Shown: positions 1 through 64,000 of the stretch, in pieces
Numbering within the stretch: the first letter of the stretch is position 1
Layout of the letters: the number at the start of each line of letters is the position of its first letter
Assembly: GCA_016794035.1 (NCBI GenBank)
Contig: JAEUHS010000055.1
Coordinates: 11,351-75,350 of the forward strand
Direction: 5' to 3'
Origin: Planctomycetota bacterium
Lineage (GTDB): Bacteria > Planctomycetota > UBA1135 > UBA2386
DNA length: 64,000 bases
The notes under the pieces: generated by a model
The model's input: the letters and a program-made list of their open reading frames with translations, nothing else
Database searches by the model: none
What the model was told of the DNA's origin: nothing
Position numbers and translations under genes: made by a program

Positions 1-411
1 GAAGACCTCGAGGGTCAGGTCGCCGTGACCTGCTTCGCGCGCGCCTACGCCACCATGCGTGACCGCATCGTCGAGGACGCGATCGTGTTCCTCAGCGGCC
101 GGCTGGACGCCAACAGCGAGGACAAGGCGCTGCTGCTCGACCAGATCGAACCCGCCAGCGAGGTGGTGCGGCGCGAAGTGGCCGGCGTCGTGCTGCACCT
201 GCACGGCAGCCTGGCGACCGATGCGAACCTCGCCCGCATCGACGAGGTCGTGGCACGGCACCGCGGCCAGCAGCACCTGCACCTGGACGTCGACGACGGC
301 GACAACTGCTTCCGCGTCCGCGCCGAGACCGGGGTGCGCGTCAGCGACCTGCTGCTGGACGAACTGGCGCTGCTGGTCGGCCCCGAGAACATGTCGTTCA
401 CGCGTTCGTAG
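1..411 (+). CDS. dnaE: DNA polymerase III alpha subunit, C-terminal fragment (5' end outside window)
   Basis: Frame 1 is open from base 1 to TAG at 409-411. EDLEGQVAVTCFARAYATMRDRIVEDAIVFLSGRLD resembles the C-terminal OB-fold region of DnaE. GC3 is high. Confidence 0.6.
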   Translation, partial: EDLEGQVAVTCFARAYATMRDRIVEDAIVFLSGRLDANSEDKALLLDQIEPASEVVRREVAGVVLHLHGSLATDANLARIDEVVARHRGQQHLHLDVDDGDNCFRVRAETGVRVSDLLLDELALLVGPENMSFTRS

Positions 412-420
412 CCGCCGTCG

Positions 421-440
421 CGGCAGCGCCCGCGCTGCCG
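421..440. terminator. GC-rich hairpin between convergent dnaE and rplQ (possible bidirectional terminator)
   Basis: cggcagcg-cccg-cgctgccg gives a perfect 8-bp stem with a 4-nt loop. It lies in the 36-nt gap between two convergent stop codons. No U-tract. Confidence 0.45.
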
Positions 441-447
441 ACCCGGG

Positions 448-897
448 TCACGCGCCGGCGGTGGCCTGGTCGGCGTCGACCGTCTCGGCACCCTGCTCGG
501 CGGCCTTCATCTTGCGCTCGAGCACGTCGTTCTCGACCAGCTCGAAGACGACCTTGCTGCCGCCGTCGCCGATGCGATAGTCGGCCATGCGCAGGATGCG
601 GGTGTACCCGCCGGCGCGGTTGGCGAAGCGCGGTCCGATCACGTCGAACAGCTTCTTGACCATGTCCTTGTCCTGCAGCGCCGCGACGGCCTGACGCATG
701 CGGTGCAGCCGGGTCTTCGCATCGCTGCTGCGCGCCAAGGTGATCATCTTCTCGACGAACGGACGCAGGGCCTTGGCCTTGGGCAGGGTCGTGACGACCC
801 GCTCGTGACGGATCACCGCAACGGCGAAGTTCTTGCGCAGAGCGGCACGGTGGGCCGTGTTACGCCCGAGCTTCTTTCCAGCGACATTGTGCTTCAT
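448..897 (-). CDS. rplQ: 50S ribosomal protein L17 (with acidic/Ala-rich C-terminal tail)
   Basis: MKHNVAGKKLGRNTAHRAALRKNFAVAVIRHERVVTTLPKAKALRPFVEKMITLA is a typical L17. It sits downstream of rpoA. Confidence 0.95.
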   Translation of the reverse strand: MKHNVAGKKLGRNTAHRAALRKNFAVAVIRHERVVTTLPKAKALRPFVEKMITLARSSDAKTRLHRMRQAVAALQDKDMVKKLFDVIGPRFANRAGGYTRILRMADYRIGDGGSKVVFELVENDVLERKMKAAEQGAETVDADQATAGA

Positions 898-929
898 GGC
901 TGCAGTCCTCTAGCGCCAGCAGGGCCGGC

Positions 930-1928
930 TCACTTGTAGTCTTCGACGTTCATTCCGAGCGACAGCCCGAGCGCGCTCAGCTTGCTCTTGACCTCCTTCA
1001 ACGAGGTCTTGCCGAAGTTGCGGACCTTCAGCAGTTCGGGCTCGGACAGCGCGACGAGGTCGCGCATCAGCGTGACGCTCTCGCTGTCGAGGCAGTTCTT
1101 GGCGCGCACCGACAGCTCCAGCATGTCGATGCTCTTGCTCAACAGGTCGACCATCTCGCGACGGCGCGCACCCTCGTCGCCCTCCGGCGCGAGCACGCCA
1201 CCCTCGACCGCCAGGTCCTCCTTCATGTCGAAGTACTGGACGAACGGGTTCAGGTGCTTGCGGTAGATCTTGCTGGCCTCGACCAGCCCCATCTCCGGCG
1301 AGACGGTGCCGTCGGTCCAGATGTCGAGCACCAGGCGGTCGTAGTCGGTCGACTTGCCGACGCGCGTGTTCTCGATCGCGTAGCGCACGCGGTGCACCGG
1401 GCTGAAGATCGAGTCGACCGGGATCGTGCCGATCTCCTGCTCGTCGCTGACGTTCTCCTCGGCGGTCACGTAGCCACGGCCCTTGCGGACCTGCATCTCG
1501 CAGTAGAAACGCACGTCTTCGGTCAGCGTGCAGATCTTCAGCTCGGGGTTGGCGATCTCGACGTTGTGGTCGCCCTCGATCTTCTCGGCGCGCACCTCAC
1601 CCTTCTGGTTGACGTCGATGCGCAGCGTCGTCGGCGCGTCGGTGTGCAGCTTGACGCGCAGCTTCTTGATGTTCAGCACGATCTGCGTGACGTCCTCGAG
1701 GATGCCCTGGATCGTCGAGAACTCGTGCACGACGCCGTCGATGCGCACCCACGTGACCGCGGTGCCCTCGATCGACGACAGCAGCACGCGCCGCAGCCCG
1801 TTGCCGATCGTCGCGCCGAAGCCCTTCTCGAACGGCTCGACGACGAAACGACCGAACTGCGGGGTCGCGGTGTCCCGGTCCATGCGGACCTGAGAAGGCA
1901 ACTCGAAGTTACGCCAGCGGATACGCAT
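930..1928 (-). CDS. rpoA: DNA-directed RNA polymerase alpha subunit
   Basis: 332 aa. FGRFVVEPFEKGFGATIGNGLRRVLLSSIEG forms the N-terminal domain, and the C-terminal domain carries LELSVRAKNCL. Canonical rpsD-rpoA-rplQ order. Confidence 0.97.
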   Translation of the reverse strand: MRIRWRNFELPSQVRMDRDTATPQFGRFVVEPFEKGFGATIGNGLRRVLLSSIEGTAVTWVRIDGVVHEFSTIQGILEDVTQIVLNIKKLRVKLHTDAPTTLRIDVNQKGEVRAEKIEGDHNVEIANPELKICTLTEDVRFYCEMQVRKGRGYVTAEENVSDEQEIGTIPVDSIFSPVHRVRYAIENTRVGKSTDYDRLVLDIWTDGTVSPEMGLVEASKIYRKHLNPFVQYFDMKEDLAVEGGVLAPEGDEGARRREMVDLLSKSIDMLELSVRAKNCLDSESVTLMRDLVALSEPELLKVRNFGKTSLKEVKSKLSALGLSLGMNVEDYK

Positions 1929-1979
1929 CTTGGATTCTCCTGACTCTGTGGGTCGGCCGACCAGCTGTGCGGCGACCTG

Positions 1980-2603
1980 TTACTTCGAGCACAGCTCGAT
2001 GATGAGCTGCTCGTTGATCTCGACACTGACGTCCTCGCGCTTGGGCAACTGGATCACCTTGCCCTTCAGCTCGGTCGGCACGGCCTCCAGCCACGCCGGC
2101 AACGGACGGCCCTTGTTCATCTCGATGGCGTCGCCGGCCTTCTTCTTCATCTTGTCGTCGCCCTTGACCTCGATGGTGTCGTTCGGACGCACGAGGTAGC
2201 CGGCGATGTCGACGCGCTTGCCGTTCACGTGGACGTGTCCGTGCGCGACCATCTGCCGCGCGTCGAAGCGCGAGAAGGCCAGGCCGAGGCTCAGCACGAC
2301 GTTGTCGAGGCGCCGCTCCATCAGCACCAGCAGGTTCTCGCCGGTGTTGCCCTTCTGCCGCATCGCGATCGTGAAGTAGTGCTGGAACTGCCGCTCGAGC
2401 ACGCCATAGATGCGCTTGCACTTCTGCTTCTCGCGCAGCTGGGTGCCGTAGTCCGTGCCCTTCTTGGGACGCACATGCTGACCCGGCGGATAGTTGCGCC
2501 GGTTGACGCCACACTTCTCCGAGAAGCACCGCTGTCCCTTCAGGAACAGCTTGACGCCTTCGCGGCGGCAGAGCTTGCAGACGTTGTTGCTGTTGCGGGC
2601 CAT
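1980..2603 (-). CDS. rpsD: 30S ribosomal protein S4
   Basis: MARNSNNVCKLCRREGVKLFLKGQRCFSEKC is the S4 zinc-ribbon N-terminus; an S4 RNA-binding domain follows. Confidence 0.96.
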   Translation of the reverse strand: MARNSNNVCKLCRREGVKLFLKGQRCFSEKCGVNRRNYPPGQHVRPKKGTDYGTQLREKQKCKRIYGVLERQFQHYFTIAMRQKGNTGENLLVLMERRLDNVVLSLGLAFSRFDARQMVAHGHVHVNGKRVDIAGYLVRPNDTIEVKGDDKMKKKAGDAIEMNKGRPLPAWLEAVPTELKGKVIQLPKREDVSVEINEQLIIELCSK

Positions 2604-2656
2604 TTCAGTCCAGATTGAGTTCGAGCTTCAGGTGTGTGCGGTGCGGCAGGGGCCGA

Positions 2657-3055
2657 TCAGACGCGACGACGCTTGCGCGAGCGACAGCCGTTGTGCGGCA
2701 GCGGGGTGATGTCCTCGATCGACTTCACCTCGATGCCCGAGTTCGACAGGGCGCGCACCGCCGACTCGCGTCCCGAACCGGGGCCGCGCACCAGGACTTC
2801 GAGTTCGTGCACGCCCATCTTCTTGATCTTGTCGGCCACCTTCTCGGCGGCGCGCTGGGCGGCGAACGGCGTGCTCTTGCGCGAGCCCTTGTAGCCGATG
2901 GTGCCGGCCGAGTCCCACGCCAGCACCTGGCCGGCGCTGTCGACGATCGTGATGATGGTGTTGTTGAACGACGCCTTCACGTGCGCGACCGCCTTGCCGA
3001 CGTTCTTGCGCACGCGCGCCTTGCGTTTCTCGCCCGATGATTGGGTGCTGCTCAT
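2657..3055 (-). CDS. rpsK: 30S ribosomal protein S11
   Basis: [32 protein letters not shown]...[17 protein letters not shown] matches S11. Confidence 0.96.
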
Positions 3056-3056
3056 C

Positions 3057-3434
3057 TCACTTCCTCAGGATCTTCTTGTTGGCGACCGTCTTGCGCGGAC
3101 CCTTGCGGCCGCGGGCGTTGCTGCGCGTGCGCTGTCCCCGCACCGGCAGACCACGGCGATGCCGCAGACCGCGGTAGCAGTAGATCTCCTTCAACCGGTT
3201 GATGTTCTGCAGCGTCTGGCGACGCAGGGCACCCTCGACCGGGAAGTTCTTCTCGAGATAGCTCGCGATGTTGGCGACCTCGTCGTCCTTCAGGTCCTTG
3301 GCGCGCACGCCGGCGTCGATCGCCAGCTCCTTGAGGACCTTGCGCGCGAGCGCCGGGCCGACGCCGTAGATGTACTGAAGCGCGATCTCGATGCGCTTCT
3401 CGTTGGGGATGTCGACGCCGAGTAGACGGGGCAT
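3057..3434 (-). CDS. rpsM: 30S ribosomal protein S13
   Basis: [34 protein letters not shown] matches S13. Confidence 0.96.
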
Positions 3435-3494
3435 GTTGGTTGCTGCCTTGCTGGATGCGACGGTGCTGGTTGCGGCGGTGCGGGGTTGCTGCCG

Positions 3495-3611
3495 TTACTT
3501 GCCCTGGCGCTGCTTGTGCCGGGGATTGGTGCAGATGACGCGAACGATGCCGCGCCGTCTCACGACCTTGCAGTGCTCGCAGATGCGGCGGACGCTGGCT
3601 CGGACCTTCAC
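3495..3611 (-). CDS. rpmJ: 50S ribosomal protein L36 (GTG start; missing from the ORF track)
   Basis: Hand translation of the minus strand from GTG at 3611 gives (M)[37 protein letters not shown], then TAA at 3497-3495. Position between infA and rpsM is canonical. Confidence 0.9.
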
Positions 3612-3624
3612 GACAGTTCTCCGT

Positions 3625-3936
3625 TCAACAGGTTTCGGTGCGGGAATGGGCGGTGGGAGACGGCTGATCGCTGTGATGCGGTGACTTGATCAGGCGACAG
3701 ATGCGGGCGCGACCTGGATCGAAGGGCGACAGCTCCACGAGCACCGGGTCTCCCGGCAGCAGGCGCGTGAACGCCTTCCTGAGCTCGAGGGCGGCGTGTG
3801 CCACCACCTCGCGACCGTCTGTCAGCTGCAGTCGGAACAAGCCGTTCGCCAGACTGCCGACCACCTTGGCCCGGAGACCTTCGGCTGGACGGCCACCCAT
3901 CGGGTGATCGGCGGGCTGTTCGGGCTGGTTCGTCAT
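3625..3936 (-). CDS. infA: Translation initiation factor IF-1 (with N- and C-terminal extensions)
   Basis: The S1-like core is [64 protein letters not shown] at 3936 overlaps the adk stop (ATGA). The internal Met (MGGRP) is an alternative start. Confidence 0.85.
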
Positions 3937-4595
3937 TGCATCAGCTTCAGCAACTCCTTGTAGACGACATCGGGAGACCGATTCGCATCGATCTCCCGCA
4001 GGATCCGGCGGTCGCGGTAGTACGCCAGCAGGGGCGACGTCTGCGACCGATAGACTTCGAGACGCTTGCCGATCGCCTCGGGGCGATCGTCGGAGCGCTG
4101 CACCAGTGCGCCACCACACTGATCGCAGATGCCGGGGGTCTTCGTCGGCTGGTGTTCGACGTGCCAGATGGCACCACACTTCGAACAGGTCCGGCGGCCC
4201 GAGAGACGTCCGATCAGGACGGACTCCGGGACGGCAAAGTAGATCACGTGCGACAGCGCGGCCGAACCCGACAGGTTCCTGTCGAGCGCTTCGGCCTGCG
4301 GCAGTGTACGGGGGAAGCCATCGAGGATCCAGGCAGACCTCGCGTCGGGCTGCTGGATGCGGGCGCGGACCATGCCGATGATCACCTCGTCGGGGACCAG
4401 CTTGCCGGCATCCATGAAGGTCTTGGCCTCCAGGCCCAGCGGCGTGCCGGCAGAGACCTCCTGCCGCAGCATGTCGCCGGTGGAGATGTGGGCGACCGAG
4501 GCGGCTTCGGCGACCCGCTTGGCCTGCGTGCCCTTGCCGGCGCCTGGCGCCCCCAGGAACACGCAGCGTGCCTGCAATGAAACCGCCGTGGCCAT
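3933..4595 (-). CDS. adk: Adenylate kinase (Zn-lid type)
   Basis: P-loop FLGAPGAGKGTQA and a lid with CSKCG...CDQCGG. ATG at 4595 overlaps the secY stop by 1 nt. The ORF-track extension to 5336 is antisense/out of frame to secY and is rejected. Confidence 0.93.
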   Translation of the reverse strand: MATAVSLQARCVFLGAPGAGKGTQAKRVAEAASVAHISTGDMLRQEVSAGTPLGLEAKTFMDAGKLVPDEVIIGMVRARIQQPDARSAWILDGFPRTLPQAEALDRNLSGSAALSHVIYFAVPESVLIGRLSGRRTCSKCGAIWHVEHQPTKTPGICDQCGGALVQRSDDRPEAIGKRLEVYRSQTSPLLAYYRDRRILREIDANRSPDVVYKELLKLMQ

Positions 4596-5980
4596 CAGCT
4601 GGATCGGCGGCCCCAACCGCTGCCGGCGGACGCACCTTGTCCGACCCCACGACCCGCGCCGCCGGGGCCCGGATGGCCTTCCTCGAGGAAGCCCTCGTAG
4701 TTGCGCATGACCAGCATCGCGTTGAGCTTCTCGACCATGTCGAGAGCCACGCTCACGACGATGAGGATCGACGTGCCGGACATGAAGTAGATCAGGACCT
4801 GGTCCATGCCGCCGCCCCGGCTGGCGCCGAACAGCGTCGGCAGCACCGCGACGACCGCGAGGAAGGCGGCGCCGGCCAGCGTGATGCGGACCATCGTCTG
4901 CTCGAGGAACTGGGCCGTCGGCTTGCCGGGACGGATGCCCGGGATGAACGAACCGCCTTCCTTGAGGTTGGTGGCGATCTCGTTGGGCTGGAACATCATC
5001 GACGTCCAGAAGAACGAGAAGAAGAAGATCAGCACCGTGTAGCTGAGCACGAACCAGAAGCCGTGCTGGCCGCCGAACGCGGTCTCGAGCCAGGTCAGGC
5101 CGAGCGCCTTGCCCACCATCGCCGGGATCACCAGCAACGCCGAGCCGAAGATGATCGGCATGACGCCCGCCTGGTTGACCTTGAACGGCAGGAAGTGCCG
5201 CTGGCCGCCGTAGACGCGCCGACCGCGCGTGTGCTTCGCCTGCTGGATCGGGATGCGCCGCTGCGCCTTCGTCATGTAGACGACCGCGACGACCGCCACT
5301 CCCCAGGCGCCCAGGAACAGCAGCAGGCTCTGCCACGCGTCCCGGTCCATGCCGTATTGGAAGTAGGTGCCGAGCGACGGGTAGAGGTTCGAGACGATGC
5401 CCGCCATGATGATCAGCGAGATGCCGTTGCCGATCCCGTGCTCGGTGATCTGCTCACCGAGCCACATCACGAACATCGTGCCGGCGGTCAGCGCGACCAT
5501 GACGACGATGCAGTAGAGGCCGAACCACTCGCGCACGCCGGCCTGCAGCAACTTGCTGCCATCGGCGCCCAACGGCCCGAAGATCACGAACCAGGACTGG
5601 ATCAGGCAGATGCCGACCGTCGCCAGACGCGTGTACTGATTGATCTTGCGCTGGCCGCTCGCGCCTTCCTTGGCGATCTTCTCCAGCGCCGGCACCGCCT
5701 TCGTCAGCAGGCTGAAGATGATGCTCGCCGAGATGTACGGCATCACGCCGAGCGAGAACAGCGTCGCGCTGTGCAGCGAGCCGCCGGTCAGCACGTTCAT
5801 CATGCCGAAGATCTGACCGATGCCCCCCAGGTTCTTGGTCTGACGCAGCGCCTCGGCGGTGTTCACGCCCGGCAGCGGGATGAAGAAGCCGATGCGGTAC
5901 ACCAACAGCAGACCCAGCGTGATCAGGATCTTGTTCCTGATCTCGGGGATCTTGAACAGGTTGCCGAAGGACAGGTTCAT
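4595..5980 (-). CDS. secY: Preprotein translocase subunit SecY (Gly-rich C-terminal tail)
   Basis: 461 aa and multi-TM. N-terminus is FKIPEIRNKILITLGLLLVYRIGFFIPLPGV. Canonical rplO-secY-adk order. Confidence 0.96.
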   Translation of the reverse strand: MNLSFGNLFKIPEIRNKILITLGLLLVYRIGFFIPLPGVNTAEALRQTKNLGGIGQIFGMMNVLTGGSLHSATLFSLGVMPYISASIIFSLLTKAVPALEKIAKEGASGQRKINQYTRLATVGICLIQSWFVIFGPLGADGSKLLQAGVREWFGLYCIVVMVALTAGTMFVMWLGEQITEHGIGNGISLIIMAGIVSNLYPSLGTYFQYGMDRDAWQSLLLFLGAWGVAVVAVVYMTKAQRRIPIQQAKHTRGRRVYGGQRHFLPFKVNQAGVMPIIFGSALLVIPAMVGKALGLTWLETAFGGQHGFWFVLSYTVLIFFFSFFWTSMMFQPNEIATNLKEGGSFIPGIRPGKPTAQFLEQTMVRITLAGAAFLAVVAVLPTLFGASRGGGMDQVLIYFMSGTSILIVVSVALDMVEKLNAMLVMRNYEGFLEEGHPGPGGAGRGVGQGASAGSGWGRRSS

Positions 5981-5995
5981 GGGATGGTGCGGCGA

Positions 5996-6520
5996 TCAGC
6001 GGCGGCGGGGCGAGCCAGGCGTACGCTTGGTGCCGTCCTTGGCGACGAACTTCGGCCGCCGCGGCTTCGCCTCGATCACCTGGACCTGGCCGCCCGCCTT
6101 CTCGACCTTGGCGCGGGCCGTGCTCGTGATGGCGTCGACCTTGACCGTCACGGCCTTGGTGAGTTCGCCGTTGCCGAGCAGCTTGAACAGCTCCGAGTGC
6201 TTCTCCTTCGAGGTCAGGCCCCTGGCCAGCACGGCCTGCAGGTCGACGACCGCGCCCGCCTCGAAGGCGTCGAGATCGCTGACGTTGACGATCGTGTAGA
6301 CCTTCTCGAAGTTCTTGTTGTTGAAGCCGCGCTTCGGCAACCGGCGATAGAGCGGCATCTGGCCACCTTCCCAGCCGATGCGGCTCGACCAGCCCGAGCG
6401 CGCCTTCGCACCCTTGTGGCCGCGGCCCGAGGTCTTGCCGAGACCGGAACCGACGCCGCGGCCGACCCGCTTGCGCTCGGGGAACTTGAGGCCGAGGGCC
6501 TTTGCTTCGGCGAGATTCAT
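5996..6520 (-). CDS. rplO: 50S ribosomal protein L15
   Basis: RKRVGRGVGSGLGKTSGRGHKGAKARSG matches L15. Overlaps the rpsE stop by 4 nt. Confidence 0.95.
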   Translation of the reverse strand: MNLAEAKALGLKFPERKRVGRGVGSGLGKTSGRGHKGAKARSGWSSRIGWEGGQMPLYRRLPKRGFNNKNFEKVYTIVNVSDLDAFEAGAVVDLQAVLARGLTSKEKHSELFKLLGNGELTKAVTVKVDAITSTARAKVEKAGGQVQVIEAKPRRPKFVAKDGTKRTPGSPRRR

Positions 6521-7029
6521 TCGAGAGTCACTCCCCGCAGCGCGGCCGTGTCCTCACGGCTGCGCAGCTTGCTGAGGGCCATCATGGTCGCCTTGACGAC
6601 GTTCAGAGCGTTCGTCGAGCCGTAGTTCTTGGTCAGGATGTCGGTGATGCCCGCGCGCTCCAGCACCTTGCGCACCGCCTTGCCGGCGATGATGCCGGTG
6701 CCCGGCGCGGCCGGCAGCAGGCGAACCTTGGTCGCGCAGTAGATGCCCTCGGTCGCGTGCGGGATCGTCGTGCCCTGGCGAACGACGCGCATGATCTGCT
6801 TGCGCGCGTCCTTGACCGACTTCTCGATCGCACCGGGGACTTCTCGACCCTTGCCATAGCCGATGCCGACCAGGCCGTTGCGGTTGCCGACGACGCTCAG
6901 CGCGCTGAACGAGAAGCGACGGCCGCCCTTGACCACCGCTGCGGAGCGGTTGATCGCGACGACGTCGTCCTCGACGTCAGCCGACAGGGCTTCGTCGATC
7001 GGAACCAGTTGATACTTGCCTTTCGCCAT
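6517..7029 (-). CDS. rpsE: 30S ribosomal protein S5
   Basis: VVAINRSAAVVKGGRRFSFSALSVVGNRNGLVGIGYGKGREVPGAIEKS matches S5. No L30 gene lies between S5 and L15. Confidence 0.96.
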   Translation of the reverse strand: MAKGKYQLVPIDEALSADVEDDVVAINRSAAVVKGGRRFSFSALSVVGNRNGLVGIGYGKGREVPGAIEKSVKDARKQIMRVVRQGTTIPHATEGIYCATKVRLLPAAPGTGIIAGKAVRKVLERAGITDILTKNYGSTNALNVVKATMMALSKLRSREDTAALRGVTLE

Positions 7030-7056
7030 TGCTAGGAATCCTGTCAGTCGAATCGG

Positions 7057-7425
7057 TCAGAACTCGAGGCCGGCCTCACGCGCGGCATCCGCCAACGCCT
7101 TGACGCGACCGTGGTACTTGTAGGCGCCGCGATCGAAGGCGACCTTGACGAGGCCGGCGCGCTTGGCGCGCTCGGCGACCAGGGAGCCGACCTTCTTCGC
7201 CACGTCGGTCTTGCGCAGGCCCTGGATGCCGCCGCGCACCTCCTTCTCGAGCGACGACGCCGAGACGAGCGTGTGCCCACGCAGGTCGTCGATGATCTGC
7301 GCCGAGATGTTCGCGAGGCTGCGGTGGACCGAGAGCCGGGGCCGGGTGGTGACCTGGCGCAGGCGCTTGCGGATCGAGGCCGACTTGCCGCGGCGCTTCT
7401 GATGCTTTTGGAACGTGGAGCTCAT
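7057..7425 (-). CDS. rplR: 50S ribosomal protein L18
   Basis: [29 protein letters not shown]...[26 protein letters not shown] matches L18. Start chosen at MSSTF (ATG at 7425). Confidence 0.93.
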
Positions 7426-7482
7426 GCTGTCTTCCTCCGGTCGCGGCGCCCGTGATCCGGACTGCCGCACACCGAATCATTG

Positions 7483-8034
7483 TTACCCACCGCCACCCGA
7501 AGCGAACGCCTTGCCGGCCTTCCGCTTGATGACCTCGTCGCTGTACTTGATGCCCTTGCCCTTGTAGGGCTCCGGCTTGCGCAGCTTGCGGATCGAGGCC
7601 GCGACGGCGCCGACCTGCTGGTTGTCGATGCCCTTGACCAGCAGGGTCGTCGGGTTCGGCACCTCGATGGTGACGCTCGCCGGCACCGCGAACCGCACCG
7701 GCCGGTTGAAGCCGAGCTTCAGCACCAGCGTCTTGCCCTGCAGCGCGGCCTCGTAGCCGACGCCGGCGATCTCGAGCTTGCGCTCGTAGCCCTTGGAGAC
7801 GCCTTCGATCATGTTGGCGATCAGGGCACGGGTCGTGCCCTGCATCGCACGTGACTTGCGTTCCTCGCTGGCGGCGATCACGGTCAGCGTGGCGCCCTCG
7901 AGCTGCACCTTCACACCGGGCCGGTTGGTGAGCTTGAGTTCACCCTTCTGACCCTTGACGGCGACGGCGCCCTTGTCGACCTGCACGGTCACGCCCTTGG
8001 GCACCACGATTGGTTTCTTGCCGATTCTCGACAT
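7483..8034 (-). CDS. rplF: 50S ribosomal protein L6
   Basis: MSRIGKKPIVVPKGVTVQV...PEPYKGKGIKY matches L6. Confidence 0.96.
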   Translation of the reverse strand: MSRIGKKPIVVPKGVTVQVDKGAVAVKGQKGELKLTNRPGVKVQLEGATLTVIAASEERKSRAMQGTTRALIANMIEGVSKGYERKLEIAGVGYEAALQGKTLVLKLGFNRPVRFAVPASVTIEVPNPTTLLVKGIDNQQVGAVAASIRKLRKPEPYKGKGIKYSDEVIKRKAGKAFASGGGG

Positions 8035-8094
8035 TGCAGTTTCTCGGTCGTGTTCTCAGTCGCCGGTTGGATTCGGGATCAGCCTGATTCGGGA

Positions 8095-8490
8095 TCAGTC
8101 GATCGTGCAGAGCACTTCGCCACCGACACGGCGCTCGCGGCATTCGCGATCGGAAAGCACGCCCTGGTTGGTCGAGACGACGGCGATGCCGAGGCCACCG
8201 CGCACCTTCGGCAGGTCGCCACAGCCGCGGTAGCGACGGCAACCGGGCTTGCTGTAGCGCGCCAGCGACGTGATCACCTTCTCGCCGTCCGGCCCGAACC
8301 GGAAATCGACGCGGATGGCGGAACGCACGCCCTCGCTGGCGACCTGGTAGGAGTCGAGGAAACCCTCACGCTTCATCGCGTCGAGGATCGCCACCTTGAG
8401 ACGGCTGCCCGGAATCACGCAATGGCGCGCACCGCTCATCAGTGCGTTGCGCATCCGCGTCAGCATGTCAGCAATCGGATCGGTCATCAT
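8095..8490 (-). CDS. rpsH: 30S ribosomal protein S8
   Basis: MMTDPIADMLTRMRNALMSGARHCVIPGSRLKVAILDAMKREGFL matches S8. Start checked at ATG 8490. Confidence 0.95.
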   Translation of the reverse strand: MMTDPIADMLTRMRNALMSGARHCVIPGSRLKVAILDAMKREGFLDSYQVASEGVRSAIRVDFRFGPDGEKVITSLARYSKPGCRRYRGCGDLPKVRGGLGIAVVSTNQGVLSDRECRERRVGGEVLCTID

Positions 8491-8503
8491 GGCTCTGGAT
8501 CTC

Positions 8504-8689
8504 CTACCACGAAGCCTTGCGCACGCCGGGGATCTCCCCCTGCAGTGCGAGTGAACGGAAGCAGCATCGGCAGATGCCGAACTTGCGGTAGTAGGCCCGG
8601 GCCCGCCCACAGAGTTGACAGCGGTTGTAGCGCCGAGACGAGAACTTCGGCTTCTGCTGCTGTTTGACCCTCAAACACTTCTTGGCCAT
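8504..8689 (-). CDS. rpsN: 30S ribosomal protein S14, short zinc-binding type
   Basis: 61 aa ending [39 protein letters not shown], with a C-x2-C...C-x2-C pattern. Confidence 0.95.
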
Positions 8690-8742
8690 GGTTGATCAGT
8701 ACCCGTGAGCGGGTGAGTCGGTTCTGTGGAGTGGTGTGGGGT

Positions 8743-9309
8743 TCACTTGCGGAATGGCAAGCCGAGGTGCGTCAACAGCGCCAGTCCTTCCTTGTCGGTC
8801 GGCGCCGTGGTGACGAAGGTGATGTCCATGCCCTGCACGAACTCGACCTTGTCGAGCTGGATCTCGGGGAACACGCTCTGCTCCGAGAGGCCCATCGTGT
8901 AGTTGCCGCGGCCGTCGAGCTTGGTCGGCAGGCCACGGAAGTCGCGGATGCGGGGCACGGCGAGGGAGACCAACCGGTCGAGGAACTCCCACATGCGCGC
9001 GCCGCGCAGCGTGACGGCGACGCCGATCGCGTAGCCCTCGCGCAGCTTGAAGCCCGACACGGCGCCGCGCGCCTTGCGGACCAGCGGCCGCTGGCCGGTG
9101 ATCGCCGTCAGGTCCTTGGTCGCCGCTTCCATGCGGTTCTTGTTCTCGACGGCCTTGCCGACGCCCATGTTGACGACGATCTTCGTCAGCCGGGGCACCA
9201 TCATCGGGTTCGGGTAGCCGAACTCCTTGGTCAACGCCGGCGCGACCTTCTCGCGATAGGTCTGCAGCCGCCGCGGCAGCGTCTTCGGGGTCTTGGTGGT
9301 CGTGGTCAT
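8743..9309 (-). CDS. rplE: 50S ribosomal protein L5
   Basis: NPMMVPRLTKIVVNMGVGKAVENKNRMEAATKDLTAITGQRPLVRKAR matches L5. Confidence 0.96.
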   Translation of the reverse strand: MTTTTKTPKTLPRRLQTYREKVAPALTKEFGYPNPMMVPRLTKIVVNMGVGKAVENKNRMEAATKDLTAITGQRPLVRKARGAVSGFKLREGYAIGVAVTLRGARMWEFLDRLVSLAVPRIRDFRGLPTKLDGRGNYTMGLSEQSVFPEIQLDKVEFVQGMDITFVTTAPTDKEGLALLTHLGLPFRK

Positions 9310-9344
9310 GGTCGCTTGGACTGTGGAATGGCGTCGGGGGCAGC

Positions 9345-9692
9345 TCAGTCGAACTGGGTGCCGCAGGACACGCCGACGCGGCGCTTCTTGCCGTCGACGA
9401 TCTGGATCTTGGTGCGCGTGCCCTTGCCGAGCTTCTCGCTGAACAGCAGCACGTTGCTGCAGTCGATCGGCATCTCGAGCTGCACGCGGCCGCCCTTGGG
9501 GTTCTGCTGGGAGCGCTTCTGGTGCTTCCAGCGCAGGTTGACGCCCTGCACGATCACGCGGCCCTTCTCGGCGTCGACGCGCAGCACTTCGTGCGGCTCG
9601 TTCGACTTGTACTGGCCGGCGGTGACGACGACCTTGTCGCCCTTCTTGACGTGCAGGTGACGGCGACGGGGCTTTGGCTTGTTGGCGAGCAT
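9345..9692 (-). CDS. rplX: 50S ribosomal protein L24
   Basis: KOW motif VKKGDKVVVTAGQYKSNEPHEVLRV. Lies between L14 and L5. Confidence 0.93.
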   Translation of the reverse strand: MLANKPKPRRRHLHVKKGDKVVVTAGQYKSNEPHEVLRVDAEKGRVIVQGVNLRWKHQKRSQQNPKGGRVQLEMPIDCSNVLLFSEKLGKGTRTKIQIVDGKKRRVGVSCGTQFD

Positions 9693-10060
9693 CAGACGAC
9701 CTCCTCCGCCAGCGAGACGATCTTCATGAAGTTGCGGTCACGCAACTCGCGCGCGACGGCGCCGAAGATACGGGTGCCGCGCGGGTTGCCTTCCTTGTCG
9801 ATCACGACGAGCGCGTTGCGATCGAACTTGATGTAGGAGCCGTCGGAACGGCGCACGGGCTTCGCGGTGCGCACGACGACGCCCTTGACGACCTCGTGCT
9901 CCTTCACCTCGCCGGTGGGCAGCGCCTTCTTGACGACGGCGATGACGACGTCGCCGACCGACGCATAGCGGCGGCCGCTGCCACCCAGGACCTTCACACA
10001 CATGGCGCGCTTGGCGCCGGTGTTGTCGGCCACGTCCAGCATCGACATTTCTTGGATCAT
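9692..10060 (-). CDS. rplN: 50S ribosomal protein L14
   Basis: [46 protein letters not shown] matches L14. Confidence 0.97.
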
Positions 10061-10128
10061 CGGAGTTCTCTTGGCTCAGCAGTCGGTCGGTATCACCACG
10101 TCGGCCCCGGCAACCGGGCGCCAGCCCT

Positions 10129-10174
10129 TTGGCGTGCCTTCTGCACGACCCTATTGGCGTGCCTTCTGCACGAC
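10129..10174. repeat. Perfect 21-bp direct repeat (ttggcgtgccttctgcacgac x2, 4-nt spacer) spanning the rpsQ stop codon
   Basis: Copies lie at 10129-10149 and 10154-10174. The spacer ccta contains the rpsQ stop (cta = TAG on the minus strand). Confidence 0.9.
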
Positions 10175-10465
10175 ACGCACGAGGCGCCAGCACTTGGTCT
10201 TGCTCAGCGGCCGTGTCTGGCAGAGCTCGACGACGTCGCCCATGCCGGCCTCGCTCTTCTCGTCGTGGGCGTAGAGCTTGGTGCGCTTGGACACGAACTT
10301 CTCGTAGACCGGGTGGCGGACCTTGCGGTCCACCTGCACGACGATCGTCTTCGCCATCTTGTTGGAGATGACCATGCCGCGCATCAACTTGCGCGGGCTG
10401 CGCTGCGCCGGGGCGTCACCACTGCTCGGTTGGTTCGTGCTCATTGCTGGATTCTCGCTGGTCAC
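10151..10465 (-). CDS. rpsQ: 30S ribosomal protein S17
   Basis: RKLMRGMVISNKMAKTIVVQVDRKVRHPVYEKFVSKRTKLYAHDE matches S17. The codon at 10465 is GTG and overlaps the rpmC stop (GTGA). ATG at 10444 is an alternative start. Confidence 0.93.
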   Translation of the reverse strand: MTSENPAMSTNQPSSGDAPAQRSPRKLMRGMVISNKMAKTIVVQVDRKVRHPVYEKFVSKRTKLYAHDEKSEAGMGDVVELCQTRPLSKTKCWRLVRVVQKARQ

Positions 10466-10746
10466 TTCTTGCCCTTCGCGCCCGATCCGGCGGCGCCCGA
10501 TCCTGCGGCGCCCGATCCTGCGGCGCCGTGTGCGACGGCCGTGGTCGCTGCCGACCTGGCCCGTTCGTCGAGCACCATCAGGATGCGGGCGATCGTGCGC
10601 CGCACCTCGCGGTGACGCGTGGTCTTCGCGACCTCCTCGGCGGAGCCGTGGAAGCGCAGCTTGAACTGCTCCTTGCGCAGGTCGCTGAGCTTCGCCTTCA
10701 GCTCGGCGCTGTCCTGACCGCGGATCTCGTTGATGGCCTTTTTCAT
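10462..10746 (-). CDS. rpmC: 50S ribosomal protein L29 with repeat-containing C-terminal tail
   Basis: MKKAINEIRGQDSAELKAKLSDLRKEQFKLRF matches L29. The tail carries (GAAGS)x3. Confidence 0.92.
   Translation of the reverse strand: MKKAINEIRGQDSAELKAKLSDLRKEQFKLRFHGSAEEVAKTTRHREVRRTIARILMVLDERARSAATTAVAHGAAGSGAAGSGAAGSGAKGKK
10481..10525. repeat. 15-bp tandem repeat x3 inside the rpmC tail
   Basis: Units are cccgatccggcggcg, cccgatcctgcggcg and cccgatcctgcggcg. The repeat is in frame and encodes GAAGS x3. Confidence 0.9.
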
Positions 10747-10821
10747 CGTCGCTACGGGAGCTGCTGGGAAGTCGTGTCGGGTTACTGCGGGGCTTTGCTG
10801 CCAGGTCTGCTGCGGATCGGC

Positions 10822-11232
10822 CTAGCCGTGACGACGGCGCACCAGGCGCACCTTGATGGGCAACTTGTGGGCGACGCGATTGAACGCCTCCTTCGCACCC
10901 TCCTCGGTGACGCCGTCGAGTTCGAAGATCACCGTGCCGGGCTTGACGACCGCGGCCCAGAACTCGACGTCACCCTTGCCGGTGCCCATTCGGGTCTCGG
11001 CGGGCTTCTTCGACACCGACTTGTGCGGAAACACGCGGATCCACAGCTTGCCCTCGGGCGCGCCACGATTCGCCGCGACGCGACCGGCCTCGATGACGCG
11101 CGCCGACAGCCAGCCGGGCTCGAGCGCCTGCAGACCGTACTCGCCGAAGCTGACCTCGTTGCCGCGCGTGGCCTCGCCGCGGATGCGTCCCCGCATCTGC
11201 TTGCGCCACTTGGTTCTCTTGGGCATCAACAT
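10822..11232 (-). CDS. rplP: 50S ribosomal protein L16
   Basis: [38 protein letters not shown] matches L16. Confidence 0.97.
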
Positions 11233-11279
11233 GGGCTGTTCCTCAGTTCAGTTCGCTCGGTTCCATTCGATCGGACGGC

Positions 11280-11969
11280 TCAGGCGACCGGGGGGCGATC
11301 GCTCGCGGTGCGCACCGGCAACAGGCCGCAGGTGGTCTCGCCGGGGCCGTACTCGCCCTTGAAGATCCAGACCTTGCAGCCGAGCGAGCCGTACTTGGTC
11401 GCCGCGGTCGCGAAGCCGTAGTCGACCTGCGCGCGCAACGTGCCGCACGGCACGCGGCCCTTGCGGAAGTTGCCGACGCGCGACATCTCGGCGCCCTGCA
11501 GGCGACCGGCGACGCGGATCTTGATGCCCTTGGCGCCGGCGGCCATCGAGGTGTCGGCGACCTTCTTCAGCGCGCGGCGGTAGTTGATGCGCTTGCCGAG
11601 CTGCTCGGCGACCGCTTCGGCGACCAGGTTGGCCTCCATCTCCGGGCGGTGGATCTCGATGATCTTCATCCGCACCGGCTTGCCGGTCAGCTTCTCGAGT
11701 TCCTGGCGGAACTCGTCGACCTTGGTGCCCTTCTTGCCGATCAGCACGCCGGGGCGCGCCGTGTGCACGAAGACCGTGACCAGCTCACCGGTGCGCTCGA
11801 TCTCGACCCTCGGGATCGCGGCGAACACCCACTCGCGGCGGATGAAGCGACGGATCTTGAAGTCCTCGATGAGGTTCTTCGAGAAGTCCTTCTTGTTGGC
11901 GTACCAGCGGGAACGCCACTGTTCGGTGATCGCGATCCGGAAGCCGGTCGGATGGACTTTTTGACCCAT
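11280..11969 (-). CDS. rpsC: 30S ribosomal protein S3
   Basis: MGQKVHPTGFRIAITEQWRSRWYANKKDFSKNLIEDFKIR matches S3. Confidence 0.97.
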   Translation of the reverse strand: MGQKVHPTGFRIAITEQWRSRWYANKKDFSKNLIEDFKIRRFIRREWVFAAIPRVEIERTGELVTVFVHTARPGVLIGKKGTKVDEFRQELEKLTGKPVRMKIIEIHRPEMEANLVAEAVAEQLGKRINYRRALKKVADTSMAAGAKGIKIRVAGRLQGAEMSRVGNFRKGRVPCGTLRAQVDYGFATAATKYGSLGCKVWIFKGEYGPGETTCGLLPVRTASDRPPVA

Positions 11970-11971
11970 GG

Positions 11972-12382
11972 TTATTCCTCGCCCCCGGCGGCGGCACCGA
12001 CCTCGGAGATGTCCGCGCTGGCGGCACCGGCGACCTGCGGATCGGCGACGTAGACGTGGATGTGGCAGGTGCGCCGCTTGATCGGCATCGCGCGACCCTG
12101 CGGCCCCGGACGCATGCGCATGCCGCCGGCGAGCAGCGGCCCGTCCTGCGCCCAGGTCTTCGACACGACGAGGCGGTTGGCCCGCACGTCGGGGTTCTGC
12201 AGCGCATTGGCGACCGCGGACGCGAGCACCTTGTAGATGGCACGCGAGGCGCGGTGGCGATCGTGACGCAGCTCGTCGAGCGCCGCGTTGGCCGAACGGC
12301 CGCGGATCAACGCCAGGATCAGACGCGCCTTGTAGACACCCATGCGGGCGCCACGGTGCACGGCACGGACCTCGAAGCTCAT
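11972..12382 (-). CDS. rplV: 50S ribosomal protein L22 (with C-terminal tail)
   Basis: [39 protein letters not shown]...RAMPIKRRTCHIHVYV matches L22. ATG at 12382 overlaps the rpsS stop by 1 nt. Confidence 0.92.
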   Translation of the reverse strand: MSFEVRAVHRGARMGVYKARLILALIRGRSANAALDELRHDRHRASRAIYKVLASAVANALQNPDVRANRLVVSKTWAQDGPLLAGGMRMRPGPQGRAMPIKRRTCHIHVYVADPQVAGAASADISEVGAAAGGEE

Positions 12383-12651
12383 CAGGCGTCCTTCTTCATC
12401 GAGTGGCCACGGAAGGTGCGCGTCGGCGAGAACTCGCCGAGGCGGTGGCCGACCATGTCCTCGGTCACGTAGACCTTGAGGAAGGTGCGGCCGTTGTGCA
12501 CGTTGAACGTGTGCCCGACGAACTCGGGCAGGATGACGCTGGGACGCGACCACGTCTGGATCGGATCCTTGACGCCGCGCTTGTTCATCGCCTCCACCTT
12601 CTTGAGCAGGCTCGGGTGGACGAACGGTCCTTTGGTGATGCTGCGACTCAT
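12382..12651 (-). CDS. rpsS: 30S ribosomal protein S19
   Basis: [55 protein letters not shown] matches S19. Confidence 0.97.
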
Positions 12652-12678
12652 CGTGCTTCCTGGGTGCTGCGTTCCTTG

Positions 12679-13539
12679 CTAGCTGCCACTGCCGACGGCG
12701 ACGTGCTTGCCCGGCGGCCGGCGCCGGAGGATGAACTGGTTGCTGCGCGCCTTGCCGCGACGCGTCTTGCCGCCCTTGGCCAGCTTGCCGGTCGGCGAAC
12801 ACGGGTGGCGACCACCGCCGGTGCGGCCTTCACCACCACCCATCGGGTGGGCGACCGGGTTCTGCGAGGTGCCGCGGTTGTGCGGCCGCCGGCCGAGGTG
12901 GCGCACGCGGCCGGCCTTGCCCCAGCGCACGTTCTGCCAGTCGGCGTTGCCGACCTCGCCGATCGTCGCGCGGCAGTCGCTGTTGATCTTGCGCATCTCA
13001 CCGGAGGGCATGACGATCACGGCATGGGTGCCGTCGCGCGCCATCAGCTGGCACGAACGGCCGGCGGCGCGCGCGATCTGGCCGCCGCGGCCGGGCTGCA
13101 ACTCGACGTTGTGCACCTGCAGGCCGAGCGGGATCGCGGTCAGCGGCATCGAGTTGCCGACGTCGGGCTCGCACTTCTCGCCGGACACGACCTTCATGCC
13201 GACGGTCAGACCCTTGGGGGCGAGGATGTAGCGCTTCTCGCCGTCGGCGTAGTGCAGCAGCGCCAGATCGGCGGTGCGGTTCGGGTCGTATTCGATCGCC
13301 GCGACGACGGCGGGGATGCCGTCCTTGTCGCGCAGGAAGTCGACCTTGCGGTAGATCTTGCGCGCACCACCGCCGCGGAAGCGGCTGGTGATGTGACCGA
13401 GCGCGTTGTGGCCGGTACGGTCGGAGATCCGCTCACACAGAGCCTTCTCGCGCTTCTTGCCCTTCGTCAGGTGCGAGAAGTCGAGCACCGACGAGTTGCG
13501 GCGGCCGGCGGACGTTGGCTTGTAGACCTTGACGGGCAT
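12679..13539 (-). CDS. rplB: 50S ribosomal protein L2
   Basis: 286 aa with MPVKVYKPTSAGRRNSS...GGGEGRTGGGRHPCSPTGKLAKG, matching L2. Confidence 0.97.
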   Translation of the reverse strand: MPVKVYKPTSAGRRNSSVLDFSHLTKGKKREKALCERISDRTGHNALGHITSRFRGGGARKIYRKVDFLRDKDGIPAVVAAIEYDPNRTADLALLHYADGEKRYILAPKGLTVGMKVVSGEKCEPDVGNSMPLTAIPLGLQVHNVELQPGRGGQIARAAGRSCQLMARDGTHAVIVMPSGEMRKINSDCRATIGEVGNADWQNVRWGKAGRVRHLGRRPHNRGTSQNPVAHPMGGGEGRTGGGRHPCSPTGKLAKGGKTRRGKARSNQFILRRRPPGKHVAVGSGS

Positions 13540-13567
13540 CGTTGGGACCTCGGCTTGGATTCGTCGG

Positions 13568-13858
13568 TCAGGAGACGTCGATGGTGTCGCCGGCGCGCAG
13601 CGTGACGACCGCCTTCTTCCAGGCGCGGATCTGGCCGGGACGGCCGAACATGCGCCGCGACTTCGCGGGCATGGAGACCATGTTGACCTTCGTGACCTTG
13701 ACCGAGAACAGCGTCTCGACGGCCTTCTTGACCTCGGACTTGTTGGCCGAAGGCGCGACCTCGAAGCGGAACTGGTTGCGCAGCCCCTGCAGCTTCGAGG
13801 ACTTCTCCGTGATCAACGGGCGACGGACGACATCGTAGTACTGGAGCGGATTCGCCAC
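13568..13858 (-). CDS. rplW: 50S ribosomal protein L23 (GTG start)
   Basis: (M)ANPLQYYDVVRRPLITEKSSKLQGLRNQFRFEVAPSANKSEVKKAVETLF matches L23. GTG at 13858 lies 2 nt after the rplD stop. The ORF-track upstream extension is rejected. Confidence 0.9.
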   Translation of the reverse strand: MANPLQYYDVVRRPLITEKSSKLQGLRNQFRFEVAPSANKSEVKKAVETLFSVKVTKVNMVSMPAKSRRMFGRPGQIRAWKKAVVTLRAGDTIDVS

Positions 13859-13860
13859 GG

Positions 13861-14490
13861 TCAGGACTCCTTCTTGGCGAAGCGCTGCTCGAGGGCAGCG
13901 AAGGCCGCGGGGGTGAGGACGAGGTAGCGGCGCAGCAGCACTTGGCGCGCGTTCAGATCGTCGAGCGTGCGCACGTCGACCAGCGGCACGTTGCGCAGCG
14001 ACAGGCACAGGTTGCGATCGACGGCGCTGGTGACGACGGTGGCGCTGCGCGCCATGCCCAGCTTGCTCAGGATCGTCGCGGCCGACTTCGTGTTCGGCTG
14101 CGCCGCCGGCCAACCGTCGGCGATCGCGACCTCGCCGTCGCGGAACTTGGTGTAGAGGGCGTTGCGCAGCGCGACGCGGCGCGCCTTCTTCGGCATCGCG
14201 TAGCTGTGGTCGCGCGGCTCCGGCGGATGGATGCGGCCACCACCGCGCCACAGCGGCGACTTGGTCGTGCCCATGCGCGCGCGGCCGGTGTGCTTCTGCT
14301 TCCAGAGCTTCTTGTTGCCGCCGTGCACCATGCTGCGGGTGCGGGCCGCCACGGTTCCGGCGCGGGCATTGGCCTCGTACATCACGACCGCGTCCTTCAG
14401 GGTCCGCCCCAGGACGCGCGTACCGTAGGCCAGCACGTCGACGTCTTTCGACTTGACGGCGCCACCCTCGAAGACCTTGACCTCGACCAT
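13861..14490 (-). CDS. rplD: 50S ribosomal protein L4
   Basis: 209 aa with NKKLWKQKHTGRARMGTTKSPLWRGGGRIHPPEPRDHSYAMPKK, matching L4. Confidence 0.96.
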   Translation of the reverse strand: MVEVKVFEGGAVKSKDVDVLAYGTRVLGRTLKDAVVMYEANARAGTVAARTRSMVHGGNKKLWKQKHTGRARMGTTKSPLWRGGGRIHPPEPRDHSYAMPKKARRVALRNALYTKFRDGEVAIADGWPAAQPNTKSAATILSKLGMARSATVVTSAVDRNLCLSLRNVPLVDVRTLDDLNARQVLLRRYLVLTPAAFAALEQRFAKKES

Positions 14491-14563
14491 GTTCGGAATG
14501 TGGGTTCTGCGTTGTGGACTGTGGACCGTGGCTGCTCAGCGGGCCCGTCTCAGTGGGGCCGCC

Positions 14564-14872
14564 TCAGCAAGCCTTGATGCGGATGTCGACGCCGGCCGGC
14601 ATGTTCAGCTTGCTCAGCGCGTCGACGGTCTTGGTGGTCGGCTCGGAGATGTAGATCAGCCGCTTGTGCGTGCGGATCTCGAACGACTCGCGGCTCTTCT
14701 TGTCGATGTGCGGGCTGCGCAACACCGTGTAGCGCTCGATGCGAGTCGGCAGCGGCACCGGCCCCGCAATGCGGGCACCCGTGCGCTTGCTCGTCTCGAC
14801 GATGTCGAGTGCAGCCTGGTCCAAGGCCTCGTGGTCGTAGGCCTCCATCCGGATCTGGATTCGCTCTTGCAT
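14564..14872 (-). CDS. rpsJ: 30S ribosomal protein S10
   Basis: [62 protein letters not shown] matches S10. ATG verified at 14872. Confidence 0.96.
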
Positions 14873-15023
14873 GGCTCGTGTGTCCCGCTGTGTCGATCCG
14901 CCAGGCGCGGCCTGGATCGGGCGGCCGGATCGCAAGCGCCGAGGTGGGGATTTCGGCGCAACCTTTAGCGCGGCAAGGGGTTACATCAAACGATGTGCTC
15001 CCTGGAGCGCAACCGGGGCGCAG

Positions 15024-15052
15024 AGGTTAGCCAGCCCGGCATTCCACGTCAA
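15024..15052 (-). promoter_or_regulatory. Candidate sigma70-type promoter of the S10 supercluster
   Basis: The minus strand reads TTGACG, then a 17-nt spacer, then TAACCT. It lies about 150 nt upstream of the rpsJ ATG. The leader contains nested hairpins, e.g. ccaggcgcggcctgg at 14901-14915. Confidence 0.35.
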
Positions 15053-15070
15053 GCGTGGAGAAGGCCAATT

Positions 15071-17077
15071 TCAGCGGCTGCGCGGCGCCCGCTCGGGCAC
15101 CGGCGGCCCGGTCTCGCGCGCGCTGCGCGCCGGCGCGAAGCCGGCCGGCTGCAGCGAGACCTGGCCCATGCCCCGGGTCATCGAGCGCAACTTGGTCACA
15201 TAGCCCAACATGCGCGCTAGAGGTGCGCGGCCCTGCAGGCGCGCGCCGAGCCGCCCGGAGGCGACCCCGGAGACGCTGGCGCCGCGTGCGCCGAGGTCGG
15301 CCAGCACGGCGTTGGCGGCGTCCTCGGGGCACCAGAGTTCCAGCTCCACCCATGGCTCGAGTTCGATCAGGTCGGCGGCCGCCAGCGCGCTGGCCAGCGC
15401 CTTCGCCGCCGCCTGTTGCCGCAACGCCTCGCCGACGCCGTCGGCCGCGCGCACCTCGACGACCGCGACCCTGGCCCCGACCAGCGGCCCGACGCGCGCG
15501 CCGGCGCGCAGACGCGAACGCAGCTCGTCGATCACCGCGGCGCCGGCGTGCGCCGCGTCGACCACCTCGGCCGGCGCGTCGCCCGCCGCCAGCGGCTCGA
15601 TCGTGAGCCGGCAGTAGGCCGCCGCCTCGCGACCGCCGACCAGCGCCCGCACCTCGGCCTCACCGCTGCCCGAGCGGCGCACGGTCTCGCGCCGGTCGAC
15701 CTGCGGCCGCGATCGCTGGAACGGCACCTCGGTCCGGTCGCGCACGAGGTCGGCGACGATGTCGAGGTGCAGCTCCCCCATGCCGCGCACGACGATGCGG
15801 TCGTGGTCCAGCTCGACGCGCAGCGTCGGATCGTCGACCTCCAGCTCGCGCAGTGCCGCCGCGAGCGCCGGCGCGTCCTCGGCGCGCGACGGCTCGAACG
15901 TGACCGCCAGCACCGGGCTCGGAAACTCCGGCATCGGCAGTTCCACCGGCTGCCGCGGGTCGCACACCGTGTCGCCGGTGCGAAGCCCCGACTCGCCGGG
16001 CAGCACGACGATCTCACCGGGCATCGCCCGTTCGGTCACCTGGTGCCGGTCGGCCTGCACCAACCACAGCTCGCCGAACCGGCCGCGGGTCTGCGGCGCG
16101 CGGCCGAGGCACCACTCGGCGCCGCGTTCGACGCAGCCGCGCACCACGCGCACGAAGTTCCACACCTCGCCGTGGTGCTGCACCTTGAACACCATGCCGC
16201 AGAACGGCGCCGCCGCGGCGCCGGCGTCGGCGACCGACCACAGGCCGCGGCGCGGCAGCTCGTCGAGTCCGGGCAGGTAGCGCACGACCGCGTCGAGCAG
16301 CCAGTCGACACCCCGGTTCCACAGCGCCGAGCCGCACAGCACCGGCACGATGCGGCCGGCGCGGAACTGCACCCGCAAGGCCGCGTGCAGGCGGTCGGCG
16401 GCGACGGGACGGCCGGCGAGGGCATCCTCGAGGATGGTCTCGTCGGCGAACGCCGCGGCGTCGACGCAGCGCTCGTGGGCGACGAGCAGTTCCTGCTGCA
16501 GGCGCGGCGCATCGGCCGGATCGGGCCGCCCCTCGAACCACTGCACGGCGCCCGAACAGGCGTCGCCGAGCCCGGCGAAGTTGCCGCGCCCGTCGCGCAG
16601 CGGCACGACCAGCGGCAGCGGCGCGCATTCGAGCCGCTCCTGCACCTCGGCGGTCACCGCGGCGAAGTCGGCGCCGGCCCGGTCGAGCTTGTTGACGAAC
16701 AGCAGCCGCGGCAGGCCGCGCGCCACGGCCTGCTGCCACACCGCCTCGGTCTGCGACTCGACGCCGCGCACGCCGTCGACCAGCACGACCACGCCGTCGA
16801 GCACGTGCAGACAGCGCTCCACCTCGGCGACGAAGTCGACATGCCCCGGCGTGTCGACCACCTGCAGCACGTGCTCGCCCCAGTCGACACGGGTCGCCGC
16901 GGCGGCGATCGAGATGCCGCGACGACGCTCGGTCGGCATCCAGTCCATCGTCGCGGTGCCGTCGTCGACGCTGCCGAGCCACGACTGCGCGCCGGCGTCG
17001 AACAGGATGCGCTCGGTCAGCGTCGTCTTGCCCGCATCGATGTGCGCCACGATGCCGAAAGTGCGCAGGCGGGCCAT
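15071..17077 (-). CDS. EF-G-like translational GTPase (divergent paralogue, EF-G2 / ribosome-protection-like)
   Basis: GTPase motifs G1 AHIDAGKTT, DTPGHVDF and NKLDR, plus MDWMPTERRRGISI and an EF-G-type C-terminus. About 668 aa. A GTG at 17089 is an alternative start. Confidence 0.85.
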   Translation of the reverse strand: MARLRTFGIVAHIDAGKTTLTERILFDAGAQSWLGSVDDGTATMDWMPTERRRGISIAAAATRVDWGEHVLQVVDTPGHVDFVAEVERCLHVLDGVVVLVDGVRGVESQTEAVWQQAVARGLPRLLFVNKLDRAGADFAAVTAEVQERLECAPLPLVVPLRDGRGNFAGLGDACSGAVQWFEGRPDPADAPRLQQELLVAHERCVDAAAFADETILEDALAGRPVAADRLHAALRVQFRAGRIVPVLCGSALWNRGVDWLLDAVVRYLPGLDELPRRGLWSVADAGAAAAPFCGMVFKVQHHGEVWNFVRVVRGCVERGAEWCLGRAPQTRGRFGELWLVQADRHQVTERAMPGEIVVLPGESGLRTGDTVCDPRQPVELPMPEFPSPVLAVTFEPSRAEDAPALAAALRELEVDDPTLRVELDHDRIVVRGMGELHLDIVADLVRDRTEVPFQRSRPQVDRRETVRRSGSGEAEVRALVGGREAAAYCRLTIEPLAAGDAPAEVVDAAHAGAAVIDELRSRLRAGARVGPLVGARVAVVEVRAADGVGEALRQQAAAKALASALAAADLIELEPWVELELWCPEDAANAVLADLGARGASVSGVASGRLGARLQGRAPLARMLGYVTKLRSMTRGMGQVSLQPAGFAPARSARETGPPVPERAPRSR

Positions 17078-17143
17078 GACCGGCGACACAGTAGCCGGGA
17101 CCCGTCACCGGCGCACGCGCGCGGGGCGCGGGGCCGGCGCGGC

Positions 17144-18241
17144 TCAGCTGCCGGCGGGCCGCGTCGCGGCGCCCTGCGTGATGCCGCGCATCTGCATCTT
17201 CAGCTCGTCGGGGTTGTCCGACGACGCCAGCGCGTCCTCGAGGCTGATGTTGCCGGCCTGGAACAGGCGGATCAGCGACTGGTTGAACGTCATCGTGCCG
17301 TAGTAGCTGCCCTCGGTCAGCGCCTTCGGCAGCATGCGCGTCGAGCCCTGTTCGAGCAGTTCGCGCACGGTCGGCGTGTTGATCAGCAGTTCGACGGCCG
17401 GCACCAGCGCGCTGCCGTCCTTGTTCTTGATCAGGCGCAGCGAGCAGACCCCGGCCAGGTTCAACGCCAGCTGCAGACGGACCAGCTCGTGCTGGTGCGG
17501 CGGGAAGAACGTGATGATGCGTTCGACGGTCTGCACGGCGTTGACCGTGTGCAGGGTCGAGAACACCAGGTGCCCGGTCTCGGCGGCCTGGATCGCCGCC
17601 GACACGGTCTCGGCGTCGCGCATCTCGCCGATCAGGATCACGTCGGGCGACTGGCGCACGGCCTGCCGCAGCGCCGACGCGAAGTCGACCACGTCGACGC
17701 CCACCTCACGCTGGTTCACGATCGACCGCTTGTCCTCGAAGCGGAACTCGATCGGATCCTCGATCGTGATGATGTGCTTGTTCATCGTGCGGTTGACGTA
17801 CTCGACCATCGAGGCGAGCGTCGTCGACTTGCCGGAGCCGGCAATGCCGGTCGCGAGCACGAGACCGCGTTTCAGCGAGGCAAGCCGCTTCAGCGGTTCG
17901 ACCGGCAGGTTGAGGTCCTTGAACGAAGGGATCTCGCCCTTGATCGCGCGGAAGACGAAGCCGACCTCGCCGCACTGGTAGAAGGCGTTGCAGCGGAAGC
18001 GACCGACGCCGGGCATCGCGACCGCGGTGTCGGATGCCCCCATGTCGGTGAACTCGCGCTTGCCCTTCTCGGTCAGCACCTCGTCGACGAAGCTGCGCAT
18101 CAGCTCCGACGGCAGCGGCTGGTCGCCGAGGAAACGGATCACGCCGTTGACGCGGACCGCCGGACAACCGTTGGTCTTCAACACCAGGTCGGAGGCGTTC
18201 TCCTTCACCATGATGCGCAGGAAGTCGCGCAGCTTCGGCAT
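17144..18241 (-). CDS. pilT: Type IV pilus retraction ATPase PilT/PilU family
   Basis: Walker A GIAGSGKSTT, plus ITIEDPIEF, VILIGEMRD and GHLVFSTLHT. Start chosen at MPKLRDF (ATG at 18241). Confidence 0.9.
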   Translation of the reverse strand: MPKLRDFLRIMVKENASDLVLKTNGCPAVRVNGVIRFLGDQPLPSELMRSFVDEVLTEKGKREFTDMGASDTAVAMPGVGRFRCNAFYQCGEVGFVFRAIKGEIPSFKDLNLPVEPLKRLASLKRGLVLATGIAGSGKSTTLASMVEYVNRTMNKHIITIEDPIEFRFEDKRSIVNQREVGVDVVDFASALRQAVRQSPDVILIGEMRDAETVSAAIQAAETGHLVFSTLHTVNAVQTVERIITFFPPHQHELVRLQLALNLAGVCSLRLIKNKDGSALVPAVELLINTPTVRELLEQGSTRMLPKALTEGSYYGTMTFNQSLIRLFQAGNISLEDALASSDNPDELKMQMRGITQGAATRPAGS

Positions 18242-18356
18242 CCTGCTGGCGACGGTCTGGCTTGGGCCCACGTTCTGGCTGGTCACACGCTTTCCTCCGT
18301 CCCCCCTATCGGCAGGCTGCGCGCCGGGCACAAGGCGGGTCGGACGCGGTCGCGGA

Positions 18357-19364
18357 TCAGCGGGCGGCGGCGGGCGGAAGCGCCGTCAGCATCGACCAGA
18401 CCGCCAGCACCAGTTCCCGCAGCCCGGCGCCGGTCGCGCTGCTGATCGCCTGCACCGGGGCCCCGACGGCGTCGGCCAGGGCCATCGCCCGGGCGCGCGC
18501 GGCCTCGTCCTCGACCTTGGTGGCGACCACGAGGCTCGGACGCGCCGCCAGCTCCGCCGAGTGCTGCGCGAGTTCGTGGCGCAGGACGCGCCATGCCTCT
18601 TCGGCCGGGACCAGCGGCAGATCGCCGCAGTCGACCAGGTGCAGCAGCAGACGGGTCCGGTCGACGTGCTTCAGGAACTTGTCGCCGAGCCCCTTGCCGT
18701 GGCTCGCGCCCGCGATCAGCCCGGGGATGTCGGCCACCACGAACGTCGCCTCCCCCGGCCCCTGGGCGATGCCGAGCATCGGTTCGAGCGTCGTGAACGG
18801 GTAGCCGGCGATCTTCGGCCGCGCCTTGGTCAGCGTCGCCAGCAGCGTCGACTTGCCGGCGTTCGGCAGGCCGACCAGGCCGACGTCGGCGATCAGCTTC
18901 AGGCTCAGCAGCACGCGCCGCTCCTCGCCCTCCTTGCCGGGCTCGGCGGTGCGCGGCGTGCGATGCGTCGGCGTCGCGAAGTGCGAGTTGCCGCGGCCGC
19001 CATGGCCGCCGCGCGCCAGCACCCACGGCCGATCCGGGGTGTCGAGGTCCTGCAGCACGTTGCCGCGCTCGGCGTCGAACACGATCGTGCCGACCGGCAC
19101 CTCGATGACGAGGTCCTCGGCGTCCTTGCCGCCGCAGTTCTTCGCCATGCCCTGGCCGCCGTTCGGCGCCTCGAACTGGCCGCGACCGGTCAGGTGGAAC
19201 AGCGTGTTGCAGTGCGTCGTCGGCAGCAGCACGACGTCGCCGCCGTCACCGCCGTCGCCGCCGTTGGGCCCGCCGCGCAGGATGCGCTTGTCGCGCAGGA
19301 ACGAGACGCAGCCGTTGCCGCCCTTGCCGGCCCGCACCGAGATCTCGAGTTCGTCGACGAACAT
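18357..19364 (-). CDS. obg: GTPase Obg/CgtA
   Basis: MFVDELEISVRAGKGGNGCVSFLRDKRILRGGPNGGDGGDGGDV forms the Obg fold. The G domain carries GLPNAGKSTLL. Confidence 0.95.
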   Translation of the reverse strand: MFVDELEISVRAGKGGNGCVSFLRDKRILRGGPNGGDGGDGGDVVLLPTTHCNTLFHLTGRGQFEAPNGGQGMAKNCGGKDAEDLVIEVPVGTIVFDAERGNVLQDLDTPDRPWVLARGGHGGRGNSHFATPTHRTPRTAEPGKEGEERRVLLSLKLIADVGLVGLPNAGKSTLLATLTKARPKIAGYPFTTLEPMLGIAQGPGEATFVVADIPGLIAGASHGKGLGDKFLKHVDRTRLLLHLVDCGDLPLVPAEEAWRVLRHELAQHSAELAARPSLVVATKVEDEAARARAMALADAVGAPVQAISSATGAGLRELVLAVWSMLTALPPAAAR

Positions 19365-19421
19365 TGCGTTCCTTGCGCCGACGTTGCGAAACGGCGCAGC
19401 GGCGCGCCGGCTCGACTCGCG

Positions 19422-19676
19422 TCAGCTCGTCGCTTCGGCGACGTCGACGTGGACCTTGCCGTTCGACTGGAAGCGCACGGTGCCCGGCGCGACGGCGAAC
19501 AGCGTGTCGTCCCCGCCGCGGCGCACGTTGCGCCCCGGATGGAACTTGGTGCCGACCTGGCGGACGATGATCGTGCCCGAGGTCACGCGCTGGCCGCCGT
19601 ACGCCTTGACCCCGCGGTACTGCGGGTTGCTGTCGCGGCCGTTCTGGGTCGAGCCCTGTCCTTTCTTGTGAGCCAT
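19422..19676 (-). CDS. rpmA: 50S ribosomal protein L27
   Basis: [31 protein letters not shown] matches L27. Confidence 0.96.
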
Positions 19677-19696
19677 GTGCTTGTCCTTCGACGCTG

Positions 19697-20023
19697 CTAG
19701 CCCTGGATCGACTCGATCTGGACCACGGTGTACTTGGCGCGGAAGCCGGTGCGGCGGCGGCTGTTCTTGCGCTTGCGGAACTTGCCGATGATGACCTTCG
19801 GGCCCTTCAGCTGGCGCACGACCTTGGCGGTCACCGACGCGCCCGGGACGTGCGGGGTGCCGATCCTGCCCGCGCCGCCGCCGGTCCCGTCCCCACCGAC
19901 GAGGCAGACCTTGTCGAAGGTCACGGTGTCGCCCTCGTTGGCGTCCGCACGCAGGTGGATCTGGATGCGGTCGCCCGGCTGGACTCGATACTGCTGATTG
20001 CGATCGTCGACGACGGCGTACAT
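19697..20023 (-). CDS. rplU: 50S ribosomal protein L21
   Basis: [24 protein letters not shown]...[27 protein letters not shown] matches L21. ATG verified at 20023. Confidence 0.93.
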
Positions 20024-20052
20024 GGGCGTTGGTCGGGTGGAAAGGGCAGGGG

Positions 20053-20080
20053 ACGATAGCGACCGACGGGGTCGTTTCAA
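20053..20080 (-). promoter_or_regulatory. Candidate sigma70-type promoter for rplU-rpmA-obg
   Basis: The minus strand reads TTGAAA, then a 16-nt spacer, then TATCGT. The -10 element lies about 30 nt upstream of the rplU ATG. Confidence 0.35.
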
Positions 20081-20129
20081 GCCCCCGCGCAAGGCCGTGG
20101 CTCCGGACGCCGACCCTGGCAGGGCGGCG

Positions 20130-22301
20130 TCAGGCCTTCACGCCGAGCCCCGCCGGGATCGCGATGCGCGCTTCCTGGCCGTCGCCGGTCAGGAACCGGT
20201 AGTGCACCACGTCGATCGGGTAGCTCGGCTCGGGCCGGAACACGATCGTCTTGCCGACGGCGTCCTCGAGTTCGAGGGTCGCCCGCCGCTTGTAGTTGAC
20301 CAGGTAGTCCGTGACCGCTGGCGCGGCGAAGATCTGCACCACCGAGTAGCCCTTCAGGTGCAGCAGCGCGCGCACCTCGCGCAGCACCGACAGGGCCTTG
20401 CTCTGCACGGTGCGCGACCAGCCCGCACCCTTGCAGTGCGGGCACTGCATGAACACGGTGCGCTTCAGGCCCGGGCCGACGCGCTGGCGCGTGATCTCGA
20501 GCATGCCGAACGGCGAGATCCGGCCGACCTTGATGCGCGCGCGGTCACCGCGCAGCGCGTCGATCAGGCGCTTCTCGACGCCGCGCCGATGCTTCTCGTG
20601 CGACATGTCGATGAAGTCGATGATGATCAGGCCGCCGAGGTCGCGCAGCCGCAGCTGGCGCACGATCTCGGGGATCGCGTCGAGGTTGGTGCGGTAGGCG
20701 GTCTCGTCGGTGTCGCCGCCGGCCTTGTACTTGCCGGAGTTGACGTCGATCGCGACCAGCGCCTCGGCCTGGTCGATGACGATCGAGGCTCCGTTCGACA
20801 GGTCGATCTTCGGCTGGTAGAGCGCCTCGACCTCCTTCTCGATGCCGAAGTGGTGGAACAGCGGCGTCGTCAGCGAGTGCTGCTTGATGCGCTCCGCCAT
20901 GTGCGGCATCAGCTTGTCGGCGAAGTCGCGGATGCGCAGGAACACGTCTTCGCTGTCGACGACCACGTCGGCGATGTCGGGCGTGAACTGGTCGCGCATC
21001 GCCTTGAGCACCAGGTCGGACTCCTGATAGAGCAACGCCGGGGCGCGCGTGACCTTGAGTCGCTGCGCGACCATCTCCCAGATCTTCTTCAGGTAGTCGC
21101 GATCGCGCTGCAGGTCCGCCAGGCTCTTGTTGATGCCCGCGGTCCTGACGATGAAGCCGATGCCGCCGCTGCCGGTCTCGTCGAGTTCGCGCACGATCTT
21201 CTTCAGGCGCTTGCGCTCACGGCCGTCCTCGATCTTCCGCGACACGCCGCACTTGGGCAGGCTCGGCATCAGCACCAGGCAGCGGCCGGGCAGCGACACG
21301 TAGGTCGTCAGCGTCGGCCCCTTGCTGCCGATGCCCTCCTTGGTGATCTGCACGACGACTTCCTGGCCCCGCTTCAGCAGCTGGTCGATCGTCGGGCGCG
21401 GCCGGTTGGGCCGGCCTTCGCCGCCGCGGGCCTGCGGGCGCTCGCGGCGCTTCTTGCTGCGCCGCGGCCGCCGCTCCTCGCCGGTCTGGGTGTCCCCGCC
21501 GCGGGCCGGCGCCGGCCCAGTCTCCGCGTCCCCGGCCGCCGCGGATTCCGACTCCGGCGGCACCTCGGGCAGCTCCGGGATGTCCGAGTCCGCGTCGTCG
21601 TCCGCGCCGGCGGCCGCCATCGCCAGCGGTCGCTCGTCGACGCCGCGGCCGAAGTCGGGGTCGTCGTCCAGGCGCGCACGGCCCGTCGGCGGCTCGAAGC
21701 CCTGGTCCTTGCCGGCGTCGGCGAACGGCGTCAGCGGATCGTCGCCGGCCGGAAGCTCGGCGCCCTCGTCGCCATCGCCGCCACCGTCCATCTCGGTGAC
21801 CGGCGGCATGCCGCCGTCCTCGTCGTCGGCCACGGCGACGACGTTCGACTCGGCCTCGGCAGGCTCCTCGGCGCCGCGGCGCTCGGTGCCGCCGCCGTCG
21901 TCGTCGTCGTCGTCCGCCAGCGCCTGCTGCATCGACTCGGGACCGTCGTCGACGTCGACGCGGGCGCGCCCTTCGATCACGTCGTCGAGCAGGAACTCGG
22001 GGCGACCGTAGGCAGGCAGCACGTCGGACACGTGCAGGAAGCCGTTGACGCGGCCGCCGAAGGCCACGAACGCCGCGCCGATGCTCGGCTCGATGTTGAC
22101 GACCTTGCCTTTGTAGATGTTACCGAGATAGGCCTCTCGGTTCGCCAACTCGACGTGCAGCTCTTGCAGCACGCCGTCCTCCACCACCGCGATCCGACTC
22201 TCCTCCGGATCGATGGCGTTGATCAGCATCCTCTTCAAGGGAGACTTCCTTTTGCGCTTTGGCGCCGGCGATGCCGACGACCCCGCGTGACCATGGACCA
22301 T
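20130..22301 (-). CDS. rne: Ribonuclease E/G family endoribonuclease with a large acidic insertion in the S1 domain
   Basis: KRMLINAIDPEESRIAVVEDG, S1 motif NIYKGKVVNIEPSIGAAFVAFG, ...VVVQITKEGIGSKGPTLTTYVSLPGRCLVLMP, DNase-I-like LVAIDVNSG and a Zn-link CPHCKGAG. The start is ambiguous between ATG 22301 and ATG 22229. Confidence 0.9.
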   Translation of the reverse strand: MVHGHAGSSASPAPKRKRKSPLKRMLINAIDPEESRIAVVEDGVLQELHVELANREAYLGNIYKGKVVNIEPSIGAAFVAFGGRVNGFLHVSDVLPAYGRPEFLLDDVIEGRARVDVDDGPESMQQALADDDDDDGGGTERRGAEEPAEAESNVVAVADDEDGGMPPVTEMDGGGDGDEGAELPAGDDPLTPFADAGKDQGFEPPTGRARLDDDPDFGRGVDERPLAMAAAGADDDADSDIPELPEVPPESESAAAGDAETGPAPARGGDTQTGEERRPRRSKKRRERPQARGGEGRPNRPRPTIDQLLKRGQEVVVQITKEGIGSKGPTLTTYVSLPGRCLVLMPSLPKCGVSRKIEDGRERKRLKKIVRELDETGSGGIGFIVRTAGINKSLADLQRDRDYLKKIWEMVAQRLKVTRAPALLYQESDLVLKAMRDQFTPDIADVVVDSEDVFLRIRDFADKLMPHMAERIKQHSLTTPLFHHFGIEKEVEALYQPKIDLSNGASIVIDQAEALVAIDVNSGKYKAGGDTDETAYRTNLDAIPEIVRQLRLRDLGGLIIIDFIDMSHEKHRRGVEKRLIDALRGDRARIKVGRISPFGMLEITRQRVGPGLKRTVFMQCPHCKGAGWSRTVQSKALSVLREVRALLHLKGYSVVQIFAAPAVTDYLVNYKRRATLELEDAVGKTIVFRPEPSYPIDVVHYRFLTGDGQEARIAIPAGLGVKA

Positions 22302-22694
22302 TGGCGCGACGGCGGACGGCCATGATTGCCGTCAGAGCCTCGTCCGCTGCCTGGTGGTGTTCCGGCGACCGCGGGAAGACGAACGAATGGAGCCCAAGCC
22401 GAGTCGGCGCTGTCCCTCTGCACGTGGACGACGTGCCACGGCAGGTCCGGTGTCGGACCGTGCGGTGCGGGTGCTGGCGCGCGACGGGCATGGCAAATCC
22501 TGGGGGGTCCACGGCCGGCGATCCCGCATCCTGGCGATGCGCGGAGTCGACGTGCCGCGCTTCCTGACAACAGGAAGCGGCGCCGAGCATAACACCCGGC
22601 CGCCGCCACTCAACGCCGAGCCATCAGGCGAACGGACGCCGAACGGACCGGGCGTCACCCGCGTGCTCGCGGACGCGCCCGGCGTGCCGCCGGG
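22302..22694 (-). promoter_or_regulatory. Long non-coding leader upstream of rne (contains a 9-bp hairpin at 22557-22578)
   Basis: 393-nt gap between the pilQ stop and the rne start. It contains cgcttcctg-acaa-caggaagcg, a perfect 9-bp stem. Long structured rne leaders are known from E. coli. Confidence 0.3.
22678..22694 (-). terminator. GC hairpin immediately after the pilQ stop
   Basis: cccggcg-tgc-cgccggg gives a 7-bp stem and abuts the stop codon at 22695-22697. No U-tract. Confidence 0.3.
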
Positions 22695-24557
22695 TCACTT
22701 GTCGGAACCGAAGATGGCTTCGCGCTGCTGCGCGACGCTCGACCGGTGGTCGCGCACGCGCTCCTCGAGCGCCCGCTGCATCGACTGCTCCATGTCCTCG
22801 GCGCTGCGGATGACCTGCGGCGTGATGAACACCAGCAGGGTCGACGTGGTCTCCTGCTTGGTGCGCCCCTTGAACAGGTAGCCGAGCACCGGGATGTCGC
22901 CGAGCAGCGGCAGCTTGGTCACGGTCTCGTTCTCGGCCTTGGTCTTCAGACCGCCGAGCACCGCCGTCTGGCCGCTGCGCAGCAGCACCGTCGTCGCCAG
23001 CGTGCTCGAGGCGATGCGCGGCAGCGCGATGGTGCCTTCCTGGCCGCCGGAGCCGACCGTGAACACGTCGAAGCCGGCCGGAGCCAGCGACGTGCTGCCG
23101 GTGCCCGTCAGCGCGGTGCGCTGCGGGATGATCTCCATGATGACCTTGTCGGTGCCGGGCACGATGTGCGGCGTCGCGAGCAGCTGGAAGCCGACGCTGA
23201 CCGGTGACTCGTCGCCTTCCTCGAGCGCCAGCAGGAGACCGCCGGCCTGGCCCTGTTCGACGCGGGCCTGGGCATAGCGCACGGCCTCGCCGACGAAGAT
23301 CGTCGCGGTCTGGTGGTCCAGCGCGGTGATCTGGGGCGCCTGCACGATCTCCGAGCGGGCGTCCTTCTTCAGCAGACGCAGCGTCGCGGTGACCTGCTGC
23401 AGGTTCAGCGCGCCGAAGACGACGTTGGGGATCGTCGTGGCCGCCGGTGCATTGAGGCCGTCGTCGGCGAACGGACCCGCCGCCTGGCCGCTGTTGTCGC
23501 CGGTCGGGTTGGCGATGATGCGATCGTCCCAGCCGCCGCTGCCGAGGTTGAACGGCAGGCGCGTCGGGATCTGGCCGAGGCCGAGGCTGGCCGTGTAGCC
23601 GTTGCCACCGGGCGAGATGCCGATGTCGAGCAGGTCCTCGTTGCTCGTCGTCACGAAGCGCACGTCCAGCTGGATCTGCGACGGCTCGACGTCGATCATC
23701 GCGACCGTCTTGCGCACGTCGTCGACCACCGGCCGCGTGTCCTTGACCATGATGACGTTGGTCTCCTGGACGTACTCCAGGCTGCCGACGTCCGGGGTCA
23801 CCATGCTCTTCAGCGTGTCGAGCAACGTGAAGTTGATCTCACCCTTGGCGAGCTGCTGCTTGCCACGCTTGTTCTCGATGTACTCCGAGTTGATGAACGG
23901 CACGTAGACCGAGCTCGGCCGCACGTAGCGCAGCTGGATGGTCGCGGTCTCGAGATCCTGCTGGATGTTCGAGGCCGGCACCACGCGCAGGATGCCACGA
24001 TCCTCCTGCACGACGACGAAGCCCAGGGTCTTGACCGAGGCCTCGAGCGCGTCGCGCCAGGGGATGTTCTTCAGGCGCACCGTGATCGTGCCCTTGACCT
24101 CGGGCGCGACGACGATGTTGGCGCCGGAGATCTTGGCGATCGTGTCGATCACCTTCTGGATGTCCGTGTTCTCGAACGCGAAGTAGACGCGCGGCGGCTT
24201 CTCGACCCGCAGCACGCCCCCGTCGACCTCGCTGACGATGCAGCCGGCCTGCTCGGCGACGAGGGTCAGCGCCTGGCGCCAGTGCACGTCCTGCAGGTCG
24301 ATCGTCACGGTCGCCTCGATGCCGGCGTCCATGATGATGTTGACGTTCGCCTTGCGGCGGATGCTGAGCACGACGTCCCGCAGATCGCGGTCCTTCAGCT
24401 TCAGCGTCAACCGGCTGGCACGATCGCCCTCCGCTTCGGAGCGGATGTCCTCCTTGCCCTGAGCGTCCTTGGTCGCAGCGCCCTCCTGGCCCGGAGCGGT
24501 CGCGAACGACACACACCACGCCAGCGCGCAGATGATCCCATTCCTGACTGCCTGCAT
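22695..24557 (-). CDS. pilQ: Secretin (PilQ/GspD family) of the type IV pilus machine
   Basis: 620 aa with a signal peptide and repeated N-domains. The C-terminal secretin core reads TVLLRSGQTAVLGGL...LPLLGDIPVLGYLFKGRTKQETTSTLLVFITPQVI. Confidence 0.9.
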   Translation of the reverse strand: MQAVRNGIICALAWCVSFATAPGQEGAATKDAQGKEDIRSEAEGDRASRLTLKLKDRDLRDVVLSIRRKANVNIIMDAGIEATVTIDLQDVHWRQALTLVAEQAGCIVSEVDGGVLRVEKPPRVYFAFENTDIQKVIDTIAKISGANIVVAPEVKGTITVRLKNIPWRDALEASVKTLGFVVVQEDRGILRVVPASNIQQDLETATIQLRYVRPSSVYVPFINSEYIENKRGKQQLAKGEINFTLLDTLKSMVTPDVGSLEYVQETNVIMVKDTRPVVDDVRKTVAMIDVEPSQIQLDVRFVTTSNEDLLDIGISPGGNGYTASLGLGQIPTRLPFNLGSGGWDDRIIANPTGDNSGQAAGPFADDGLNAPAATTIPNVVFGALNLQQVTATLRLLKKDARSEIVQAPQITALDHQTATIFVGEAVRYAQARVEQGQAGGLLLALEEGDESPVSVGFQLLATPHIVPGTDKVIMEIIPQRTALTGTGSTSLAPAGFDVFTVGSGGQEGTIALPRIASSTLATTVLLRSGQTAVLGGLKTKAENETVTKLPLLGDIPVLGYLFKGRTKQETTSTLLVFITPQVIRSAEDMEQSMQRALEERVRDHRSSVAQQREAIFGSDK

Positions 24558-24706
24558 CGTCGATCCTTCTCCCTCGCGGGGACTTCGTTTGATTCGCCGA
24601 AGGCCGGTGCCTGCAAGGTCACCGACCAGAATGCCTCTCCCTCATCGAACGCTCGATGCCGCCGGCTTGAGCGAACTCTGCGGTTCGCCGCCGGCGCATC
24701 GCACGC

Positions 24707-26128
24707 TCACATCGTGCGCACGAGCGTGAGCCCGCGGAACACGAACCAGACCTGCTCCTCCTCGACCATCTTGACCAGCAGGTCGTCGGAGATGTAGTCG
24801 CCTTCCTCGTAGACTTCGCCGTTCAACAGCACGCCCGAACGGCCGGTGCGGTTGACGACGACGCCCTGGACCCGGAGGTCCATGCCCTTGAAGTCGATCG
24901 CGGTGCTGGCCTTGTGGTGCCAGGCCTTGGCCGCGACCGCCAGTTCGTGGCGCGGGTCGGTCGCGGGAACCGCCAGACGGTTCGCGACCGTGTCGTAGCG
25001 GCTCTTGGCCTCCTCGAGCTGGCCGTTGCTGCACTCGCGCGCCATCTCGGCGACCAGCAGCTCCATCTCCGCCTTCGGCAGGAACGGATCGACCCGCTTG
25101 ACCTCGGCCTTGGCCACGTCGTGGATCTGCTGCCGCAGATCCTCGAGCGGCGCGACGACCTCCTTCGCCCAGCGCAGCCGGTACGGCGCGTAGGACAGGC
25201 GGGTCTCGTCGACGCTGACCTCGTTGCCGAGCTTCTCGAGCCCCTCGCGCAGCCCCTTCTCCAGGGCGTACTGCTCGAACAGGGTCGTGTCCTGCTTGCG
25301 CATGCGTTGCAGCATCTCGCGCAGGCGGCCCACCTCGGCCACGTACTTGTCGACCAGGCCGCGCTGTTCGGCCGGCGAGGGGCCGTCGGTGCGCAGATCG
25401 CCGCGTTCGCGCGGGTCGACGAAGATGTCGCGGCGGCCCTGGTGGCCCCGGTGCTCGTACTTCTCGATCTTGATCGCCTGCATGCGCTTCCAGATCTCCT
25501 CGCGCAGCGCCTCGCGTTGCGCCGCGTAGTCGGGGATCTCGACCTCCTTGCCGGCAGCCTTGCCGTTGTAGGTGTAGGTCTGCATCGTCAGCCGCACGGT
25601 GTGCACGACGTCGCCATCACGCGTGTCGTCGTTCTTGCCCTTGCCGCCGGTCGTGATGCTGAAGTCGGTGATGCTGACGAAGCGCTCGTAGTTCTCGATC
25701 AGGTTGATGAACTTGAGGAACTGCCACAGCGTGGCCGTCATCTCGTAGGTGTACTCGATCGCCGCGAAGCTGCCCTTGGACTTGTCCGCGCGCGCGTTCT
25801 TCTGGATCAGGCCCGTGCCGACGATGCCGGACTGGCGCTCGAACTGGTTCAGCATGCGCACGAAGGCGTTCAGCTCCTTCGTGTCCGGCAGGATCTTGAC
25901 GTACTCGTCGAGATTCTCGCGGAGGATGATGACTTCCTTCTCGAGGTTGGGGATCTGCGCGATCTTGGTCTCGGCGGCGGCGATCGCCTGCTGCTTCTCG
26001 TCGGTCACGCGCGTGAGCTCTTCGATCTGCCCCTGCGCATGATAGACGCCGCCGGCTGCCAACATGCAGATGGTCGCGGCGCCACCCAAGATGGCGATCA
26101 GCTGCTTCTTCTGGGTCCAGTTAGCCAT
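24707..26128 (-). CDS. PilO-like protein fused to a long helical linker and a PilP-like C-terminal beta domain
   Basis: An N-terminal TM helix, a coiled coil and a PilO-type fold (YTYEMTATLWQFLKFINLIENYERFVSITDFSI). The C-terminus MDLRVQGVVVNRTGRSGVLLNGEVYEEGDYISDDLLVKMVEEEQVWFVFRGL resembles PilP/GspC-HR. No separate pilP gene is present. Confidence 0.7.
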   Translation of the reverse strand: MANWTQKKQLIAILGGAATICMLAAGGVYHAQGQIEELTRVTDEKQQAIAAAETKIAQIPNLEKEVIILRENLDEYVKILPDTKELNAFVRMLNQFERQSGIVGTGLIQKNARADKSKGSFAAIEYTYEMTATLWQFLKFINLIENYERFVSITDFSITTGGKGKNDDTRDGDVVHTVRLTMQTYTYNGKAAGKEVEIPDYAAQREALREEIWKRMQAIKIEKYEHRGHQGRRDIFVDPRERGDLRTDGPSPAEQRGLVDKYVAEVGRLREMLQRMRKQDTTLFEQYALEKGLREGLEKLGNEVSVDETRLSYAPYRLRWAKEVVAPLEDLRQQIHDVAKAEVKRVDPFLPKAEMELLVAEMARECSNGQLEEAKSRYDTVANRLAVPATDPRHELAVAAKAWHHKASTAIDFKGMDLRVQGVVVNRTGRSGVLLNGEVYEEGDYISDDLLVKMVEEEQVWFVFRGLTLVRTM

Positions 26129-26139
26129 GGTGACTCACC

Positions 26140-26781
26140 TCACTTGCCCGGGGCCTTCTTCGCGCCCTTGTTGTCGTCGACCGTCGACTGGAACTGCAGC
26201 GTCAGCGGGAACGCCAGCGACTGCGGGGGAATGCGCACCTTGTCGATCTCGAGCTTGAAGTTCGGATCGGTCTTCGCGGACAACTCGTGGGCGAACGGCG
26301 CCGCCTCGAGGTCCTCGTGGAAGTTCGCGATGCGCGACTTGTCGGCGTCCTGGACGTTGCCCGGCAGGGTCACCGTCGCGCCCTTCTTCGGGTCGGTCTT
26401 GACGTTGATGCCGTCGAACCAGGCGAGATGCCGCTCGGTGTCGCCGTTGTTGTTGACGACGTCGATCAGCTCGTCGCAGAACTTCGACCACAGCCGCCGC
26501 GACTTGGCGATGTCCTGGATCGTCTGCACGCGGCCGCTGTATTCCTTGCGGTTGGCCTGCAGCTGGTCGTGGTAGACGACGCGCTTCTCGCGGTCGACCA
26601 GCTTGGCCTCGACCTCGGTCAGCTTGTTCTCGGCAGCGCCGAGGTCGCCGAACCAGACGATGCCGAACCAGCCGACGGCGGCGCTGGCGGCGATCGCGCT
26701 GCCGAACGCGGCGGCGAGGACCTTGGGAGAAATCCGATTGCCGCGGCGCAGATCGGCAGGAAGGAGATTGATGCGGATCAC
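26140..26781 (-). CDS. pilN: Type IV pilus assembly protein PilN
   Basis: MIRINLLPADLRRGNRISPKVL followed by a single TM helix. Lies between pilM and the pilO-like gene. Confidence 0.85.
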   Translation of the reverse strand: MIRINLLPADLRRGNRISPKVLAAAFGSAIAASAAVGWFGIVWFGDLGAAENKLTEVEAKLVDREKRVVYHDQLQANRKEYSGRVQTIQDIAKSRRLWSKFCDELIDVVNNNGDTERHLAWFDGINVKTDPKKGATVTLPGNVQDADKSRIANFHEDLEAAPFAHELSAKTDPNFKLEIDKVRIPPQSLAFPLTLQFQSTVDDNKGAKKAPGK

Positions 26782-26791
26782 GTGTGGTCTC

Positions 26792-27814
26792 CTAGGAGGC
26801 GGCGGCGAGGCCCAATGCCACCGCGAGCTGTGGTGCGAACTGGTTCAACGCTTCGACGTCGACGTTGTCGGCCTTGACCTTCAGGCCCTCGATGGGGTTC
26901 CAGGTCTTGGTGCGCTTCTCGAAGATCTTCTCGAAGCTCTCCTCGAGGAACGGCAGCAGCGCGGTGCCGCCGGTCAGCCAGACCTCCTGCACCTCGCCGT
27001 CGAACTGGTTCTCGAAGAAGTCGAACGACAGGTTGATCTCGTTGCCGAGGTCTTCGAGCACCTGGCCCGAGGCCTCCTGCACGCTCGCCAGCTGCTCGCC
27101 TGGCTCGCGCTTGAGCGCCTCGGCCTGGCCGGGCTCGACGCCCAACCGCCGCGCGATCGCGTTGGTCAGGTCCTGGCCGCCCATCGGCACCTCGCGCGCG
27201 AAGTAGCTGATGTTGTCGCGCAGGATGTTGATGCTGGCCTTGGTCGCCCCGATGTCGATCAGGGCGACGGTGCGCCCCGGATCCTGGATGCCGGGATTGA
27301 CCAGGTCGCTGAGTTCCCAGGCGTTGCCGAGCGCGAAGCCGTCGACGCCGACGGACACCGGCTGCAGGCCCAGGTCGGTCAGGATGCGGCTGTGGTCGGC
27401 GACGACCGTCTTCTTCGCGGCGACCAGCAGCACCTTCATCTCGGTGCGTCCGGTCTGGTCGGCGGTCACCGCGAGCTTCTGGGCATCGAGTTCGACCTCG
27501 CTGACGTCGAACGGGATGTACTTCTCGGCCTCGAGGCGAACCGCGGCCACCAGCTTGTCCTCCGACATCTCGGGCATGCCGATGTAGCGGAAGACCACGT
27601 TCTTGCCGCTGACCGCGGTCGCGACGCGCTTGCTGCGGAACTTCGCCGCGCGCATCAGCTCGGCGATGGCGTCCTGACGAACGGATTCGTTCGGGACTTC
27701 GATCTGGGCATAGCCCGTGACCACGTGGTCGTATTTCTCACGAGTGAGCTCGACGGCCTTGATGCAACTACTGCCGATGTCGAGTCCGACGATGCTCTTG
27801 CGCTGCTTCAGCAT
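26792..27814 (-). CDS. pilM: Type IV pilus assembly ATPase-like protein PilM
   Basis: IVGLDIGSSCIKAVEL is an actin-like fold. 340 aa. AAGGAG sits 8 nt upstream of the ATG. Confidence 0.9.
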   Translation of the reverse strand: MLKQRKSIVGLDIGSSCIKAVELTREKYDHVVTGYAQIEVPNESVRQDAIAELMRAAKFRSKRVATAVSGKNVVFRYIGMPEMSEDKLVAAVRLEAEKYIPFDVSEVELDAQKLAVTADQTGRTEMKVLLVAAKKTVVADHSRILTDLGLQPVSVGVDGFALGNAWELSDLVNPGIQDPGRTVALIDIGATKASINILRDNISYFAREVPMGGQDLTNAIARRLGVEPGQAEALKREPGEQLASVQEASGQVLEDLGNEINLSFDFFENQFDGEVQEVWLTGGTALLPFLEESFEKIFEKRTKTWNPIEGLKVKADNVDVEALNQFAPQLAVALGLAAAS

Positions 27815-28043
27815 GACGAGTGGCGCTCCTTCGGGGGATGCCCGCTTCCGCCTCCCTATCGGCCGCGGCCATGGCCCACATTGAGCCGCTGTGTCGGTCG
27901 GCGACGAAATCGCCGGAAGCCGCGTGGCGCGGGCCCGTTGGCGCCGCGCCGCCGCCGTCGCCTTGCGCGCCGCGCTGCGCCGACCGCTGCCGGCGGGGAC
28001 GGCCCGACCGTGAGCCCGAGGCGAAGGGGTCAGCCGGCGCCGG

Positions 28044-28337
28044 TCATTCCTCGCCGAAGTTGGCGACGACCAGTTCGGTCAGCGCCCGCAGCAGTCCGTC
28101 GGCGTCCGGGCCTTCGGCCACCAGCTCCAGCTCGGTGCCGCGCTCGGCGGCGAGCATCATCATGCCCATGATCGACTTGCCGTCGACGCGCTCGGCGTCG
28201 TCGATGCGACCGACCTGCAGCTTCGACGCGTAGGCGTTCGCGGTCTGCACGAACAGGTGGGCCGGACGGGCGTGCAGCCCGTGGCGGTTCGTCAGCGTGA
28301 TGCGAGCGGTTCTCGGTTCCCAGTCGGACACGGTCAC
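28044..28337 (-). CDS. ptsH: Phosphocarrier protein HPr/NPr
   Basis: ITLTNRHGLHARPAHLFVQTANAYASKLQVGRIDDAERVDGKSIMGMMMLAAERGTELELVAEG contains the active-site His motif. The GTG start at 28337 overlaps the ptsN stop (GTGA). Confidence 0.85.
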   Translation of the reverse strand: MTVSDWEPRTARITLTNRHGLHARPAHLFVQTANAYASKLQVGRIDDAERVDGKSIMGMMMLAAERGTELELVAEGPDADGLLRALTELVVANFGEE

Positions 28338-28798
28338 ACCTTCGGCTGCATCTCGCGCAGCAGGTCGCGCATCGCCCCCTGGTCCTTCGCGTCGAGCAGG
28401 AACCGCCGGAAGTCGGCGTTGCGCGCCAGGGTTGCGATCCAGCGCAGGCACTGCAGGTGCAGCTCGGGCTCGTCGGCTGGCGACACCAGCAGGAACAGGA
28501 TGTGCACGGGCCGACCGTCGATGGCGTGCCATTCGATCCCCTTGCGGGAGCGCGCCAGCACCAGCACGACGCGGTCGACGCCCTCGCTCTTGACGTGCGG
28601 GACGGCGACTCCGTTGCCGAGTCCGGTGCTGCCCATCGCCTCGCGATCGAGCATGCGCTTGTGCAGGCCCTTCTGGACCTTGGCGCCGAACACGCCCAGC
28701 GCCTGGGCGGCGGCGAGCAGTTCCTTCAGGGCGCCGTCCTTGTTCGTGGCCACCAGTTCGGCCACGAGCGCCGCGCTGTCGACGAGCTGTCCGATCAT
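28334..28798 (-). CDS. ptsN: PTS IIA-like nitrogen regulatory protein PtsN
   Basis: REAMGSTGLGNGVAVPHVKSEGVDRVVLVLARS is a IIA(Ntr/Fru) signature. ATG verified at 28798. Confidence 0.85.
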   Translation of the reverse strand: MIGQLVDSAALVAELVATNKDGALKELLAAAQALGVFGAKVQKGLHKRMLDREAMGSTGLGNGVAVPHVKSEGVDRVVLVLARSRKGIEWHAIDGRPVHILFLLVSPADEPELHLQCLRWIATLARNADFRRFLLDAKDQGAMRDLLREMQPKV

Positions 28799-28868
28799 GG
28801 CCGGCAGTGTCGGGAAACCGCGGCCGACAAGCAATCGTCGTGCGATGCCGGCTGGTCGCCGGCATGGC

Positions 28869-29300
28869 TCACCCGCGCAGCGTACGGCGCACGGCCTGCT
28901 CGTAGGTCTCCTCGTCATCGGCCGTTCCGGCCTTGCCGCGGCGGCGCGCCGGCTTCGTGGTCCCGTTGCGCACGGCCTTGCCGTCCGGGACCTTGTGGTT
29001 CTTCTTCTTGTCCTTCAGCTTGCGCAGCTGCGCCTCCATCTTGTCGACCAGCAGGTCGATCGTCGCCGAGAACGAGGTGCCGCGGTCGCTGCAGACCAGC
29101 GGCGCACCGCGGCGCTGGTGCACGATCAACTCCACCTCCGGGTTCTTGTGCACGTGGTCGGCGACCACCTCGATGCGGACCAGCCGGTCCTCGAAGCGCG
29201 CCAGGCGCGCGAGCTTGCGCGCTGCGTGGGCCTGCATGCGCTCCGTGATGTGGTCATGGCGGCCCTTGAACTCGATCGTCACTGCACTGTCGCCTGTCAT
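28869..29300 (-). CDS. hpf: Ribosome hibernation promoting factor / RaiA family
   Basis: VTIEFKGRHDHITERMQAHAARKLARLARFEDRLVRIEVVADHV is the sigma54-modulation-protein fold. A basic tail follows. Confidence 0.85.
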   Translation of the reverse strand: MTGDSAVTIEFKGRHDHITERMQAHAARKLARLARFEDRLVRIEVVADHVHKNPEVELIVHQRRGAPLVCSDRGTSFSATIDLLVDKMEAQLRKLKDKKKNHKVPDGKAVRNGTTKPARRRGKAGTADDEETYEQAVRRTLRG

Positions 29301-29361
29301 CGATTCACCTGTCGTTGCCTGTTGCTGCGGCTGCGGGCCAGCAGACCGGCATCGTCGCCGA

Positions 29362-29377
29362 GGCGCAAGCTTGCGCC
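29362..29377. repeat. Perfect 16-bp palindrome ggcgcaagcttgcgcc in the murB-hpf spacer
   Basis: Read directly from the sequence. It is flanked by cgtcg/cgacg, which extends the hairpin. It lies about 60 nt upstream of the hpf ATG. Confidence 0.8.
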
Positions 29378-29469
29378 CGACGAAGCTGCGCACGCCGATC
29401 CGACACCGGCCGGCGGAACAGCGCTGCCGGCGCGACCGGGCCCGATCCGCACCGCGAACGCGGCCGCGC

Positions 29470-30366
29470 TCAGAATCCCCAGAACTTGACTTCGGGCTCC
29501 AGCTCGACGCCGCTCTCGGCGCGCACCCGCCGCTGCACCTCGTGCATCAGGGCCAGGAACTCGGCCGCCGAGCCGGCGCCGTGGTGCACGAAGTAGTTCG
29601 CGTGCAGGCCGCTGACCTCGAGACCGCCGATGCGCAGCGTCTTGCAGCCGGCCGCCTCGATCAGACGACCAGCGGCATCGCCGGCCGGATTGCGGAACAC
29701 ACAGCCGACGCTGCGCTGGCTGACCGGCTGGGTCGCGTTGCGCTTCTTCAACGAGGTCGAGAAGCGCTCGAAGATCGCCTTGGGGTCGTCGGGCTCGAGC
29801 TGGAACGTGGCCTGCACCGCGATCGCGCCGCGCAGGCGTCCGTCGCGGTAGGTGGCGTCGAAGCGATCGCGGCCACGCACCTCGATCGAGCCGTCGGTCT
29901 CGACCAGGGTCAGGGACACGAGGCGATCGAACGTCTCGCCGTCGCGCGTGCCCGCGTTCATCGCCACGGCACCGCCGACGACCGCGGGGATGCCCGTCAG
30001 GCGCTCGAGCCCCGCCAGCCCGACGTCCTTGGTCGCGCGCAGCAGGCTCGGCAGCGTGACGCCGGCCCCGGCGGTGATGCGCGCGTCGTCGCGCACGATG
30101 CGGTTGAGGCTGGCCAGCGACAGCACGACGCCGCGCACGCCGCCGTCGGCGACGACGATGTTGCTGCCGCCGCCGAGCACGCGCAGGGGCACGTCGAGTT
30201 CGCGGCACACGCGGACCGCGAGCGCGACGTCCTCTTCGGCGTAGGGCTCGAGGAACCAGTCGGCCGGGCCGCCGATGCGCAGATGCGTCAGCGGCGCCAG
30301 CGGCACGTTCTGGCGCACGGCTCCGCGCATGCCGGACAGCGCGCTGCGCAGGTCAGAGTCCCGCAA
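29470..30366 (-). CDS. murB: UDP-N-acetylenolpyruvoylglucosamine reductase
   Basis: PLAPLTHLRIGGPADWFLEP...LGGGSNIVVADGG...GCVFRNP matches MurB. Confidence 0.93.
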   Translation of the reverse strand: MRDSDLRSALSGMRGAVRQNVPLAPLTHLRIGGPADWFLEPYAEEDVALAVRVCRELDVPLRVLGGGSNIVVADGGVRGVVLSLASLNRIVRDDARITAGAGVTLPSLLRATKDVGLAGLERLTGIPAVVGGAVAMNAGTRDGETFDRLVSLTLVETDGSIEVRGRDRFDATYRDGRLRGAIAVQATFQLEPDDPKAIFERFSTSLKKRNATQPVSQRSVGCVFRNPAGDAAGRLIEAAGCKTLRIGGLEVSGLHANYFVHHGAGSAAEFLALMHEVQRRVRAESGVELEPEVKFWGF

Positions 30367-31804
30367 CGATGCCCCCCACCGCCCGGTCGATGTCGCCGGC
30401 CCCCAGCAGCAGCACGATGTCGTCGCGCGTGCGGGCGGTCCGGACCGCCTCCGGCACCGCCGCCACGGCGCCGGCGGCGACGCACGAACCGCCGAGCGCG
30501 CACACCGCCTGCACGAGATCGGCGGACGACACCGACGCCTTCATCTCGGCGCTCTCCCGCGCGCCGTAGATGTCGACCACCAGCACATGGTCGGCGGCGG
30601 CCAGCGCCTCGGCGAATTCCGACAGCAGGCACAGCGTACGTTGGAACTGGTGCGGCTGGAACACCACCAGCAGCCGACGCCCCGGAAAGCGCCGGCGCGC
30701 GGTGTGCAGCACGGCGCGGATCTCGGCCGGATGATGGGCGTAGTCGTTGACCAGCAGGCCGCCGCCGGGACCCGTGTGCATCTCGAATCGCCGGCGCACG
30801 CCGGTGAAGCCGGCCATGCCGCGGCAGGCGCCGTCGAGGTCGGCGCCGGCGACGTGGGCGAGCCCGAGCGCGAATAGCGCGTTCTGCATGTTGTGGCGGC
30901 CGGAGATCGACAGCTGCAGGCGTTCGAGACGACGGCCCAGGATGACCGGCACGAACGAGAACTGTCCCAGCTGCTCACTGACCTCGACCGCGCGGATGTC
31001 CGCCCACAGGCCCGAACCGACGGTCAGGATGCGCACGTCGTTGCGCAGGCTGCTCAGCACGGCCTTGGGCACCGCCTCCTCGACCAGCGCCGTGCCGCCG
31101 GGCCGCACCCGCGCCAGGTAGCCGGCGAAGGCGTCGACCAGTTCGTCGGTCGACGGGTAGCAGTCGAAGTGGTCGCGGTCGACGTTCAGGATCGCGGCGC
31201 CGAACGGCCGCAGGTTGTGGAAGCTGCGGTTGAACTCGCAGGCCTCGACGACGAACTCGGGACTCTGGCCGCCGTGGCCGTTGCCACCCAGCTGCGGCGC
31301 CTCGCCGCCGATCAGGTGCGACGGATCGAGCCCGGCGCCACGCAGCGCGCTGACCAGGAGACCGGTCGTCGTCGTCTTGCCGTGCGTGCCGGCGATCGCC
31401 AGCGTGCGCCGGCCCTCGCTGAGCCGGCCCACGGCCTCGGCGTAGAGCAGCGACGTGAACCCGCGCCGCACGCATTCCTGCACCTCGGCGTCGTTGGGCG
31501 GCACGGCCGCGCTGCGGATCACGTAGCCGTCCTGGCCGTCGATGCGCGACGGCTGGCAGCCGACCCACACCTCGCAGCCCTCGGCCAGCAACGCGTCGGT
31601 CACCGCGCCGCCGCTCGAGTCGCTACCGGAGACGACGCCGCCGCTGCCGGTCAGCAGGCGGGCGAGTCCGCTCATGCCGGCACCGCCGACCCCGACGAAG
31701 TGGAACCGCCGGCTCGCGAAGCTGGTGTTCGGGATGCCGCCCGCGGCGGCGCTGACGTCGGCCTCGCCGCGGCGGCCGGCGCCGACCGGCTCCTCGTCGA
31801 TCAC
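30353..31804 (-). CDS. murC: UDP-N-acetylmuramate--L-alanine ligase
   Basis: FHFVGVGGAGMSGLARLL...IAGTHGKTTTTGLLV...DYAHHPAEI matches MurC. The GTG start at 31804 overlaps the murG stop (GTGA) and is preceded by GGAGGTG. Confidence 0.92.
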   Translation of the reverse strand: MIDEEPVGAGRRGEADVSAAAGGIPNTSFASRRFHFVGVGGAGMSGLARLLTGSGGVVSGSDSSGGAVTDALLAEGCEVWVGCQPSRIDGQDGYVIRSAAVPPNDAEVQECVRRGFTSLLYAEAVGRLSEGRRTLAIAGTHGKTTTTGLLVSALRGAGLDPSHLIGGEAPQLGGNGHGGQSPEFVVEACEFNRSFHNLRPFGAAILNVDRDHFDCYPSTDELVDAFAGYLARVRPGGTALVEEAVPKAVLSSLRNDVRILTVGSGLWADIRAVEVSEQLGQFSFVPVILGRRLERLQLSISGRHNMQNALFALGLAHVAGADLDGACRGMAGFTGVRRRFEMHTGPGGGLLVNDYAHHPAEIRAVLHTARRRFPGRRLLVVFQPHQFQRTLCLLSEFAEALAAADHVLVVDIYGARESAEMKASVSSADLVQAVCALGGSCVAAGAVAAVPEAVRTARTRDDIVLLLGAGDIDRAVGGIVAGL

Positions 31805-32919
31805 GATCCACCTCCGGCCGGCACGCAGGCCGGGCAGGGTTCGTCGGTCAGTCCCATGTCGCGCAGGATCGCTGCGGCCGGATCGTCGGTGCGCAGCCGG
31901 CGCGCCGCGGTCCCCATCGCCTCGAGCCGCGCCCGATCCGCGAGCAACGCGGCCAGCAGTCCGGTCGCGCCCTCGACCGACAGCTCGGGCTCTGCGACGA
32001 CGATCGCCGCCGAGGCCCGCTGCAGCACCTCCGCGTTGCGCAGCTGCTGCCGGTCGCGGTGGTGCGGATACGGCACGATCACCGCCGCGCGGCCCGCCGC
32101 GGTCAGCTCCGCCACCGTCGTGCCGCCGCCGCGGCAGACCACCAGGTCCGCGGCGCCGAACATGCGATCCATGTCGCTGGCGACGGGGCGGACCTGCGCC
32201 ACGACCCGGCTGTCGGCGCCCGCATAGAGTCGCCGCACGGCCTCGTCGCGGCCCGGCCCGGCGAGGTGCAGCACGTGGACCTGGAACGGCAGGCGGCACA
32301 GCGCCGCCGGCACGATCTCGTTGAGCGGGCGGGCGCCCTGGCTGCCGCCCGTCACGAGCACCACCAGCGCCGACGGCGGCAGACCCAGTTCGGCGCGGCA
32401 GCGCCGGCGATCGATGTGCTGGAACTGCGGCCGCAGCGGCGTGCCGGTCAGCAGCGCGCGCGCACCCAGCCCACCGGGCACCGGCAGACCGTGGTAGATG
32501 CGGCGCGCCATCGGCGACAGCCAGCGATTGACGCGACCGGTCACGGCGTTCTGTTCCAGCAGGAACAGCGGCTTGCCGAGGCTCTTGGCGGCCAGCCCCA
32601 CCGGCAGGCACGGCCGACCGCCGGTGCTGACGACGAAGTCGACCGCGTGCTCGCGCAGCATCGCCCGCGCGGCGACCGTCGCCCGGGCGAGCCAGAACGG
32701 CATGCCCAGGGACGGCAGGCCGCCCCGGCCGGGCGCGGCCGGCAGCCTCGCCTCGGCGACGTCCGGCAGCTCGCGCCGCAGCAACTCGCGCTCGACCTCG
32801 CGGCCCTCGGTCACCAGCATCGCCTCGTGGCCGCACTGCTGCAGCGCGCGCGCGAGCACGAGCGCCGGCATCAGGTGGCCGCCGGTGCCGCCGCTGACCA
32901 GACACACCCGTCGGACCAT
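31801..32919 (-). CDS. murG: Undecaprenyldiphospho-muramoylpentapeptide beta-N-acetylglucosaminyltransferase
   Basis: VCLVSGGTGGHLMPALVLARAL...VTGGSQGARPLN...CRGGGTTVAEL matches MurG. Confidence 0.94.
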   Translation of the reverse strand: MVRRVCLVSGGTGGHLMPALVLARALQQCGHEAMLVTEGREVERELLRRELPDVAEARLPAAPGRGGLPSLGMPFWLARATVAARAMLREHAVDFVVSTGGRPCLPVGLAAKSLGKPLFLLEQNAVTGRVNRWLSPMARRIYHGLPVPGGLGARALLTGTPLRPQFQHIDRRRCRAELGLPPSALVVLVTGGSQGARPLNEIVPAALCRLPFQVHVLHLAGPGRDEAVRRLYAGADSRVVAQVRPVASDMDRMFGAADLVVCRGGGTTVAELTAAGRAAVIVPYPHHRDRQQLRNAEVLQRASAAIVVAEPELSVEGATGLLAALLADRARLEAMGTAARRLRTDDPAAAILRDMGLTDEPCPACVPAGGGS

Positions 32920-32925
32920 CGGGGC

Positions 32926-33687
32926 CTACTGCTTGGGCAGGCGGATCTTCTGGCCGATGCGCAGGCGGGTCGGGTCGATGCCCGGGTTCAGCTCGCGCAG
33001 GTCGGCCACGCGCTTGCGATCGCCGAGCTGGCGCCGGGCGATCGCCTCGAGGGTGTCCCCCTTGCCGATCGTGTAGCTGACGACCGCCTCGGCGACCGGG
33101 CCCGCACCGGCCCGGACACCGGCGTCGGCGACGACCTCGGTCGACGGCGAGAGCTCGGCGCTGCTCGGCAGCACCAGCAGCTGGCCGACCTGCAGCCGCT
33201 CGGGCCGCACGGACGGATTCAGCCGCGCGATCTCGGCGCGCAGCGACGCGCGTCCGAGCTTGTCCTTGGCGATGCTGTCGAACGTGTCGCCGCGCACCAC
33301 CTTGTAGGTCGGTCGCGGCGCGCTCGGCGGCTCGACGGCGGGCGTCTCCTTGCCGGCGGCCTTGGCCGCCGGCGCGTCGGCGCTGCCGCCGCCCGCGTTC
33401 AGCGTGCCGCTGGCGTCGACCGGCTGCGCGTCGCGCGGCGGCGCGACCACGGGACGCGGCGCGGGCTGCAGCAGCACCTGCAGGTTCGGCACCTCGGAAC
33501 CGACGTTCGCCAGCGGCCGCTCGACGTCGTTGCCGCGCGGGTTCGCCGCCGACGAGGCGTTGAGCGTCGTCGCCGGCGCGCGCCGCGACGGCTGCGTACC
33601 CCCGTCGCCCCAGATGGTGACGCCGAGGATCAGGAAGATCACGAGACACAGAACGTAGAGGCCGTACTTTTCGAGCTGGCCCATCAC
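32926..33687 (-). CDS. Membrane-anchored protein with two LysM domains, embedded in the dcw cluster
   Basis: N-terminal TM helix GLYVLCLVIFLILGVTIW. LysM 1 is YKVVRGDTFDSIAKDKLG...LQVGQLLVLP. LysM 2 is YTIGKGDTLEAIARRQLG...LRIGQKIRLP. Confidence 0.85.
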   Translation of the reverse strand: MMGQLEKYGLYVLCLVIFLILGVTIWGDGGTQPSRRAPATTLNASSAANPRGNDVERPLANVGSEVPNLQVLLQPAPRPVVAPPRDAQPVDASGTLNAGGGSADAPAAKAAGKETPAVEPPSAPRPTYKVVRGDTFDSIAKDKLGRASLRAEIARLNPSVRPERLQVGQLLVLPSSAELSPSTEVVADAGVRAGAGPVAEAVVSYTIGKGDTLEAIARRQLGDRKRVADLRELNPGIDPTRLRIGQKIRLPKQ

Positions 33688-33745
33688 ACCCTCCCAGGTT
33701 GATCGGAAACCGGATTGTTTGACCGCGTCGCAGCGACCGGACCGG

Positions 33746-34894
33746 TCACTGCGAAACCACCGCCGACGAGAACTCGCCCGAACGATCCGTTCGCGCGGCG
33801 TTGCCGATCAGGCCGACCGCCGCGAGACAGAACATCAGGCTCGTGCCGCCCGTGCTGACGAACGGCAGGTCGATGCCCTTCGCTGGAGCCCACCCGCTGA
33901 CCACGAGCAGATTCGCAGCTGCCTGCATGCAGACCATCAGAGCGTAACCGCAGACCACATAGCGAAGGAACGGGTCTTTCACTTTGCAGACGAGACGATA
34001 GCAGACGTAGCCGAAGGCCGTGAACGCGACGAGCACGAACAGCGAGCCGACGAAGCCGAGCTCCTCGGCGACGATCGCGAACACGAAGTCGTTGTGCGCC
34101 TCCGGCACGTAGTTCATCTTCATCCAGCCCTGCCCGAGGCCGCGGCCGAACAGGCCGCCCGAGCCGACCGCGATCAGGCCGAGCCCGACCTGCGAATCGG
34201 GTCGCGTGGCGAGGAAATCCGTCAGGCGACCGCGCACGTAGTCGTGCTGCACCGCGGCGAGCGCGAAGCCGCCGAGGCCGAGCAGCGCGAACGGCAGGAA
34301 GTGCAGGACGCGCACGCCGGCGACCAGGGCGATGCAGCTCGCCAGCCCGAGCACCAGCAACGCGTTGCCGTGGTCGGGCTGCGCCAGCAGCGCCCCCACC
34401 AGCAGCACCGCGCAGCCCATCGCCGGCACGAAGCCGCGGCGGAAGCTGCGCAGGCCCTGGCCGGCGCGCGCCAGGATCCAGGAGATCGCCAGCACCAGGA
34501 AGAAGCGCGCCGGCTCGACCGGCTGGAACTGGATCGTGCCGATGCGGATCCAGCGATAGGCGCCCTTGACGGGCTCGCCGATCAAGGGCACCAGCAGGCA
34601 GGCGATCGTCGCCAGCAGGAACGCCGGCATCGCCACGCGGCGCACCAGCGACATCGGCAGCAGCGCCGCCAGCAGGAACGCGACCAGGCCGGCCAGCAGC
34701 TTGACGCCCTGCTGCTTCATCACGTCGAACGGGCTGACGCCGAGCTGCGAGCCGCGCACCGACACCGCCATCACCAGACCGAGGCAGCACAGCGCCACGG
34801 TGACCAGCATCAGCCAGTCGAGTTCGCGCAGGTGCACGCCCGCCTGCTCGCGGAGCCGACTGCGGTTCTTCGGGGCCACGGCCACGTTCGTCAT
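33746..34894 (-). CDS. ftsW: Peptidoglycan glycosyltransferase FtsW (SEDS family)
   Basis: RWIRIGTIQFQPVEPARFFLVL...PEAHNDFVFAIVAEELGFVG...PFVSTGGTSL matches FtsW. ATG at 34894 overlaps the mraY stop by 1 nt. Confidence 0.92.
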   Translation of the reverse strand: MTNVAVAPKNRSRLREQAGVHLRELDWLMLVTVALCCLGLVMAVSVRGSQLGVSPFDVMKQQGVKLLAGLVAFLLAALLPMSLVRRVAMPAFLLATIACLLVPLIGEPVKGAYRWIRIGTIQFQPVEPARFFLVLAISWILARAGQGLRSFRRGFVPAMGCAVLLVGALLAQPDHGNALLVLGLASCIALVAGVRVLHFLPFALLGLGGFALAAVQHDYVRGRLTDFLATRPDSQVGLGLIAVGSGGLFGRGLGQGWMKMNYVPEAHNDFVFAIVAEELGFVGSLFVLVAFTAFGYVCYRLVCKVKDPFLRYVVCGYALMVCMQAAANLLVVSGWAPAKGIDLPFVSTGGTSLMFCLAAVGLIGNAARTDRSGEFSSAVVSQ

Positions 34895-36012
34895 CAGCGC
34901 ACCTTGAACAGAGCGAGACTGCACAGGGCCAGCAGCGCCGAGACGACCCAGGTGCGCACGACGACGCGGGTCTCGGGCATGCCGCCGAACTGGAAGTGAT
35001 GGTGCAGCGGCGCGCAGCGGAACACGCGCTTGCCGCGCAGCTTGAACGACGCCACCTGGACGATCACCGACAGCGCCTCGACGACGAACACGCCGCCGAC
35101 GACCAGCAGCACCAGTTCGGTGCGGCTGACCAGCGCCGCGTAGCCGAGCGCGCCGCCGAGCCCCAGGCTGCCGACGTCGCCCATGAACACCATCGCCGGG
35201 GCCGCGTTGAACCACAGGAAGCCGAGCGCGCCGCCGAGCAGCGCCCCCATCAGCACCGCCATCTCGCCGGCGCCGGCGACGTGCGGCACCAGCAGGTAGG
35301 CCGACCAGTCGACGCGCCCGACGGCGTAGGTGATCACCGCATAGGCGATCGCCGCGGTGATGATGCAGCCGGTGGCCAGCCCGTCGAGGCCGTCGGTCAG
35401 GTTCACCGCGTTCGCCGAACCGGTCAGCACCAGCACCGCGAGCACCAGGAACGGGACGCCGAACGCGACCGCGAGGTCGACGGACACGTCCTTGAGGAAC
35501 GGGATGTAGAGGTGCGGTCCGCCGATCGACTCCTGCAGGCCGGCCGGCACGAGCAGCCACAGCGCGACCAGCAGCGCCAGGATCGTCAGCGCGCCCTGCT
35601 TCTCACGCTTGCCGATGCCGCGCTTGCTGCCGTCGTGCAGCTTGACCCAGTCGTCCCAGAACCCGACCGCGGCGAAGCCGCCGATCAGCACGATGCCGGG
35701 CCACGAGAAGCGGTTGCCGCCGTCGAAGCGCAGCCAGCACAGCGACGCGACCAGGATCGCCGCGACCACGAACACGCCGCCCATCGTCGGCGTGCCCTGC
35801 TTGTGCGCGTGCAGCTCTTCGAGTCGCTGCGAACCGGTGCCGTCGACCCGTTCGCCGACGCCGAGCCGCCGCAGCCAGCGGATCACGCGCGGGCCGAGCA
35901 GGATCGCCAACAGGAACGCGGTCACGGCCGCACCGGCGGTCCGGAAGGAGATGTAGCCGAGCAGACGGCACATGTCCTCCGACAGGATCCAGGGTGCGAG
36001 CCAGTGGAACAT
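34894..36012 (-). CDS. mraY: Phospho-N-acetylmuramoyl-pentapeptide transferase
   Basis: HAHKQGTPTMGG...NAVNLTDGLDGLA...APLHHHF matches MraY. Confidence 0.95.
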   Translation of the reverse strand: MFHWLAPWILSEDMCRLLGYISFRTAGAAVTAFLLAILLGPRVIRWLRRLGVGERVDGTGSQRLEELHAHKQGTPTMGGVFVVAAILVASLCWLRFDGGNRFSWPGIVLIGGFAAVGFWDDWVKLHDGSKRGIGKREKQGALTILALLVALWLLVPAGLQESIGGPHLYIPFLKDVSVDLAVAFGVPFLVLAVLVLTGSANAVNLTDGLDGLATGCIITAAIAYAVITYAVGRVDWSAYLLVPHVAGAGEMAVLMGALLGGALGFLWFNAAPAMVFMGDVGSLGLGGALGYAALVSRTELVLLVVGGVFVVEALSVIVQVASFKLRGKRVFRCAPLHHHFQFGGMPETRVVVRTWVVSALLALCSLALFKVR

Positions 36013-36015
36013 CGC

Positions 36016-37515
36016 TCAGTCGTGCTCCAGCGCGCCGGCGTCGGCTGGCACCGAGGCGAGCAGGTGTGCCTGCAGCCGATCGACCAGGCGGTCGAGGCCG
36101 ATGCGACGCGACGCCTTGCACAGCACGCGGTCGCCGGGTCGCAGCAGCGACCGCAGCAGGTCGAAGGCAGCGTTGCCGTCGGCGACGCGGTGCACGCAGC
36201 GACCGTTCATGCCCGCCGCCAGCGCACCGTCGGCGATGTGGCCGGCGCCCTCGCCGATGCACAGCAGCAGGTCCTGCCGCGTGCGCACCACTTCGGCACC
36301 GAGCGCCTCGTGCAGCTCGCGGCTCTGCACGCCGAGCTCCAGCATCTCGCCGAACACGACCAGGCGGCGACCGGGATCGCCGGCGTGCGCCTGCAGACCG
36401 GCGACGGCCTGCAACGCCGCGCGCGCCGACTGCGGGTTCATGTTGTAGGTGTCGTCGAAGATCATGACGCCCGCCGCGCACTTGGGTTCGAGCCGCCGTG
36501 CGGCCGACGGCACCGCGGCGAGCGTGCGCAGCACGTCCTCCTCGGCGACGCCGAGGTGGCAGGCCGCGGCGATCACCGCCAGCGCGTTGTAGACGTTGTG
36601 CGTGCCGAGGCGCGGCAGCGTCACCGGCCGTTCGCCCTGCAGCAGGAACGTGGTGCCGAGCGCGTGGAAGCGCACGTCGGTCGCGAACCAGTCGGTCTGG
36701 CGCGTGACACTGGTGAACTGCACCCTGGCGCGCGTGTGTTCGGCCATCGCCCGGCACGACGCGTCGTCGCCGTTGAGGATGCAGAGGCCGTCCTCGGGCA
36801 GGCCGGCCGGCAGCGCCGACTTCTCGCGCAGCACGCCCTCGAGCGAACCGAGCCCCTCGAGATGCGCCGGGGCGATGCAGGTGACGATGCCGATGTCCGG
36901 ACGCGCGACGCCGGTCAGCTGGGCGATCTCGCCGGGCGCGTTGGTGCCGATCTCGACCACGGCCGCGCGCGTCTTCGGATCGATCGCGAACAGCGTCAGC
37001 GGCACTCCGACCTGGTTGTTGAACGACGCGGGCGAACGCACGGTCGGCATCGACGCCGCCAGCACCGCGCCGAGCCAGTCCTTGGTCGAGGTCTTGCCGC
37101 AGGAGCCGGTGATGCCGACCACGCGCGCCCGATGGCGACGGCGATGTTCGCCGGCGAGGTCGAGCAGCGCCCTGCCGGTGTCGGGCACGCGCACGACGAA
37201 CGCCGGGTGCAGGCGGTCGATCGCCGCCGCGGCGTCGGCCTGCCGATCGATCAGCAGTCCGGCGGCGCCGCGCTGCAGCGCGTCGGCGCAATAGCGGTGG
37301 CCGTCGTGGTTCGGCCCGCGCAGGGCGACGAACAGGCGGCCGTCGCAGTCGCCGCGCGAGTCCGTGGTGACCGTCGCCGCGGCGGTGCCGCGCGCCAGGA
37401 CCTCGCCGCCGGTGACGCGCGCGACCGCCGCGGCGGTCAACCACGATCCCCGCGCCGGGCGGCCGCGGCGGGCGCCGCCGCCGCCGTCCGTGCGATCGGG
37501 AGAACGACGACTCAT
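36016..37515 (-). CDS. murF: UDP-N-acetylmuramoyl-tripeptide--D-alanyl-D-alanine ligase
   Basis: VVGITGSCGKTSTKDW...DDTYNMNPQSARAAL matches MurF. ATG at 37515 overlaps the murE stop (ATGA). A start at 37527 is also possible. Confidence 0.92.
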   Translation of the reverse strand: MSRRSPDRTDGGGGARRGRPARGSWLTAAAVARVTGGEVLARGTAAATVTTDSRGDCDGRLFVALRGPNHDGHRYCADALQRGAAGLLIDRQADAAAAIDRLHPAFVVRVPDTGRALLDLAGEHRRRHRARVVGITGSCGKTSTKDWLGAVLAASMPTVRSPASFNNQVGVPLTLFAIDPKTRAAVVEIGTNAPGEIAQLTGVARPDIGIVTCIAPAHLEGLGSLEGVLREKSALPAGLPEDGLCILNGDDASCRAMAEHTRARVQFTSVTRQTDWFATDVRFHALGTTFLLQGERPVTLPRLGTHNVYNALAVIAAACHLGVAEEDVLRTLAAVPSAARRLEPKCAAGVMIFDDTYNMNPQSARAALQAVAGLQAHAGDPGRRLVVFGEMLELGVQSRELHEALGAEVVRTRQDLLLCIGEGAGHIADGALAAGMNGRCVHRVADGNAAFDLLRSLLRPGDRVLCKASRRIGLDRLVDRLQAHLLASVPADAGALEHD

Positions 37516-39050
37516 CGGTGCAACCATCCTGCCTCCCTCGCTGCGAGTGCGCGCGCAGCCTCGTGGCGGTCGTCGAAGGGCACGACACTGTCCTTGAACA
37601 CCTGGTACGTCTCGTGGCCCTTGCCGGCGATCAGCACCGTGTCGCCGGGCGCCGCCGCGGCGACGGCGCTGCGGATCGCCTCGGCACGGTCGACGATGCG
37701 CTGCTGCTCGCAGGCGCTGCCGGCGAACCCCGCCACCATGTCGTCGAGGATCGCCTCGGGATCCTCGCTGCGCGGGTTGTCGCTGGTCAGGTAGGCGAGC
37801 TGCGCATGGCGCGCGACCGCGGCGGCCATCGGCCCGCGCTTGCCGCGATCCCGATCACCACCACAGCCGAACACGACGTGCAGCCGGCCCTCGCACAGCT
37901 CCGCCAGCGTGCCGCAGACCTTGTCGAGCGCATCGGGCGTGTGGGCGTAGTCGACGAAGGTGCGCACGCGGCCGCCGCGGCCGATCGGTGCCTCGACCAG
38001 CTCGAGCCGGCCCGGCACCGGGCGCGCGTCCTCGAGCGCCGAGGCCACGGTCAGCTCGCTGGCGCCCAGCGACACGGCGGCGGCCGCCGCGGCCAGCGCG
38101 TTCTGCACGTTGTGCATGCCCACGAGCCGCAGAAACAGTTCGACGCGGCCGTGCGGCATCACCATCGTGAACCGGGTGCCGTCGGGGCCGAGCTGGATCT
38201 GTTCGGCGCGGATGTCGGCATCGGGCGAGAGGCCGAACCACAGCACGCCGACGCCGGGGCCGAGCTCGTCGGCCATCACCATCGACGCGGGATCGTCGCG
38301 GTTCAGCACCGCGGTCGCGCCGGCCTGCAGGCTGGTGAACAGGCGCGCCTTGGCCCGCCGGTAGGCCGCCATCGACTCGTGGTAGTCGAGGTGGTCCTGG
38401 GTCAGGTTGGTGAACACGCCGGTCGCGAAGCGCACGCCGCGCACCCGATCCTGGTCGAGGCTGTGGCTCGAGACCTCCATCACGCAGGCGCTGGCGAAAC
38501 GATCGACCATCTCGCGCAGGTAGCCGTGGATGCGCACCGGGTCCGGCGTCGTGTTCGCCGCCGGGATGCGGCGGCCGCCGAACTCGTAGGCGATGGTGCC
38601 GAGCAGGCCGACCTGGCGCCGATCCGCCTGCAGGCAGCCCCGCACCAGGTGCGCCACGGTCGTCTTGCCGTTGGTGCCGGTGATGCCGACCACCGCGAGC
38701 GCCCGCGACGGGTCGTGGTAGTAGTAGCGGGCGGCGTCGGCCAGCGCGGTGCGCGCGTTGGCGACCACCATGACCGGCACCGACACCGGCAGCGCCTCCT
38801 CGGCGACGATCGCGACGGCGCCGCGGGCGACGGCCTGCTGCGCGTAGGCAGCCCCGTCGTTCTTGGCGCCGCGGATCGCGAAGAAGAGGTTGCCCGGCCG
38901 CACCTCGGTGGAATGGAACGCCAGGCCGTCGACCGCGAGGTCGCGCCAGCGCAACACCTCACGCGGCTGCAGGCAGTCCCGCAGCTCGCGCAGGCGAACG
39001 AATCCCTGGCCGGACGGGAGTCCGGACGGGTAGGCCAACTCAGTCATCAA
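37512..39050 (-). CDS. murE: UDP-N-acetylmuramoyl-L-alanyl-D-glutamate--2,6-diaminopimelate ligase
   Basis: VVGITGTNGKTTVAHL...DYAHTPDAL...GCGGDRDRGKR...TSDNPRSEDP matches MurE. Confidence 0.94.
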   Translation of the reverse strand: MMTELAYPSGLPSGQGFVRLRELRDCLQPREVLRWRDLAVDGLAFHSTEVRPGNLFFAIRGAKNDGAAYAQQAVARGAVAIVAEEALPVSVPVMVVANARTALADAARYYYHDPSRALAVVGITGTNGKTTVAHLVRGCLQADRRQVGLLGTIAYEFGGRRIPAANTTPDPVRIHGYLREMVDRFASACVMEVSSHSLDQDRVRGVRFATGVFTNLTQDHLDYHESMAAYRRAKARLFTSLQAGATAVLNRDDPASMVMADELGPGVGVLWFGLSPDADIRAEQIQLGPDGTRFTMVMPHGRVELFLRLVGMHNVQNALAAAAAAVSLGASELTVASALEDARPVPGRLELVEAPIGRGGRVRTFVDYAHTPDALDKVCGTLAELCEGRLHVVFGCGGDRDRGKRGPMAAAVARHAQLAYLTSDNPRSEDPEAILDDMVAGFAGSACEQQRIVDRAEAIRSAVAAAAPGDTVLIAGKGHETYQVFKDSVVPFDDRHEAARALAAREAGWLHR

Positions 39051-39077
39051 CCGCCCTACCGACCTTTGCCTCTGGGG

Positions 39078-41120
39078 TCAGCGACCCCAGCCTGAATCAC
39101 CAGGAGAGCCCTGCACCACGCGAACCTGACCGTTCGCGTCGTGCTGCGGTTCCTTGTGCCGCTGCCGCCGTCGCTCCAGGTTCTCACACTGGAGCAGCAG
39201 CCGCACAGCCGGTGGCGCAGCATAGCTGCCGCCGTAGAACCGCGCACTATCGTCCTTTTGCAACACGCACACCGCGAGCCAACGCGGCGCCTCCGCGGGG
39301 AAGACGCCGACGAAGCTCGCGTTGCGCACCTCGACCTTGCCGCGGCCGGGAATCCCGATCCGACTCGCGGCAGTGCCTGTCTTGCCGGCGACGACGCCGT
39401 GCAAGTCGATACCTGTCTCCTTCAGCATGCGGCCGTGCATGTGGAAGCCGGTCGCGTGCGGGTCGGCGCTGACCACGTCGACCATCGCCTCGCGCACCAG
39501 CTCGACCACGTCGGGCCGGAACTTCGGCCCAGGGCCGCCGGCCGGCGGGGCCGCGTGCCATTCGCCGCCGATCTCGAGCCCGCGGCAGACGCGCAGGTCG
39601 GCGCCGGCGCCGCGGAACAGCCGCAGGTAGGCGCGCGCCATCTGCATCGCGGTGACCTGCATCTCGTAGCCGAACGAGAACGAGATCGCGCTGTTGCGCC
39701 GGAACGATCGCAACGGGATCGACGGGTCGAAGGACTGCGCGTTCGGTCCGCCCCGGCTCTCGTTCGGCAGCCGCAGCCCCAGCGGCGCGCCGAAGCCGTA
39801 GAACTGCATGTAGTCGTGCCACTGCTCGCGTTCGAGCTGCAGGCCGACGTAGGACGCGCCGATGTTCGAGCTGTTGACGAGGATCCCGTGCGGCGTCAGC
39901 ACCGAGCAGTGGTGGTCGTCGCGCACGACGCGGCTGCCGAGCGATCCGATGCGTTCGCGGTAGTCGGCGCTGCCCGGCGCGCAGTCGAACTCGTGCGACC
40001 AGTCGAGCCGGCCGGCCTCGAGCGCATAGGCGAACACCAGCGGTTTCACGATCGAGCCGGGCTCGTAGAGGCTCTGGGTCGGCGTGAAGGCGGCGTTCGC
40101 GGGATGACGGGCGTCGCGATGCCACGACGCGGCCGCGAGCAGGTCACCGGTCGCCATCTCGACCAGCACCAACGCCCCCCACTTGGGCACCGTGACGCTG
40201 CCTTCGCGGGCCCCGGCCTCGGCCTGGGTCGTCAGCTGGCGCACCGCCTCGCGCTGCAGCTCGAGGTCGATCGTGCTGTGCAGCACGTTGGCCACCGGCT
40301 GTGCGTGCAACGGACCGACGAAGTACGGCTGGCCGCGGCCGTCCTTGAGGAACGGCCGCGATTCCGGCTCGGCCGGCGCCAGCGCCGCCCAGGTCTCCAG
40401 CCCGCAGACGCCGCGCGTCGCGAGCCGCCGTTCGTTCGTGCCGGGCACGACGGTCCAGTCGGTGGCGACGTGGCCGACCAGGCCGTAGGTCGCATCCCGG
40501 TCCGGATGCACGCGCCGGAAGGTGCGCAGGAAGTGCATGCTGACCGAGCTGCGGCGCGCGCCGATCTCGCGCAGCGCCTCGACGACCGACAGCACGTCGA
40601 TCTCGCCGGCGATGCGCACGTCGGCGACGCGCGGATGACCGTCCGGCACCGGCCCATCGGCCGGCAGGTCGTCGGTGCGGAAGGCGTCGCCGAACAGCCG
40701 GCGGAACGCCTCCCGATGCTGCTGGAACGACTCGGCTCGATCGGCGAGATCCGGGTCGGCGACCATCGCGCGGGCGAAGTCGGTCGCGACGTCGCCGATC
40801 CACGCGCGCATCGACTGCACGCTCCGGCCCTCCCGGGCCGGCACCGCGAGCACCGCGCGCACGTCGTAGGTCTGGCAGTCGACCGCGAGCACGCTGCCGT
40901 TGCGGTCGACGATGGTGCCGCGCGGACACGGCACCGCCTCGGTGCGCCAGGCCTGCTGGTCGGCGGTCTCGGCGACGAGCCGCAGCGGCGCGCGGCCTTC
41001 GCGTTCGAGCTGACCGGCCTGCGCGACCTGCAGGTAGCCGAGCCACCCGGCCAGGAACGCGGGCACCGCGCCCAGCAGGCCGAACGCCGCGCGCACCCGG
41101 ATGCGTTCGCCGGCCTTCAT
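39078..41120 (-). CDS. ftsI: Penicillin-binding protein (FtsI/PBP3-like transpeptidase)
   Basis: N-terminal TM helix, PRGTIVDRNGSVLA, candidate SxxK (SIVK), candidate SxN (SSN) and KTGT. ATG at 41120 overlaps the upstream stop (ATGA). Confidence 0.88.
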   Translation of the reverse strand: MKAGERIRVRAAFGLLGAVPAFLAGWLGYLQVAQAGQLEREGRAPLRLVAETADQQAWRTEAVPCPRGTIVDRNGSVLAVDCQTYDVRAVLAVPAREGRSVQSMRAWIGDVATDFARAMVADPDLADRAESFQQHREAFRRLFGDAFRTDDLPADGPVPDGHPRVADVRIAGEIDVLSVVEALREIGARRSSVSMHFLRTFRRVHPDRDATYGLVGHVATDWTVVPGTNERRLATRGVCGLETWAALAPAEPESRPFLKDGRGQPYFVGPLHAQPVANVLHSTIDLELQREAVRQLTTQAEAGAREGSVTVPKWGALVLVEMATGDLLAAASWHRDARHPANAAFTPTQSLYEPGSIVKPLVFAYALEAGRLDWSHEFDCAPGSADYRERIGSLGSRVVRDDHHCSVLTPHGILVNSSNIGASYVGLQLEREQWHDYMQFYGFGAPLGLRLPNESRGGPNAQSFDPSIPLRSFRRNSAISFSFGYEMQVTAMQMARAYLRLFRGAGADLRVCRGLEIGGEWHAAPPAGGPGPKFRPDVVELVREAMVDVVSADPHATGFHMHGRMLKETGIDLHGVVAGKTGTAASRIGIPGRGKVEVRNASFVGVFPAEAPRWLAVCVLQKDDSARFYGGSYAAPPAVRLLLQCENLERRRQRHKEPQHDANGQVRVVQGSPGDSGWGR

Positions 41121-41371
41121 TGCAGGCGCTCCAGGCGGCGCTGCTGCTCGGCCCGCAGCTGCGCCCACATGGCAGCGGCCAGGTATTCCGGCGTCGCCGT
41201 CTCGGCGCGCTCGAGCCCCAGCCGCTCCAGTTCGCCCATGCGATCCTGGATGTCGCGGTAGGTGCGTTCGACGTCGTGGCGCAGCGCGGCGTTGCCGGCG
41301 CGGATCGCGACGGTGCCGATCGCCAGCGCCACCGCGAGCGCGAACAACAGCCCGGCGAGCATCCACCTCAT
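41117..41371 (-). CDS. ftsL: Small bitopic coiled-coil protein in the ftsL position
   Basis: 84 aa: MRWMLAGLLFALAVALAIGTVAI followed by a helical region. It lies between rsmH and ftsI with ATGA overlaps on both sides. Assignment is positional only. Confidence 0.6.
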   Translation of the reverse strand: MRWMLAGLLFALAVALAIGTVAIRAGNAALRHDVERTYRDIQDRMGELERLGLERAETATPEYLAAAMWAQLRAEQQRRLERLQ

Positions 41372-42318
41372 GCGGCCTCCTCGCGGCGGATGCCGCAGCG
41401 CAGCTTGGCGCTGCGCGCGCGCGGGTTGTCGCGCAGTTCGTCGCCCGAGGCCTCGATCGGCTTCTTGGTCACCACGTCGAACCGGGCCCGCAGGAAGTGC
41501 TTGACGATCCGGTCCTCGAGCGAGTGGAACGAGATCACGCACAACCGCCCGCCGGGCCGCAGACAGTCGTGGGCGGCCTGGAGCCCGCGTTCGAGCTCGC
41601 CGAGTTCGTCGTTGAGACGGATGCGGATCGCCTGGAACGTGCGCGTCGCCGGATGGATGCGGCCGTGACGGGCGCCGCCGGGCAGCGCTTCGGTGACCAG
41701 GTCCGCGAGCTGGCGGGTGCGCACGATCGGCGTGCGGCGCCGCACCGCGACCAGGTGGCGGGCGATGCGCCGGCTGTGCCGTTCCTCGCCGAACCGGAAG
41801 ATCGTGTCCGCGAGTTCGGTCTCGCCGACCGTCGCCAGCCAATCGGCGGCCGTCGTCGGTTGCGAGGCGTCCATGCGCATGTCGAGAGGGCCGTCGGCCA
41901 TGAAGGAGAAACCGCGTTCGGGACGATCCAGCTGCAGGGAACTCACGCCGAGATCGAGCAGGACGCGGTCGCAACGGGGCTGACCGGCCGCCGCCAACGC
42001 CTCGCGCATGCTCGAGAAAGGAAGGTGGTGCAGCGAGACCCTGGCCTCTGCGCGGCCGCCGCCGACGTCTGCCAGAAGCAGCGCCCGCGCAGCAGCCAGG
42101 ATCTCGCTGTCCCGGTCGAGCCCGACCAACACGCCGCCGGAGCCGATGGCCTGCACGATTGCCCTCGCGTGTCCACCCGCTCCGACCGTACCATCGACGA
42201 CCACGAGTCCCGGGCTCAGCTGGAGACTCGCCAGCACCTCGCGCAGGAGCACCGGACGATGCACGGGTTGCCTGGACCCGTCACCGCCAGTACCACTGCC
42301 CGTGCCTTCGTCGTTCAT
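41368..42318 (-). CDS. rsmH: 16S rRNA (cytosine1402-N4)-methyltransferase
   Basis: HRPVLLREVL...VVDGTVGAGGHA...DLGVSSLQLD...SFHSLEDRIVK matches RsmH. Confidence 0.95.
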   Translation of the reverse strand: MNDEGTGSGTGGDGSRQPVHRPVLLREVLASLQLSPGLVVVDGTVGAGGHARAIVQAIGSGGVLVGLDRDSEILAAARALLLADVGGGRAEARVSLHHLPFSSMREALAAAGQPRCDRVLLDLGVSSLQLDRPERGFSFMADGPLDMRMDASQPTTAADWLATVGETELADTIFRFGEERHSRRIARHLVAVRRRTPIVRTRQLADLVTEALPGGARHGRIHPATRTFQAIRIRLNDELGELERGLQAAHDCLRPGGRLCVISFHSLEDRIVKHFLRARFDVVTKKPIEASGDELRDNPRARSAKLRCGIRREEAA

Positions 42319-42402
42319 GCGCTGCTTCCCTTGACCACCCGACAGCAGACGCAGAACTCACACCCTGACCGAGGGTGCGCCGGCACGCCTGACCGGCCGT
42401 GC

Positions 42403-42879
42403 TCAGGACTCGACCGCGGGCATCGATGGTTTGGTGGAACCGACCAAAGTGGCAAAGAGCGTCTCTTCCTCGGGACTCGCCTCGGCCAGCGAGGCGTCCA
42501 GGTGCGCGGCGGACCAGATCTCGACGACCCGACCCGTACCCACCAGGACGACCGGCTGGCTCGCAGCGAGCCCCGCGTACTTGAGCAACGGGTCGGGGAT
42601 GCGGATCCGCCGGTTCCCGTCAGGCACGACCGCCTCCGAGTGGCCGAGAAACCGTCGACACAGAGTGCGGTGGGCGCGGCTGCCAGCTACGGCCCTACCA
42701 ATGCGGTCGACGAGTTCTCGGAACCCTTCGGAGTCGTGCAGGAGCAGGCAGCGGTCCAGCCCGGCGGTCAGGTGGAACTTCCATTGGCTCTTCGGGACCT
42801 CGTCCAGGATGCGACTCGGCAGCACGAGTCTGCCTTTGTCGTCCAGTCCGTGTTCCGAGCTGCCAAAGTAGGTGACCAT
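42403..42879 (-). CDS. mraZ: Transcriptional regulator MraZ
   Basis: LDDKGRLVLPSRI and PDGNRRIRIPDPL are the two SpoVT/AbrB-like DxxxR repeats. It is the first gene of the dcw cluster. Confidence 0.93.
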   Translation of the reverse strand: MVTYFGSSEHGLDDKGRLVLPSRILDEVPKSQWKFHLTAGLDRCLLLHDSEGFRELVDRIGRAVAGSRAHRTLCRRFLGHSEAVVPDGNRRIRIPDPLLKYAGLAASQPVVLVGTGRVVEIWSAAHLDASLAEASPEEETLFATLVGSTKPSMPAVES

Positions 42880-42917
42880 CGCGCCGGGACCGGGGCTGCT
42901 GCCCCATGTCGAGTCGC

Positions 42918-42945
42918 ACCATACCGACGCTCAAACCACTGTCAA
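42918..42945 (-). promoter_or_regulatory. Candidate Pmra sigma70-type promoter
   Basis: The minus strand reads TTGACA (42945-42940), then a 16-nt spacer, then TATGGT (42923-42918). The -10 element lies about 40 nt upstream of the mraZ ATG. Confidence 0.5.
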
Positions 42946-42997
42946 CCCTGCTGAACCACTCTGCACCCCCAATGAACCACCCTCTACCACCGACCAC
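42934..42997 (-). promoter_or_regulatory. Array of about 10-nt-phased GTGGT / GGGTT boxes (MraZ-operator-like)
   Basis: The plus strand has aaccac at 42934, 42954 and 42975, aaccct at 42944, taccac at 42985 and gaccac at 42992. On the mraZ strand these read GTGGT(T). The array overlaps the candidate promoter. Confidence 0.45.
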
Positions 42998-43150
42998 CCC
43001 TTGCTGGTAGATCCCATGGTGCCGGCACGGTGGCCCCTACCCAACTGGCAGGGGTCCGCCAGCCGGCGCGCGCCGAACCTGTCGGCGCGGGATTTTCGCC
43101 GATTCCGTGCTCACCTCACCCCCATCCGCTTCCATCGCGTCCCACCCCCC

Positions 43151-43744
43151 ATGCGCCCCCCCCACCTGATCGCGTCGAGTCTCCTGCTCGCCTGTCTCTG
43201 CAGTTGCTCCGGCGGCGAACTCGTCGGCGTGCACGTGAAGCTGCAGAAGGACGGCACGGGCGTCGTCACCGTGCGCACGCTGATGGAGCCGGCCAGCACC
43301 GGCGCCGCCGAGTCGCGCGCGCAGGGCGTGACCTGGGAGAGCCGCGCCGGACTGGCCAGCGCGCAGGGCCGCTTCGACCAGATCAACGACCTGAAGCTCG
43401 GCAACGGCGGCATCCGCTTCCTCGCCGAACTCGGCGACGACCGCCCGAACCTGCGCGTGTTCCTGCAGCGCGGCCCCGACGCGGAGTGGGTCAAGGCGCT
43501 GGTGCCCGACCAGGCGGCGCGGCAGCAGATGGCGAAGGTCTACGACCCGACCGGCCGCACCCGCGAGATCGGCGACGTGCTGCGCATCGAGGTCAGCGTG
43601 CCCGGCGAGGTGTTCGCATCGGGAGTGCGGCCGAGCGGCCGCGGCGTCGAAGCGGCGCACGAAGGCAAGCGCGCCTATCTGCTGGTGCCGGTGCGCACCG
43701 CGCTCGAGGCCGGCGAAGAGCTGGAGTGGTCGTTCAGCTGGTGA
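43151..43744 (+). CDS. Hypothetical lipoprotein
   Basis: MRPPHLIASSLLLACLCSCSGG has a signal peptide and lipobox. GC3 is high. No family recognised. Confidence 0.7.
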   Translation: MRPPHLIASSLLLACLCSCSGGELVGVHVKLQKDGTGVVTVRTLMEPASTGAAESRAQGVTWESRAGLASAQGRFDQINDLKLGNGGIRFLAELGDDRPNLRVFLQRGPDAEWVKALVPDQAARQQMAKVYDPTGRTREIGDVLRIEVSVPGEVFASGVRPSGRGVEAAHEGKRAYLLVPVRTALEAGEELEWSFSW

Positions 43745-44147
43745 GATGGCAGCGGATCAGGACTGATGGCTTGAGTGTGCATGCGGCGGGCAGGTTGCCC
43801 AGGCGGCTCTGGACTGCACCCGCTGCACCTGGGACCAGCGATCCGCGAGCCCGGTCGGCAGTTCTCAGGGCCGCTCGATCCGCCCCGCCCCCTCACAGCA
43901 CACCGAGCAGCAGGTGGGTGCTCGAAGCGAGCGCCGGCGACGACGCGGGGCCGTATCCACCCGATCCGCTGCACGGCGATGCCACGGTCCCTCGGTGGGA
44001 AATCTGCGAGGAATCTCACCGCTCCGATGCACGTCAGGGCAAGCATCCCGAGCGCGCACACGCAAGACATCAGTTCTGAGGGTGCACCCGCGGTGCGATT
44101 CTCCGGAATGTCCGCCACCGGCGCGGGCTTCCGCCCACTGATGCCGC

Positions 44148-45482
44148 ATGCAGGACGCGCCCCAGCCCCGGCCGAGGCTCCAGTTCCGCGCGGGCCGGAT
44201 CCTCGCCTTCGATTGGCCCGCCGCGGTGCGCCCGCCGCTGGGCATGCAGCCGATCGAAGCTCCGCCCGCTGGCCCCCTGGCCGGGCCCGCGCGGCTGCGC
44301 TGGCGACTTCGTGCCGCCCTGCACGCGGTTGGCATCCCGTATCTCGACACGCTGGGCATCGGCACGATCGGAGCAGCACTCGACGAACGGGCCAAGGCAC
44401 CGAACGCCGACCCGAACTGGTCCGCAACGCTGCTCGCGCTGCGCCAGGCAGGCTACCGCGGCCTGGTGCAGGGTCTCGGTGATGCCGCGCGGCTGGGGCT
44501 GGTAGGAGCCCTCGCCCACGCGCTCCACCAGACCGCGCTCGTCGCCGTCGCCGACTCTGCCGTCGAGTACCGCTGGCAACGGGCGGCTGCAGCCGCCGGC
44601 CTCGCCGACGTCGTCACCCCGGCGCGGATCACCGGGCTTGCGCGCGACATGCACTGGCTCGGCGCGCGCCACGACCTGCTGGTCGTCGACACGCCCGAGG
44701 CGATGCCGCATGGGGCGCTCGCGCAGGCCTGCGACGCCTCGGCGGCGCTGGCCCGCGTCGGTCTGGTCACGCGCATCGACTCCTCCTCGGCGGCCCGCTG
44801 GGCGACCGGCATCGGCCCGCTCGTCACCACCCTCGAACGACGCGCCGGTGCCGACCACGTCGAACTGCGCACGGCGTTGCCCGACGAGGTGCGCGCCGGC
44901 TACGAAGCGGCGTGGCACACGTTCCTGGCCGCCTTCGATCGCTTCGCCGCGGCGCGGCCGAATGCCGGCTTCGGCACGTTCGTGCAGCAGGCGCGCGACG
45001 ACCCGATGCAGCGGCCGGCCCTGCGGGCCTGGCACGAGGCGGTGCGGCTCGCGGCCTGGCACGCGCACAAGGCCGCCATGGTCGCCGAGCTGCTGCAACG
45101 ACACCGCGGCCGACGCACGCTGGTGTTCACGCCCGATCGCCGCGCCGCGTACGAACTCGCCGGCCGGCACCTGATCCCGGCGATCACGGCCGAGATCCCG
45201 CGCGCCGAGCGCCAGGCGATGCTGGACGCGTTCCACCGCGGCTCCCTGCCGGCCCTGGCGGGTCCACGACTGCTCGACCTCGGCATCGCCGAAGGCACCG
45301 CCGACGTCGCGATCCTGGTCGGCGGCGGCTACGGCCGGGATCAACGCGACGCGCGCGTTCGCCGGGTGCGTCGCGATGGGCTGGTCTACGAACTGACGAC
45401 GCTCGACACCGTGGAGGTCTCGCGTGCCCACCGCTGGCGCAGCCGCGATGTCGCCGCAGCGCGTGCCGTACACGATCGCTGA
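44148..45482 (+). CDS. XPB/ERCC3-like superfamily-2 helicase homologue with degenerate ATPase motifs
   Basis: The C-terminal RecA lobe is intact (RTLVFTPDRRAAYELA...LDLGIAEGTADVAILVGGGYGRDQRDARVRRVRR). The N-lobe aligns with the XPB order, but the Walker A position reads GLGDAARLG, DExH reads DTPE, and GLTAT-RED reads GLVTRIDSS. There are only 2 Lys in 444 aa and no GK[ST]. Confidence 0.65.
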   Translation: MQDAPQPRPRLQFRAGRILAFDWPAAVRPPLGMQPIEAPPAGPLAGPARLRWRLRAALHAVGIPYLDTLGIGTIGAALDERAKAPNADPNWSATLLALRQAGYRGLVQGLGDAARLGLVGALAHALHQTALVAVADSAVEYRWQRAAAAAGLADVVTPARITGLARDMHWLGARHDLLVVDTPEAMPHGALAQACDASAALARVGLVTRIDSSSAARWATGIGPLVTTLERRAGADHVELRTALPDEVRAGYEAAWHTFLAAFDRFAAARPNAGFGTFVQQARDDPMQRPALRAWHEAVRLAAWHAHKAAMVAELLQRHRGRRTLVFTPDRRAAYELAGRHLIPAITAEIPRAERQAMLDAFHRGSLPALAGPRLLDLGIAEGTADVAILVGGGYGRDQRDARVRRVRRDGLVYELTTLDTVEVSRAHRWRSRDVAAARAVHDR

Positions 45483-46557
45483 CGGCGAATTCGTACCCGC
45501 CTGGCTCGGCGATCGCGACCGGCCCTGGCTGCGCGATCTGCTGGACGAGTCACGGGCGTACGTGGGCCGGCCGATCGGCGAGCTGCTGTTGCGCTTGCGC
45601 CGCAGCGACGTCGACCCGCGCGCGGGCAGACGCCAGGCACCGGCGGTGCACGCGCTCGTCGCCTGGCTGCGGCGGGCGGCGAACGGCCCCGCGCGATCGA
45701 CCGCGCGCCAGCACCTGTTTCGGCTGTATGCCGCCGGCGTGCCGGGCGCCGAAGCCATGCGACGGATCGCCGCGCAACACGGCCTGTCCCCCGACGTGCT
45801 GGCCGGCAGCCTGTTCGCCGACCTGCCGGACCAGCGACTCGTCCAGTGGCCCGAACCGCCGCCCGATCCGACCCGCCTCGCACTGCAGGCCAACACCAGC
45901 ATGGTGCAGGGTCTGCTGCGGCACGCGCACGTGCTCGAACTCCGGCTGCTGGGCGCCTCGCGCGCACTGCTGCGCACGGCCTGGCTCCATGGCGCAGGCC
46001 TGCAGACCGTCGACCACCGCGACGGCTCCGCCACCGGCCGCTGGCGACGCGGCGCGTCGGCCGGCACCGCACGAACGCTCGCCAGTCTGGTGCCGATGCT
46101 GCCGTGGACCCACCGGTATCGACTGATCGCGCAGTGCCAGGTCGGCATCGATCGCGGTCGCGTCGTGCTCGGCACCGGCGACCCGATCCTGCCGGCGCCC
46201 GAGCCGCGGCAGCACGACAGCCAGCTTGAACGCGCCTTCGCCCGCGACTTCGCTCGCGCGCGGCCGGACTGGCGGCTGCTGCGCGAACCGGCGCCGCTGG
46301 CCACCGCCGACGGCCTCGCCTTCCCCGACTTCGCGCTGACGTCGCCCGACCGGCAGCGCACCTGGCTGTGCGAGATCGCCGGCCTGCGCTCCGCGAGCGC
46401 CCTGCCGGCCAAGCTCGCCCTGCTCCAACATGGGCAGCTGGTGCTGTGTCTGCCCGAACGCGCAACCCCGCTCGAGTACCGGTCCCATCCTCGCGTGGTG
46501 CCGTTCCGCCGGCGCGTGCCGATCGAGCGCGTGCTGGCGATCCTCGAGCGAGGCTGA
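45448..46557 (+). CDS. Bax1 / DUF790-like endonuclease
   Basis: The C-terminal block HDSQLERAFARDF...WRLLREP...FPDFALT...WLCEIAG matches the DUF790 nuclease core (E...PD...E-I-x-G). It overlaps the 3' end of the helicase-like gene. A GTG at 45424 is an alternative start. Confidence 0.65.
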   Translation: MSPQRVPYTIADGEFVPAWLGDRDRPWLRDLLDESRAYVGRPIGELLLRLRRSDVDPRAGRRQAPAVHALVAWLRRAANGPARSTARQHLFRLYAAGVPGAEAMRRIAAQHGLSPDVLAGSLFADLPDQRLVQWPEPPPDPTRLALQANTSMVQGLLRHAHVLELRLLGASRALLRTAWLHGAGLQTVDHRDGSATGRWRRGASAGTARTLASLVPMLPWTHRYRLIAQCQVGIDRGRVVLGTGDPILPAPEPRQHDSQLERAFARDFARARPDWRLLREPAPLATADGLAFPDFALTSPDRQRTWLCEIAGLRSASALPAKLALLQHGQLVLCLPERATPLEYRSHPRVVPFRRRVPIERVLAILERG

Positions 46558-46642
46558 CGCGCGTCCCGCCCCGGTCACGTCGCCGAGGCCGGCTCGACGC
46601 GACCTGCTTCGCCGACCCGTCTGGCGCCGGACGGTCCGAGGC

Positions 46643-47176
46643 CTACCCCGCGTCGGCGTCCTTGCCGGCGTCCTCGCCGATCGCCGCCAGCAGCTCGTCC
46701 TTGATCGCAGAGAGGTCCGAGATGTCGATCGCCGGTGCGAACAGCGCCACCGGCTCCATCTCCTTCAGCTTCGGGTCGACGACCACGAGGTCGGCGCGCT
46801 CCTGCTCCTTGGTGCGCGGCGCGACCATCTTCAGCACGCGCTTGCGCAGCAGCAGCAGGGTGCAGAAGTAGCGCAGCGCGCGGGCCCGGTCGTCGTCGAC
46901 GGTGCCGAGGCGGTCGAACAGCACGCGCAGCGACGCGAGGTCCAGCACCGGCTCCCTGCTGCCGCTCTGCTTGCGCAGGGCGCGCCAGAAGATCGGCGCC
47001 CCGGCGCCCTGACTCTGGCAGCGCCGTTCGTGGTCGACGAAGCACGCCTCGCACATCTCGTGGCGCACGCACGCGGGCCACTCGAGCACCGCCACGTAGG
47101 CGCGGCTTGCCGGCAGCGGACAACCGGGCTTGTCGCAGGCGGTGCGGTCGCGGTGGATCTTCCAGTCGTCAGCCAT
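46643..47176 (-). CDS. Hypothetical Cys-rich protein (possible zinc-binding N-terminus)
   Basis: MADDWKIHRDRTACDKPGCPLP...WPACVRHEMCEACFVDHERRC has 6 Cys in the first 53 aa. GC3 is high. It overlaps the upstream HEAT gene by 8 nt. Confidence 0.6.
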   Translation of the reverse strand: MADDWKIHRDRTACDKPGCPLPASRAYVAVLEWPACVRHEMCEACFVDHERRCQSQGAGAPIFWRALRKQSGSREPVLDLASLRVLFDRLGTVDDDRARALRYFCTLLLLRKRVLKMVAPRTKEQERADLVVVDPKLKEMEPVALFAPAIDISDLSAIKDELLAAIGEDAGKDADAG

Positions 47177-48110
47177 GCGTTCCTTCGAGTTCGGTTCCGC
47201 CGTCGGAGTCGGTCAGGGTGGCGGCGAACGCGCGCCACGCGGCCGGCGTGCGCGGGCCGTGCGTGCCCGCGAACACCTGCAGGCTCGCCTGCGCGGCCTC
47301 TTCGCCGCGGTAGTCGCGCTCGCGTTTGCAGCGTTCGAGATAGTCGATCAGCGCGTTCGCCGCCGCGGCGCCGGGGAAGTGCTGCAGCGACTGCGCGGCC
47401 GTGCGCCGGACGAACGCATCGTCGTCGTGGCCCAGGCGTTCGACCAGCAGGTCGCGCACCGGGGCGCCGCCGTCGTGCAGGTCGCGCAGCGCATCGGCGC
47501 GCACCGCGAAGTCCGCGTCGGCGGCGAGCCGCCGCAGGGTCGGCAGCACGTCGCCCGCGACGCCGATCGCGCCCAGCGTGCGCGCCGCCGCGCGCCGCTG
47601 CCGCGCATCGCTGCTCGTCGCCAGCTGCTGCACGGCCGGCACCGCCGGCGCGCCGACGTGCGCCAGCAGCTCGATACCGAGTTCACGCGGCTGCGGCTGG
47701 CCGTGGCACAACAGGTCGCCGACCAGCGTCGGCACTGCCGCGGCGCCCAGCGCCTCGATCTCGGCGATGGCGCGCGTCTCGACCGGATCGGCGATGCGCG
47801 CCGCCGCGCGCAGCAGCCCCTGGTCCTCGCCGAGCGGCCGCCCCTCGCGCACCGTGAACACGTCGCGGATGAACATGCGGGTCAGCCAGACCGCCGTCGT
47901 CGGGTCGGCGGCGGCGCGCTGCCGCAGCGACTCGTAGTCCGGTGCGCGGCCGCGGTAGGCCTGTTCGGCGGCCCGGCACAGCTCCGCCTGTTCGGCCGAC
48001 AACGCGGCGGGGCGGAACGGCGGCGTCGAGGTGCCGGCGCACGCCGCGAGCAGCACCGCCAGCACGGCGCCGCTCCGGCGACACACGTTCGTGGCGGCTC
48101 GGCATGGCAT
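47169..48110 (-). CDS. HEAT-repeat lipoprotein
   Basis: Lipobox AVLLAACAG. Repeated motifs of the type AAxALGxIGxxAVPxL...DxxVRxxA (PBS-lyase HEAT-like). Confidence 0.7.
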   Translation of the reverse strand: MPCRAATNVCRRSGAVLAVLLAACAGTSTPPFRPAALSAEQAELCRAAEQAYRGRAPDYESLRQRAAADPTTAVWLTRMFIRDVFTVREGRPLGEDQGLLRAAARIADPVETRAIAEIEALGAAAVPTLVGDLLCHGQPQPRELGIELLAHVGAPAVPAVQQLATSSDARQRRAAARTLGAIGVAGDVLPTLRRLAADADFAVRADALRDLHDGGAPVRDLLVERLGHDDDAFVRRTAAQSLQHFPGAAAANALIDYLERCKRERDYRGEEAAQASLQVFAGTHGPRTPAAWRAFAATLTDSDGGTELEGTHG

Positions 48111-48128
48111 CGCCTAACCTCTACCCGG

Positions 48129-49262
48129 ATGAGCGCCCCCCTGAAAGAGCCGCGTGGCGCGGTCGCGATCCGCGCCGTGCCGCACCCGGCGCGCTTCCTC
48201 GACCTGCAGCGCGACTTCTACCGCCGCGACCCCGACTACGTGCCGCCGATCACCAGCGCGGAGGCGTGGCAGATCGACCTGCGCAAGAACCCGTTCTTCC
48301 GCCACGCCGAAGCCGGCTTCTTCGCCGCCTACGACGGCAGCCGCTGCGTCGGCCGCGTCAGCGCCTGCCGCGATCGGCTGCACGACGAGTTCCACGGCGA
48401 CCGCATCGGCTTCTTCGGCCACTTCGAGGCCAGCGACGCGGTGACGGCGCAGGCGCTGGTCGAGCACGCCGCGACCTGGTGCCGGCAGCGCGGCGCCGAG
48501 GCGCTGCGCGGACCGGTCGACCTGTCGACGAACTACCGCTGCGGCCTGCTGATCGACGGCGACAAGGGGCCGCCGGTCGTGATGATGCCCTACAACCCGC
48601 CGCAGTACGCCGAGTGGCTCGCGGGCTGCGGCCTGACGAAAGCCAAGGACCTGCTGGCGCTGCACGTCACCGACCAGGCGCTCGACCTGCGCCGCGTCGA
48701 CCGTATCGCCGACCACCTGCGCAAGAAGACCTCCGCGACCATGCGGCCGCTCGACATGCGCCGTTTCGACGCCGAGTGCCAGGTGCTGTGGGACCTCTAC
48801 CACCGCATCTGGGAGCGCAACTGGGGTTTCGTGCCGATGACGCAGGACGAGTTCCTGGCGCAGGCGCGCGACCTGAAGCGCGTCGCCCATCCGGCGCTGA
48901 TGCACATCGCCGAGGTCGCCGGCGCGCCGGTCGGGTTCGTGGTCGCGCTGCCCGACGTCAACGTCGGCGCACTGGCCTGCCGCGGCCGCCTGCTGCCGTT
49001 CGGCTGGCTGCGCTACCTGCGCGCGATGAAGACGACCAGACTGATCCGCGTGATCACGCTCGGCGTCGTGCCCGAATGGCGCCGCGTCGGCATCGAGATG
49101 CTGCTGATGCACAAGGTGATCCGCAGCGGCCTCGACGTCGGCTTCCGCGCCTGCGAGGCGAGCTGGATCCTCGAGGACAACCGCGACATGCTCGGGCCGC
49201 TCGAGACCCTCGGGCACCGCCCCTACCGCCGTTACCGCATCTACGAGAAGACCCTGCGCTGA
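48129..49262 (+). CDS. GNAT-like N-acetyltransferase family protein
   Basis: 377 aa starting at MSAPLKEP (ATG verified at 48129). The C-terminal VITLGVVPEWRRVGIEMLLM resembles the acetyl-CoA binding motif A region. The upstream part of the 47130 ORF is rejected. Confidence 0.65.
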   Translation: MSAPLKEPRGAVAIRAVPHPARFLDLQRDFYRRDPDYVPPITSAEAWQIDLRKNPFFRHAEAGFFAAYDGSRCVGRVSACRDRLHDEFHGDRIGFFGHFEASDAVTAQALVEHAATWCRQRGAEALRGPVDLSTNYRCGLLIDGDKGPPVVMMPYNPPQYAEWLAGCGLTKAKDLLALHVTDQALDLRRVDRIADHLRKKTSATMRPLDMRRFDAECQVLWDLYHRIWERNWGFVPMTQDEFLAQARDLKRVAHPALMHIAEVAGAPVGFVVALPDVNVGALACRGRLLPFGWLRYLRAMKTTRLIRVITLGVVPEWRRVGIEMLLMHKVIRSGLDVGFRACEASWILEDNRDMLGPLETLGHRPYRRYRIYEKTLR

Positions 49263-49477
49263 TGGAGATCAACCTGAACCGCGGCATGCCCGGCATGCCG
49301 CCGCTGCCGAACCAGTTGCCGACCCTGCTGCTGCTGCTCGGCGGCGGCGCGATCTTCCTCGGCCTGCTGCTGTTCCTGAACGAGTGGCTGCTGCGGTGGC
49401 TGGTGGCGAGCCTGTTCTGCGTGGTCGGTGCGGTGCTGGTGCTGACCGGCCTGCGCGCGAAGCGCATGCTGGGCTGA
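49262..49477 (+). CDS. Small two-TM membrane protein
   Basis: 71 aa: PTLLLLLGGGAIFLGLLLFL and LVASLFCVVGAVLVLTGL. The ATG overlaps the stop of the upstream gene by 1 nt. Confidence 0.5.
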   Translation: MEINLNRGMPGMPPLPNQLPTLLLLLGGGAIFLGLLLFLNEWLLRWLVASLFCVVGAVLVLTGLRAKRMLG

Positions 49478-49488
49478 TCGCGCGCCGA

Positions 49489-49983
49489 TCACGGCCCCGG
49501 CGACGGCGCGGGCGTCTCACGCAACCACGTGGCGGCCTCGGCTTCGCCGAGCCCGAACGCGAGGGCGTCGAACCACAACCACGGCTGCGTCGAGCGTTCC
49601 GGCCCACCGGTGACCGGGATCTGCTGCCCGGTCTCGACCAGTGTCGCCCGGCCGTTCGCCAGCGTGCCGCGCACGCGCAGCTGGATGCCGCCGACGCCCA
49701 TGTTGTTCTTGATCACGCCGTCGGCGATCGCGCGCAGGTCGAGCGGCTGCGGCCGTTCGATGCGCGCGCGGCAGAGCTGGCGATCCAGGTCGATCTGCGG
49801 GGTGGAGCCGAACCGGCTCTCGAAGAACTGCTGCAGGCCCAGCAGTTCCTCGTTTCAAGTTCAACCGAGCAGCTGGATCTCGACGAACGCGAAGTCGCCC
49901 GGCTGCGGCGCGATGTCGACGCCGGGCGCCATGCACGCGGCGAGCAGCACCGGCAGGAAGCGGGACGCGGTGGTTCTGGCCAT
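49489..49983 (-). CDS. Lipoprotein gene with two in-frame TGA codons (candidate U-x-U selenoprotein, or a pseudogene)
   Basis: ATG at 49983 gives MARTTASRFLPVLLAACMAPG... (lipobox). Codons 41 (49863-49861) and 43 (49857-49855) are TGA. The same frame continues with high GC3 for 121 further codons (NEELLGLQQFFESRFG...) to TGA at 49491-49489. It starts 1 nt after the stop of the barrel gene. Confidence 0.5.
49821..49852 (-). promoter_or_regulatory. SECIS-like RNA hairpin 2 nt downstream of the second in-frame UGA
   Basis: The mRNA reads CGAGGAACUGCUG-GGCCUG-CAGCAGUUCUUCG: a 13-bp stem (12 Watson-Crick pairs and 1 G-U) and a 6-nt loop starting GG. Confidence 0.45.
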
Positions 49984-49984
49984 G

Positions 49985-50875
49985 TCAGAAACGGTAGCCG
50001 AGCGACAAGTCGCACGTCCAGTCGACGTCGAGCTGCGTGCCGTTGAGGTCGCGCCACACCGGTACCTCGCCGGTGAGCTGCAGGTCGATCGCCGGCCGGG
50101 GCCGGAACGCCAGCGTCGCGCCGGCCAGCAGGCGGCTGCCGCCGGTGTCCGTCAGCAGCACGTCGTCCTGACGGTCGCGGCGCTCGTGGTGGAAGCGTGC
50201 GAACAGGTCGAGGCGCATGAACGGTCCCGGATACGGCTCGAGCCAGAACCGGTTGCCGACCGCCAGCTCGGCGAACAGCGAGTCGCCGCGCCGGTCACCA
50301 TCGCCGTCGGTGTCGGTGTGGCAGCGATAGAGCACCGCCGCGTTGAAGCGCCAGCGGCCGGGCTCGGGCGTGATCGCGAAGCCGATCGCGGGATCGACGC
50401 CGCCGCTGCCGACCTGCTGCTCGGGCTCGAGTTCGCGTCCGGCGGCGCGCTGGTCGTCGTCGCCGGTCGGCAGCGACACCATCGCGATCAGCGCGGCGTT
50501 GACCGCCACGCTCGGAGCGTCCCATCGCTTGACGCGCCACTTCGCCAGCAGCTCGACGTCGCCGATGCCGGCGTCCGCCTCCTGGCCGCCGGCGAACTCA
50601 CGCTCGACGTCGACGTACGGCACGGCGACGCCGACCTGCAGATCGTGGCGCAGGCCGTACTGCCAGGCCAGCGTCGAGGTGAAGCGGAACCGATGGCCGG
50701 CCTCGGGATCGGCGCTGCGCGCGCTGCCGGCCCGCCGCGACTCCTCGCGCTGCAGTTCGTTGCCGAAGCTGACCAGGTGCCCGCCCTCGTAGAGCGTCTC
50801 GCCGTCGACGACGTCGAGCACGGCCTGCGCCGGCAGGCCCGCGCCGAACAGCAGCAGCCACAGGGGAGCACGCAT
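49985..50875 (-). CDS. Putative outer-membrane beta-barrel protein
   Basis: Signal peptide MRAPLWLLLFGAGLPAQA, an alternating beta-strand pattern and a C-terminal ...LSLGYRF (aromatic terminus). Confidence 0.6.
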   Translation of the reverse strand: MRAPLWLLLFGAGLPAQAVLDVVDGETLYEGGHLVSFGNELQREESRRAGSARSADPEAGHRFRFTSTLAWQYGLRHDLQVGVAVPYVDVEREFAGGQEADAGIGDVELLAKWRVKRWDAPSVAVNAALIAMVSLPTGDDDQRAAGRELEPEQQVGSGGVDPAIGFAITPEPGRWRFNAAVLYRCHTDTDGDGDRRGDSLFAELAVGNRFWLEPYPGPFMRLDLFARFHHERRDRQDDVLLTDTGGSRLLAGATLAFRPRPAIDLQLTGEVPVWRDLNGTQLDVDWTCDLSLGYRF

Positions 50876-50896
50876 CGGCAGCGCAGCCTACGCCGG

Positions 50897-53395
50897 TCAC
50901 TGCACGACGGCCACCGCTTCGCTCGGCGCGTAGCCGACGTGTTCGCCGGCGGCGATCCGGACGAACGTGCCCTGCGCACCGCCCAGCAGCTCGACCTCGA
51001 CGCCGGGGCGCACGGTCGCGACCGGTTCGAGGCCGGCGCGCGGCTCCGACACCAGCGACAGCTTCTGCAGCGCGATCGCGTGCGCCGGCCGCTGCGGCGC
51101 CAGCAAGACGAGGTCGAGCGCCACGACGGCGGACGGCACCAGCACCAGCACGCCGACCCAGCGCAGGCCGATGCGGCGCCAGCCGAGCACCAGGCACAGC
51201 GCGGCGAACGACATGCCGAGCGCGCACAGCAGCAGCCGTTCGCCCGGCAGCAGGCGATCGCGCAGCGCCACCAGTTCGGCGACGAAGCCCTGACCGCCGT
51301 CGTCGAGTTGCAGCCGCCGGCGCACGAGCTGCACGTTGGCGAGCAGTTCGGCGTCGCGCGGGCGGCCCAGGCGCGCCGATTCGTAGGCCCACAGCGCGCG
51401 CGGCAGGTCGCCGAGCCGGAAGAAGCAGTTGCCGCGCGCCTGCTGCAATCGCCGGTCGCCGGTCGCCGCGAACGCATCGGCGAACGCGGCCTCGGCCTTC
51501 CGGTAGTCGCCGGCGCGATAGGCGGCGACGGCGGCGGGCACGTCGCCGCCCGCCTGCGCGGGCAGGGCGCCACCGACCGCCAACGCGCCCAGCAGCGGCA
51601 GCAGCACGACCAGCGGCGAACGTGCGACCGCGCCGAAACGCAGGCGTTCGAGCCGCTGCACGAGGTCCCGCACGGCACCGGCGTCGAGCGCCGCGCCGCC
51701 GCCGTAGCGGGACGCGGTGCCGCGTTCGACGGCCGCCGCGATCTCGGCCGCGACGGCGACCTCGAGCCCCGCCGCCTGCAGGCGCTGCGCCAGGTCCGGC
51801 GCGATCACCGCGGCCGCCGGCACGCCGAGCCGATCGCCGAGGTAGTTCGCCAGCGCCTGCAGCGGCTCCTCGCCGGCCTGCAGCGCCCGCCGGCAGGCGC
51901 GACCGGCGCCGCGCGCGCGCTGCGCCGCCGGATCGGCCGCGCGCCGCCGCGCCGCGCCGCGCCCGAACGCGACCAGCGCCACGAGCAGCCAGGGTCCGAG
52001 CACCGCCAGCCACACCCACCAGGTCGGCAGCCGGCCGCGCCGCGCCGGCTCGCCGTCGAGCGGCGGCAGGTCGTAGACGTCGTCGACGCCGGGCGTGACC
52101 GCGGCGACGGTCGTGTCCGGCAACGGCGCCAGCGTCTCGCCGTTCTCGAGCGGCTTGACCACGAGCGGCAGCGCCGGCGTCGTCACCTGCACGAACCGCT
52201 CGACGCCGGGCGTGGTGTCGAACCAGTTCCAGCCGATCGCCGGCACCGCGTGCACGTCGGTCGACAGCGGCGTCAGGTCGTAGGTGACGACGACCTTGTC
52301 GGTGTCGCGCGCCTCGGTCGCGCCGAGCTTGTGGAAGCCGTCGAGGCCGTCGAGTTCGGGCAGGCGCAGGAACTCGAAGTTGCCCTGGCCGCGCACGGTC
52401 AGCACCAGCTTGACCGAGCTGCCGACGCGCACCGTGTCCTTGTCGAGCCGCGCGTCCAGCGAGAATCGCCCGACCGCGCCGTAGTACGGCGTCGGCCGGC
52501 CCGCCTCCGGGATCGGCAGCACCTCGAGCGTGATCGGCTGGCCGTAGACGTAGTAGTTCTCGGCCTGCGCACCGCGGCGGCCGCCGAACAGGTCGGGCTG
52601 GCCTTCGCGCAGCATGACCTGGTAACGCAGCATCGGCGCGGTCAGCTCGATCGTGCCGATGCGGGTCGGCAGGAACGAACGTTCGAACGAGTACTGCGCC
52701 CAACGGCGGCCGCCGCGCTCGCTGCTGCCGTCGAAGAACGACGGCTGCAGCTTGCGGTTGGCGACGATCAGCCGGATGTCGCCCTTCGGGTCCGGCATCG
52801 AGATCGGTTCGCCACCGGGGAACGTGTCCAGCCACGGCGCCTGCACCTCGACGTCGAGGTAGCGGTAGCGGTTGGCGACGTCCTGCACGAGCCGCAGCCC
52901 CGGCTCGATGCCGAGGTCGACGTGGATGCGGATCGGCTCGTGCACGTAGACGCGACGCGGCTCGACCTTCACGTCGAGCCAGGCGAGCTCCTCGCCGCGC
53001 AGGTCCTTCTTCACCTCGAGCCGCAGCTCGGGCGTCATCTGCTCCCTGGTGCCGGTCCAGATCGGAAACGGCGGCACCACGAACGTGCCCTCCTGCAGCG
53101 GCTGCAGGATCAGCTGGTACTGCACGCCGACCCGTTCGGTCAGGTTGCGGCCGTCGAAGAACGTGTAGCTGTTGCGCGACGGCGGCGTCAGCTGCAGCCG
53201 CAGCCCCGGCACCTCGGGCAGCGTCGGGGTGCGCGGGTTCGCCTCGCGGCCCTCGATGCGCAGGTTGGCGCGCGCCGTGTCGCCGAGGCGGATCGTCGAC
53301 GGCGACGGCGCCTCGACCTCGAGCTTCTCCTGCGCCGGCAGCGACGCCGCGAGCGCCGCGAGCAGCAGCCCGAGTGGCCACGCGGTGCGCATCAC
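50897..53395 (-). CDS. BatD-like protein fused to a BatE-like TPR/TM/SH3 C-terminus
   Basis: 832 aa with a signal peptide and a BatD-type N-terminal region. Then a TM helix, TPR (AVAAYRAGDYRKAEAAF), further TM helices and a C-terminal SH3-like segment (VRPGVEVELLGGAQGTFVRIAAGEHVGYAP). Confidence 0.7.
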   Translation of the reverse strand: MMRTAWPLGLLLAALAASLPAQEKLEVEAPSPSTIRLGDTARANLRIEGREANPRTPTLPEVPGLRLQLTPPSRNSYTFFDGRNLTERVGVQYQLILQPLQEGTFVVPPFPIWTGTREQMTPELRLEVKKDLRGEELAWLDVKVEPRRVYVHEPIRIHVDLGIEPGLRLVQDVANRYRYLDVEVQAPWLDTFPGGEPISMPDPKGDIRLIVANRKLQPSFFDGSSERGGRRWAQYSFERSFLPTRIGTIELTAPMLRYQVMLREGQPDLFGGRRGAQAENYYVYGQPITLEVLPIPEAGRPTPYYGAVGRFSLDARLDKDTVRVGSSVKLVLTVRGQGNFEFLRLPELDGLDGFHKLGATEARDTDKVVVTYDLTPLSTDVHAVPAIGWNWFDTTPGVERFVQVTTPALPLVVKPLENGETLAPLPDTTVAAVTPGVDDVYDLPPLDGEPARRGRLPTWWVWLAVLGPWLLVALVAFGRGAARRRAADPAAQRARGAGRACRRALQAGEEPLQALANYLGDRLGVPAAAVIAPDLAQRLQAAGLEVAVAAEIAAAVERGTASRYGGGAALDAGAVRDLVQRLERLRFGAVARSPLVVLLPLLGALAVGGALPAQAGGDVPAAVAAYRAGDYRKAEAAFADAFAATGDRRLQQARGNCFFRLGDLPRALWAYESARLGRPRDAELLANVQLVRRRLQLDDGGQGFVAELVALRDRLLPGERLLLCALGMSFAALCLVLGWRRIGLRWVGVLVLVPSAVVALDLVLLAPQRPAHAIALQKLSLVSEPRAGLEPVATVRPGVEVELLGGAQGTFVRIAAGEHVGYAPSEAVAVVQ

Positions 53396-54387
53396 CAGTC
53401 GCGCCCCACCGGCCGGCGTCCGGTCTTGCTGCCCTGCCGCAGCTGCTGCAGCTTGCCGTCGAGCTGCTTGAGCTGCTCGAGCAGCCGCTGGGTCTGTTCG
53501 GGGGTCAGCTCCTTGGGCTCGACGGTCTCCCCGGGCGCGTCGGTGCGCGCCTGCTGCGGTTCGCCGTCGGGCTTCGGCTCCGGCTTCGCCGCATCGGGCT
53601 TCGGTTCCTGCGCTGGTTGCGCATCGTCCTTGCCGTCCTTGCCCGCATCCGGCTTCGGCTCCGGCGGCGGTTGCGGTTCGCCGGGCTTGCGTTCGCCCCC
53701 GTCGTCCTTCTGGTCGCCCTGGTCCTGGTGCTGCTGCTGGTCGCCCTGCTTGTCGTCGCCCTTCTGGTCCTTCTGGTCCTGCTTGTTCTCGTCCTGGTTC
53801 TCGTCCTGCTTGTCGTCCTGCTTCTGCTGCTCTTCGCGCTGCTGCTTCAGCTCGTCGATCTTCTTCTGCAGCTCGTCGAGGTAGCGCAACGCGCGCTCGG
53901 TGTTGCGCAGCAGCTCGGGGGTCGCCTTGGCCGCGGCACCGGCGACGAAGTGGTCCCTGGCCTGTTTCGCCTTGGCCAGCGCCTGCTCGAGCACGGGCAG
54001 CGGATCGGGCGGCGCCACGTCGGCCTGGCCGGCCGCCGGCGGCGGCACGCCACCACCCTGCGACATCGCATCGGCCTCACCCTCGAGCTGCTGCGCCTCG
54101 GCGAAACGAACGGCACCGAGCAGCCCGCGGTGCAGGTCGACGCGCGCGTCCTTGGCCAGCGCCGCGTACTTCTCGGCCGCCGTCTCGGCCGCGGCGAGGT
54201 CACCGGCGCGCCAGCTCGCCAGCGCCAGGTTCCACTGCAGGTCCGCCGCGTCGCCATCGTGTGCGATCGCGCTGCGGAACGCCGCCGCGGCCTCGGCGAA
54301 CCTGCCGTCGCGGTAGAGCTGCAGGCCCTGTTCGCGGTCGCCCCCACCGCCGGCACACAGACAGGCGAACAGCAGCAGCGTCTTCAT
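53392..54387 (-). CDS. BatC-like TPR lipoprotein with a long charged Q/D/K/E/P-rich tail
   Basis: MKTLLLFACLCAGGG (lipobox), TPR segment LYRDGRFAEAAAAFRSAI, and a low-complexity tail QREEQQKQDDKQDENQDENKQDQKDQKGDDKQGDQQQHQDQGDQKDD. ATGA overlaps on both sides. Confidence 0.7.
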   Translation of the reverse strand: MKTLLLFACLCAGGGGDREQGLQLYRDGRFAEAAAAFRSAIAHDGDAADLQWNLALASWRAGDLAAAETAAEKYAALAKDARVDLHRGLLGAVRFAEAQQLEGEADAMSQGGGVPPPAAGQADVAPPDPLPVLEQALAKAKQARDHFVAGAAAKATPELLRNTERALRYLDELQKKIDELKQQREEQQKQDDKQDENQDENKQDQKDQKGDDKQGDQQQHQDQGDQKDDGGERKPGEPQPPPEPKPDAGKDGKDDAQPAQEPKPDAAKPEPKPDGEPQQARTDAPGETVEPKELTPEQTQRLLEQLKQLDGKLQQLRQGSKTGRRPVGRDW

Positions 54388-55373
54388 CGGTGTCGACCTC
54401 CGGCCATCGCGATCTCGAACAGTAGCAGCACCAGCAGCGGCAGCAGCACCCACTGGTAGCGCGCGCGTTTGCCGGTCTGTTCCCCGGCGTCGTAGCTGCG
54501 CTTCTGCATCGGCAGCAGGCGCTTTGCGTGCAGTTCGTTCAGCGGCAGCACCATCGCATCGGCGCGCAGGAACTCGCCGCCGGTCACGTTCGCGACCGCG
54601 CGCAGGCTCTCCGGGTCCATCTTCGAGACGACCTCGGCGCCGTCCTGGTCGCGCAGGAACGTCTCGCCGCCGTCCGCGGCGACCGTGATCTTGCTGCCCA
54701 TCGAACTGCCGTAGCCGATCGCGTGCACGACGATGCCCTGGTCGTGCAGTTCGGTCGCCGCCTGCCGCCCGGCACCGGCGAGGTCCTCGCCATCGGTCAG
54801 CAGCACGACGGCAGTGGTCTTGTTGTGCTCGACGTCGGCGGTCTCCAGCGCCTTGCGCAGCGCCGCGGCGAGGTCGGTGCCGCCGGTCTTGACGGTCTCC
54901 GTGTCGACCTCGTCGAGCAGCCCGCGGAACGAGTCGAGGTCGTGCGTCAGCGGGATCCACAGGCGTGCCTGGCCCGCGAACACGACCAGACCGACACGGT
55001 CGCCGCCCTCGAGATCCGGCAGCACGGCGCGGATGTCCTGCAGCGCGCGCGCGAGCCGCGTCGGCTCGAGGTCGCGCGCCAGCATCGAGCGCGAGGTGTC
55101 GAGGCAGAAGATCAGGTCGAGGCCGCGCCGTTCGACCGACACCGGCTCGTCGCCGTAGCGCGGGTCCATCCAGCAGACGAGGCCGAGGCCGAGCAGCAGC
55201 GTCAGCCGCAGCGACTGCAGCAACGGCCGCGGCACCGCGTCGCCGCCGCGCGCGCCGTAGCGCCGCACCGCGCGCCGCGAACGATCGAACAGCGCCCACA
55301 GCAGCGCCCACGCGACCGGCAGCGCCAGCAGCCACGGCCAGAGGTCGGCGCGCGTGAACTGCAGCTCGTTCAC
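54384..55373 (-). CDS. vWA-domain protein BatB-like
   Basis: N-terminal TM helices, MIDAS motif LDLIFCLDTSRSM and VVLLTDGEDL. The GTG start overlaps the upstream stop (GTGA). Confidence 0.8.
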   Translation of the reverse strand: MNELQFTRADLWPWLLALPVAWALLWALFDRSRRAVRRYGARGGDAVPRPLLQSLRLTLLLGLGLVCWMDPRYGDEPVSVERRGLDLIFCLDTSRSMLARDLEPTRLARALQDIRAVLPDLEGGDRVGLVVFAGQARLWIPLTHDLDSFRGLLDEVDTETVKTGGTDLAAALRKALETADVEHNKTTAVVLLTDGEDLAGAGRQAATELHDQGIVVHAIGYGSSMGSKITVAADGGETFLRDQDGAEVVSKMDPESLRAVANVTGGEFLRADAMVLPLNELHAKRLLPMQKRSYDAGEQTGKRARYQWVLLPLLVLLLFEIAMAGGRHR

Positions 55374-56350
55374 GGGATCCTCCGGAACAGCAGCACCTCG
55401 GCGCAGAGCGCCAGCAGCAGCAGGCCGAGGCCGGCGCCGAGCGGCCACTCGAAGCGGTCGATCGTGCGGTAGCGCGGGTCCTCGAGCTCGGTCTTCTCCA
55501 GCTCGTCGATCTTGTCGTAGACCGCGCCAAGGTCCGCGTCGGTCTTCGGCTGGAAGAACGCGCCGCCGGTGGTCTCGGCGATCATGCGCAGGTCGGCGAA
55601 GTCCAGCCGCTGGAAGCCGAACGGCGTCGGCACGCCGTTGCCGAGCCCGATCGTGTGCACGCGGATGCCGCTGTCCTTGGCGAGCTTGGCGCCGTCGGCC
55701 GGCAGGATGTCGACGATCGTGTTCTCGCCGTCGGTCAGCAGCACCGCGACCTTCGCCTTCGCCTTGCTCTTGGCCAGCACCTGCACGGCCTTCGCCAGCG
55801 CGGTGCCGATCGCGGTGCCGTCGTACTCGGAGTTGGTCGGCACCGTGTCGACGCCGTGCAGGAACGCCGCCAGCGCGCGCTCGTCCAGCGTCGGCGGGCA
55901 GCGCAGTTCGGCGTAGTGCGCGAACGTGATCAGGCCGACCCGGTCGTGGCTGCGCTTCGCGGCGAACTGTTCGGCGCGCGAGCGCGCCGCGTCCATGCGC
56001 CGGATCGACTCGGTCTGGCTCATGTCGTCGATCGTCATCGACGAGCTGGTGTCGACGACCAGCACGATGTCGACGCCTTCCTCCTCGATCGGCACGACCT
56101 CGCGCTGCACCGGCCGCGCCATCGCCACCGACAGGCACAGCACCGCCAGCAGGCGTCCGGCCTGCGGCAGCCAGACCAGTCGCTGCCGCAGCGTCGGCCG
56201 CAGACCGGCGAACAACGACACCGACGCGGTGTGCAGCGCCGCGCGCGGACGCCACCAGCGCCACCCGACCGCCAGCACGGCCAGCGGCGCGACCAGCAGG
56301 AACCACGGGTCCAGCAGCGTGACCTCGCCGAACGTGAGGCTGGCGCTCAT
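55370..56350 (-). CDS. vWA-domain protein BatA-like
   Basis: N-terminal TM helices, MIDAS motif VDIVLVVDTSSSM and VAVLLTDGENT, plus a C-terminal TM helix. Confidence 0.8.
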   Translation of the reverse strand: MSASLTFGEVTLLDPWFLLVAPLAVLAVGWRWWRPRAALHTASVSLFAGLRPTLRQRLVWLPQAGRLLAVLCLSVAMARPVQREVVPIEEEGVDIVLVVDTSSSMTIDDMSQTESIRRMDAARSRAEQFAAKRSHDRVGLITFAHYAELRCPPTLDERALAAFLHGVDTVPTNSEYDGTAIGTALAKAVQVLAKSKAKAKVAVLLTDGENTIVDILPADGAKLAKDSGIRVHTIGLGNGVPTPFGFQRLDFADLRMIAETTGGAFFQPKTDADLGAVYDKIDELEKTELEDPRYRTIDRFEWPLGAGLGLLLLALCAEVLLFRRIP

Positions 56351-57297
56351 GCCGGCACCTCCGTCGCGGCGCGGTCGCCGGCGGTGGTCGCCACGAACGC
56401 CTCGGCCAGCGCGAACGTCGCCAGGTGCTCGGGCTCGCCCGGCGTCGCCGCCGCGAACTTCACCAGATCGCACTGCGACAGGAAGCGTTCGAGTTCGGCG
56501 CGGTGCTCGCGCGCGAGCTGGTCGCCGGCCTCGAGGTCACGCAGGAACTCCTCGGTGGTGCGCTCGGGCGCGCGCAGGCCGAAGCGCTCCTCGAGATACG
56601 TGCGCAGCACGTCCGACACCTCGACGTAGAACCCGGCGACCTGCGCCGAGGTGCCGCGCGGCGCCGTGCGCAGCCGCGCGAGCGCGCGCTGCGCCTTCAC
56701 GTGCGGCGGCAGCGCCACCGCCTCGCGGTGCGGCACCGCGCGCCGCCGACGGCGCCAGGCGACGAAGCCGAGCGCCCCGAGCAGCAGCAGGCCGGCGGCG
56801 CCGGCGATCCACCACGGCAGCCGCGACGGCGGCGGGAACGGCGCGCCCGGCGCTTCGATCGCCGCGCCCTGGTCGACCAGCGACGACAGCACGGTGATCG
56901 TCTGTTCGGGCGTGCTGGCGGCCGACGCACCGTCCTTGGCACGGGCGACGAACGACGGCAGCACCAGGTCGGCCGGGCCGCGCACCGGCCGCAGCGTCAG
57001 CAGCGTGTGCTGCCACCGGCCGTCGCCGAACGCGGTCTCCGGCAGCGACACCTTGTCGACCAGGAAGTCCGCCGGGTCGACCGCGGGCGCGAACTCCACC
57101 TCGACGTCGTTGCGGCGGTAGAGGTCGAGCTGCACCAGCACCGGCTCCAGCAGGTGCACCTTGCGCGCCGACACCCGGATCTCGAGGGCGAGCGCGTCCG
57201 GCGGCGGTGTCGGCCACGGCGGCACAGGCCCGCCGCAGGCCGCGACCAGCGCGACCAGCAGGCACCGCACCACCGCCGAGCGCGCGCGCGTCGTCAC
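56347..57297 (-). CDS. DUF4381-like membrane protein of the MoxR/Bat operon
   Basis: Lipobox-like LLVALVAACGG and a central TM helix WWIAGAAGLLLLGALGFVAWRRRRR. The C-terminus reads FYVEVSDVLRTYLEERFGLRAPERTTEEFL. GTG start with a GTGA overlap. Confidence 0.65.
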   Translation of the reverse strand: MTTRARSAVVRCLLVALVAACGGPVPPWPTPPPDALALEIRVSARKVHLLEPVLVQLDLYRRNDVEVEFAPAVDPADFLVDKVSLPETAFGDGRWQHTLLTLRPVRGPADLVLPSFVARAKDGASAASTPEQTITVLSSLVDQGAAIEAPGAPFPPPSRLPWWIAGAAGLLLLGALGFVAWRRRRRAVPHREAVALPPHVKAQRALARLRTAPRGTSAQVAGFYVEVSDVLRTYLEERFGLRAPERTTEEFLRDLEAGDQLAREHRAELERFLSQCDLVKFAAATPGEPEHLATFALAEAFVATTAGDRAATEVPA

Positions 57298-58229
57298 CGT
57301 TTGGCTCCGCGCAGTTCGCGCATGCGGAAGAAGCGCACCAGCGGGTCGGCGACCGAGCCGGTGGTGTGCACGTCGAGCAGGTCGACCTTGGCGCGGCGGC
57401 AGGTGTCGAGCAGCTGCTGTCGTTCGAGCTGCCAGCGCTGCTGCAGTTCGCGCCGCACGCGCGCACTCTGCGTGTCGACGACGATCGTGCGCCCGGTCTC
57501 CGGATCGGCGACGTGCAGCAGGCCGACCTCGGGCAGCGTGCCGACCGTGCCGTCCGGCAGCAGCCCGGCCGCGAACGGGTCGCGGATGCGCACCGCGATC
57601 ACGTCGTGCCGCTGCGACAGCAGCCGCAGCTTGTTGCCGACGTCGGCCGCGAGGAAGTCGCTGACGACGAACACGATCGCGCGCCGGCGCTGCACGCGGC
57701 CGGCGTAGTCGAGCGCCGCCACCAGGTCCGAACGCGACTTCGGCACCGGCGGCGCGCACGCCTCGCGGATCAGCCGCAGCACGTGGTTGCGGCCCTTCTT
57801 CGCCGGCACGTAGCGTTCGATGCGGTCGGTGAACGTGATCAGCCCGGCCTTGTCGTTGTTGCGCGCCGCCGCGAACGCGACGCAGCCGACGAACAACGCC
57901 GCCGTGGTCGCCACCGTGCGCCGGCTGCTGCCCGGCGGGGTCGAGCCGAACGCCATCGACGCCGACACGTCGAGCAGGAACAGCACCGTCAGCTCGCGCT
58001 CCTCGACGAACTTCTTCACGAACGGCCGCCCGGTGCGCGCGGTGACGTTCCAGTCGACCGAGCGCAGCTCGTCGCCCTCGGCGAACTCGCGCACCTCGTC
58101 GAACTCGATGCCCGAGCCGCGGAACACGGAGCTGTAGCCGCCCGCCATCACGTCGGTGACCATGCGGTCCGCGCGCACCTGGATGCGCCGCGCCTCCGCC
58201 AGCAGTTCGGGGTCGATCACCGACGCCAT
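57294..58229 (-). CDS. DUF58 family protein (vWA-like, MoxR-associated)
   Basis: [50 protein letters not shown] is a classic DUF58 signature. Confidence 0.88.
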
Positions 58230-58242
58230 GACGGCTCCTCCG

Positions 58243-59232
58243 TCAGGGCACCTTGACCGTGTCGAACACGGTCTGCAGGACCTGTTCGCTGGTCACGCCT
58301 TCGGCCTCGGCCTCGTAGGTCGTCAGCACGCGGTGGCGCAGCACCATCAGGCCGGTCGCCTTGACGTCCTGCGGCGTCACGAAGCCGCGGCCCTCGAGGA
58401 ACGCGCGCGCGCGGGCCGTGCGCGCCAGCGCCAGCGAGGCGCGCGGCGAGGCGCCGTAGAGGATCAGCGGCTTCAGCTTCGCGAGGCCGACCGCGGCCGG
58501 ATCGCGCGTCGCGAACACCAGGTCGACGATGTAGCCCTTGACCTTGTCGTCGAGGTAGATCGTGTCCAGCAGCTGCCGCATGCGCAGCAGCTCCTGCGGC
58601 GTCGTGACCGGCCGGACGTCGGTGCTCGCCGCGAGGCCGGCCATGCGGTCGATGATCTTCAGCTCCTCCTGCTTGCTCGGGTAGCCGACCACGAGCTTGA
58701 CCAGGAAGCGGTCGATCTGCGCCTCGGGCAGCGCGTAGGTGCCTTCCTGTTCGACCGGGTTCTGCGTCGCCAGCACCAGGAACGGGTCCGGCAGCTTGCG
58801 CGTGTCGCCGGCCAGCGTGACCTGACGCTCCTGCATCGCCTCGAGCAGCGCCGACTGCACCTTGGCCGGCGCGCGGTTGATCTCGTCGGCGAGCACGAAG
58901 TTGGCGAACACCGGCCCTTCCTTGACCTGCCACTCGCCGGTCTTCGGGTTGTAGACGTGCGTGCCGACCAGGTCGGCCGGCAGCAGGTCGGGCGTGAACT
59001 GGATGCGGCGGAACTGGCCGCCGACCGCGCGCGCCAGCGACGACACCGCCAGCGACTTGGCGAGCCCGGGCAGGCCCTCGAGCAGCACATGGCCGTCGGC
59101 GAGCAACGCGATCAGCAGACCGTCGAGCAGGGCGTCCTGGCCGACGATCACGTTCTGCAGCGCCTGCCGCACGGCCTGCAGGCTCTTGCTCTCCGACTGG
59201 ATGCGTTGGGCGATGGCGACGACGTCGGTCAT
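58243..59232 (-). CDS. MoxR-family AAA+ ATPase
   Basis: Walker [14 protein letters not shown] and Walker [28 protein letters not shown]. Confidence 0.93.
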
Positions 59233-59272
59233 GCGAGACTCTGCGCGCGGGGTGGTTCCAAAGTGGCGGACG

Positions 59273-59300
59273 ACGATACCGGCGCGCCCGGACTCCTCAA
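59273..59300 (-). promoter_or_regulatory. Candidate sigma70-type promoter of the MoxR/Bat operon
   Basis: The minus strand reads TTGAGG, then a 16-nt spacer, then TATCGT. The -35 element lies inside the first 17-nt repeat. Confidence 0.3.
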
Positions 59301-59357
59301 TTCCGCAGACTCCTCAATTCTGCAGACTCCTCGCTCGTGCGACTCGTCAATCGCGCG
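59291..59357. repeat. 17-nt tandem repeat array (2 near-identical and 2 degenerate copies)
   Basis: gactcctcaattccgca (59291-59307), gactcctcaattctgca (59308-59324), gactcctcgctcgtgc (59325-59340) and gactcgtcaatcgcgcg (59341-59357). GC content is locally low. Confidence 0.85.
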
Positions 59358-59802
59358 CGGCGATGCGCGCCGCGAAACGCTCGCGCACGACCAGATAGCG
59401 CAGCCCGGGCAGCGCGCGCGCGTCGACCGAGAACCGCTGCCATGCCACCACCGCGTCGCCGGCCGCGGCGAGGGCCGCCTCGGCCGCATCCCGCTCACCG
59501 GCGACGGCGACGGCCGCCAGCGCATCGCCGAGCCGCGGTCGCAGCCGGGCGAAGTCCGCCGCGGCGTCGGCCCAGGCCGAGGCCGGCGCGGCGACGCCGA
59601 CCAGATCGCGCAGCGCCAGCGCGTCGGCCAGCGACAGGCCGTGCGCGGCGGCCACCGCGGCGGCCGCCGCGCGATCGTGTTCGATGGTCAGGAACGACGA
59701 GCGGTGCCGCAGCCAGAAGAACGCGACCAGGAACGTGACCGTCAGCAGCACGATCGCCGGCCACGAACCGACGCGGCCGCGCACGAGCGGGTCCGCCGCC
59801 AC
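59347..59802 (-). CDS. Hypothetical small membrane protein
   Basis: TM helix [18 protein letters not shown] followed by an Ala-rich helical region. GTG start candidates at 59802 or 59784. This is the only plausible part of the long 59347-62904 ORF. Confidence 0.45.
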
Positions 59803-59822
59803 CGGGTCGGGCGCACCGGCGT

Positions 59823-62687
59823 TCAGCGACCCTGCGCCGCCCGCGCGTTCTCGGCCAGCAGACGGTAGCGCGCGGCGATGCCCTCGCGCACCTCCACCGG
59901 CGTGTCCGGCGACACCACGCCGAAGTCCTCGTTGGTCAGCGTGCGCAGCACCGCGGCGCTCAGCACGCGCAGCCGCGGCGTGCGCGACTCGACCAGCAGG
60001 CGCGCCAGTTCGGGCACCGCGCCGAGCCCGGCCGACGCCGCGAACTGCTCCGGCCGCAGCGTCGTCGTCTCGTCGACCACGCGCAGCGCGTCGAGCAGCC
60101 ATTGCCACTGCGGATCGTTGCGATGATCGCGGTACCACTTCTCGATGGCGCCGACCCGATCGTCCTGCGACAGCAGGTCGGTGCCGGTCGTCGAGGCCAG
60201 CAGGCCGGCCGCGGCGAGGCCGTGCTGCGGGTGGCGCAGCAGGTCCATCAGATCCGGCACCGTCGCCGCGTCCTGGTAGCTGCCGAGCAGCAGCACCAGC
60301 TGGTCGCGCGTCTCCGGATCCTGCACCACCTGCAGCTGCGCGCGCAGCGCCGGCACGGCCAGCGTGCCGCCCATGCGCTGCAGGTAGTAGCGCGCCAGGT
60401 CGCCGAGGTCGCGGCCGTGGCTGACGACCACGAGGTCGGCCAGCAGGTGCGCGGCGCGCAGGTCGCGCAGTTCGCCGAGGCCGCGCAGGGCCGCCTCCTT
60501 GTCCTCCCTGGCCGGCGCCGTCAGCGAACGCTGCAGCACCGCGAAGGCCTGGTCGCCGCCGACGCGGCCGAGCGCGCGCAGGCATTCGCGGCGCAGCGCC
60601 GGATCGGTGGCCTCGGCCACGACCTTGCCGATCAGCGGCGTCGCGGCGCCGGGCAGCTGCAGCTGCCCGCAGGCGTGCGCCGCGACGACGGCGACGTCGA
60701 GGTCCGGGTCGTCGAGCAGCCGGATCAGCCGCGGCCCGGCGCGCAGGTCGCGCACGCCGACAGTCTCCTCGACCGCCGCGCGCCGCACGACGGGGTCGTC
60801 GTCGCCGAGCGCCGCCAGCACGGCGTCGACGCCGAGCACCGCGAACACCGAACGCACGGCCGGACGGCCACCGCCGGTGCCGGTGGCGGCCAGCGCGACG
60901 CACTCGCGCCAGACGCGATCGCCGGGCACGGCCGCCGCCAGCTCCAGCAGCCGCAGGTCGAGGTCTTCGAGGTGCGGCTGCGTGCGCAGCAGCGCGACGA
61001 CGCTGGCGCCGTCCTCCTCGCGCAGCAGGTTCGCGCGCTGCGGGTCGCGCAGCAGACGCTCGATGCCGCGCGCGCGCAGCTGCGGCGACAGCGAGGCCCA
61101 CTGCTGCACCAGCCGCTGCGCGAAGCGCTGGCCGTGCGCGAGCGGGTCGGGGTGGGCCTGGAACCAGCGCCGCTCGGCGCGCCAGAACGCGGCGCGGTCC
61201 GGCTCGTCGGTCGCATGGCGGTACAGCTGCCACAGTTCGGCGGTCAGCTGCTCCTCGAGCGCTCGCACCAGGCCGTCGAATGCGGGCCAGTCGCCGGCGG
61301 GCACGGCGAACTGCGACCGGCCGTTCGGGATCTGCAGCGTCAGCGACCGCACCGGCGACAGGCCGGTCGCCTGGCGCATGACCTCGACGTCGCCGAAACC
61401 ACCGCGGTGCAGGGTCGCGACCAGCTGCACCATCTGCTCGGCGCCGAGCAGGATCTCGGTCGCGCCGGCGACCGGCGGCGTGTCGGCCAGGCCCTCGGCC
61501 AGGAAGCGCAGCTGCCGCTGCGAATCCTGCAGCGCCACCACCGCGAACGGTGCCGACGCCGCGTCGACGTCGATCCGCGCGCGCATGCCGACGAACGTGT
61601 CCTTCTGCGCCTGCCACCAGTCGCGCCACGGCAGCACGTCGGTGCTGGTCAGCAGGCGACCCGTCGCGCGCAGCAGCCGCTGTTCGGCGGGCCGACGCAG
61701 CAGATCGAGGTTGGGCACGAACTGCAGCGGCGACACGACCTCGATCAGCGCCTCGACCAGCTGCCGATCGCGGTCGACCGCCACGCCGCGGTAGCACAGG
61801 TCGGCGAGCGGCACCGCGACCAGGCTGCGCGTCAGCGCTTCGTGGTCGGCCAGCCGCTCGAGCAGGATCGGCGCCACCGCCTCGGGCACCACCGGCCGGC
61901 CGGTGTCCTGCTCGATCTGCGCCAGCGCGAACGCCGCGTAGGCATGGCCACGATCGACCGGCGGCTCGCCGCACAGCCGCTGCAGGTGCGGCACCGCCGC
62001 GTTGCCGAGCCGCACCAGCGCGGCGCAGGCGGCGCCGGCGAGCGCCGGATCCTTCGACAGCAGTTCCACCAGGCGCGCGCGCGCGCGTTCGTCGGGCACC
62101 GCGCTCAGCAGGTCGACGCCGCGCAGCTGCAGGTCGAGCGTCTGGTCCGAGGACAGCTGCAAGGCGAAGTGCAGATCGTCGGCCGCTGCCATCGTCACCA
62201 GCACGTCCATCGCGGCGCGCCGCGCGCCGGCGACGCGGCCGAGCACGCACTGCTGCAGCGCCCTCTTCGCGTCGTCGCCCTTGAGCGCCACCATCGTGTC
62301 GATCACCGTGCGCGTCGCGTCCCCGAGCGGCCGGGCCAGCAGCTGGAACAGCAGCTCGTCGGCGACCCGCGAGCTGCCGGTGGTGCTGCCGAACCGCCGG
62401 GCCACCACCATCAGGTTCTGCATCTCGTTGGCGCGCGCCGAGCGGGCGACGTCGAGGATCAGCGGCTCGAGCACCGGATAGGCGAGCGCCATGTCCTGCA
62501 GCTTCGACTCGACCTTGGGCCCCGGCCCCTGCATCTCGGTCAGGTCGCGCCGGAAGCGTTCGATCTCGCTGAGCGGCCGCTGCTGCGGCACGGCGGTCGA
62601 GTTCGGCTTGCGCGGCGGCAGGCGCAGGTCGCCCTGCGGCAACGGCACGGACGCACAGAGGGAGAGCAGGCAGGCGGCGAACGTCAT
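59823..62687 (-). CDS. Large HEAT/ARM-repeat protein with signal peptide
   Basis: 954 aa from [19 protein letters not shown] (ATG verified at 62687). It contains many motifs of the type DPxVRxxAxxALGxxG. Confidence 0.75.
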
Positions 62688-62803
62688 GGGGCAGGGCGGG
62701 TTCGGCGCCGGCCGGGGGTCTTGGCCAGCGCGACTCGGAGGGGCGGGATGATAGCCGCGCCGGCGGCCGATGTCCCGCAACCGACCGACACCCGGGCGCT
62801 GCC

Positions 62804-63757
62804 TTGCGCGCCGGGCGAAAGCGGCCACGATCCCCCCGCTTGCCCGTCTCTCCGCTGCGCGTCCACCTGGCCCTGATCACCGTCTCGGTGCTGTTCGGCG
62901 CCAACTACGTGTTCACCAAGCGCATCCTCGCGGCGGTGCCGCCGCAGTCGTGGGTGCTGTTCCGCATCGCCGCGGCGACGCTGGTCATGGTGCCGCTGGC
63001 ATTGGCGCTGCGGCCGCGGCGTGCGCTGCCGCGCGGCAAGGTGTGGCTGGGACTGCTGGTGGCGTCGTTCTTCGGCGTCGTGCTCAACCAGGTCCTGTTC
63101 ACCGAGGGCATGGCGCGCACGACGCCGGAACACAGCGCGGTCGTCAACGCCTGCATCCCGACCTGGACCCTGCTGGTCGCGGTCTGCGCCGGCCAGGAAC
63201 GGCTCGGCCGGCTGCGCGTGCTGGCGATCGGCTGCGCGCTCGGCGGCGTGTTCTACCTGCTCGGCGTCGACCAGATGCTGCTCGGGCAAGGGCCCCCGGT
63301 GTTCGCCAGCGGCGCCTCGGTGCTCGGCGACCTGCTGACGATGGGCAACGGGGTCGCGTTCGCCGTGCACCTGGTGATGATGCGGCGGCTCGGGCGCGAG
63401 GTCGATCCGTGGCTGGCGACCGCGGTGATGTTCGTCGCCGCGACGGCGATGATCGGCAGCTGGAGTGGCCCGCAGATCGAGGCCGCGCACGTCGACGCGG
63501 TGCGGTGCTCGCCGACGCTGTGGTTCGCGATCTATGCGGTGCTGTTCGCGACGGTGCTGACCTACCTGCTGAACACCTGGGCGCTGCGCCACGCGCACAG
63601 CTCGCAGGTCGCGCTCTACATCAACGTGCAGCCGCTGGTCGCCGCGTCGCTGGGCACCGCGCTCGGCGCGCCGCTGCCGGGGCACCGCTTCTTCGTCGCG
63701 CTGGTGTTCGTCGCGGCAGGACTCTGGCTGCAGACGCGCGCGGCGCGCGCCGCGTGA
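62804..63757 (+). CDS. EamA/DMT-family transporter
   Basis: About 10 predicted TM helices in two EamA halves (LALITVSVLFGANYVFTK...; LLTMGNGVAFAVHLVMMRRL...). The exact start is uncertain. Confidence 0.8.
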   Translation: MRAGRKRPRSPRLPVSPLRVHLALITVSVLFGANYVFTKRILAAVPPQSWVLFRIAAATLVMVPLALALRPRRALPRGKVWLGLLVASFFGVVLNQVLFTEGMARTTPEHSAVVNACIPTWTLLVAVCAGQERLGRLRVLAIGCALGGVFYLLGVDQMLLGQGPPVFASGASVLGDLLTMGNGVAFAVHLVMMRRLGREVDPWLATAVMFVAATAMIGSWSGPQIEAAHVDAVRCSPTLWFAIYAVLFATVLTYLLNTWALRHAHSSQVALYINVQPLVAASLGTALGAPLPGHRFFVALVFVAAGLWLQTRAARAA

Positions 63758-63774
63758 CGCTACTGTGCGCGGTG

Positions 63775-64000
63775 ATGGAACTGCCCGCACTCGGTCGCCA
63801 GCTCGACGTCACCGCCGAACGGCTCGGCTTCGGCGGCTTCGCGGTCGCGCGCCACGACGGGCTCGCGGTGTTCGTGCCGTTCGCGGCGCCCGGCGACCGC
63901 GTGCGCGTCGAGGTCACCGAACACGGCAAGAACTTCGTGCGCGCGCGCCTGGTCGAGGTGCTGGCCGCCGGCCCGCACCGGGTCGAGCCGCGCTGCCGGC
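63775..64000 (+). CDS. TRAM-domain RNA (uracil-5)-methyltransferase, N-terminal fragment (RlmD/RumA-like)
   Basis: LDVTAERLGFGGFAVARHDGLAVFVPFAAPGDRVRVEVTEHGKNFVRARLVEVL is a TRAM-type beta-barrel. The gene runs off the window. Confidence 0.65.
   Translation, partial: MELPALGRQLDVTAERLGFGGFAVARHDGLAVFVPFAAPGDRVRVEVTEHGKNFVRARLVEVLAAGPHRVEPRCR

Follow-up and report, generated by a model that had tools for sequence, protein, structure and literature searches.

The locus and its two genes

The window, i.e. the whole stretch of 64,000 nt that was analysed, contains two overlapping genes on its plus strand.

44148..45482, plus strand: ORF1, putative pseudo-helicase of 444 aa with a DRD-like N-terminus, a degenerate HD1, a ThM insertion and an HD2 lobe
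45424..46557, plus strand: ORF2, putative Bax1/DUF790 nuclease of 377 aa with an NTD, a Cas2-like CRD and a PD-(D/E)xK-like NUS

The overlap measures 59 nt. The initial annotation had reported two such genes, and both frames were recovered at the coordinates given there, together with every sequence string quoted for them: RLQFRAGRILAF at residue 10 of ORF1, GLGDAARLG at 109, VVDTPE at 179, GLVTRIDSS at 205, RTLVFTP at 323 and QRDARVRRVRR at 399, and SQLERAF, FPDF and CEIAG in ORF2. The claim that ORF1 has only two lysines is exact (K83 and K308). This low count is partly explained by the high GC content, since ORF1 contains 55 arginines and the product of the nearby rsmH gene has 1.3% lysine. 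The coding frames are nevertheless real and not high-GC artefacts, as indicated by a GC3 of 0.87-0.88 in both ORFs, by dozens of homologues and by a dN/dS of 0.34-0.37 for the coding frames relative to the closest relative (locus L008).

ORF1 is currently annotated as 'hypothetical' or 'helicase-related', with a truncated start. The NCBI version (P0001) has 412 aa and begins 32 codons downstream of the ATG at 44148. The latter start is backed by a conserved N-terminus, LxFRAGxLxVxxWP, and by the conserved element upstream of it. The JGI version of the identical ORF2 protein (P0073, 369 aa) starts at the ATG at 45448.

The pair is preceded by the announced gap of lower GC content, which extends from 43745 to 44147 (403 nt, 69% GC versus 74-75% in the genes). 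The description of the stretch as accessory-looking stands in part only. Even the closest relative has an unrelated neighbourhood, whereas the codon composition is host-like and mobile or defence genes do not flank the pair. The flanking genes in the window are mraZ, rsmH and genes for a HEAT-repeat protein and a GNAT protein; no mobile, defence or toxin-antitoxin gene was found next to the pair within the window, and no family relative was found on viral contigs. A PADLOC search gave no match for ORF2 and a single marginal match for ORF1 (PbeA, E 0.016) over the Helicase_C region.

Putative expression signals

Two elements could control the expression of the cassette.

44116..44141, plus strand: promoter-like two-block element, CACCG (44116-44120), 15 nt, CACTGA (44136-44141)
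45413..45426, plus strand: putative internal translational-coupling site, GGAGG (45413-45417), a 6-nt spacer, GTG (45424-45426)

The promoter-like element ends 6 nt upstream of the ORF1 ATG, and the absence of a Shine-Dalgarno sequence between the two suggests a near-leaderless transcript. The pattern [AC]ACCG-N14-16-CAC[ATG]NA is found at -26 to -35 from the start of the first gene in 10 of 20 family loci, compared with 0.14 of 20 in shuffled upstream sequences and 4 of 1634 other 125-nt stretches of these loci; near-variants occur in most of the remaining family loci. Nucleotide homology to L008 starts at 44088. A scan for the sigma-70 consensus gave no match. The two-block element may act as a promoter.

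The second element lies inside ORF1, whose own codons for a conserved helix, xEV(G/S)RA, make up GGAGG-N6-GTG. This arrangement is common to the window and to loci L008, L001, L004, L009, L013 and L016, and it creates the 59-nt overlap that is also called in L001 and L004. It favours 45424 over the truncated JGI start at 45448. The conserved internal GGAGG-N6-GTG would couple the translation of ORF2 to that of ORF1.

ORF1: an XPB fold without the ATPase motifs

The proposed homology of ORF1 to XPB holds over the full length of the protein. The family profile aligns end to end with AfXPB (7-426 against 23-469, E 8.5e-49). The AF2 model is of high quality (pLDDT 91.6, pTM 0.88) and its top Foldseek matches are archaeal XPB proteins over about 450 columns (E 1.5e-26), with 5tnu, 6p66 and 2fwr among the matches at E 1e-26 to 1e-24. 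In Pfam, only Helicase_C is detected (residues 308-410, 26.8 bits, cut-off 23.5), and ResIII, DEAD and ERCC3_RAD25_C gave no match in ORF1. The NCBIfam XPB equivalog NF045503 covers only residues 294-429 with 48.4 bits, far under its cut-off of 610. The recognisable parts of the helicase and the remnants of its ATP site are the following.

44472..44498, plus strand: degenerate motif I at the Walker A position, G109-L-G-D-A-A-R-L-G117
44682..44708, plus strand: degenerate motif II, V179-V-D-T-P-E-A-M-P187
44883..45062, plus strand: ThM insertion (residues ~246-305), which aligns with the AfXPB ThM and has an invariant loop AGFGTF, including the invariant F278
45063..45437, plus strand: HD2 lobe (residues ~306-430) with motif IV (LVFTP), motif V and a modified motif VI
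45342-45368, plus strand: modified motif VI within HD2, Q399-R-D-A-R403-V-R-R406 (QRxARxRR)

Motifs I, II, III and RED are replaced, as had been claimed. For motif I, the family consensus is GLxExxR where live XPBs have PTGSGKTR; the Ser or Gly of live XPBs is an acidic residue in every member of the dead clade, and the Lys-Thr is missing throughout. For motif II, the consensus is VDxPExxP instead of DExHH. The Asp is retained in ORF1, the catalytic Glu and His are gone, and a new conserved P-E-x-x-P has appeared, of which E184 and P187 are at least 90% conserved in the family. The stretch GLVTRIDSS aligns with GLTATFERED with SSS opposite RED, so that motif III and RED are absent; an R-x-D (R209, D211) that matches the consensus RxD lies a few residues upstream of the RED position and is not aligned with it. 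Motif Ia is likewise replaced. In the profile alignment with AfXPB, GSGKT falls opposite 'laeaer' and DEvHH opposite 'dapel'. An intact P-loop elsewhere in the protein was also considered, and none was found: GK[ST], DExH and [AG]x4G[KR][ST] are all absent from the ORF1 sequence. Motif VI is better preserved, with R406 invariant and Q399 and R403 at least 90% conserved in the family.

ORF1 should hence be unable to bind or hydrolyse ATP in the canonical way and can be regarded as catalytically dead. Because Walker A, DExH, motif III and RED are missing, it is not expected to extend a bubble by ATP hydrolysis. Some binding of a nucleotide or of another anionic ligand may persist through R115, beside the old Lys position, and the kept arginines of motif VI. 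The same residues would be needed by a non-canonical NTPase in which R115 replaces the P-loop Lys, E184 serves as a new catalytic base and the motif VI arginines complete the site of an active motor. The conservation of R115 (in GLxExxR), E184 and R403/R406 speaks for this reading, which we nonetheless consider highly improbable: the glycine-rich P-loop is gone, phosphate would be repelled by the acidic residue at position 112 (D/E), replacement has also affected motifs Ia and III, by which hydrolysis is coupled to DNA movement, and HD1 shows a relaxation of conservation against HD2 that active XPBs do not show. An SF2 ATPase that is active without GK[ST] and without the D-E of motif II is not known to us.

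ORF2: a Bax1-type nuclease

The initial annotation had described the nuclease side as intact in appearance, and the conserved triad agrees with it. Pfam DUF790 covers residues 17-374 of 377 (101 bits, cut-off 28.8, E 7.9e-29), and the ORF2 family profile aligns end to end with the solved Bax1 chains 8gy8, 6p4w and 6p66 (E 3e-36 to 3.5e-29). With the AF2 model (pLDDT 92.5), Bax1 chains are the only significant Foldseek matches (E 5e-21 to 2e-18). HMM and fold searches thus place both genes in the proposed families and not in unrelated ones. The NCBIfam Bax1 equivalog NF053695, of the Sulfurisphaera type, reaches 42.2 bits, under its cut-off of 500. The protein ends at the NUS domain, as do the 375-aa Bax1 of P. 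furiosus (8gy8) and the truncated St construct. By its sequence and predicted fold, ORF2 is a distant bacterial member of Bax1 and not an equivalog.

46216..46374, plus strand: nuclease acidic triad and motifs, D265-S266-x-x-E269, F300-P301-D302-F303 and E317-I-A-G320
46228-46230, 46327-46329 and 46372-46374, plus strand: triad codons for E269, D302 and E317, respectively (377-aa numbering)

Across 28 family members, with dead as well as live XPBs as partners, the DSxxE, FPDF and ExxG residues do not vary. They align with fDSsvE, PDF and vEIvG of the solved Bax1 proteins and correspond to E275/D305/E318 of AfBax1 (PMC7293015). ORF2 is a candidate for an active nuclease. The interface residues F123, D125 and N149 of the DUF790 partner are conserved as well, and the ORF1-ORF2 interface has probably been retained.

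Conservation, linkage and ancestry of the dead clade

The loss of the motifs is shared by the orthologues. Among 69 homologue clusters of 41-100% identity, Helicase_C alone was detected in all. The 14 full-length representatives (50% identity) that score at least 335 bits all lack the motifs, and nearly all representatives at 260 bits or less carry PTGxGKT, DExHH, GLTAT and QRxGRxLR. At the genome level, the motifs are absent in 19/19 loci with readable motif regions (21 species-level loci). The named sources of dead-clade members are all uncultivated Planctomycetota, and every member comes from a MAG. On this distribution, the motif loss is ancient and maintained and does not reflect local decay.

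The linkage of the two genes is nearly complete. A DUF790 gene lies directly downstream in 20 of 21 genome loci and in all three gene-context look-ups, and the genes flanking the pair are unrelated between loci. DUF790 proteins at ~40% identity follow canonical XPBs in the same order and also with an overlap. Since these nearest relatives sit behind intact XPBs, the bacterial XPB-DUF790 operon is the ancestral form and the present pair a derived one.

The pattern of selection differs between the lobes. Relative to L008, the dN/dS of ORF1 is 0.34 overall, 0.29 in HD1 and 0.17 in HD2, the lowest of any domain; values of 0.29-0.40 indicate that HD1 and DRD are still under purifying selection. Mean pairwise identity in HD1 versus HD2 is 0.32 versus 0.53 in the dead clade and 0.42 versus 0.44 in live XPBs. 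ThM shows the largest rise of any segment, with 0.52 in the dead clade compared with 0.23 in live XPBs. Selective constraint has shifted from HD1 to ThM and HD2 in the dead clade. At the old ATP site, new conserved residues have appeared, i.e. GLxExxR, D136-S-G-A and VDxPExxP.

These data also bear on the idea that the genes are a decaying and functionless pair. In other lineages with a degenerate XPB, scattered XPB-like proteins with degenerate motifs are accompanied by a degenerate or missing DUF790, which indicates that motif loss can also go with decay. For the clade studied here, the reading is effectively refuted by the conservation data: at least 69 clusters, with identities as low as 41%, have uninterrupted frames of ~430-445 aa, dN/dS lies at 0.17-0.40, both proteins are modelled by AF2 with a pLDDT above 91, the nuclease triad does not vary, and both the promoter-like element and SD-GTG have been conserved.

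Proposed function and mechanism

We propose, with a probability of about 0.6, that the locus is a two-gene coupled operon derived from bacterial XPB-DUF790, in which XPB has turned into a pseudo-helicase, a scaffold that binds junctions independently of ATP on behalf of a structure-specific nuclease. As the pair is conserved across a whole Planctomycetota clade, evolution has probably retained the helicase shell as a scaffold that grips DNA for the nuclease and not as a motor. ORF1 and ORF2 would form a 1:1 complex through the ThM and HD2 surfaces, as archaeal XPB does. ORF1 would clamp a pre-existing DNA junction such as a bubble, a fork or a flap, with ThM as the wedge. This clamping would position or license the nuclease domain of ORF2, and one strand would be cut near the junction. 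ATP-driven bubble extension would have no part in this incision.

Several properties of the archaeal complexes are consistent with such a mechanism. In the crystal structures, it is ThM and HD2 that bind Bax1 and wedge the DNA, with ThM wedging the fork and contacting the NTD of Bax1 (PMC7672443, PMC7293015). AfXPB alters and enhances the incision of a bubble substrate by the nuclease domain of Bax1 in a buffer without ATP (PMC7293015), and StXPB-Bax1 encircles forked DNA even as an ATP-free complex (PMC7672443). The earlier suggestion of a sensor or regulator rather than a translocase would fit both the shift of constraint to ThM and HD2 and these ATP-free effects of XPB (PMC7293015).

The archaeal structures can also be read in the opposite sense. 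XPB binding blocks the N-terminal active site of Bax1, and the ternary complex keeps the DNA at a distance from the nuclease domain (PMC7293015, PMC7672443). The pseudo-XPB could accordingly be a keeper or inhibitor that masks the Bax1-like nuclease in an antitoxin-like or checkpoint manner and frees or activates it only upon a signal (DNA damage, phage DNA or a ligand in the remodelled cleft), with no junction targeting. Tight translational coupling and 1:1 linkage would suit a toxin-keeper pair, as would neighbourhoods that are unrelated even between close relatives and a former ATP site lined by new conserved residues. This alternative is nonetheless unlikely. The PADLOC results (no match for ORF2, a marginal one for ORF1), the lack of defence, toxin-antitoxin or mobile genes beside the pair in the window and of members on viral contigs argue against it. 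Conservation has moreover risen in the DNA-wedging ThM and not merely in an interface patch, and the second acidic residue of the archaeal N-terminal site is missing in the bacterial proteins (Af E135 replaced by Pro).

The selection that still acts on HD1 and DRD implies that some task is kept there, be it DNA contact, a latch or ligand binding, and a model in which ORF1 is purely an HD2 adaptor does not account for it. It could also mean that HD1 and DRD, with their new conserved motifs maintained despite lost catalysis, are a protein-docking surface through which the dead XPB-Bax1 pair recruits, or is recruited by, another ATPase or a stalled polymerase that supplies the DNA opening, e.g. 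a UvrD- or Mfd-like helicase or RNA polymerase. Eukaryotic XPB indeed acts within a multi-subunit machine, which is established knowledge (PMC13024598). No conserved third gene lies beside the pair, though; the upstream genes of L001, L003 and L004 are unrelated to one another, none of them has a counterpart in the window, and the data indicate no specific partner, so that we regard such recruitment as improbable, even more so than a keeper.

The junction-binding scaffold that we favour has a more far-reaching version, which is possible but doubtful. The clade might be a natural separation-of-function case in which the motor has been catalytically deleted while the nuclease persists, together with a ThM/HD2 clamp that has become even tighter. 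If so, the selectable function at the core of XPB-Bax1 would be ATP-independent junction recognition and incision. The HD1 cleft (GLxExxR, DSGA and VDxPExxP facing the motif VI arginines) would then be a permanent latch that mimics a nucleotide state or, alternatively, a new site that senses a ligand or a protein and gates the nuclease.

Comparison with known systems

No ATPase-dead XPB with a Bax1 partner is described in the searchable literature. The paper on bacterial XPB states that bacteria had so far yielded no XPB-nuclease complex (PMC3353954), and a 2026 review treats XPB-Bax1 solely as an archaeal, ATP-driven machine (PMC13024598). Bacteria carry the XPB-DUF790 pair widely, including with intact XPBs. 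That a lineage kept the pair long after losing every ATPase motif points to nuclease targeting and DNA clamping as the selected function of XPB, and the clade offers a ready-made ATPase-null version for dissecting the control of Bax1 by XPB.

The archaeal XPB-Bax1 systems of A. fulgidus and S. tokodaii (6P66, 6P4F, 6P4O, 6P4W) are homologous to both proteins over their full length. They share with the present pair the adjacency of the genes, the acidic triad and a ThM and HD2 that are kept and highly conserved. Archaeal XPB differs from ORF1 in having Walker A, DExH, motif III and RED, and ~7 residues that follow its motif VI are deleted in ORF1. In ORF2, the C-terminal domain of archaeal Bax1 is missing and Pro takes the place of Af E135 in the N-terminal site. 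The present host is a bacterium.

The nearest relatives are the canonical bacterial XPB-DUF790 operons (e.g. L005-L007; P0070-P0072; XPB of the M. tuberculosis type), with 32-38% identity for XPB and ~40% for DUF790. Gene order, the presence of an overlap and the nuclease motifs are the same. The canonical XPBs keep PTGxGKT, DExHH, GLTAT and QRxGRxLR and match Pfam DEAD, ResIII and ERCC3_RAD25_C. Their DUF790 partners read EIVGFWT, whereas those of the dead clade read EIAGLRD, and the overlap is 29 nt in a different start context instead of 59 nt.

Outside the XPB family, the pseudo-helicase Utp25 has likewise kept the SF2 fold, lost the catalytic motifs and taken a structural role (PMC9539457). 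It belongs to an RNA and ribosome-assembly context, has no nuclease partner and is related to ORF1 by the SF2 fold only.

In outline, the pair resembles the helicase-like domain of XPF (versus archaeal Hef), as a dead SF2 module that would serve a structure-specific nuclease. In XPF/ERCC4, an SF2 module without ATPase motifs is the DNA-binding and regulatory scaffold for a structure-specific nuclease of the PD-(D/E)xK type. The families are unrelated, the nuclease being DUF790 and not ERCC4 and the helicase of the XPB and not of the Hef/FANCM type, and the XPF modules are fused in one polypeptide where the present pair consists of two coupled genes; the likeness is one of analogy and not of membership. 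A dead SF2 helicase module on a structure-specific nuclease is a known theme from XPF, although not for XPB-Bax1, and in this sense the dead helicase-like domain known from XPF may be said to have a prokaryotic parallel in the pair.

Two overlapping genes in a GC-rich window

The GC content of the window is approximately 71% overall (64-69% in roughly the first 14000 nt, 1-14000, and mostly 70-78% in 15000-64000) and reaches 74-75% around the cassette. Long open reading frames are found in all six frames because of this very high GC content. A 780-aa antisense frame (44070-46412, minus strand) extends across both cassette genes without supporting evidence; it is a typical artefact of 74% GC, and ORF length alone is uninformative in this window. 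The two plus-strand ORFs proposed in the initial annotation, on the other hand, are real genes. Their GC3 of 0.87-0.88 is similar to that of the adjoining rsmH, they have many homologues, and their dN/dS relative to the closest relative is 0.34 for ORF1 and 0.37 for ORF2. The features of the region are as follows.

Features of the cassette and its surroundings (window coordinates)
39078-41366, minus strand: large PBP/FtsI-like ORF
41368-42318, minus strand: rsmH/mraW (Methyltransf_5, E 1e-97)
42403-42879, minus strand: mraZ (Pfam MraZ)
42872-43744, plus strand: lipoprotein-like ORF, probable true start near 43151, signal MRPPHLIASSLLLACLCSCSGG, lipobox LLAC
44116-44120 and 44136-44141: two-block promoter-like element upstream of ORF1
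44148-45482, plus strand: ORF1, XPB-like, 444 aa
44150-44180 and 46539-46569: inverted repeat I1, its arms in the opening codons of ORF1 and the closing codons of ORF2
45424-46557, plus strand: ORF2, DUF790/Bax1-like, 377 aa
46643-47176, minus strand: 177-aa Cys-containing protein, no Pfam match
47169-48110, minus strand: HEAT-repeat protein, 313 aa (HEAT_2, E 5e-14)

ORF1 is an XPB-like protein devoid of ATPase motifs

Conventional searches recognize only the C-terminal part of ORF1. Pfam reports Helicase_C alone (residues 308-410), the NCBIfam XPB equivalog matches residues 294-429 only, with 48 bits for a cut-off of 610, and the single sequence compared with solved structures matches archaeal XPB from residue 170 onwards (E 2e-20). 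The family profile aligns end to end with the XPB of Archaeoglobus fulgidus, AfXPB (7-426 to 23-469, E 8.5e-49). The AlphaFold2 model (pLDDT 91.6, pTM 0.88) has archaeal XPB chains as top structural matches (E 1.5e-26 and below over about 450 aligned columns), with TFIIH XPB/Ssl2 next; its modest TM-scores fit different inter-lobe orientations. The XPB assignment first made from the sequence is thus borne out by both profile and predicted structure.

The ATPase motifs were compared with those of canonical bacterial XPBs (P0070-72), of 80 representatives with intact motifs, hereafter live XPBs, and of AfXPB.

ATPase motifs of live XPBs and their counterparts in ORF1
Motif I: PTGSGKTR in live XPBs, GLGDAAR in ORF1, GLxExxR in its family
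Motif Ia: PTRxLxxQW in live XPBs, ADSAVEYRW in ORF1, xDSGAxxxW in its family
Motif II: DEVHH in live XPBs, DTPEA in ORF1, VDxPExxP in its family
Motif III: GLTATP in live XPBs, GLVTRI in ORF1
RED tripeptide (archaeal): opposite SSS in ORF1
Motifs IV and V: kept in ORF1
Motif VI: QRxGRxxR in live XPBs, QRDARVRR in ORF1, with about 7 residues deleted after it

These alignments reproduce the replacements noted in the initial annotation at motifs I, II and III/RED, all of whose quoted peptide strings were found at the expected positions. With these replacements ORF1 has lost the lysine and threonine of the P-loop, the catalytic motif II glutamate and motif III, the coupling motif; the former phosphate-binding loop now holds an acidic residue. 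The protein contains exactly two lysines and no GK[ST], as had been counted; composition accounts for part of this scarcity, ORF1 having 55 arginines. An intact P-loop located elsewhere in the protein had been put forward as one of the observations that would overturn this reading. When the full protein was scanned for GK[ST], DExH and P-loop-like patterns, none was found, and ORF1 is very improbably a non-canonical NTPase.

Motif loss is shared by a Planctomycetota clade under selection

A search of 5.8 billion proteins returned 69 homologue clusters with 41-100% identity, whose named members all come from Planctomycetes/Planctomycetota MAGs and whose precomputed Pfam annotation is Helicase_C alone or no domain. 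The tier below consists of canonical XPBs with DEAD, ResIII, XPB_DRD and ERCC3_RAD25_C domains. The boundary is sharp: when a profile was searched against 1.84 billion representatives, the ATPase motifs were missing from each of the 14 full-length ones with a score of 335 bits or more and present in almost every one at or below 260 bits. With each GTDB species represented by a single genome, scanning yielded 21 loci, all from Planctomycetota MAGs, and neither GK[ST] nor DExH is present in any of the 19 whose motif regions are readable. Motif loss is therefore common to the relatives of ORF1. Since it is clade-wide and accompanied by purifying selection, decay of this single copy is ruled out, and decay of the cassette as a whole is barely conceivable.

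The dead lobe itself is kept by selection. HD1 gives a dN/dS of 0.29 in comparison with the closest relative, L008 (83% nucleotide identity); the values for the other domains are 0.40 (DRD), 0.34 (ThM) and 0.17 (HD2). The old active site has acquired conserved residues of its own, namely an invariant D136 together with G109, E184 and P187, each conserved at 90% or more. The distribution of constraint has shifted. In live XPBs mean pairwise identity is 0.42 in HD1 and 0.44 in HD2, so that the two are equally conserved, against 0.23 in a variable ThM; in the dead clade HD1 is down to 0.32, with HD2 at 0.53 and the ThM at 0.52. In crystal structures the N-terminal domain of Bax1 contacts XPB via the ThM and HD2 (PMC7293015), and the ThM acts as a wedge between the DNA strands and also grips the 3' arm (PMC7672443). 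The conserved ThM and HD2 and the relaxed HD1 thus show that selection is now focused on the partner-binding and DNA-wedging module.

The nuclease partner retains its catalytic residues

Pfam recognizes ORF2 as a full-length DUF790 protein, and the match to the NCBIfam Bax1 equivalog is weak. The family profile aligns end to end with every solved Bax1 chain (E 3e-36 to 3.5e-29), and the model (pLDDT 92.5) has Bax1 chains as its only significant structural neighbours, in agreement with the Bax1/DUF790 identity originally suggested. Throughout 28 DUF790 proteins partnering dead or live XPBs, DSxxE, FPDF and ExxG do not vary, and these motifs align with the nuclease motifs of Bax1, whose residues in A. 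fulgidus are AfBax1 E275, D305 and E318 (PMC7293015). Their counterparts in ORF2 are E269, D302 and E317 (377-aa numbering), so that the nuclease side, described at first as looking intact, probably is so to judge from its acidic residues. The archaeal XPB-interface site is partly kept: F123, D125 and N149 correspond to A. fulgidus Y131, D133 and N156, and the position of E135 is a proline in bacterial DUF790 proteins. Partners of dead XPBs have EIAGLRD in common where partners of live XPBs and archaeal Bax1 read EIVGFWT, a clade-specific change.

Start codons and expression signals

A two-block promoter-like element precedes gene 1, with the family consensus TG(Y)MACCG, about 15 nt, GCACAKAG, and ends about 6 nt before the start codon. 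In strict form it is present at 10 of 20 loci; shuffling predicts 0.14, and among 1634 control stretches 4 carry it. By eye, many family loci also have a GATTC/GATTT block (44097-44101 in the window), which lies ahead of the ACCG block by anything from a few nt to about 20 nt. Non-coding RNA and standard signals were discarded as candidates: Rfam gave no match in 43500-46800 at E up to 1, and scans of the cassette region found no sigma-70 promoter and no intrinsic terminator.

Family conservation and the upstream signals support ATG 44148 as the start of ORF1 over the shorter 412-aa NCBI version. This identical protein (P0001) begins at M33, leaving out 44148-44243, and appears 5'-truncated. 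No Shine-Dalgarno sequence precedes ATG 44148, so that the message may be near-leaderless. For ORF2, the window shares with six further loci that were examined a GGAGG-N6-GTG sequence within the 3'-terminal part of gene 1, made of the codons by which gene 1 encodes the conserved helix xEV(G/S)RA. Its conservation favours GTG 45424, the start initially chosen, over ATG 45448, the start of the identical 369-aa JGI protein P0073, which leaves out 45424-45447 and appears 5'-truncated. With GTG 45424 the two genes overlap by 59 nt. This arrangement implies translational coupling, in keeping with an obligate heterodimer.

Borders and origin of the cassette

The DUF790 gene is directly downstream of the XPB-like gene in 20 of the 21 genome loci, and in three distant relatives on long contigs, amid different flanking genes, it overlaps the 3' end of the XPB-like gene. 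The sole non-contiguous pair, in L021 (a Planctomycetota MAG, 1.24-Mb contig), is separated by an insert of about 2 kb (L021:4344-6429) with a 445-aa open frame devoid of Pfam match, immediately upstream of the DUF790 gene and in the same reading frame. DUF790 proteins about 40% identical sit behind canonical XPBs in the same gene order, which makes the cassette a derivative of a bacterial XPB-DUF790 operon. It is sharply bounded, since homology with L008 is limited to 44088-46574.

The composition of the cassette is host-like and its flanks are housekeeping genes (mraZ, rsmH, ftsI, HEAT-repeat protein, GNAT). A division/cell-wall (dcw) cluster has its head in the minus-strand stretch 39078-42879 and diverges from the lipoprotein-like ORF and the cassette. 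The lipoprotein-like ORF has no Pfam family, directly precedes a 403-nt gap and is not kept beside the cassette in other loci. Directly downstream, the 177-aa and 313-aa genes overlap by 8 nt and converge on the cassette from the opposite strand.

Three further possibilities were considered and rejected. The genes upstream of the cassette in three relatives (L001, L003, L004) are of similar size (421-472 aa) but mutually unrelated and without counterpart in the window, and do not constitute a third conserved gene. The longest inverted repeat of the region, I1 (31 nt, 77% complementary), sits at the cassette ends and scores 24/31 for a shuffle maximum of 21; being absent from these three loci and even from the 83%-identical L008, it is probably due to chance and does not make a mobile element of the cassette. 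Finally, a phage or defence origin was set aside, as PADLOC made no defence assignment and a scan of viral contigs found no relatives.

A proposed clamp without a motor

Two published observations on archaeal complexes lend plausibility to an XPB that lacks a motor. AfXPB-Bax1 incision assays were performed in Tris/NaCl/MgCl2 buffer without ATP; under these conditions binding of AfXPB suppressed the N-terminal activity of Bax1, enhanced that of its nuclease domain and caused a 16-nt bubble to be cut additionally at its other junction (PMC7293015). The ATP-free StXPB-Bax1 complex of S. tokodaii already encircles a DNA fork and inserts its ThM at the fork junction (PMC7672443). ATP-free incision and fork encirclement lead us to propose that ORF1 clamps pre-formed DNA junctions and positions ORF2 on them independently of ATP. 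Possible present roles of HD1 and the DRD are DNA contact, an inter-lobe latch, or ligand or protein docking. Two other functions were weighed against this clamp: that ORF1 serves as keeper of the nuclease is unlikely, and that it is an adaptor to another motor is more doubtful still.

Comparison with known systems

The literature searched contains no account of an ATPase-dead XPB and none of a Planctomycetota XPB-Bax1. According to the study of Mycobacterium tuberculosis XPB, bacteria had so far yielded no XPB-nuclease complex (PMC3353954), and a 2026 review covers the archaeal, active XPB-Bax1 complex alone (PMC13024598). The cassette, whose carriers are all uncultivated, is a real, conserved and hitherto undescribed variant of a known system, whose functions are predicted.

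A few other degenerate XPB-like proteins (P0234, P0317, P0333, P0282, P0300) are scattered among live XPBs and independently degenerate. Five loci of such proteins were examined. Three are paired with DUF790: L029, whose DUF790 is without the first Glu of the triad, L033, which reads PSF instead of PDF, and L032, which reads PEL instead of PDF and is possibly degenerate. The two others, L030 and L031, are orphans with no DUF790 neighbour. These five have the look of decay or of another end state, unlike the clade of the window. Among the lineages examined, the stable combination of a dead helicase and an intact nuclease is therefore specific to the Planctomycetota clade.

XPF, whose helicase-like domain is a dead SF2 module in the service of a structure-specific nuclease, offers the closest functional analogy to the ORF1-ORF2 pair. 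It differs from the pair in belonging to another family and in its fused architecture.

What the first reader, a model, noticed from the sequence alone, without database searches (positions are those of the whole stretch)
49489..49983. Lipoprotein gene with G-TGA-ACT-TGA-N in frame, followed by a 13-bp SECIS-like hairpin: candidate di-selenocysteine (U-x-U) protein
Seen in the sequence (minus strand). An ATG at 49983 opens a lipoprotein-type ORF (LPVLLAAC). The ORF hits TGA at codon 41 (49863-49861), then ACT, then TGA again (49857-49855). The identical frame carries on for 121 further codons with the very high GC3 typical of real genes here, ending at TGA 49491-49489. Both halves therefore look like one 164-codon gene rather than two. 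Two nt after the second UGA, the mRNA can fold as CGAGGAACUGCUG-[GGCCUG]-CAGCAGUUCUUCG: 13 bp including one G-U pair. The loop starts with GG and lies about 15 nt from the second UGA and about 21 nt from the first. That geometry resembles what is generally described for bacterial SECIS elements: a stem-loop just 3' of the UGA with G in the first loop positions. The UGA pair follows a hydrophobic strand (FAFVEIQLLG) and precedes a helix-like segment. This is where HMA-type ferredoxin folds place their metal-binding cysteines, so a Cys/Sec-x-Cys/Sec metal or redox site is plausible (inference). The local sequence GGTTGAACTTGAAAC is conspicuously AT-rich for this genome. The gene starts 1 nt after the stop of an outer-membrane barrel gene at the tail of the MoxR/Bat operon. 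Bacterial proteins with two Sec residues one residue apart would be very unusual. The alternative is a recently inactivated gene.
Basis: partly seen in the sequence, partly recalled or inferred. Interest (0 to 1): 0.72.

Follow-up and report, generated by a model that had tools for sequence, protein, structure and literature searches.

The report
Two-selenocysteine (U-T-U) metal-chaperone-like lipoprotein gene
This is very probably a real, previously unannotated bacterial selenoprotein gene: a small exported lipoprotein, shaped like a copper/mercury chaperone, whose metal-binding loop carries two selenocysteines one residue apart, each encoded by a conserved in-frame UGA 'stop' codon that is followed by conserved RNA hairpins.

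Summary
On the minus strand, 49983-49489 is one 164-codon gene with TGA-ACT-TGA at codons 41-43. All 18 distinct relatives whose DNA I could read (Planctomycetota MAGs and metagenomes, down to about 40% identity) keep both TGAs. The middle Thr codon varies only synonymously, the frame is under purifying selection on both sides, and a lipoprotein signal with an invariant Cys comes first. Stop-free relatives carry C-T-S, C-S-A or C-S-C at the same columns, which is the classic Sec/Cys pairing. The 13-bp hairpin meets the published bacterial SECIS criteria. A second hairpin follows it directly. Both hairpins show compensatory changes, and synonymous variation is suppressed over exactly these two hairpins. 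AlphaFold models of two Cys forms (pLDDT 92 and 85) give an HMA-type fold whose best PDB matches are Cu/Hg chaperones, with the motif at the canonical metal site. The conserved partner is the upstream PF13557 outer-membrane barrel. Cys forms sit near MerC, YHS and HMBD genes. Pfam, NCBIfam and a 2026 selenoprotein catalogue do not contain the family. The Sec machinery of these genomes could not be examined, so Sec insertion and the function are both inferred.

The parts
49489..49983 (-). Complete gene: 164 codons including two in-frame UGA codons, ending at TGA 49491-49489. It encodes a lipoprotein precursor with a U-T-U motif.
   Evidence: Orthologous full-length frames occur in 18 distinct loci. 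dN/dS is below 1 in every segment.
49933..49983 (-). Lipoprotein signal peptide (codons 1-17, MARTTASRFLPVLLAAC), with the lipobox Cys at 49935-49933.
   Evidence: The Cys column is invariant (TGC 15, TGT 2) while the rest of the signal peptide varies freely (column 24). Cys-form relatives also have lipoboxes.
49861..49863 (-). First in-frame UGA (codon 41), read as selenocysteine (inferred).
   Evidence: TGA in 17 of 17 aligned genes, and also in L025 and L029. It aligns with Cys in all 16 Cys-form homologues.
49858..49860 (-). Thr codon between the two UGAs.
   Evidence: ACT, ACC, ACG and ACA all occur, so only synonymous changes are seen. Homologues have Thr or Ser at this position.
49855..49857 (-). 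Second in-frame UGA (codon 43), read as selenocysteine (inferred).
   Evidence: TGA in all Sec forms. It aligns with Cys in the C-S-C class and with Ser or Ala in the C-T-S/C-S-A class.
49821..49852 (-). Hairpin H1, the SECIS-like element: 13-bp stem (49852-49840 paired with 49833-49821) and loop GGCCUG (49839-49834).
   Evidence: Folding. RNAalifold gives the same consensus. 97.7% of cells are paired, and there is a compensatory A-U to G-C change in L024 and L025 and in L029. It meets the bSECIS criteria quoted.
49805..49819 (-). Hairpin H2: GAGCCG-GUU-CGGCUC, 6 bp, placed one nt after H1. Its role is unexplained.
   Evidence: Predicted in every Sec form. Two pairs show compensatory changes. 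It is kept in L029 although the encoded residues differ. Synonymous variation resumes at the first nt past it.
49985..50875 (-). Upstream partner gene: a PF13557 (Phenol_MetA_deg) outer-membrane beta-barrel, whose stop codon lies 1 nt before the lipoprotein ATG.
   Evidence: Pfam E = 1.5e-9. The same gene sits directly upstream of the Sec forms in the window clade and in the divergent L025 and L029.
50897..59313 (-). MoxR-DUF58-BatA/VWA-...-BatD operon upstream of the porin. This is the context in this clade only.
   Evidence: Pfam hits. The same order is seen in L001 and L004. It is absent upstream of the porin in L029, which has an HtrA-like protease and an HMBD protein there instead.

Best explanation
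Window 49983-49489 (minus strand) is a functional selenoprotein gene.

The mRNA is translated from the ATG, which is coupled to the stop codon of the upstream porin gene. Translation runs through two UGA codons that are decoded as selenocysteine, giving a G-U-T-U motif. It ends at the third, ordinary UGA.

Recoding is directed by the RNA structure that starts 2 nt after the second UGA. That structure is a 13-bp hairpin with a G-first apical loop (a bacterial SECIS that would bind SelB.GTP.Sec-tRNASec), followed by a second short hairpin. The long stem places the loop 21 nt from the first UGA and 15 nt from the second. One element can therefore plausibly serve both codons while the ribosome melts the lower stem.

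The product is exported, lipidated on Cys17, and folds into an HMA-like beta-alpha-beta-beta-alpha-beta domain with a C-terminal beta extension. The first Sec lies in the beta1-alpha1 loop and the second at the N-terminus of helix alpha1. HMA chaperones (Atx1, CopZ, MerP) hold their two metal-ligand cysteines in the same positions.

The most likely job is binding or handing over a soft metal ion (Cu(I), Hg(II), Ag(I) or Cd(II)) through two selenolates, working with the co-transcribed outer-membrane barrel.

Shown here: the conserved recoding signature, the RNA structure, the Sec/Cys pairing, the predicted fold and the gene context. Inferred: that the inserted residue is Sec, that H1 is the SelB-binding site for both codons, and the metal function.
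For: Conservation of the recoding site. TGA-ACN-TGA is present in all 18 distinct Sec-form genes, down to about 40% identity, and the Thr codon uses all four synonymous codons. Pooled dN/dS is 0.47 for the mature N-terminus before TGA1 and 0.08 for codons 67-79, which lie after TGA2 but before any canonical internal start.

UGA is an ordinary stop here. It is the commonest normal stop codon in this 70.6% GC window, and it ends both the porin gene and this gene itself.

Sec/Cys pairing. Stop-free homologues read D-C-T-S-N or D-C-S-A-N (10 proteins) or G-C-S-C-F (6 proteins), with real TGC/TGT codons. An apparent W-T-W homologue is TGA-ACA-TGA in the DNA.

RNA structure. H1 and H2 are predicted in every Sec form at about -31 kcal/mol, against -14.5 in the C-T-S form, with z = -5.0 against shuffles. 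97.8% of cells are paired, against 28-53% when the partner is slid, and three pairs carry compensatory double changes. Synonymous heterozygosity is 0.07 over codons 51-66, which span exactly H1 and H2, against 0.21-0.34 elsewhere.

bSECIS criteria. The criteria quoted from PMC13188914 are met: loop 4-8 nt, stem 9-14 bp, G as first loop base, dG -15 to -24 kcal/mol, and 20-22 nt from UGA1 to the loop.

Fold. AF2 models have pLDDT 91.7 (pTM 0.82) and 84.9 (pTM 0.73). The motif lies between beta1 and alpha1 in both. The top Foldseek PDB hits are Atx1, CCS domain 1, Atox1, CopZ, CopA/PacS N-terminal domains, MerP, ZntA and GolB, with target TM about 0.6-0.75 and rmsd 2.2-3.5 A over about 70 residues.

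Context. The porin is conserved directly upstream. HMBD, MerC, YHS and OEP genes sit near family members in L028, L029 and L033.

Literature. Some Planctomycetes have complete Sec-insertion gene sets (PMC4807772). Sec in metal-ligand motifs and two-Sec UxxU proteins are known (PMC13188914; bioRxiv 10.1101/2022.07.06.499078).
Against: No selA, selB, selD or tRNA-Sec was found in the 64-kb window or in about 300 kb of related loci. This is uninformative rather than negative, but the key prerequisite remains unshown.

The spacing from UGA2 to the loop is 14-16 nt. That is at or just below the lower bound (16 nt) of the bSECIS model.

Two successive Sec insertions should be inefficient, so much of the product could be the 40-residue peptide.

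The second UGA aligns with Ser or Ala, not Cys, in the largest Cys class.

The HMA relationship is structural only. There is no Pfam, NCBIfam or PDB sequence match, and Foldseek E-values are modest (7e-3 and weaker).

The metal-related neighbours are within a few kb but mostly not in the same operon, and the window clade sits in a Bat/MoxR operon with no obvious metal gene.

Single-Cys relatives cannot chelate a metal with two ligands from one chain.
Confidence: 0.82

Rival explanations
1. It is a genuine two-Sec selenoprotein, but the U-x-U pair is a redox centre (a diselenide/diselenol or peroxide-reducing site) rather than a metal site. It would serve the oxidative-stress role attributed to the Bat 'aerotolerance' operon in which it sits.
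For: In the window clade the gene ends a MoxR-DUF58-BatA...BatD-porin operon. Most known bacterial selenoproteins are redox enzymes (PMC13188914). CxC motifs form strained, reactive disulfides (my own knowledge). Single-Cys C-T-S relatives fit a one-nucleophile redox chemistry better than they fit chelation.
Against: The fold matches are HMA metal chaperones, not thioredoxin-like or peroxiredoxin folds. The Bat link is not conserved in divergent Sec forms, whereas the porin link is. HMBD, MerC and YHS neighbours point to metals.
Confidence: 0.25
2. Two separate products. Translation stops at the tandem UGAs and releases a 40-residue lipopeptide. Ribosomes then reinitiate a few codons downstream (at CUG, or AUG in some relatives, behind the GAGGA motif) to make a separate cytoplasmic protein of about 117 residues.
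For: Gene callers split the gene in this way in all databases. A GAGGA(A/G) Shine-Dalgarno-like motif lies 1-4 nt before an in-frame CUG or AUG. Tandem stop codons are a known device for efficient termination (my own knowledge).
Against: Stop-free homologues are single ORFs aligned residue by residue across the junction, including N-E-E/R right after the motif. The Thr codon between the stops changes only synonymously. The predicted fold needs strand beta1 from the upstream part. The supposed start is buried in a 13-bp helix. The SD-to-start spacing is too short. The downstream part would lose its export signal.
Confidence: 0.05
3. Programmed read-through of both UGAs without selenocysteine. 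A near-cognate or suppressor tRNA would insert Cys, Trp or Arg, and the hairpins would act as read-through stimulators.
For: The Sec machinery was not demonstrated for these genomes. Downstream hairpins can stimulate read-through in other systems (my own knowledge).
Against: Two successive read-through events would be extremely inefficient. The hairpin fits the bSECIS model specifically, with a G-first small loop at the right distance. Alignment of the UGAs with Cys is the hallmark of Sec. No comparable conserved double read-through is known in bacteria (my own knowledge).
Confidence: 0.06
4. It is a pseudogene, a recently inactivated allele, or a sequencing/assembly error.
For: Two stop codons lie in a short stretch that is AT-rich for this genome.
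Against: Identical TGA positions occur in 18 distinct genes from independent assemblies (NCBI MAGs, JGI, ENA and Logan) down to about 40% identity, with purifying selection on both sides.
Confidence: 0.01

Closest known systems
HMA (heavy-metal-associated, PF00403) metallochaperones and domains: Atx1/Atox1, CopZ, MerP, and the N-terminal domains of CopA, PacS and ZntA
   Same: The predicted beta-alpha-beta-beta-alpha-beta fold is the same (target TM 0.6-0.75, rmsd 2.2-3.5 A). The two chalcogen residues sit in the beta1-alpha1 loop and at the helix N-terminus, preceded by Gly. MerP is likewise extracytoplasmic.
   Different: There is no detectable sequence similarity. The spacing is U-x-U/C-x-C instead of C-x-x-C. 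The ligands are Sec rather than Cys. The protein is lipid-anchored, has an extra C-terminal beta extension of about 60 residues, and is paired with an outer-membrane barrel.
[quoted passage not shown]
   Same: Sec replaces Cys in putative soft-metal ligand motifs. Two closely spaced UGAs are decoded from one mRNA region. Some members are exported or are lipoproteins (PMC13188914; bioRxiv 10.1101/2022.07.06.499078).
   Different: The joined protein matches none of the NCBIfam models. The motif spacing is U-x-U. The family is so far confined to Planctomycetota. It has a conserved porin partner.
The UxU variant of rhodanese-related sulfurtransferase in the Olavius algarvensis delta-1 symbiont
   Same: It is the only previously reported bacterial U-x-U motif I could find (PMC1976440).
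   Different: There, the second Sec is a sporadic addition in a few metagenomic sequences of an otherwise single-Sec family with a rhodanese fold. Here, U-T-U is invariant across the whole Sec clade, in an HMA-like fold.
E. coli fdhF-type bacterial SECIS / the bSECIS consensus model
   Same: A stem-loop inside the coding region directly 3' of the UGA, with a small apical loop starting with G and the right distance and stability.
   Different: One hairpin has to serve two UGAs 6 nt apart, with the second UGA at the lower distance limit. A second conserved, covarying hairpin follows immediately, and the consensus model has no counterpart for it.

Membership tests
Bacterial selenoprotein gene (Sec-UGA plus bSECIS) | In-frame UGA conserved among orthologues, with the coding frame conserved on both sides | tested here: met
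   18 of 18 distinct Sec-form genes keep both TGAs. dN/dS is 0.47 upstream and 0.08-0.36 downstream.
Bacterial selenoprotein gene (Sec-UGA plus bSECIS) | Cys-containing homologues whose Cys aligns with the UGA (Sec/Cys pair) | tested here: met
   UGA1 aligns with Cys in 16 of 16 Cys forms. UGA2 aligns with Cys in the 6 C-S-C forms and with Ser or Ala in the 10 C-T-S/C-S-A forms.
Bacterial selenoprotein gene (Sec-UGA plus bSECIS) | bSECIS stem-loop: apical loop 3-9 nt, stem 4-16 bp, G in the first two loop positions, 16-37 nt from the UGA, MFE <= -7.5 kcal/mol (criteria from PMC13188914) | tested here: met
   H1 has a loop of 4-8 nt, a stem of 9-14 bp, G as first loop base and dG of -15 to -24 kcal/mol. 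It lies 20-22 nt from UGA1. For UGA2 the distance is 14-16 nt, which is borderline. Covariation is shown.
Bacterial selenoprotein gene (Sec-UGA plus bSECIS) | The genome encodes selA, selB, selD and tRNA-Sec (selC) | not testable with these tools
   None was found in the 64-kb window or in about 300 kb of related loci, but the rest of the genomes could not be read. The trait exists in some Planctomycetes (PMC4807772).
Bacterial selenoprotein gene (Sec-UGA plus bSECIS) | Selenium incorporated into the full-length product | not testable with these tools
   This needs 75Se labelling or mass spectrometry.
HMA domain (PF00403) | Sequence match to the family profile | tested here: not met
   No Pfam hit at E <= 1. 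No PDB hit with the family profile at E <= 10.
HMA domain (PF00403) | beta-alpha-beta-beta-alpha-beta ferredoxin-like fold superposable on HMA structures | tested here: met
   Two AF2 models (pLDDT 91.7 and 84.9) give top Foldseek hits to Atx1, CopZ, Atox1, MerP and others, with probability 0.97-1.00 and target TM about 0.7.
HMA domain (PF00403) | GMxCxxC metal-binding motif in the beta1-alpha1 loop and first helix turn | tested here: not met
   The motif is G-U-T-U (or C-S-C, C-T-S). The location is the same (loop plus helix N-terminus), but the spacing is x1 rather than x2 and there is no Met.
NCBIfam selenoprotein families (including NF041115, UxxU metal-binding protein) | Score above the cut-off of any NCBIfam model | tested here: not met
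   0 families at E <= 1 for two joined family members.
Bacterial lipoprotein | N-terminal signal peptide ending in a lipobox with an invariant Cys | tested here: met
   The window protein has L-A-A-C. The Cys column is invariant in 17 of 17 aligned genes while the signal peptide is otherwise variable. Cys-form relatives also have G-C or A-C lipoboxes. No dedicated predictor was available.
Bat/MoxR aerotolerance operon component | Conserved co-occurrence with the MoxR-DUF58-BatA-BatB-BatC-BatD genes | tested here: not met
   The co-occurrence holds in the window clade. It is absent in the divergent Sec form L029 and in the Cys forms L028, L031 and L033. Only the PF13557 porin is a conserved neighbour of the Sec forms.

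The most novel reading that the evidence does not exclude
The two adjacent, covarying hairpins form a tandem recoding element matched to the two UGAs. Each hairpin would pre-load one SelB.Sec-tRNA complex (both loops fit the G-first SECIS loop pattern). As the ribosome consumes the first complex and melts H1, the second is delivered to the UGA two codons later. This would be a previously undescribed way of inserting two selenocysteines almost back to back. The product would be a diselenolate metal site in an outer-membrane-associated chaperone that works with a dedicated porin.
Probability: 0.15. Interest if true: 0.75.

Novelty: new member of a known kind. Interest (0 to 1): 0.6.

Why it matters
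If confirmed, this adds a new family to the bacterial selenoproteome. The family would have several unusual properties:
- it always carries two selenocysteines separated by one residue;
- it is exported and lipid-anchored;
- it has the fold of a copper/mercury chaperone;
- it occurs in Planctomycetota, a phylum barely represented in selenoprotein catalogues.

It is a natural test case for how one coding-region SECIS, or a tandem pair, can serve two UGA codons 6 nt apart. It also bears on what a diselenolate site offers over a dithiolate one for soft-metal handling in the oxidising cell envelope.

There is a practical lesson too. Every database entry for the family is a truncated fragment, or a Trp-containing mistranslation made with genetic code 4. 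Both the gene and its partnership with the PF13557 porin are therefore invisible to standard annotation.

Tried and rejected
Annotation libraries:
- Pfam and NCBIfam scans of the joined protein (U written as C) gave no family.
- A family-profile search of the PDB gave nothing at E <= 10.
- Rfam found nothing at gathering thresholds on the window, and only chance-level hits (<= 18 bits) in an E-value scan of 49650-50000. To my knowledge Rfam has no general bacterial SECIS model.

Search for Sec machinery:
- ARAGORN found no tRNA in the window or in 17 loci.
- Two window ORFs with the sizes of SelA and SelB turned out to be PilO and a secretin.
I did not use the third large protein search for SelB or SelD, because the hits could not have been tied to these particular genomes.
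- A scan for other in-frame TGAs with coding signal on both sides found only ordinary gene junctions.

Hypotheses and leads rejected:
- The apparent W-T-W homologue (P0023) suggested UGA read as Trp. The DNA is TGA-ACA-TGA, so the Trp is an artefact of the gene call.
- Genome-wide UGA reassignment is rejected because TGA is the main ordinary stop codon here.
- The repeat proteins P0036, P0081 and P0099 are spurious profile hits.

Full report
OBSERVATION.

Reading the minus strand confirms every sequence fact in the finding. The ATG is at 49983, one nucleotide after the TGA stop of the upstream ORF 49985-50875. The signal peptide is MARTTASRFLPVLLAAC. TGA lies at 49863-49861, ACT follows, and a second TGA lies at 49857-49855. 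The same frame then stays open for 121 codons to TGA 49491-49489. That downstream segment has GC3 = 0.93, typical of real genes in this 70.6% GC window. The hairpin CGAGGAACUGCUG-GGCCUG-CAGCAGUUCUUCG (49852-49821) has 13 bp with one G-U pair. The 59 nt from the first UGA fold at -31.1 kcal/mol, against -16.9 +/- 2.8 for dinucleotide shuffles (z = -5.0).

IS IT ONE CONSERVED GENE?

A search with the joined protein found 17 homologues, all only 90-122 aa long and all covering only the part after the TGAs. This is what one expects if gene callers everywhere stop at the same place. I collected the DNA of relatives from contig look-ups, from one scan of species genomes (six Planctomycetota MAGs) and from one metagenome scan.

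Every one of 17 distinct genes reads ...FAF[VFL][EQ]IQL[LQ]G-TGA-ACN-TGA-[NS]EEL... behind a variable signal peptide that ends in an invariant lipobox Cys. Two more divergent members, L025 and L029 (roughly 40-50% identity), show the same thing. The codon between the TGAs is ACT, ACC, ACG or ACA, so it changes only synonymously.

Pooled Nei-Gojobori dN/dS is 0.47 for the mature N-terminal segment. It is 0.08 for codons 67-79, which lie after the second TGA but before any ATG/GTG/TTG. Both halves are therefore translated in this frame. This rules out a recent pseudogene and rules out assembly error.

TGA is the commonest ordinary stop codon in the window, and it terminates both the porin gene and this gene. 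The genome therefore has not reassigned UGA.

SEC/CYS PAIRS.

A profile search of 1.84 billion representatives found 84 family members. Most begin just after the TGA position ('MGLEKLL...') and so are truncated gene calls. A minority are full-length and stop-free:
- Ten read D-C-T-S-N or D-C-S-A-N.
- Six read G-C-S-C-F.
- One has lost the motif (E-E-A-A).

All have lipoboxes. The DNA shows real TGC-ACC-TCG and TGC-AGC-TGT codons. In the alignment the first UGA falls on Cys in all 16 Cys forms. The second falls on Cys (C-S-C class) or on Ser/Ala.

One apparent G-W-T-W-N homologue (P0023) is TGA-ACA-TGA in its DNA. The gene caller had applied a code in which TGA means Trp. A UGA aligning with Cys in homologues is the criterion used by SECIS-independent selenoprotein searches (PMC13188914).

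THE RNA ELEMENT.

All Sec forms are predicted to form two adjacent hairpins starting 2 nt after the second UGA. RNAalifold returns the same consensus structure.

On the 17-sequence alignment, 97.8% of cells form standard pairs, against 28-53% when the 3' partners are slid by 1-3 columns. Three pairs show compensatory double changes: A-U to G-C in H1 (L024, L025), and A-U to G-C and G-C to A-U in H2. L029 adds another A-U to G-C in H1 and keeps H2 although the encoded residues differ.

Synonymous-site heterozygosity drops to 0.07 over codons 51-66, against 0.21-0.34 elsewhere. By my mapping of codons onto the alignment columns, that stretch spans exactly H1 plus H2. Codons that are unusual for this genome are frozen there (GAA, CGG). 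Variation resumes at the first nucleotide beyond H2.

The C-T-S form has no comparable structure (-14.5 kcal/mol).

Measured against the bSECIS model as stated in PMC13188914, H1 qualifies in all 12 representatives tested:
- apical loop 4-8 nt (allowed 3-9);
- stem 9-14 bp (allowed 4-16);
- G as first loop base;
- dG -15 to -24 kcal/mol (required <= -7.5);
- 20-22 nt from UGA1 to the loop (allowed 16-37).

For UGA2 the distance is 14-16 nt, at the lower limit.

H2's loop (GUU, UGUAC or AGUUC) also fits the G[G|U] loop pattern. It lies 41-47 nt from the UGAs, outside the model's range, so its role is unexplained.

THE PROTEIN.

P0028 (C-T-S) gave pLDDT 91.7 and pTM 0.82. P0080 (C-S-C) gave pLDDT 84.9 and pTM 0.73.

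Both models show beta1, the motif, alpha1, beta2, beta3, alpha2, a long beta4, and then further C-terminal strands. In P0080, beta1 ends at residue 45, the motif is G46-C47-S48-C49, and alpha1 starts at residue 50. The first chalcogen residue is therefore in the loop and the second is at the helix N-terminus.

Foldseek against the PDB returns almost exclusively HMA metallochaperones and HMA domains for both models: Atx1, CCS domain 1, Atox1, CopZ, CopA/PacS/ATP7 N-terminal domains, MerP, ZntA and GolB. Probabilities are 0.97-1.00, target TM about 0.6-0.75, and rmsd 2.2-3.5 A over about 70 residues.

The E-values are modest (7e-3 and weaker), and there is no sequence-level match to Pfam, NCBIfam or the PDB. 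I therefore describe the protein as HMA-like in fold and in site position. I do not file it as a member of PF00403. The defining GMxCxxC motif is also not met, since the spacing here is x1.

CONTEXT AND FUNCTION.

The neighbour that stays with the Sec forms is the PF13557 barrel directly upstream. It is present in the window clade and in the divergent L025 and L029. The Bat/MoxR operon does not stay with them: L029 has an HtrA-like protease and an oppositely oriented HMBD protein there instead.

Cys forms sit in other contexts:
- L028 has an M50 protease directly upstream, amid an OEP channel, MerC, three YHS proteins and an HMBD protein.
- L033 has a MerC-unknown-YHS cluster about 4 kb away.
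- The C-S-C form follows a PBP_like_2 gene.

Taking the fold, the site position, the chemistry of selenolates and these neighbours together, the most likely role is binding or relay of a soft metal at the outer membrane, in partnership with the barrel. This is an inference. A redox role linked to the Bat operon is the main alternative, and the single-Cys relatives fit simple chelation poorly.

MECHANISM OF RECODING (INFERRED).

SelB.GTP.Sec-tRNASec would bind the apical part of H1. With UGA1 in the A site, only the bottom of the 13-bp stem needs to melt. With UGA2 in the A site two codons later, roughly 9-10 bp must be open, leaving the apical 3-4 bp and the loop about 10 nt from the codon. 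That is close to the spacing known for the minimal E. coli fdhF element (my own knowledge). The unusually long stem may therefore be what allows one element to serve both codons. Alternatively, H2 may provide a second SelB site. Neither possibility can be tested here.

WHAT COULD NOT BE SHOWN.

No sel gene or tRNA-Sec is present in the window or in the related loci I hold. Some Planctomycetes do carry complete Sec-insertion gene sets (PMC4807772). This is the main reason the confidence stays at about 0.8 rather than higher.

COMPARISON WITH WHAT IS KNOWN, AND NOVELTY.

Coding-region SECIS-directed Sec insertion is textbook biology. Two-Sec proteins exist (UxxU in NF041115 and in the FmdB family). 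Sec in metal-ligand motifs has been described (SO_0444 U-S-C versus C-S-C, YHS, CopZ-like and SAO-system proteins). A U-x-U motif was reported once, as a sporadic variant of a rhodanese-like protein (PMC1976440).

This family matches none of the existing models. It is absent from the 2026 catalogue, whose text contains no 'UxU', 'lipoprotein' or 'Planctomyc'. In sequence databases it appears only as fragments labelled hypothetical.

I rate it a new member of a known kind: a new selenoprotein family with an unusual, invariant U-T-U motif. The tandem-hairpin element is the part that could turn out to be mechanistically new.

VERDICT.

- Observation: confirmed.
- Interpretation: supported.
- Confidence that this is a genuine gene translated through two conserved UGAs: about 0.9.
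- Confidence that the inserted residues are Sec: about 0.82.
- Confidence in a soft-metal function: about 0.45.
- Interest: 0.6.

Noticed in passing
L025:864-1352 (JGI Ga0673005_0133516); protein P0023: The public gene call translates both TGAs as Trp (G-W-T-W-N), so a code-4-type model was applied to a 64% GC planctomycete contig. Calls like this disguise selenoproteins as Trp-containing proteins in protein databases.
   Followed up: yes
window 49805-49819 (minus strand): A second conserved, covarying hairpin (GAGCCG-GUU-CGGCUC) lies immediately after the SECIS-like hairpin. Its loop fits the SECIS G[G|U] pattern, but it is 41-47 nt from the UGAs. Its role is unexplained.
   Followed up: partly
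L028:1556-8355 and L033:4472-5950: A MerC, unknown 129-144 aa protein, YHS-domain protein cluster recurs near the single-Cys relatives on two independent contigs. L028 also has an OEP channel, more YHS proteins and an HMBD protein. This looks like an uncharacterised metal-handling island.
   Followed up: partly
window 44142-46557 (plus strand): A Helicase_C protein (44142-45482) overlaps a DUF790 protein (45397-46557). This resembles the XPB-helicase/Bax1-nuclease gene pair (the pairing is recalled from my own knowledge and was not tested).
   Followed up: no
window 22695-28078 (minus strand): A type IV pilus / secretin cluster: PilM (26792-28078), an unassigned ORF (26140-26844), a PilO-domain protein (24707-26134) and a secretin with STN, N0 and Secretin domains (22695-24641).
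   Followed up: no
window 1-8055 and 15071-22331 (minus strand): Core housekeeping genes: RpoA (930-1979), SecY (4595-5995) with flanking small ORFs that look like ribosomal protein genes, an EF-G-like GTPase (15071-17104), Obg (18357-19421) and RNase E/G (20130-22331). The window is therefore chromosomal core, not a mobile island.
   Followed up: no
proteins P0036, P0081 and P0099 (profile search): Long repeat proteins matched the family profile through several short stretches only (for example 'KNNCGVGGTG' repeats). These are spurious hits, not family members.
   Followed up: yes
protein P0060 (169 aa): One full-length family member has E-E-A-A in place of the U/C-x-U/C motif but keeps the rest of the fold signature and the lipobox. 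Either the motif has been lost or this member has a different function.
   Followed up: no
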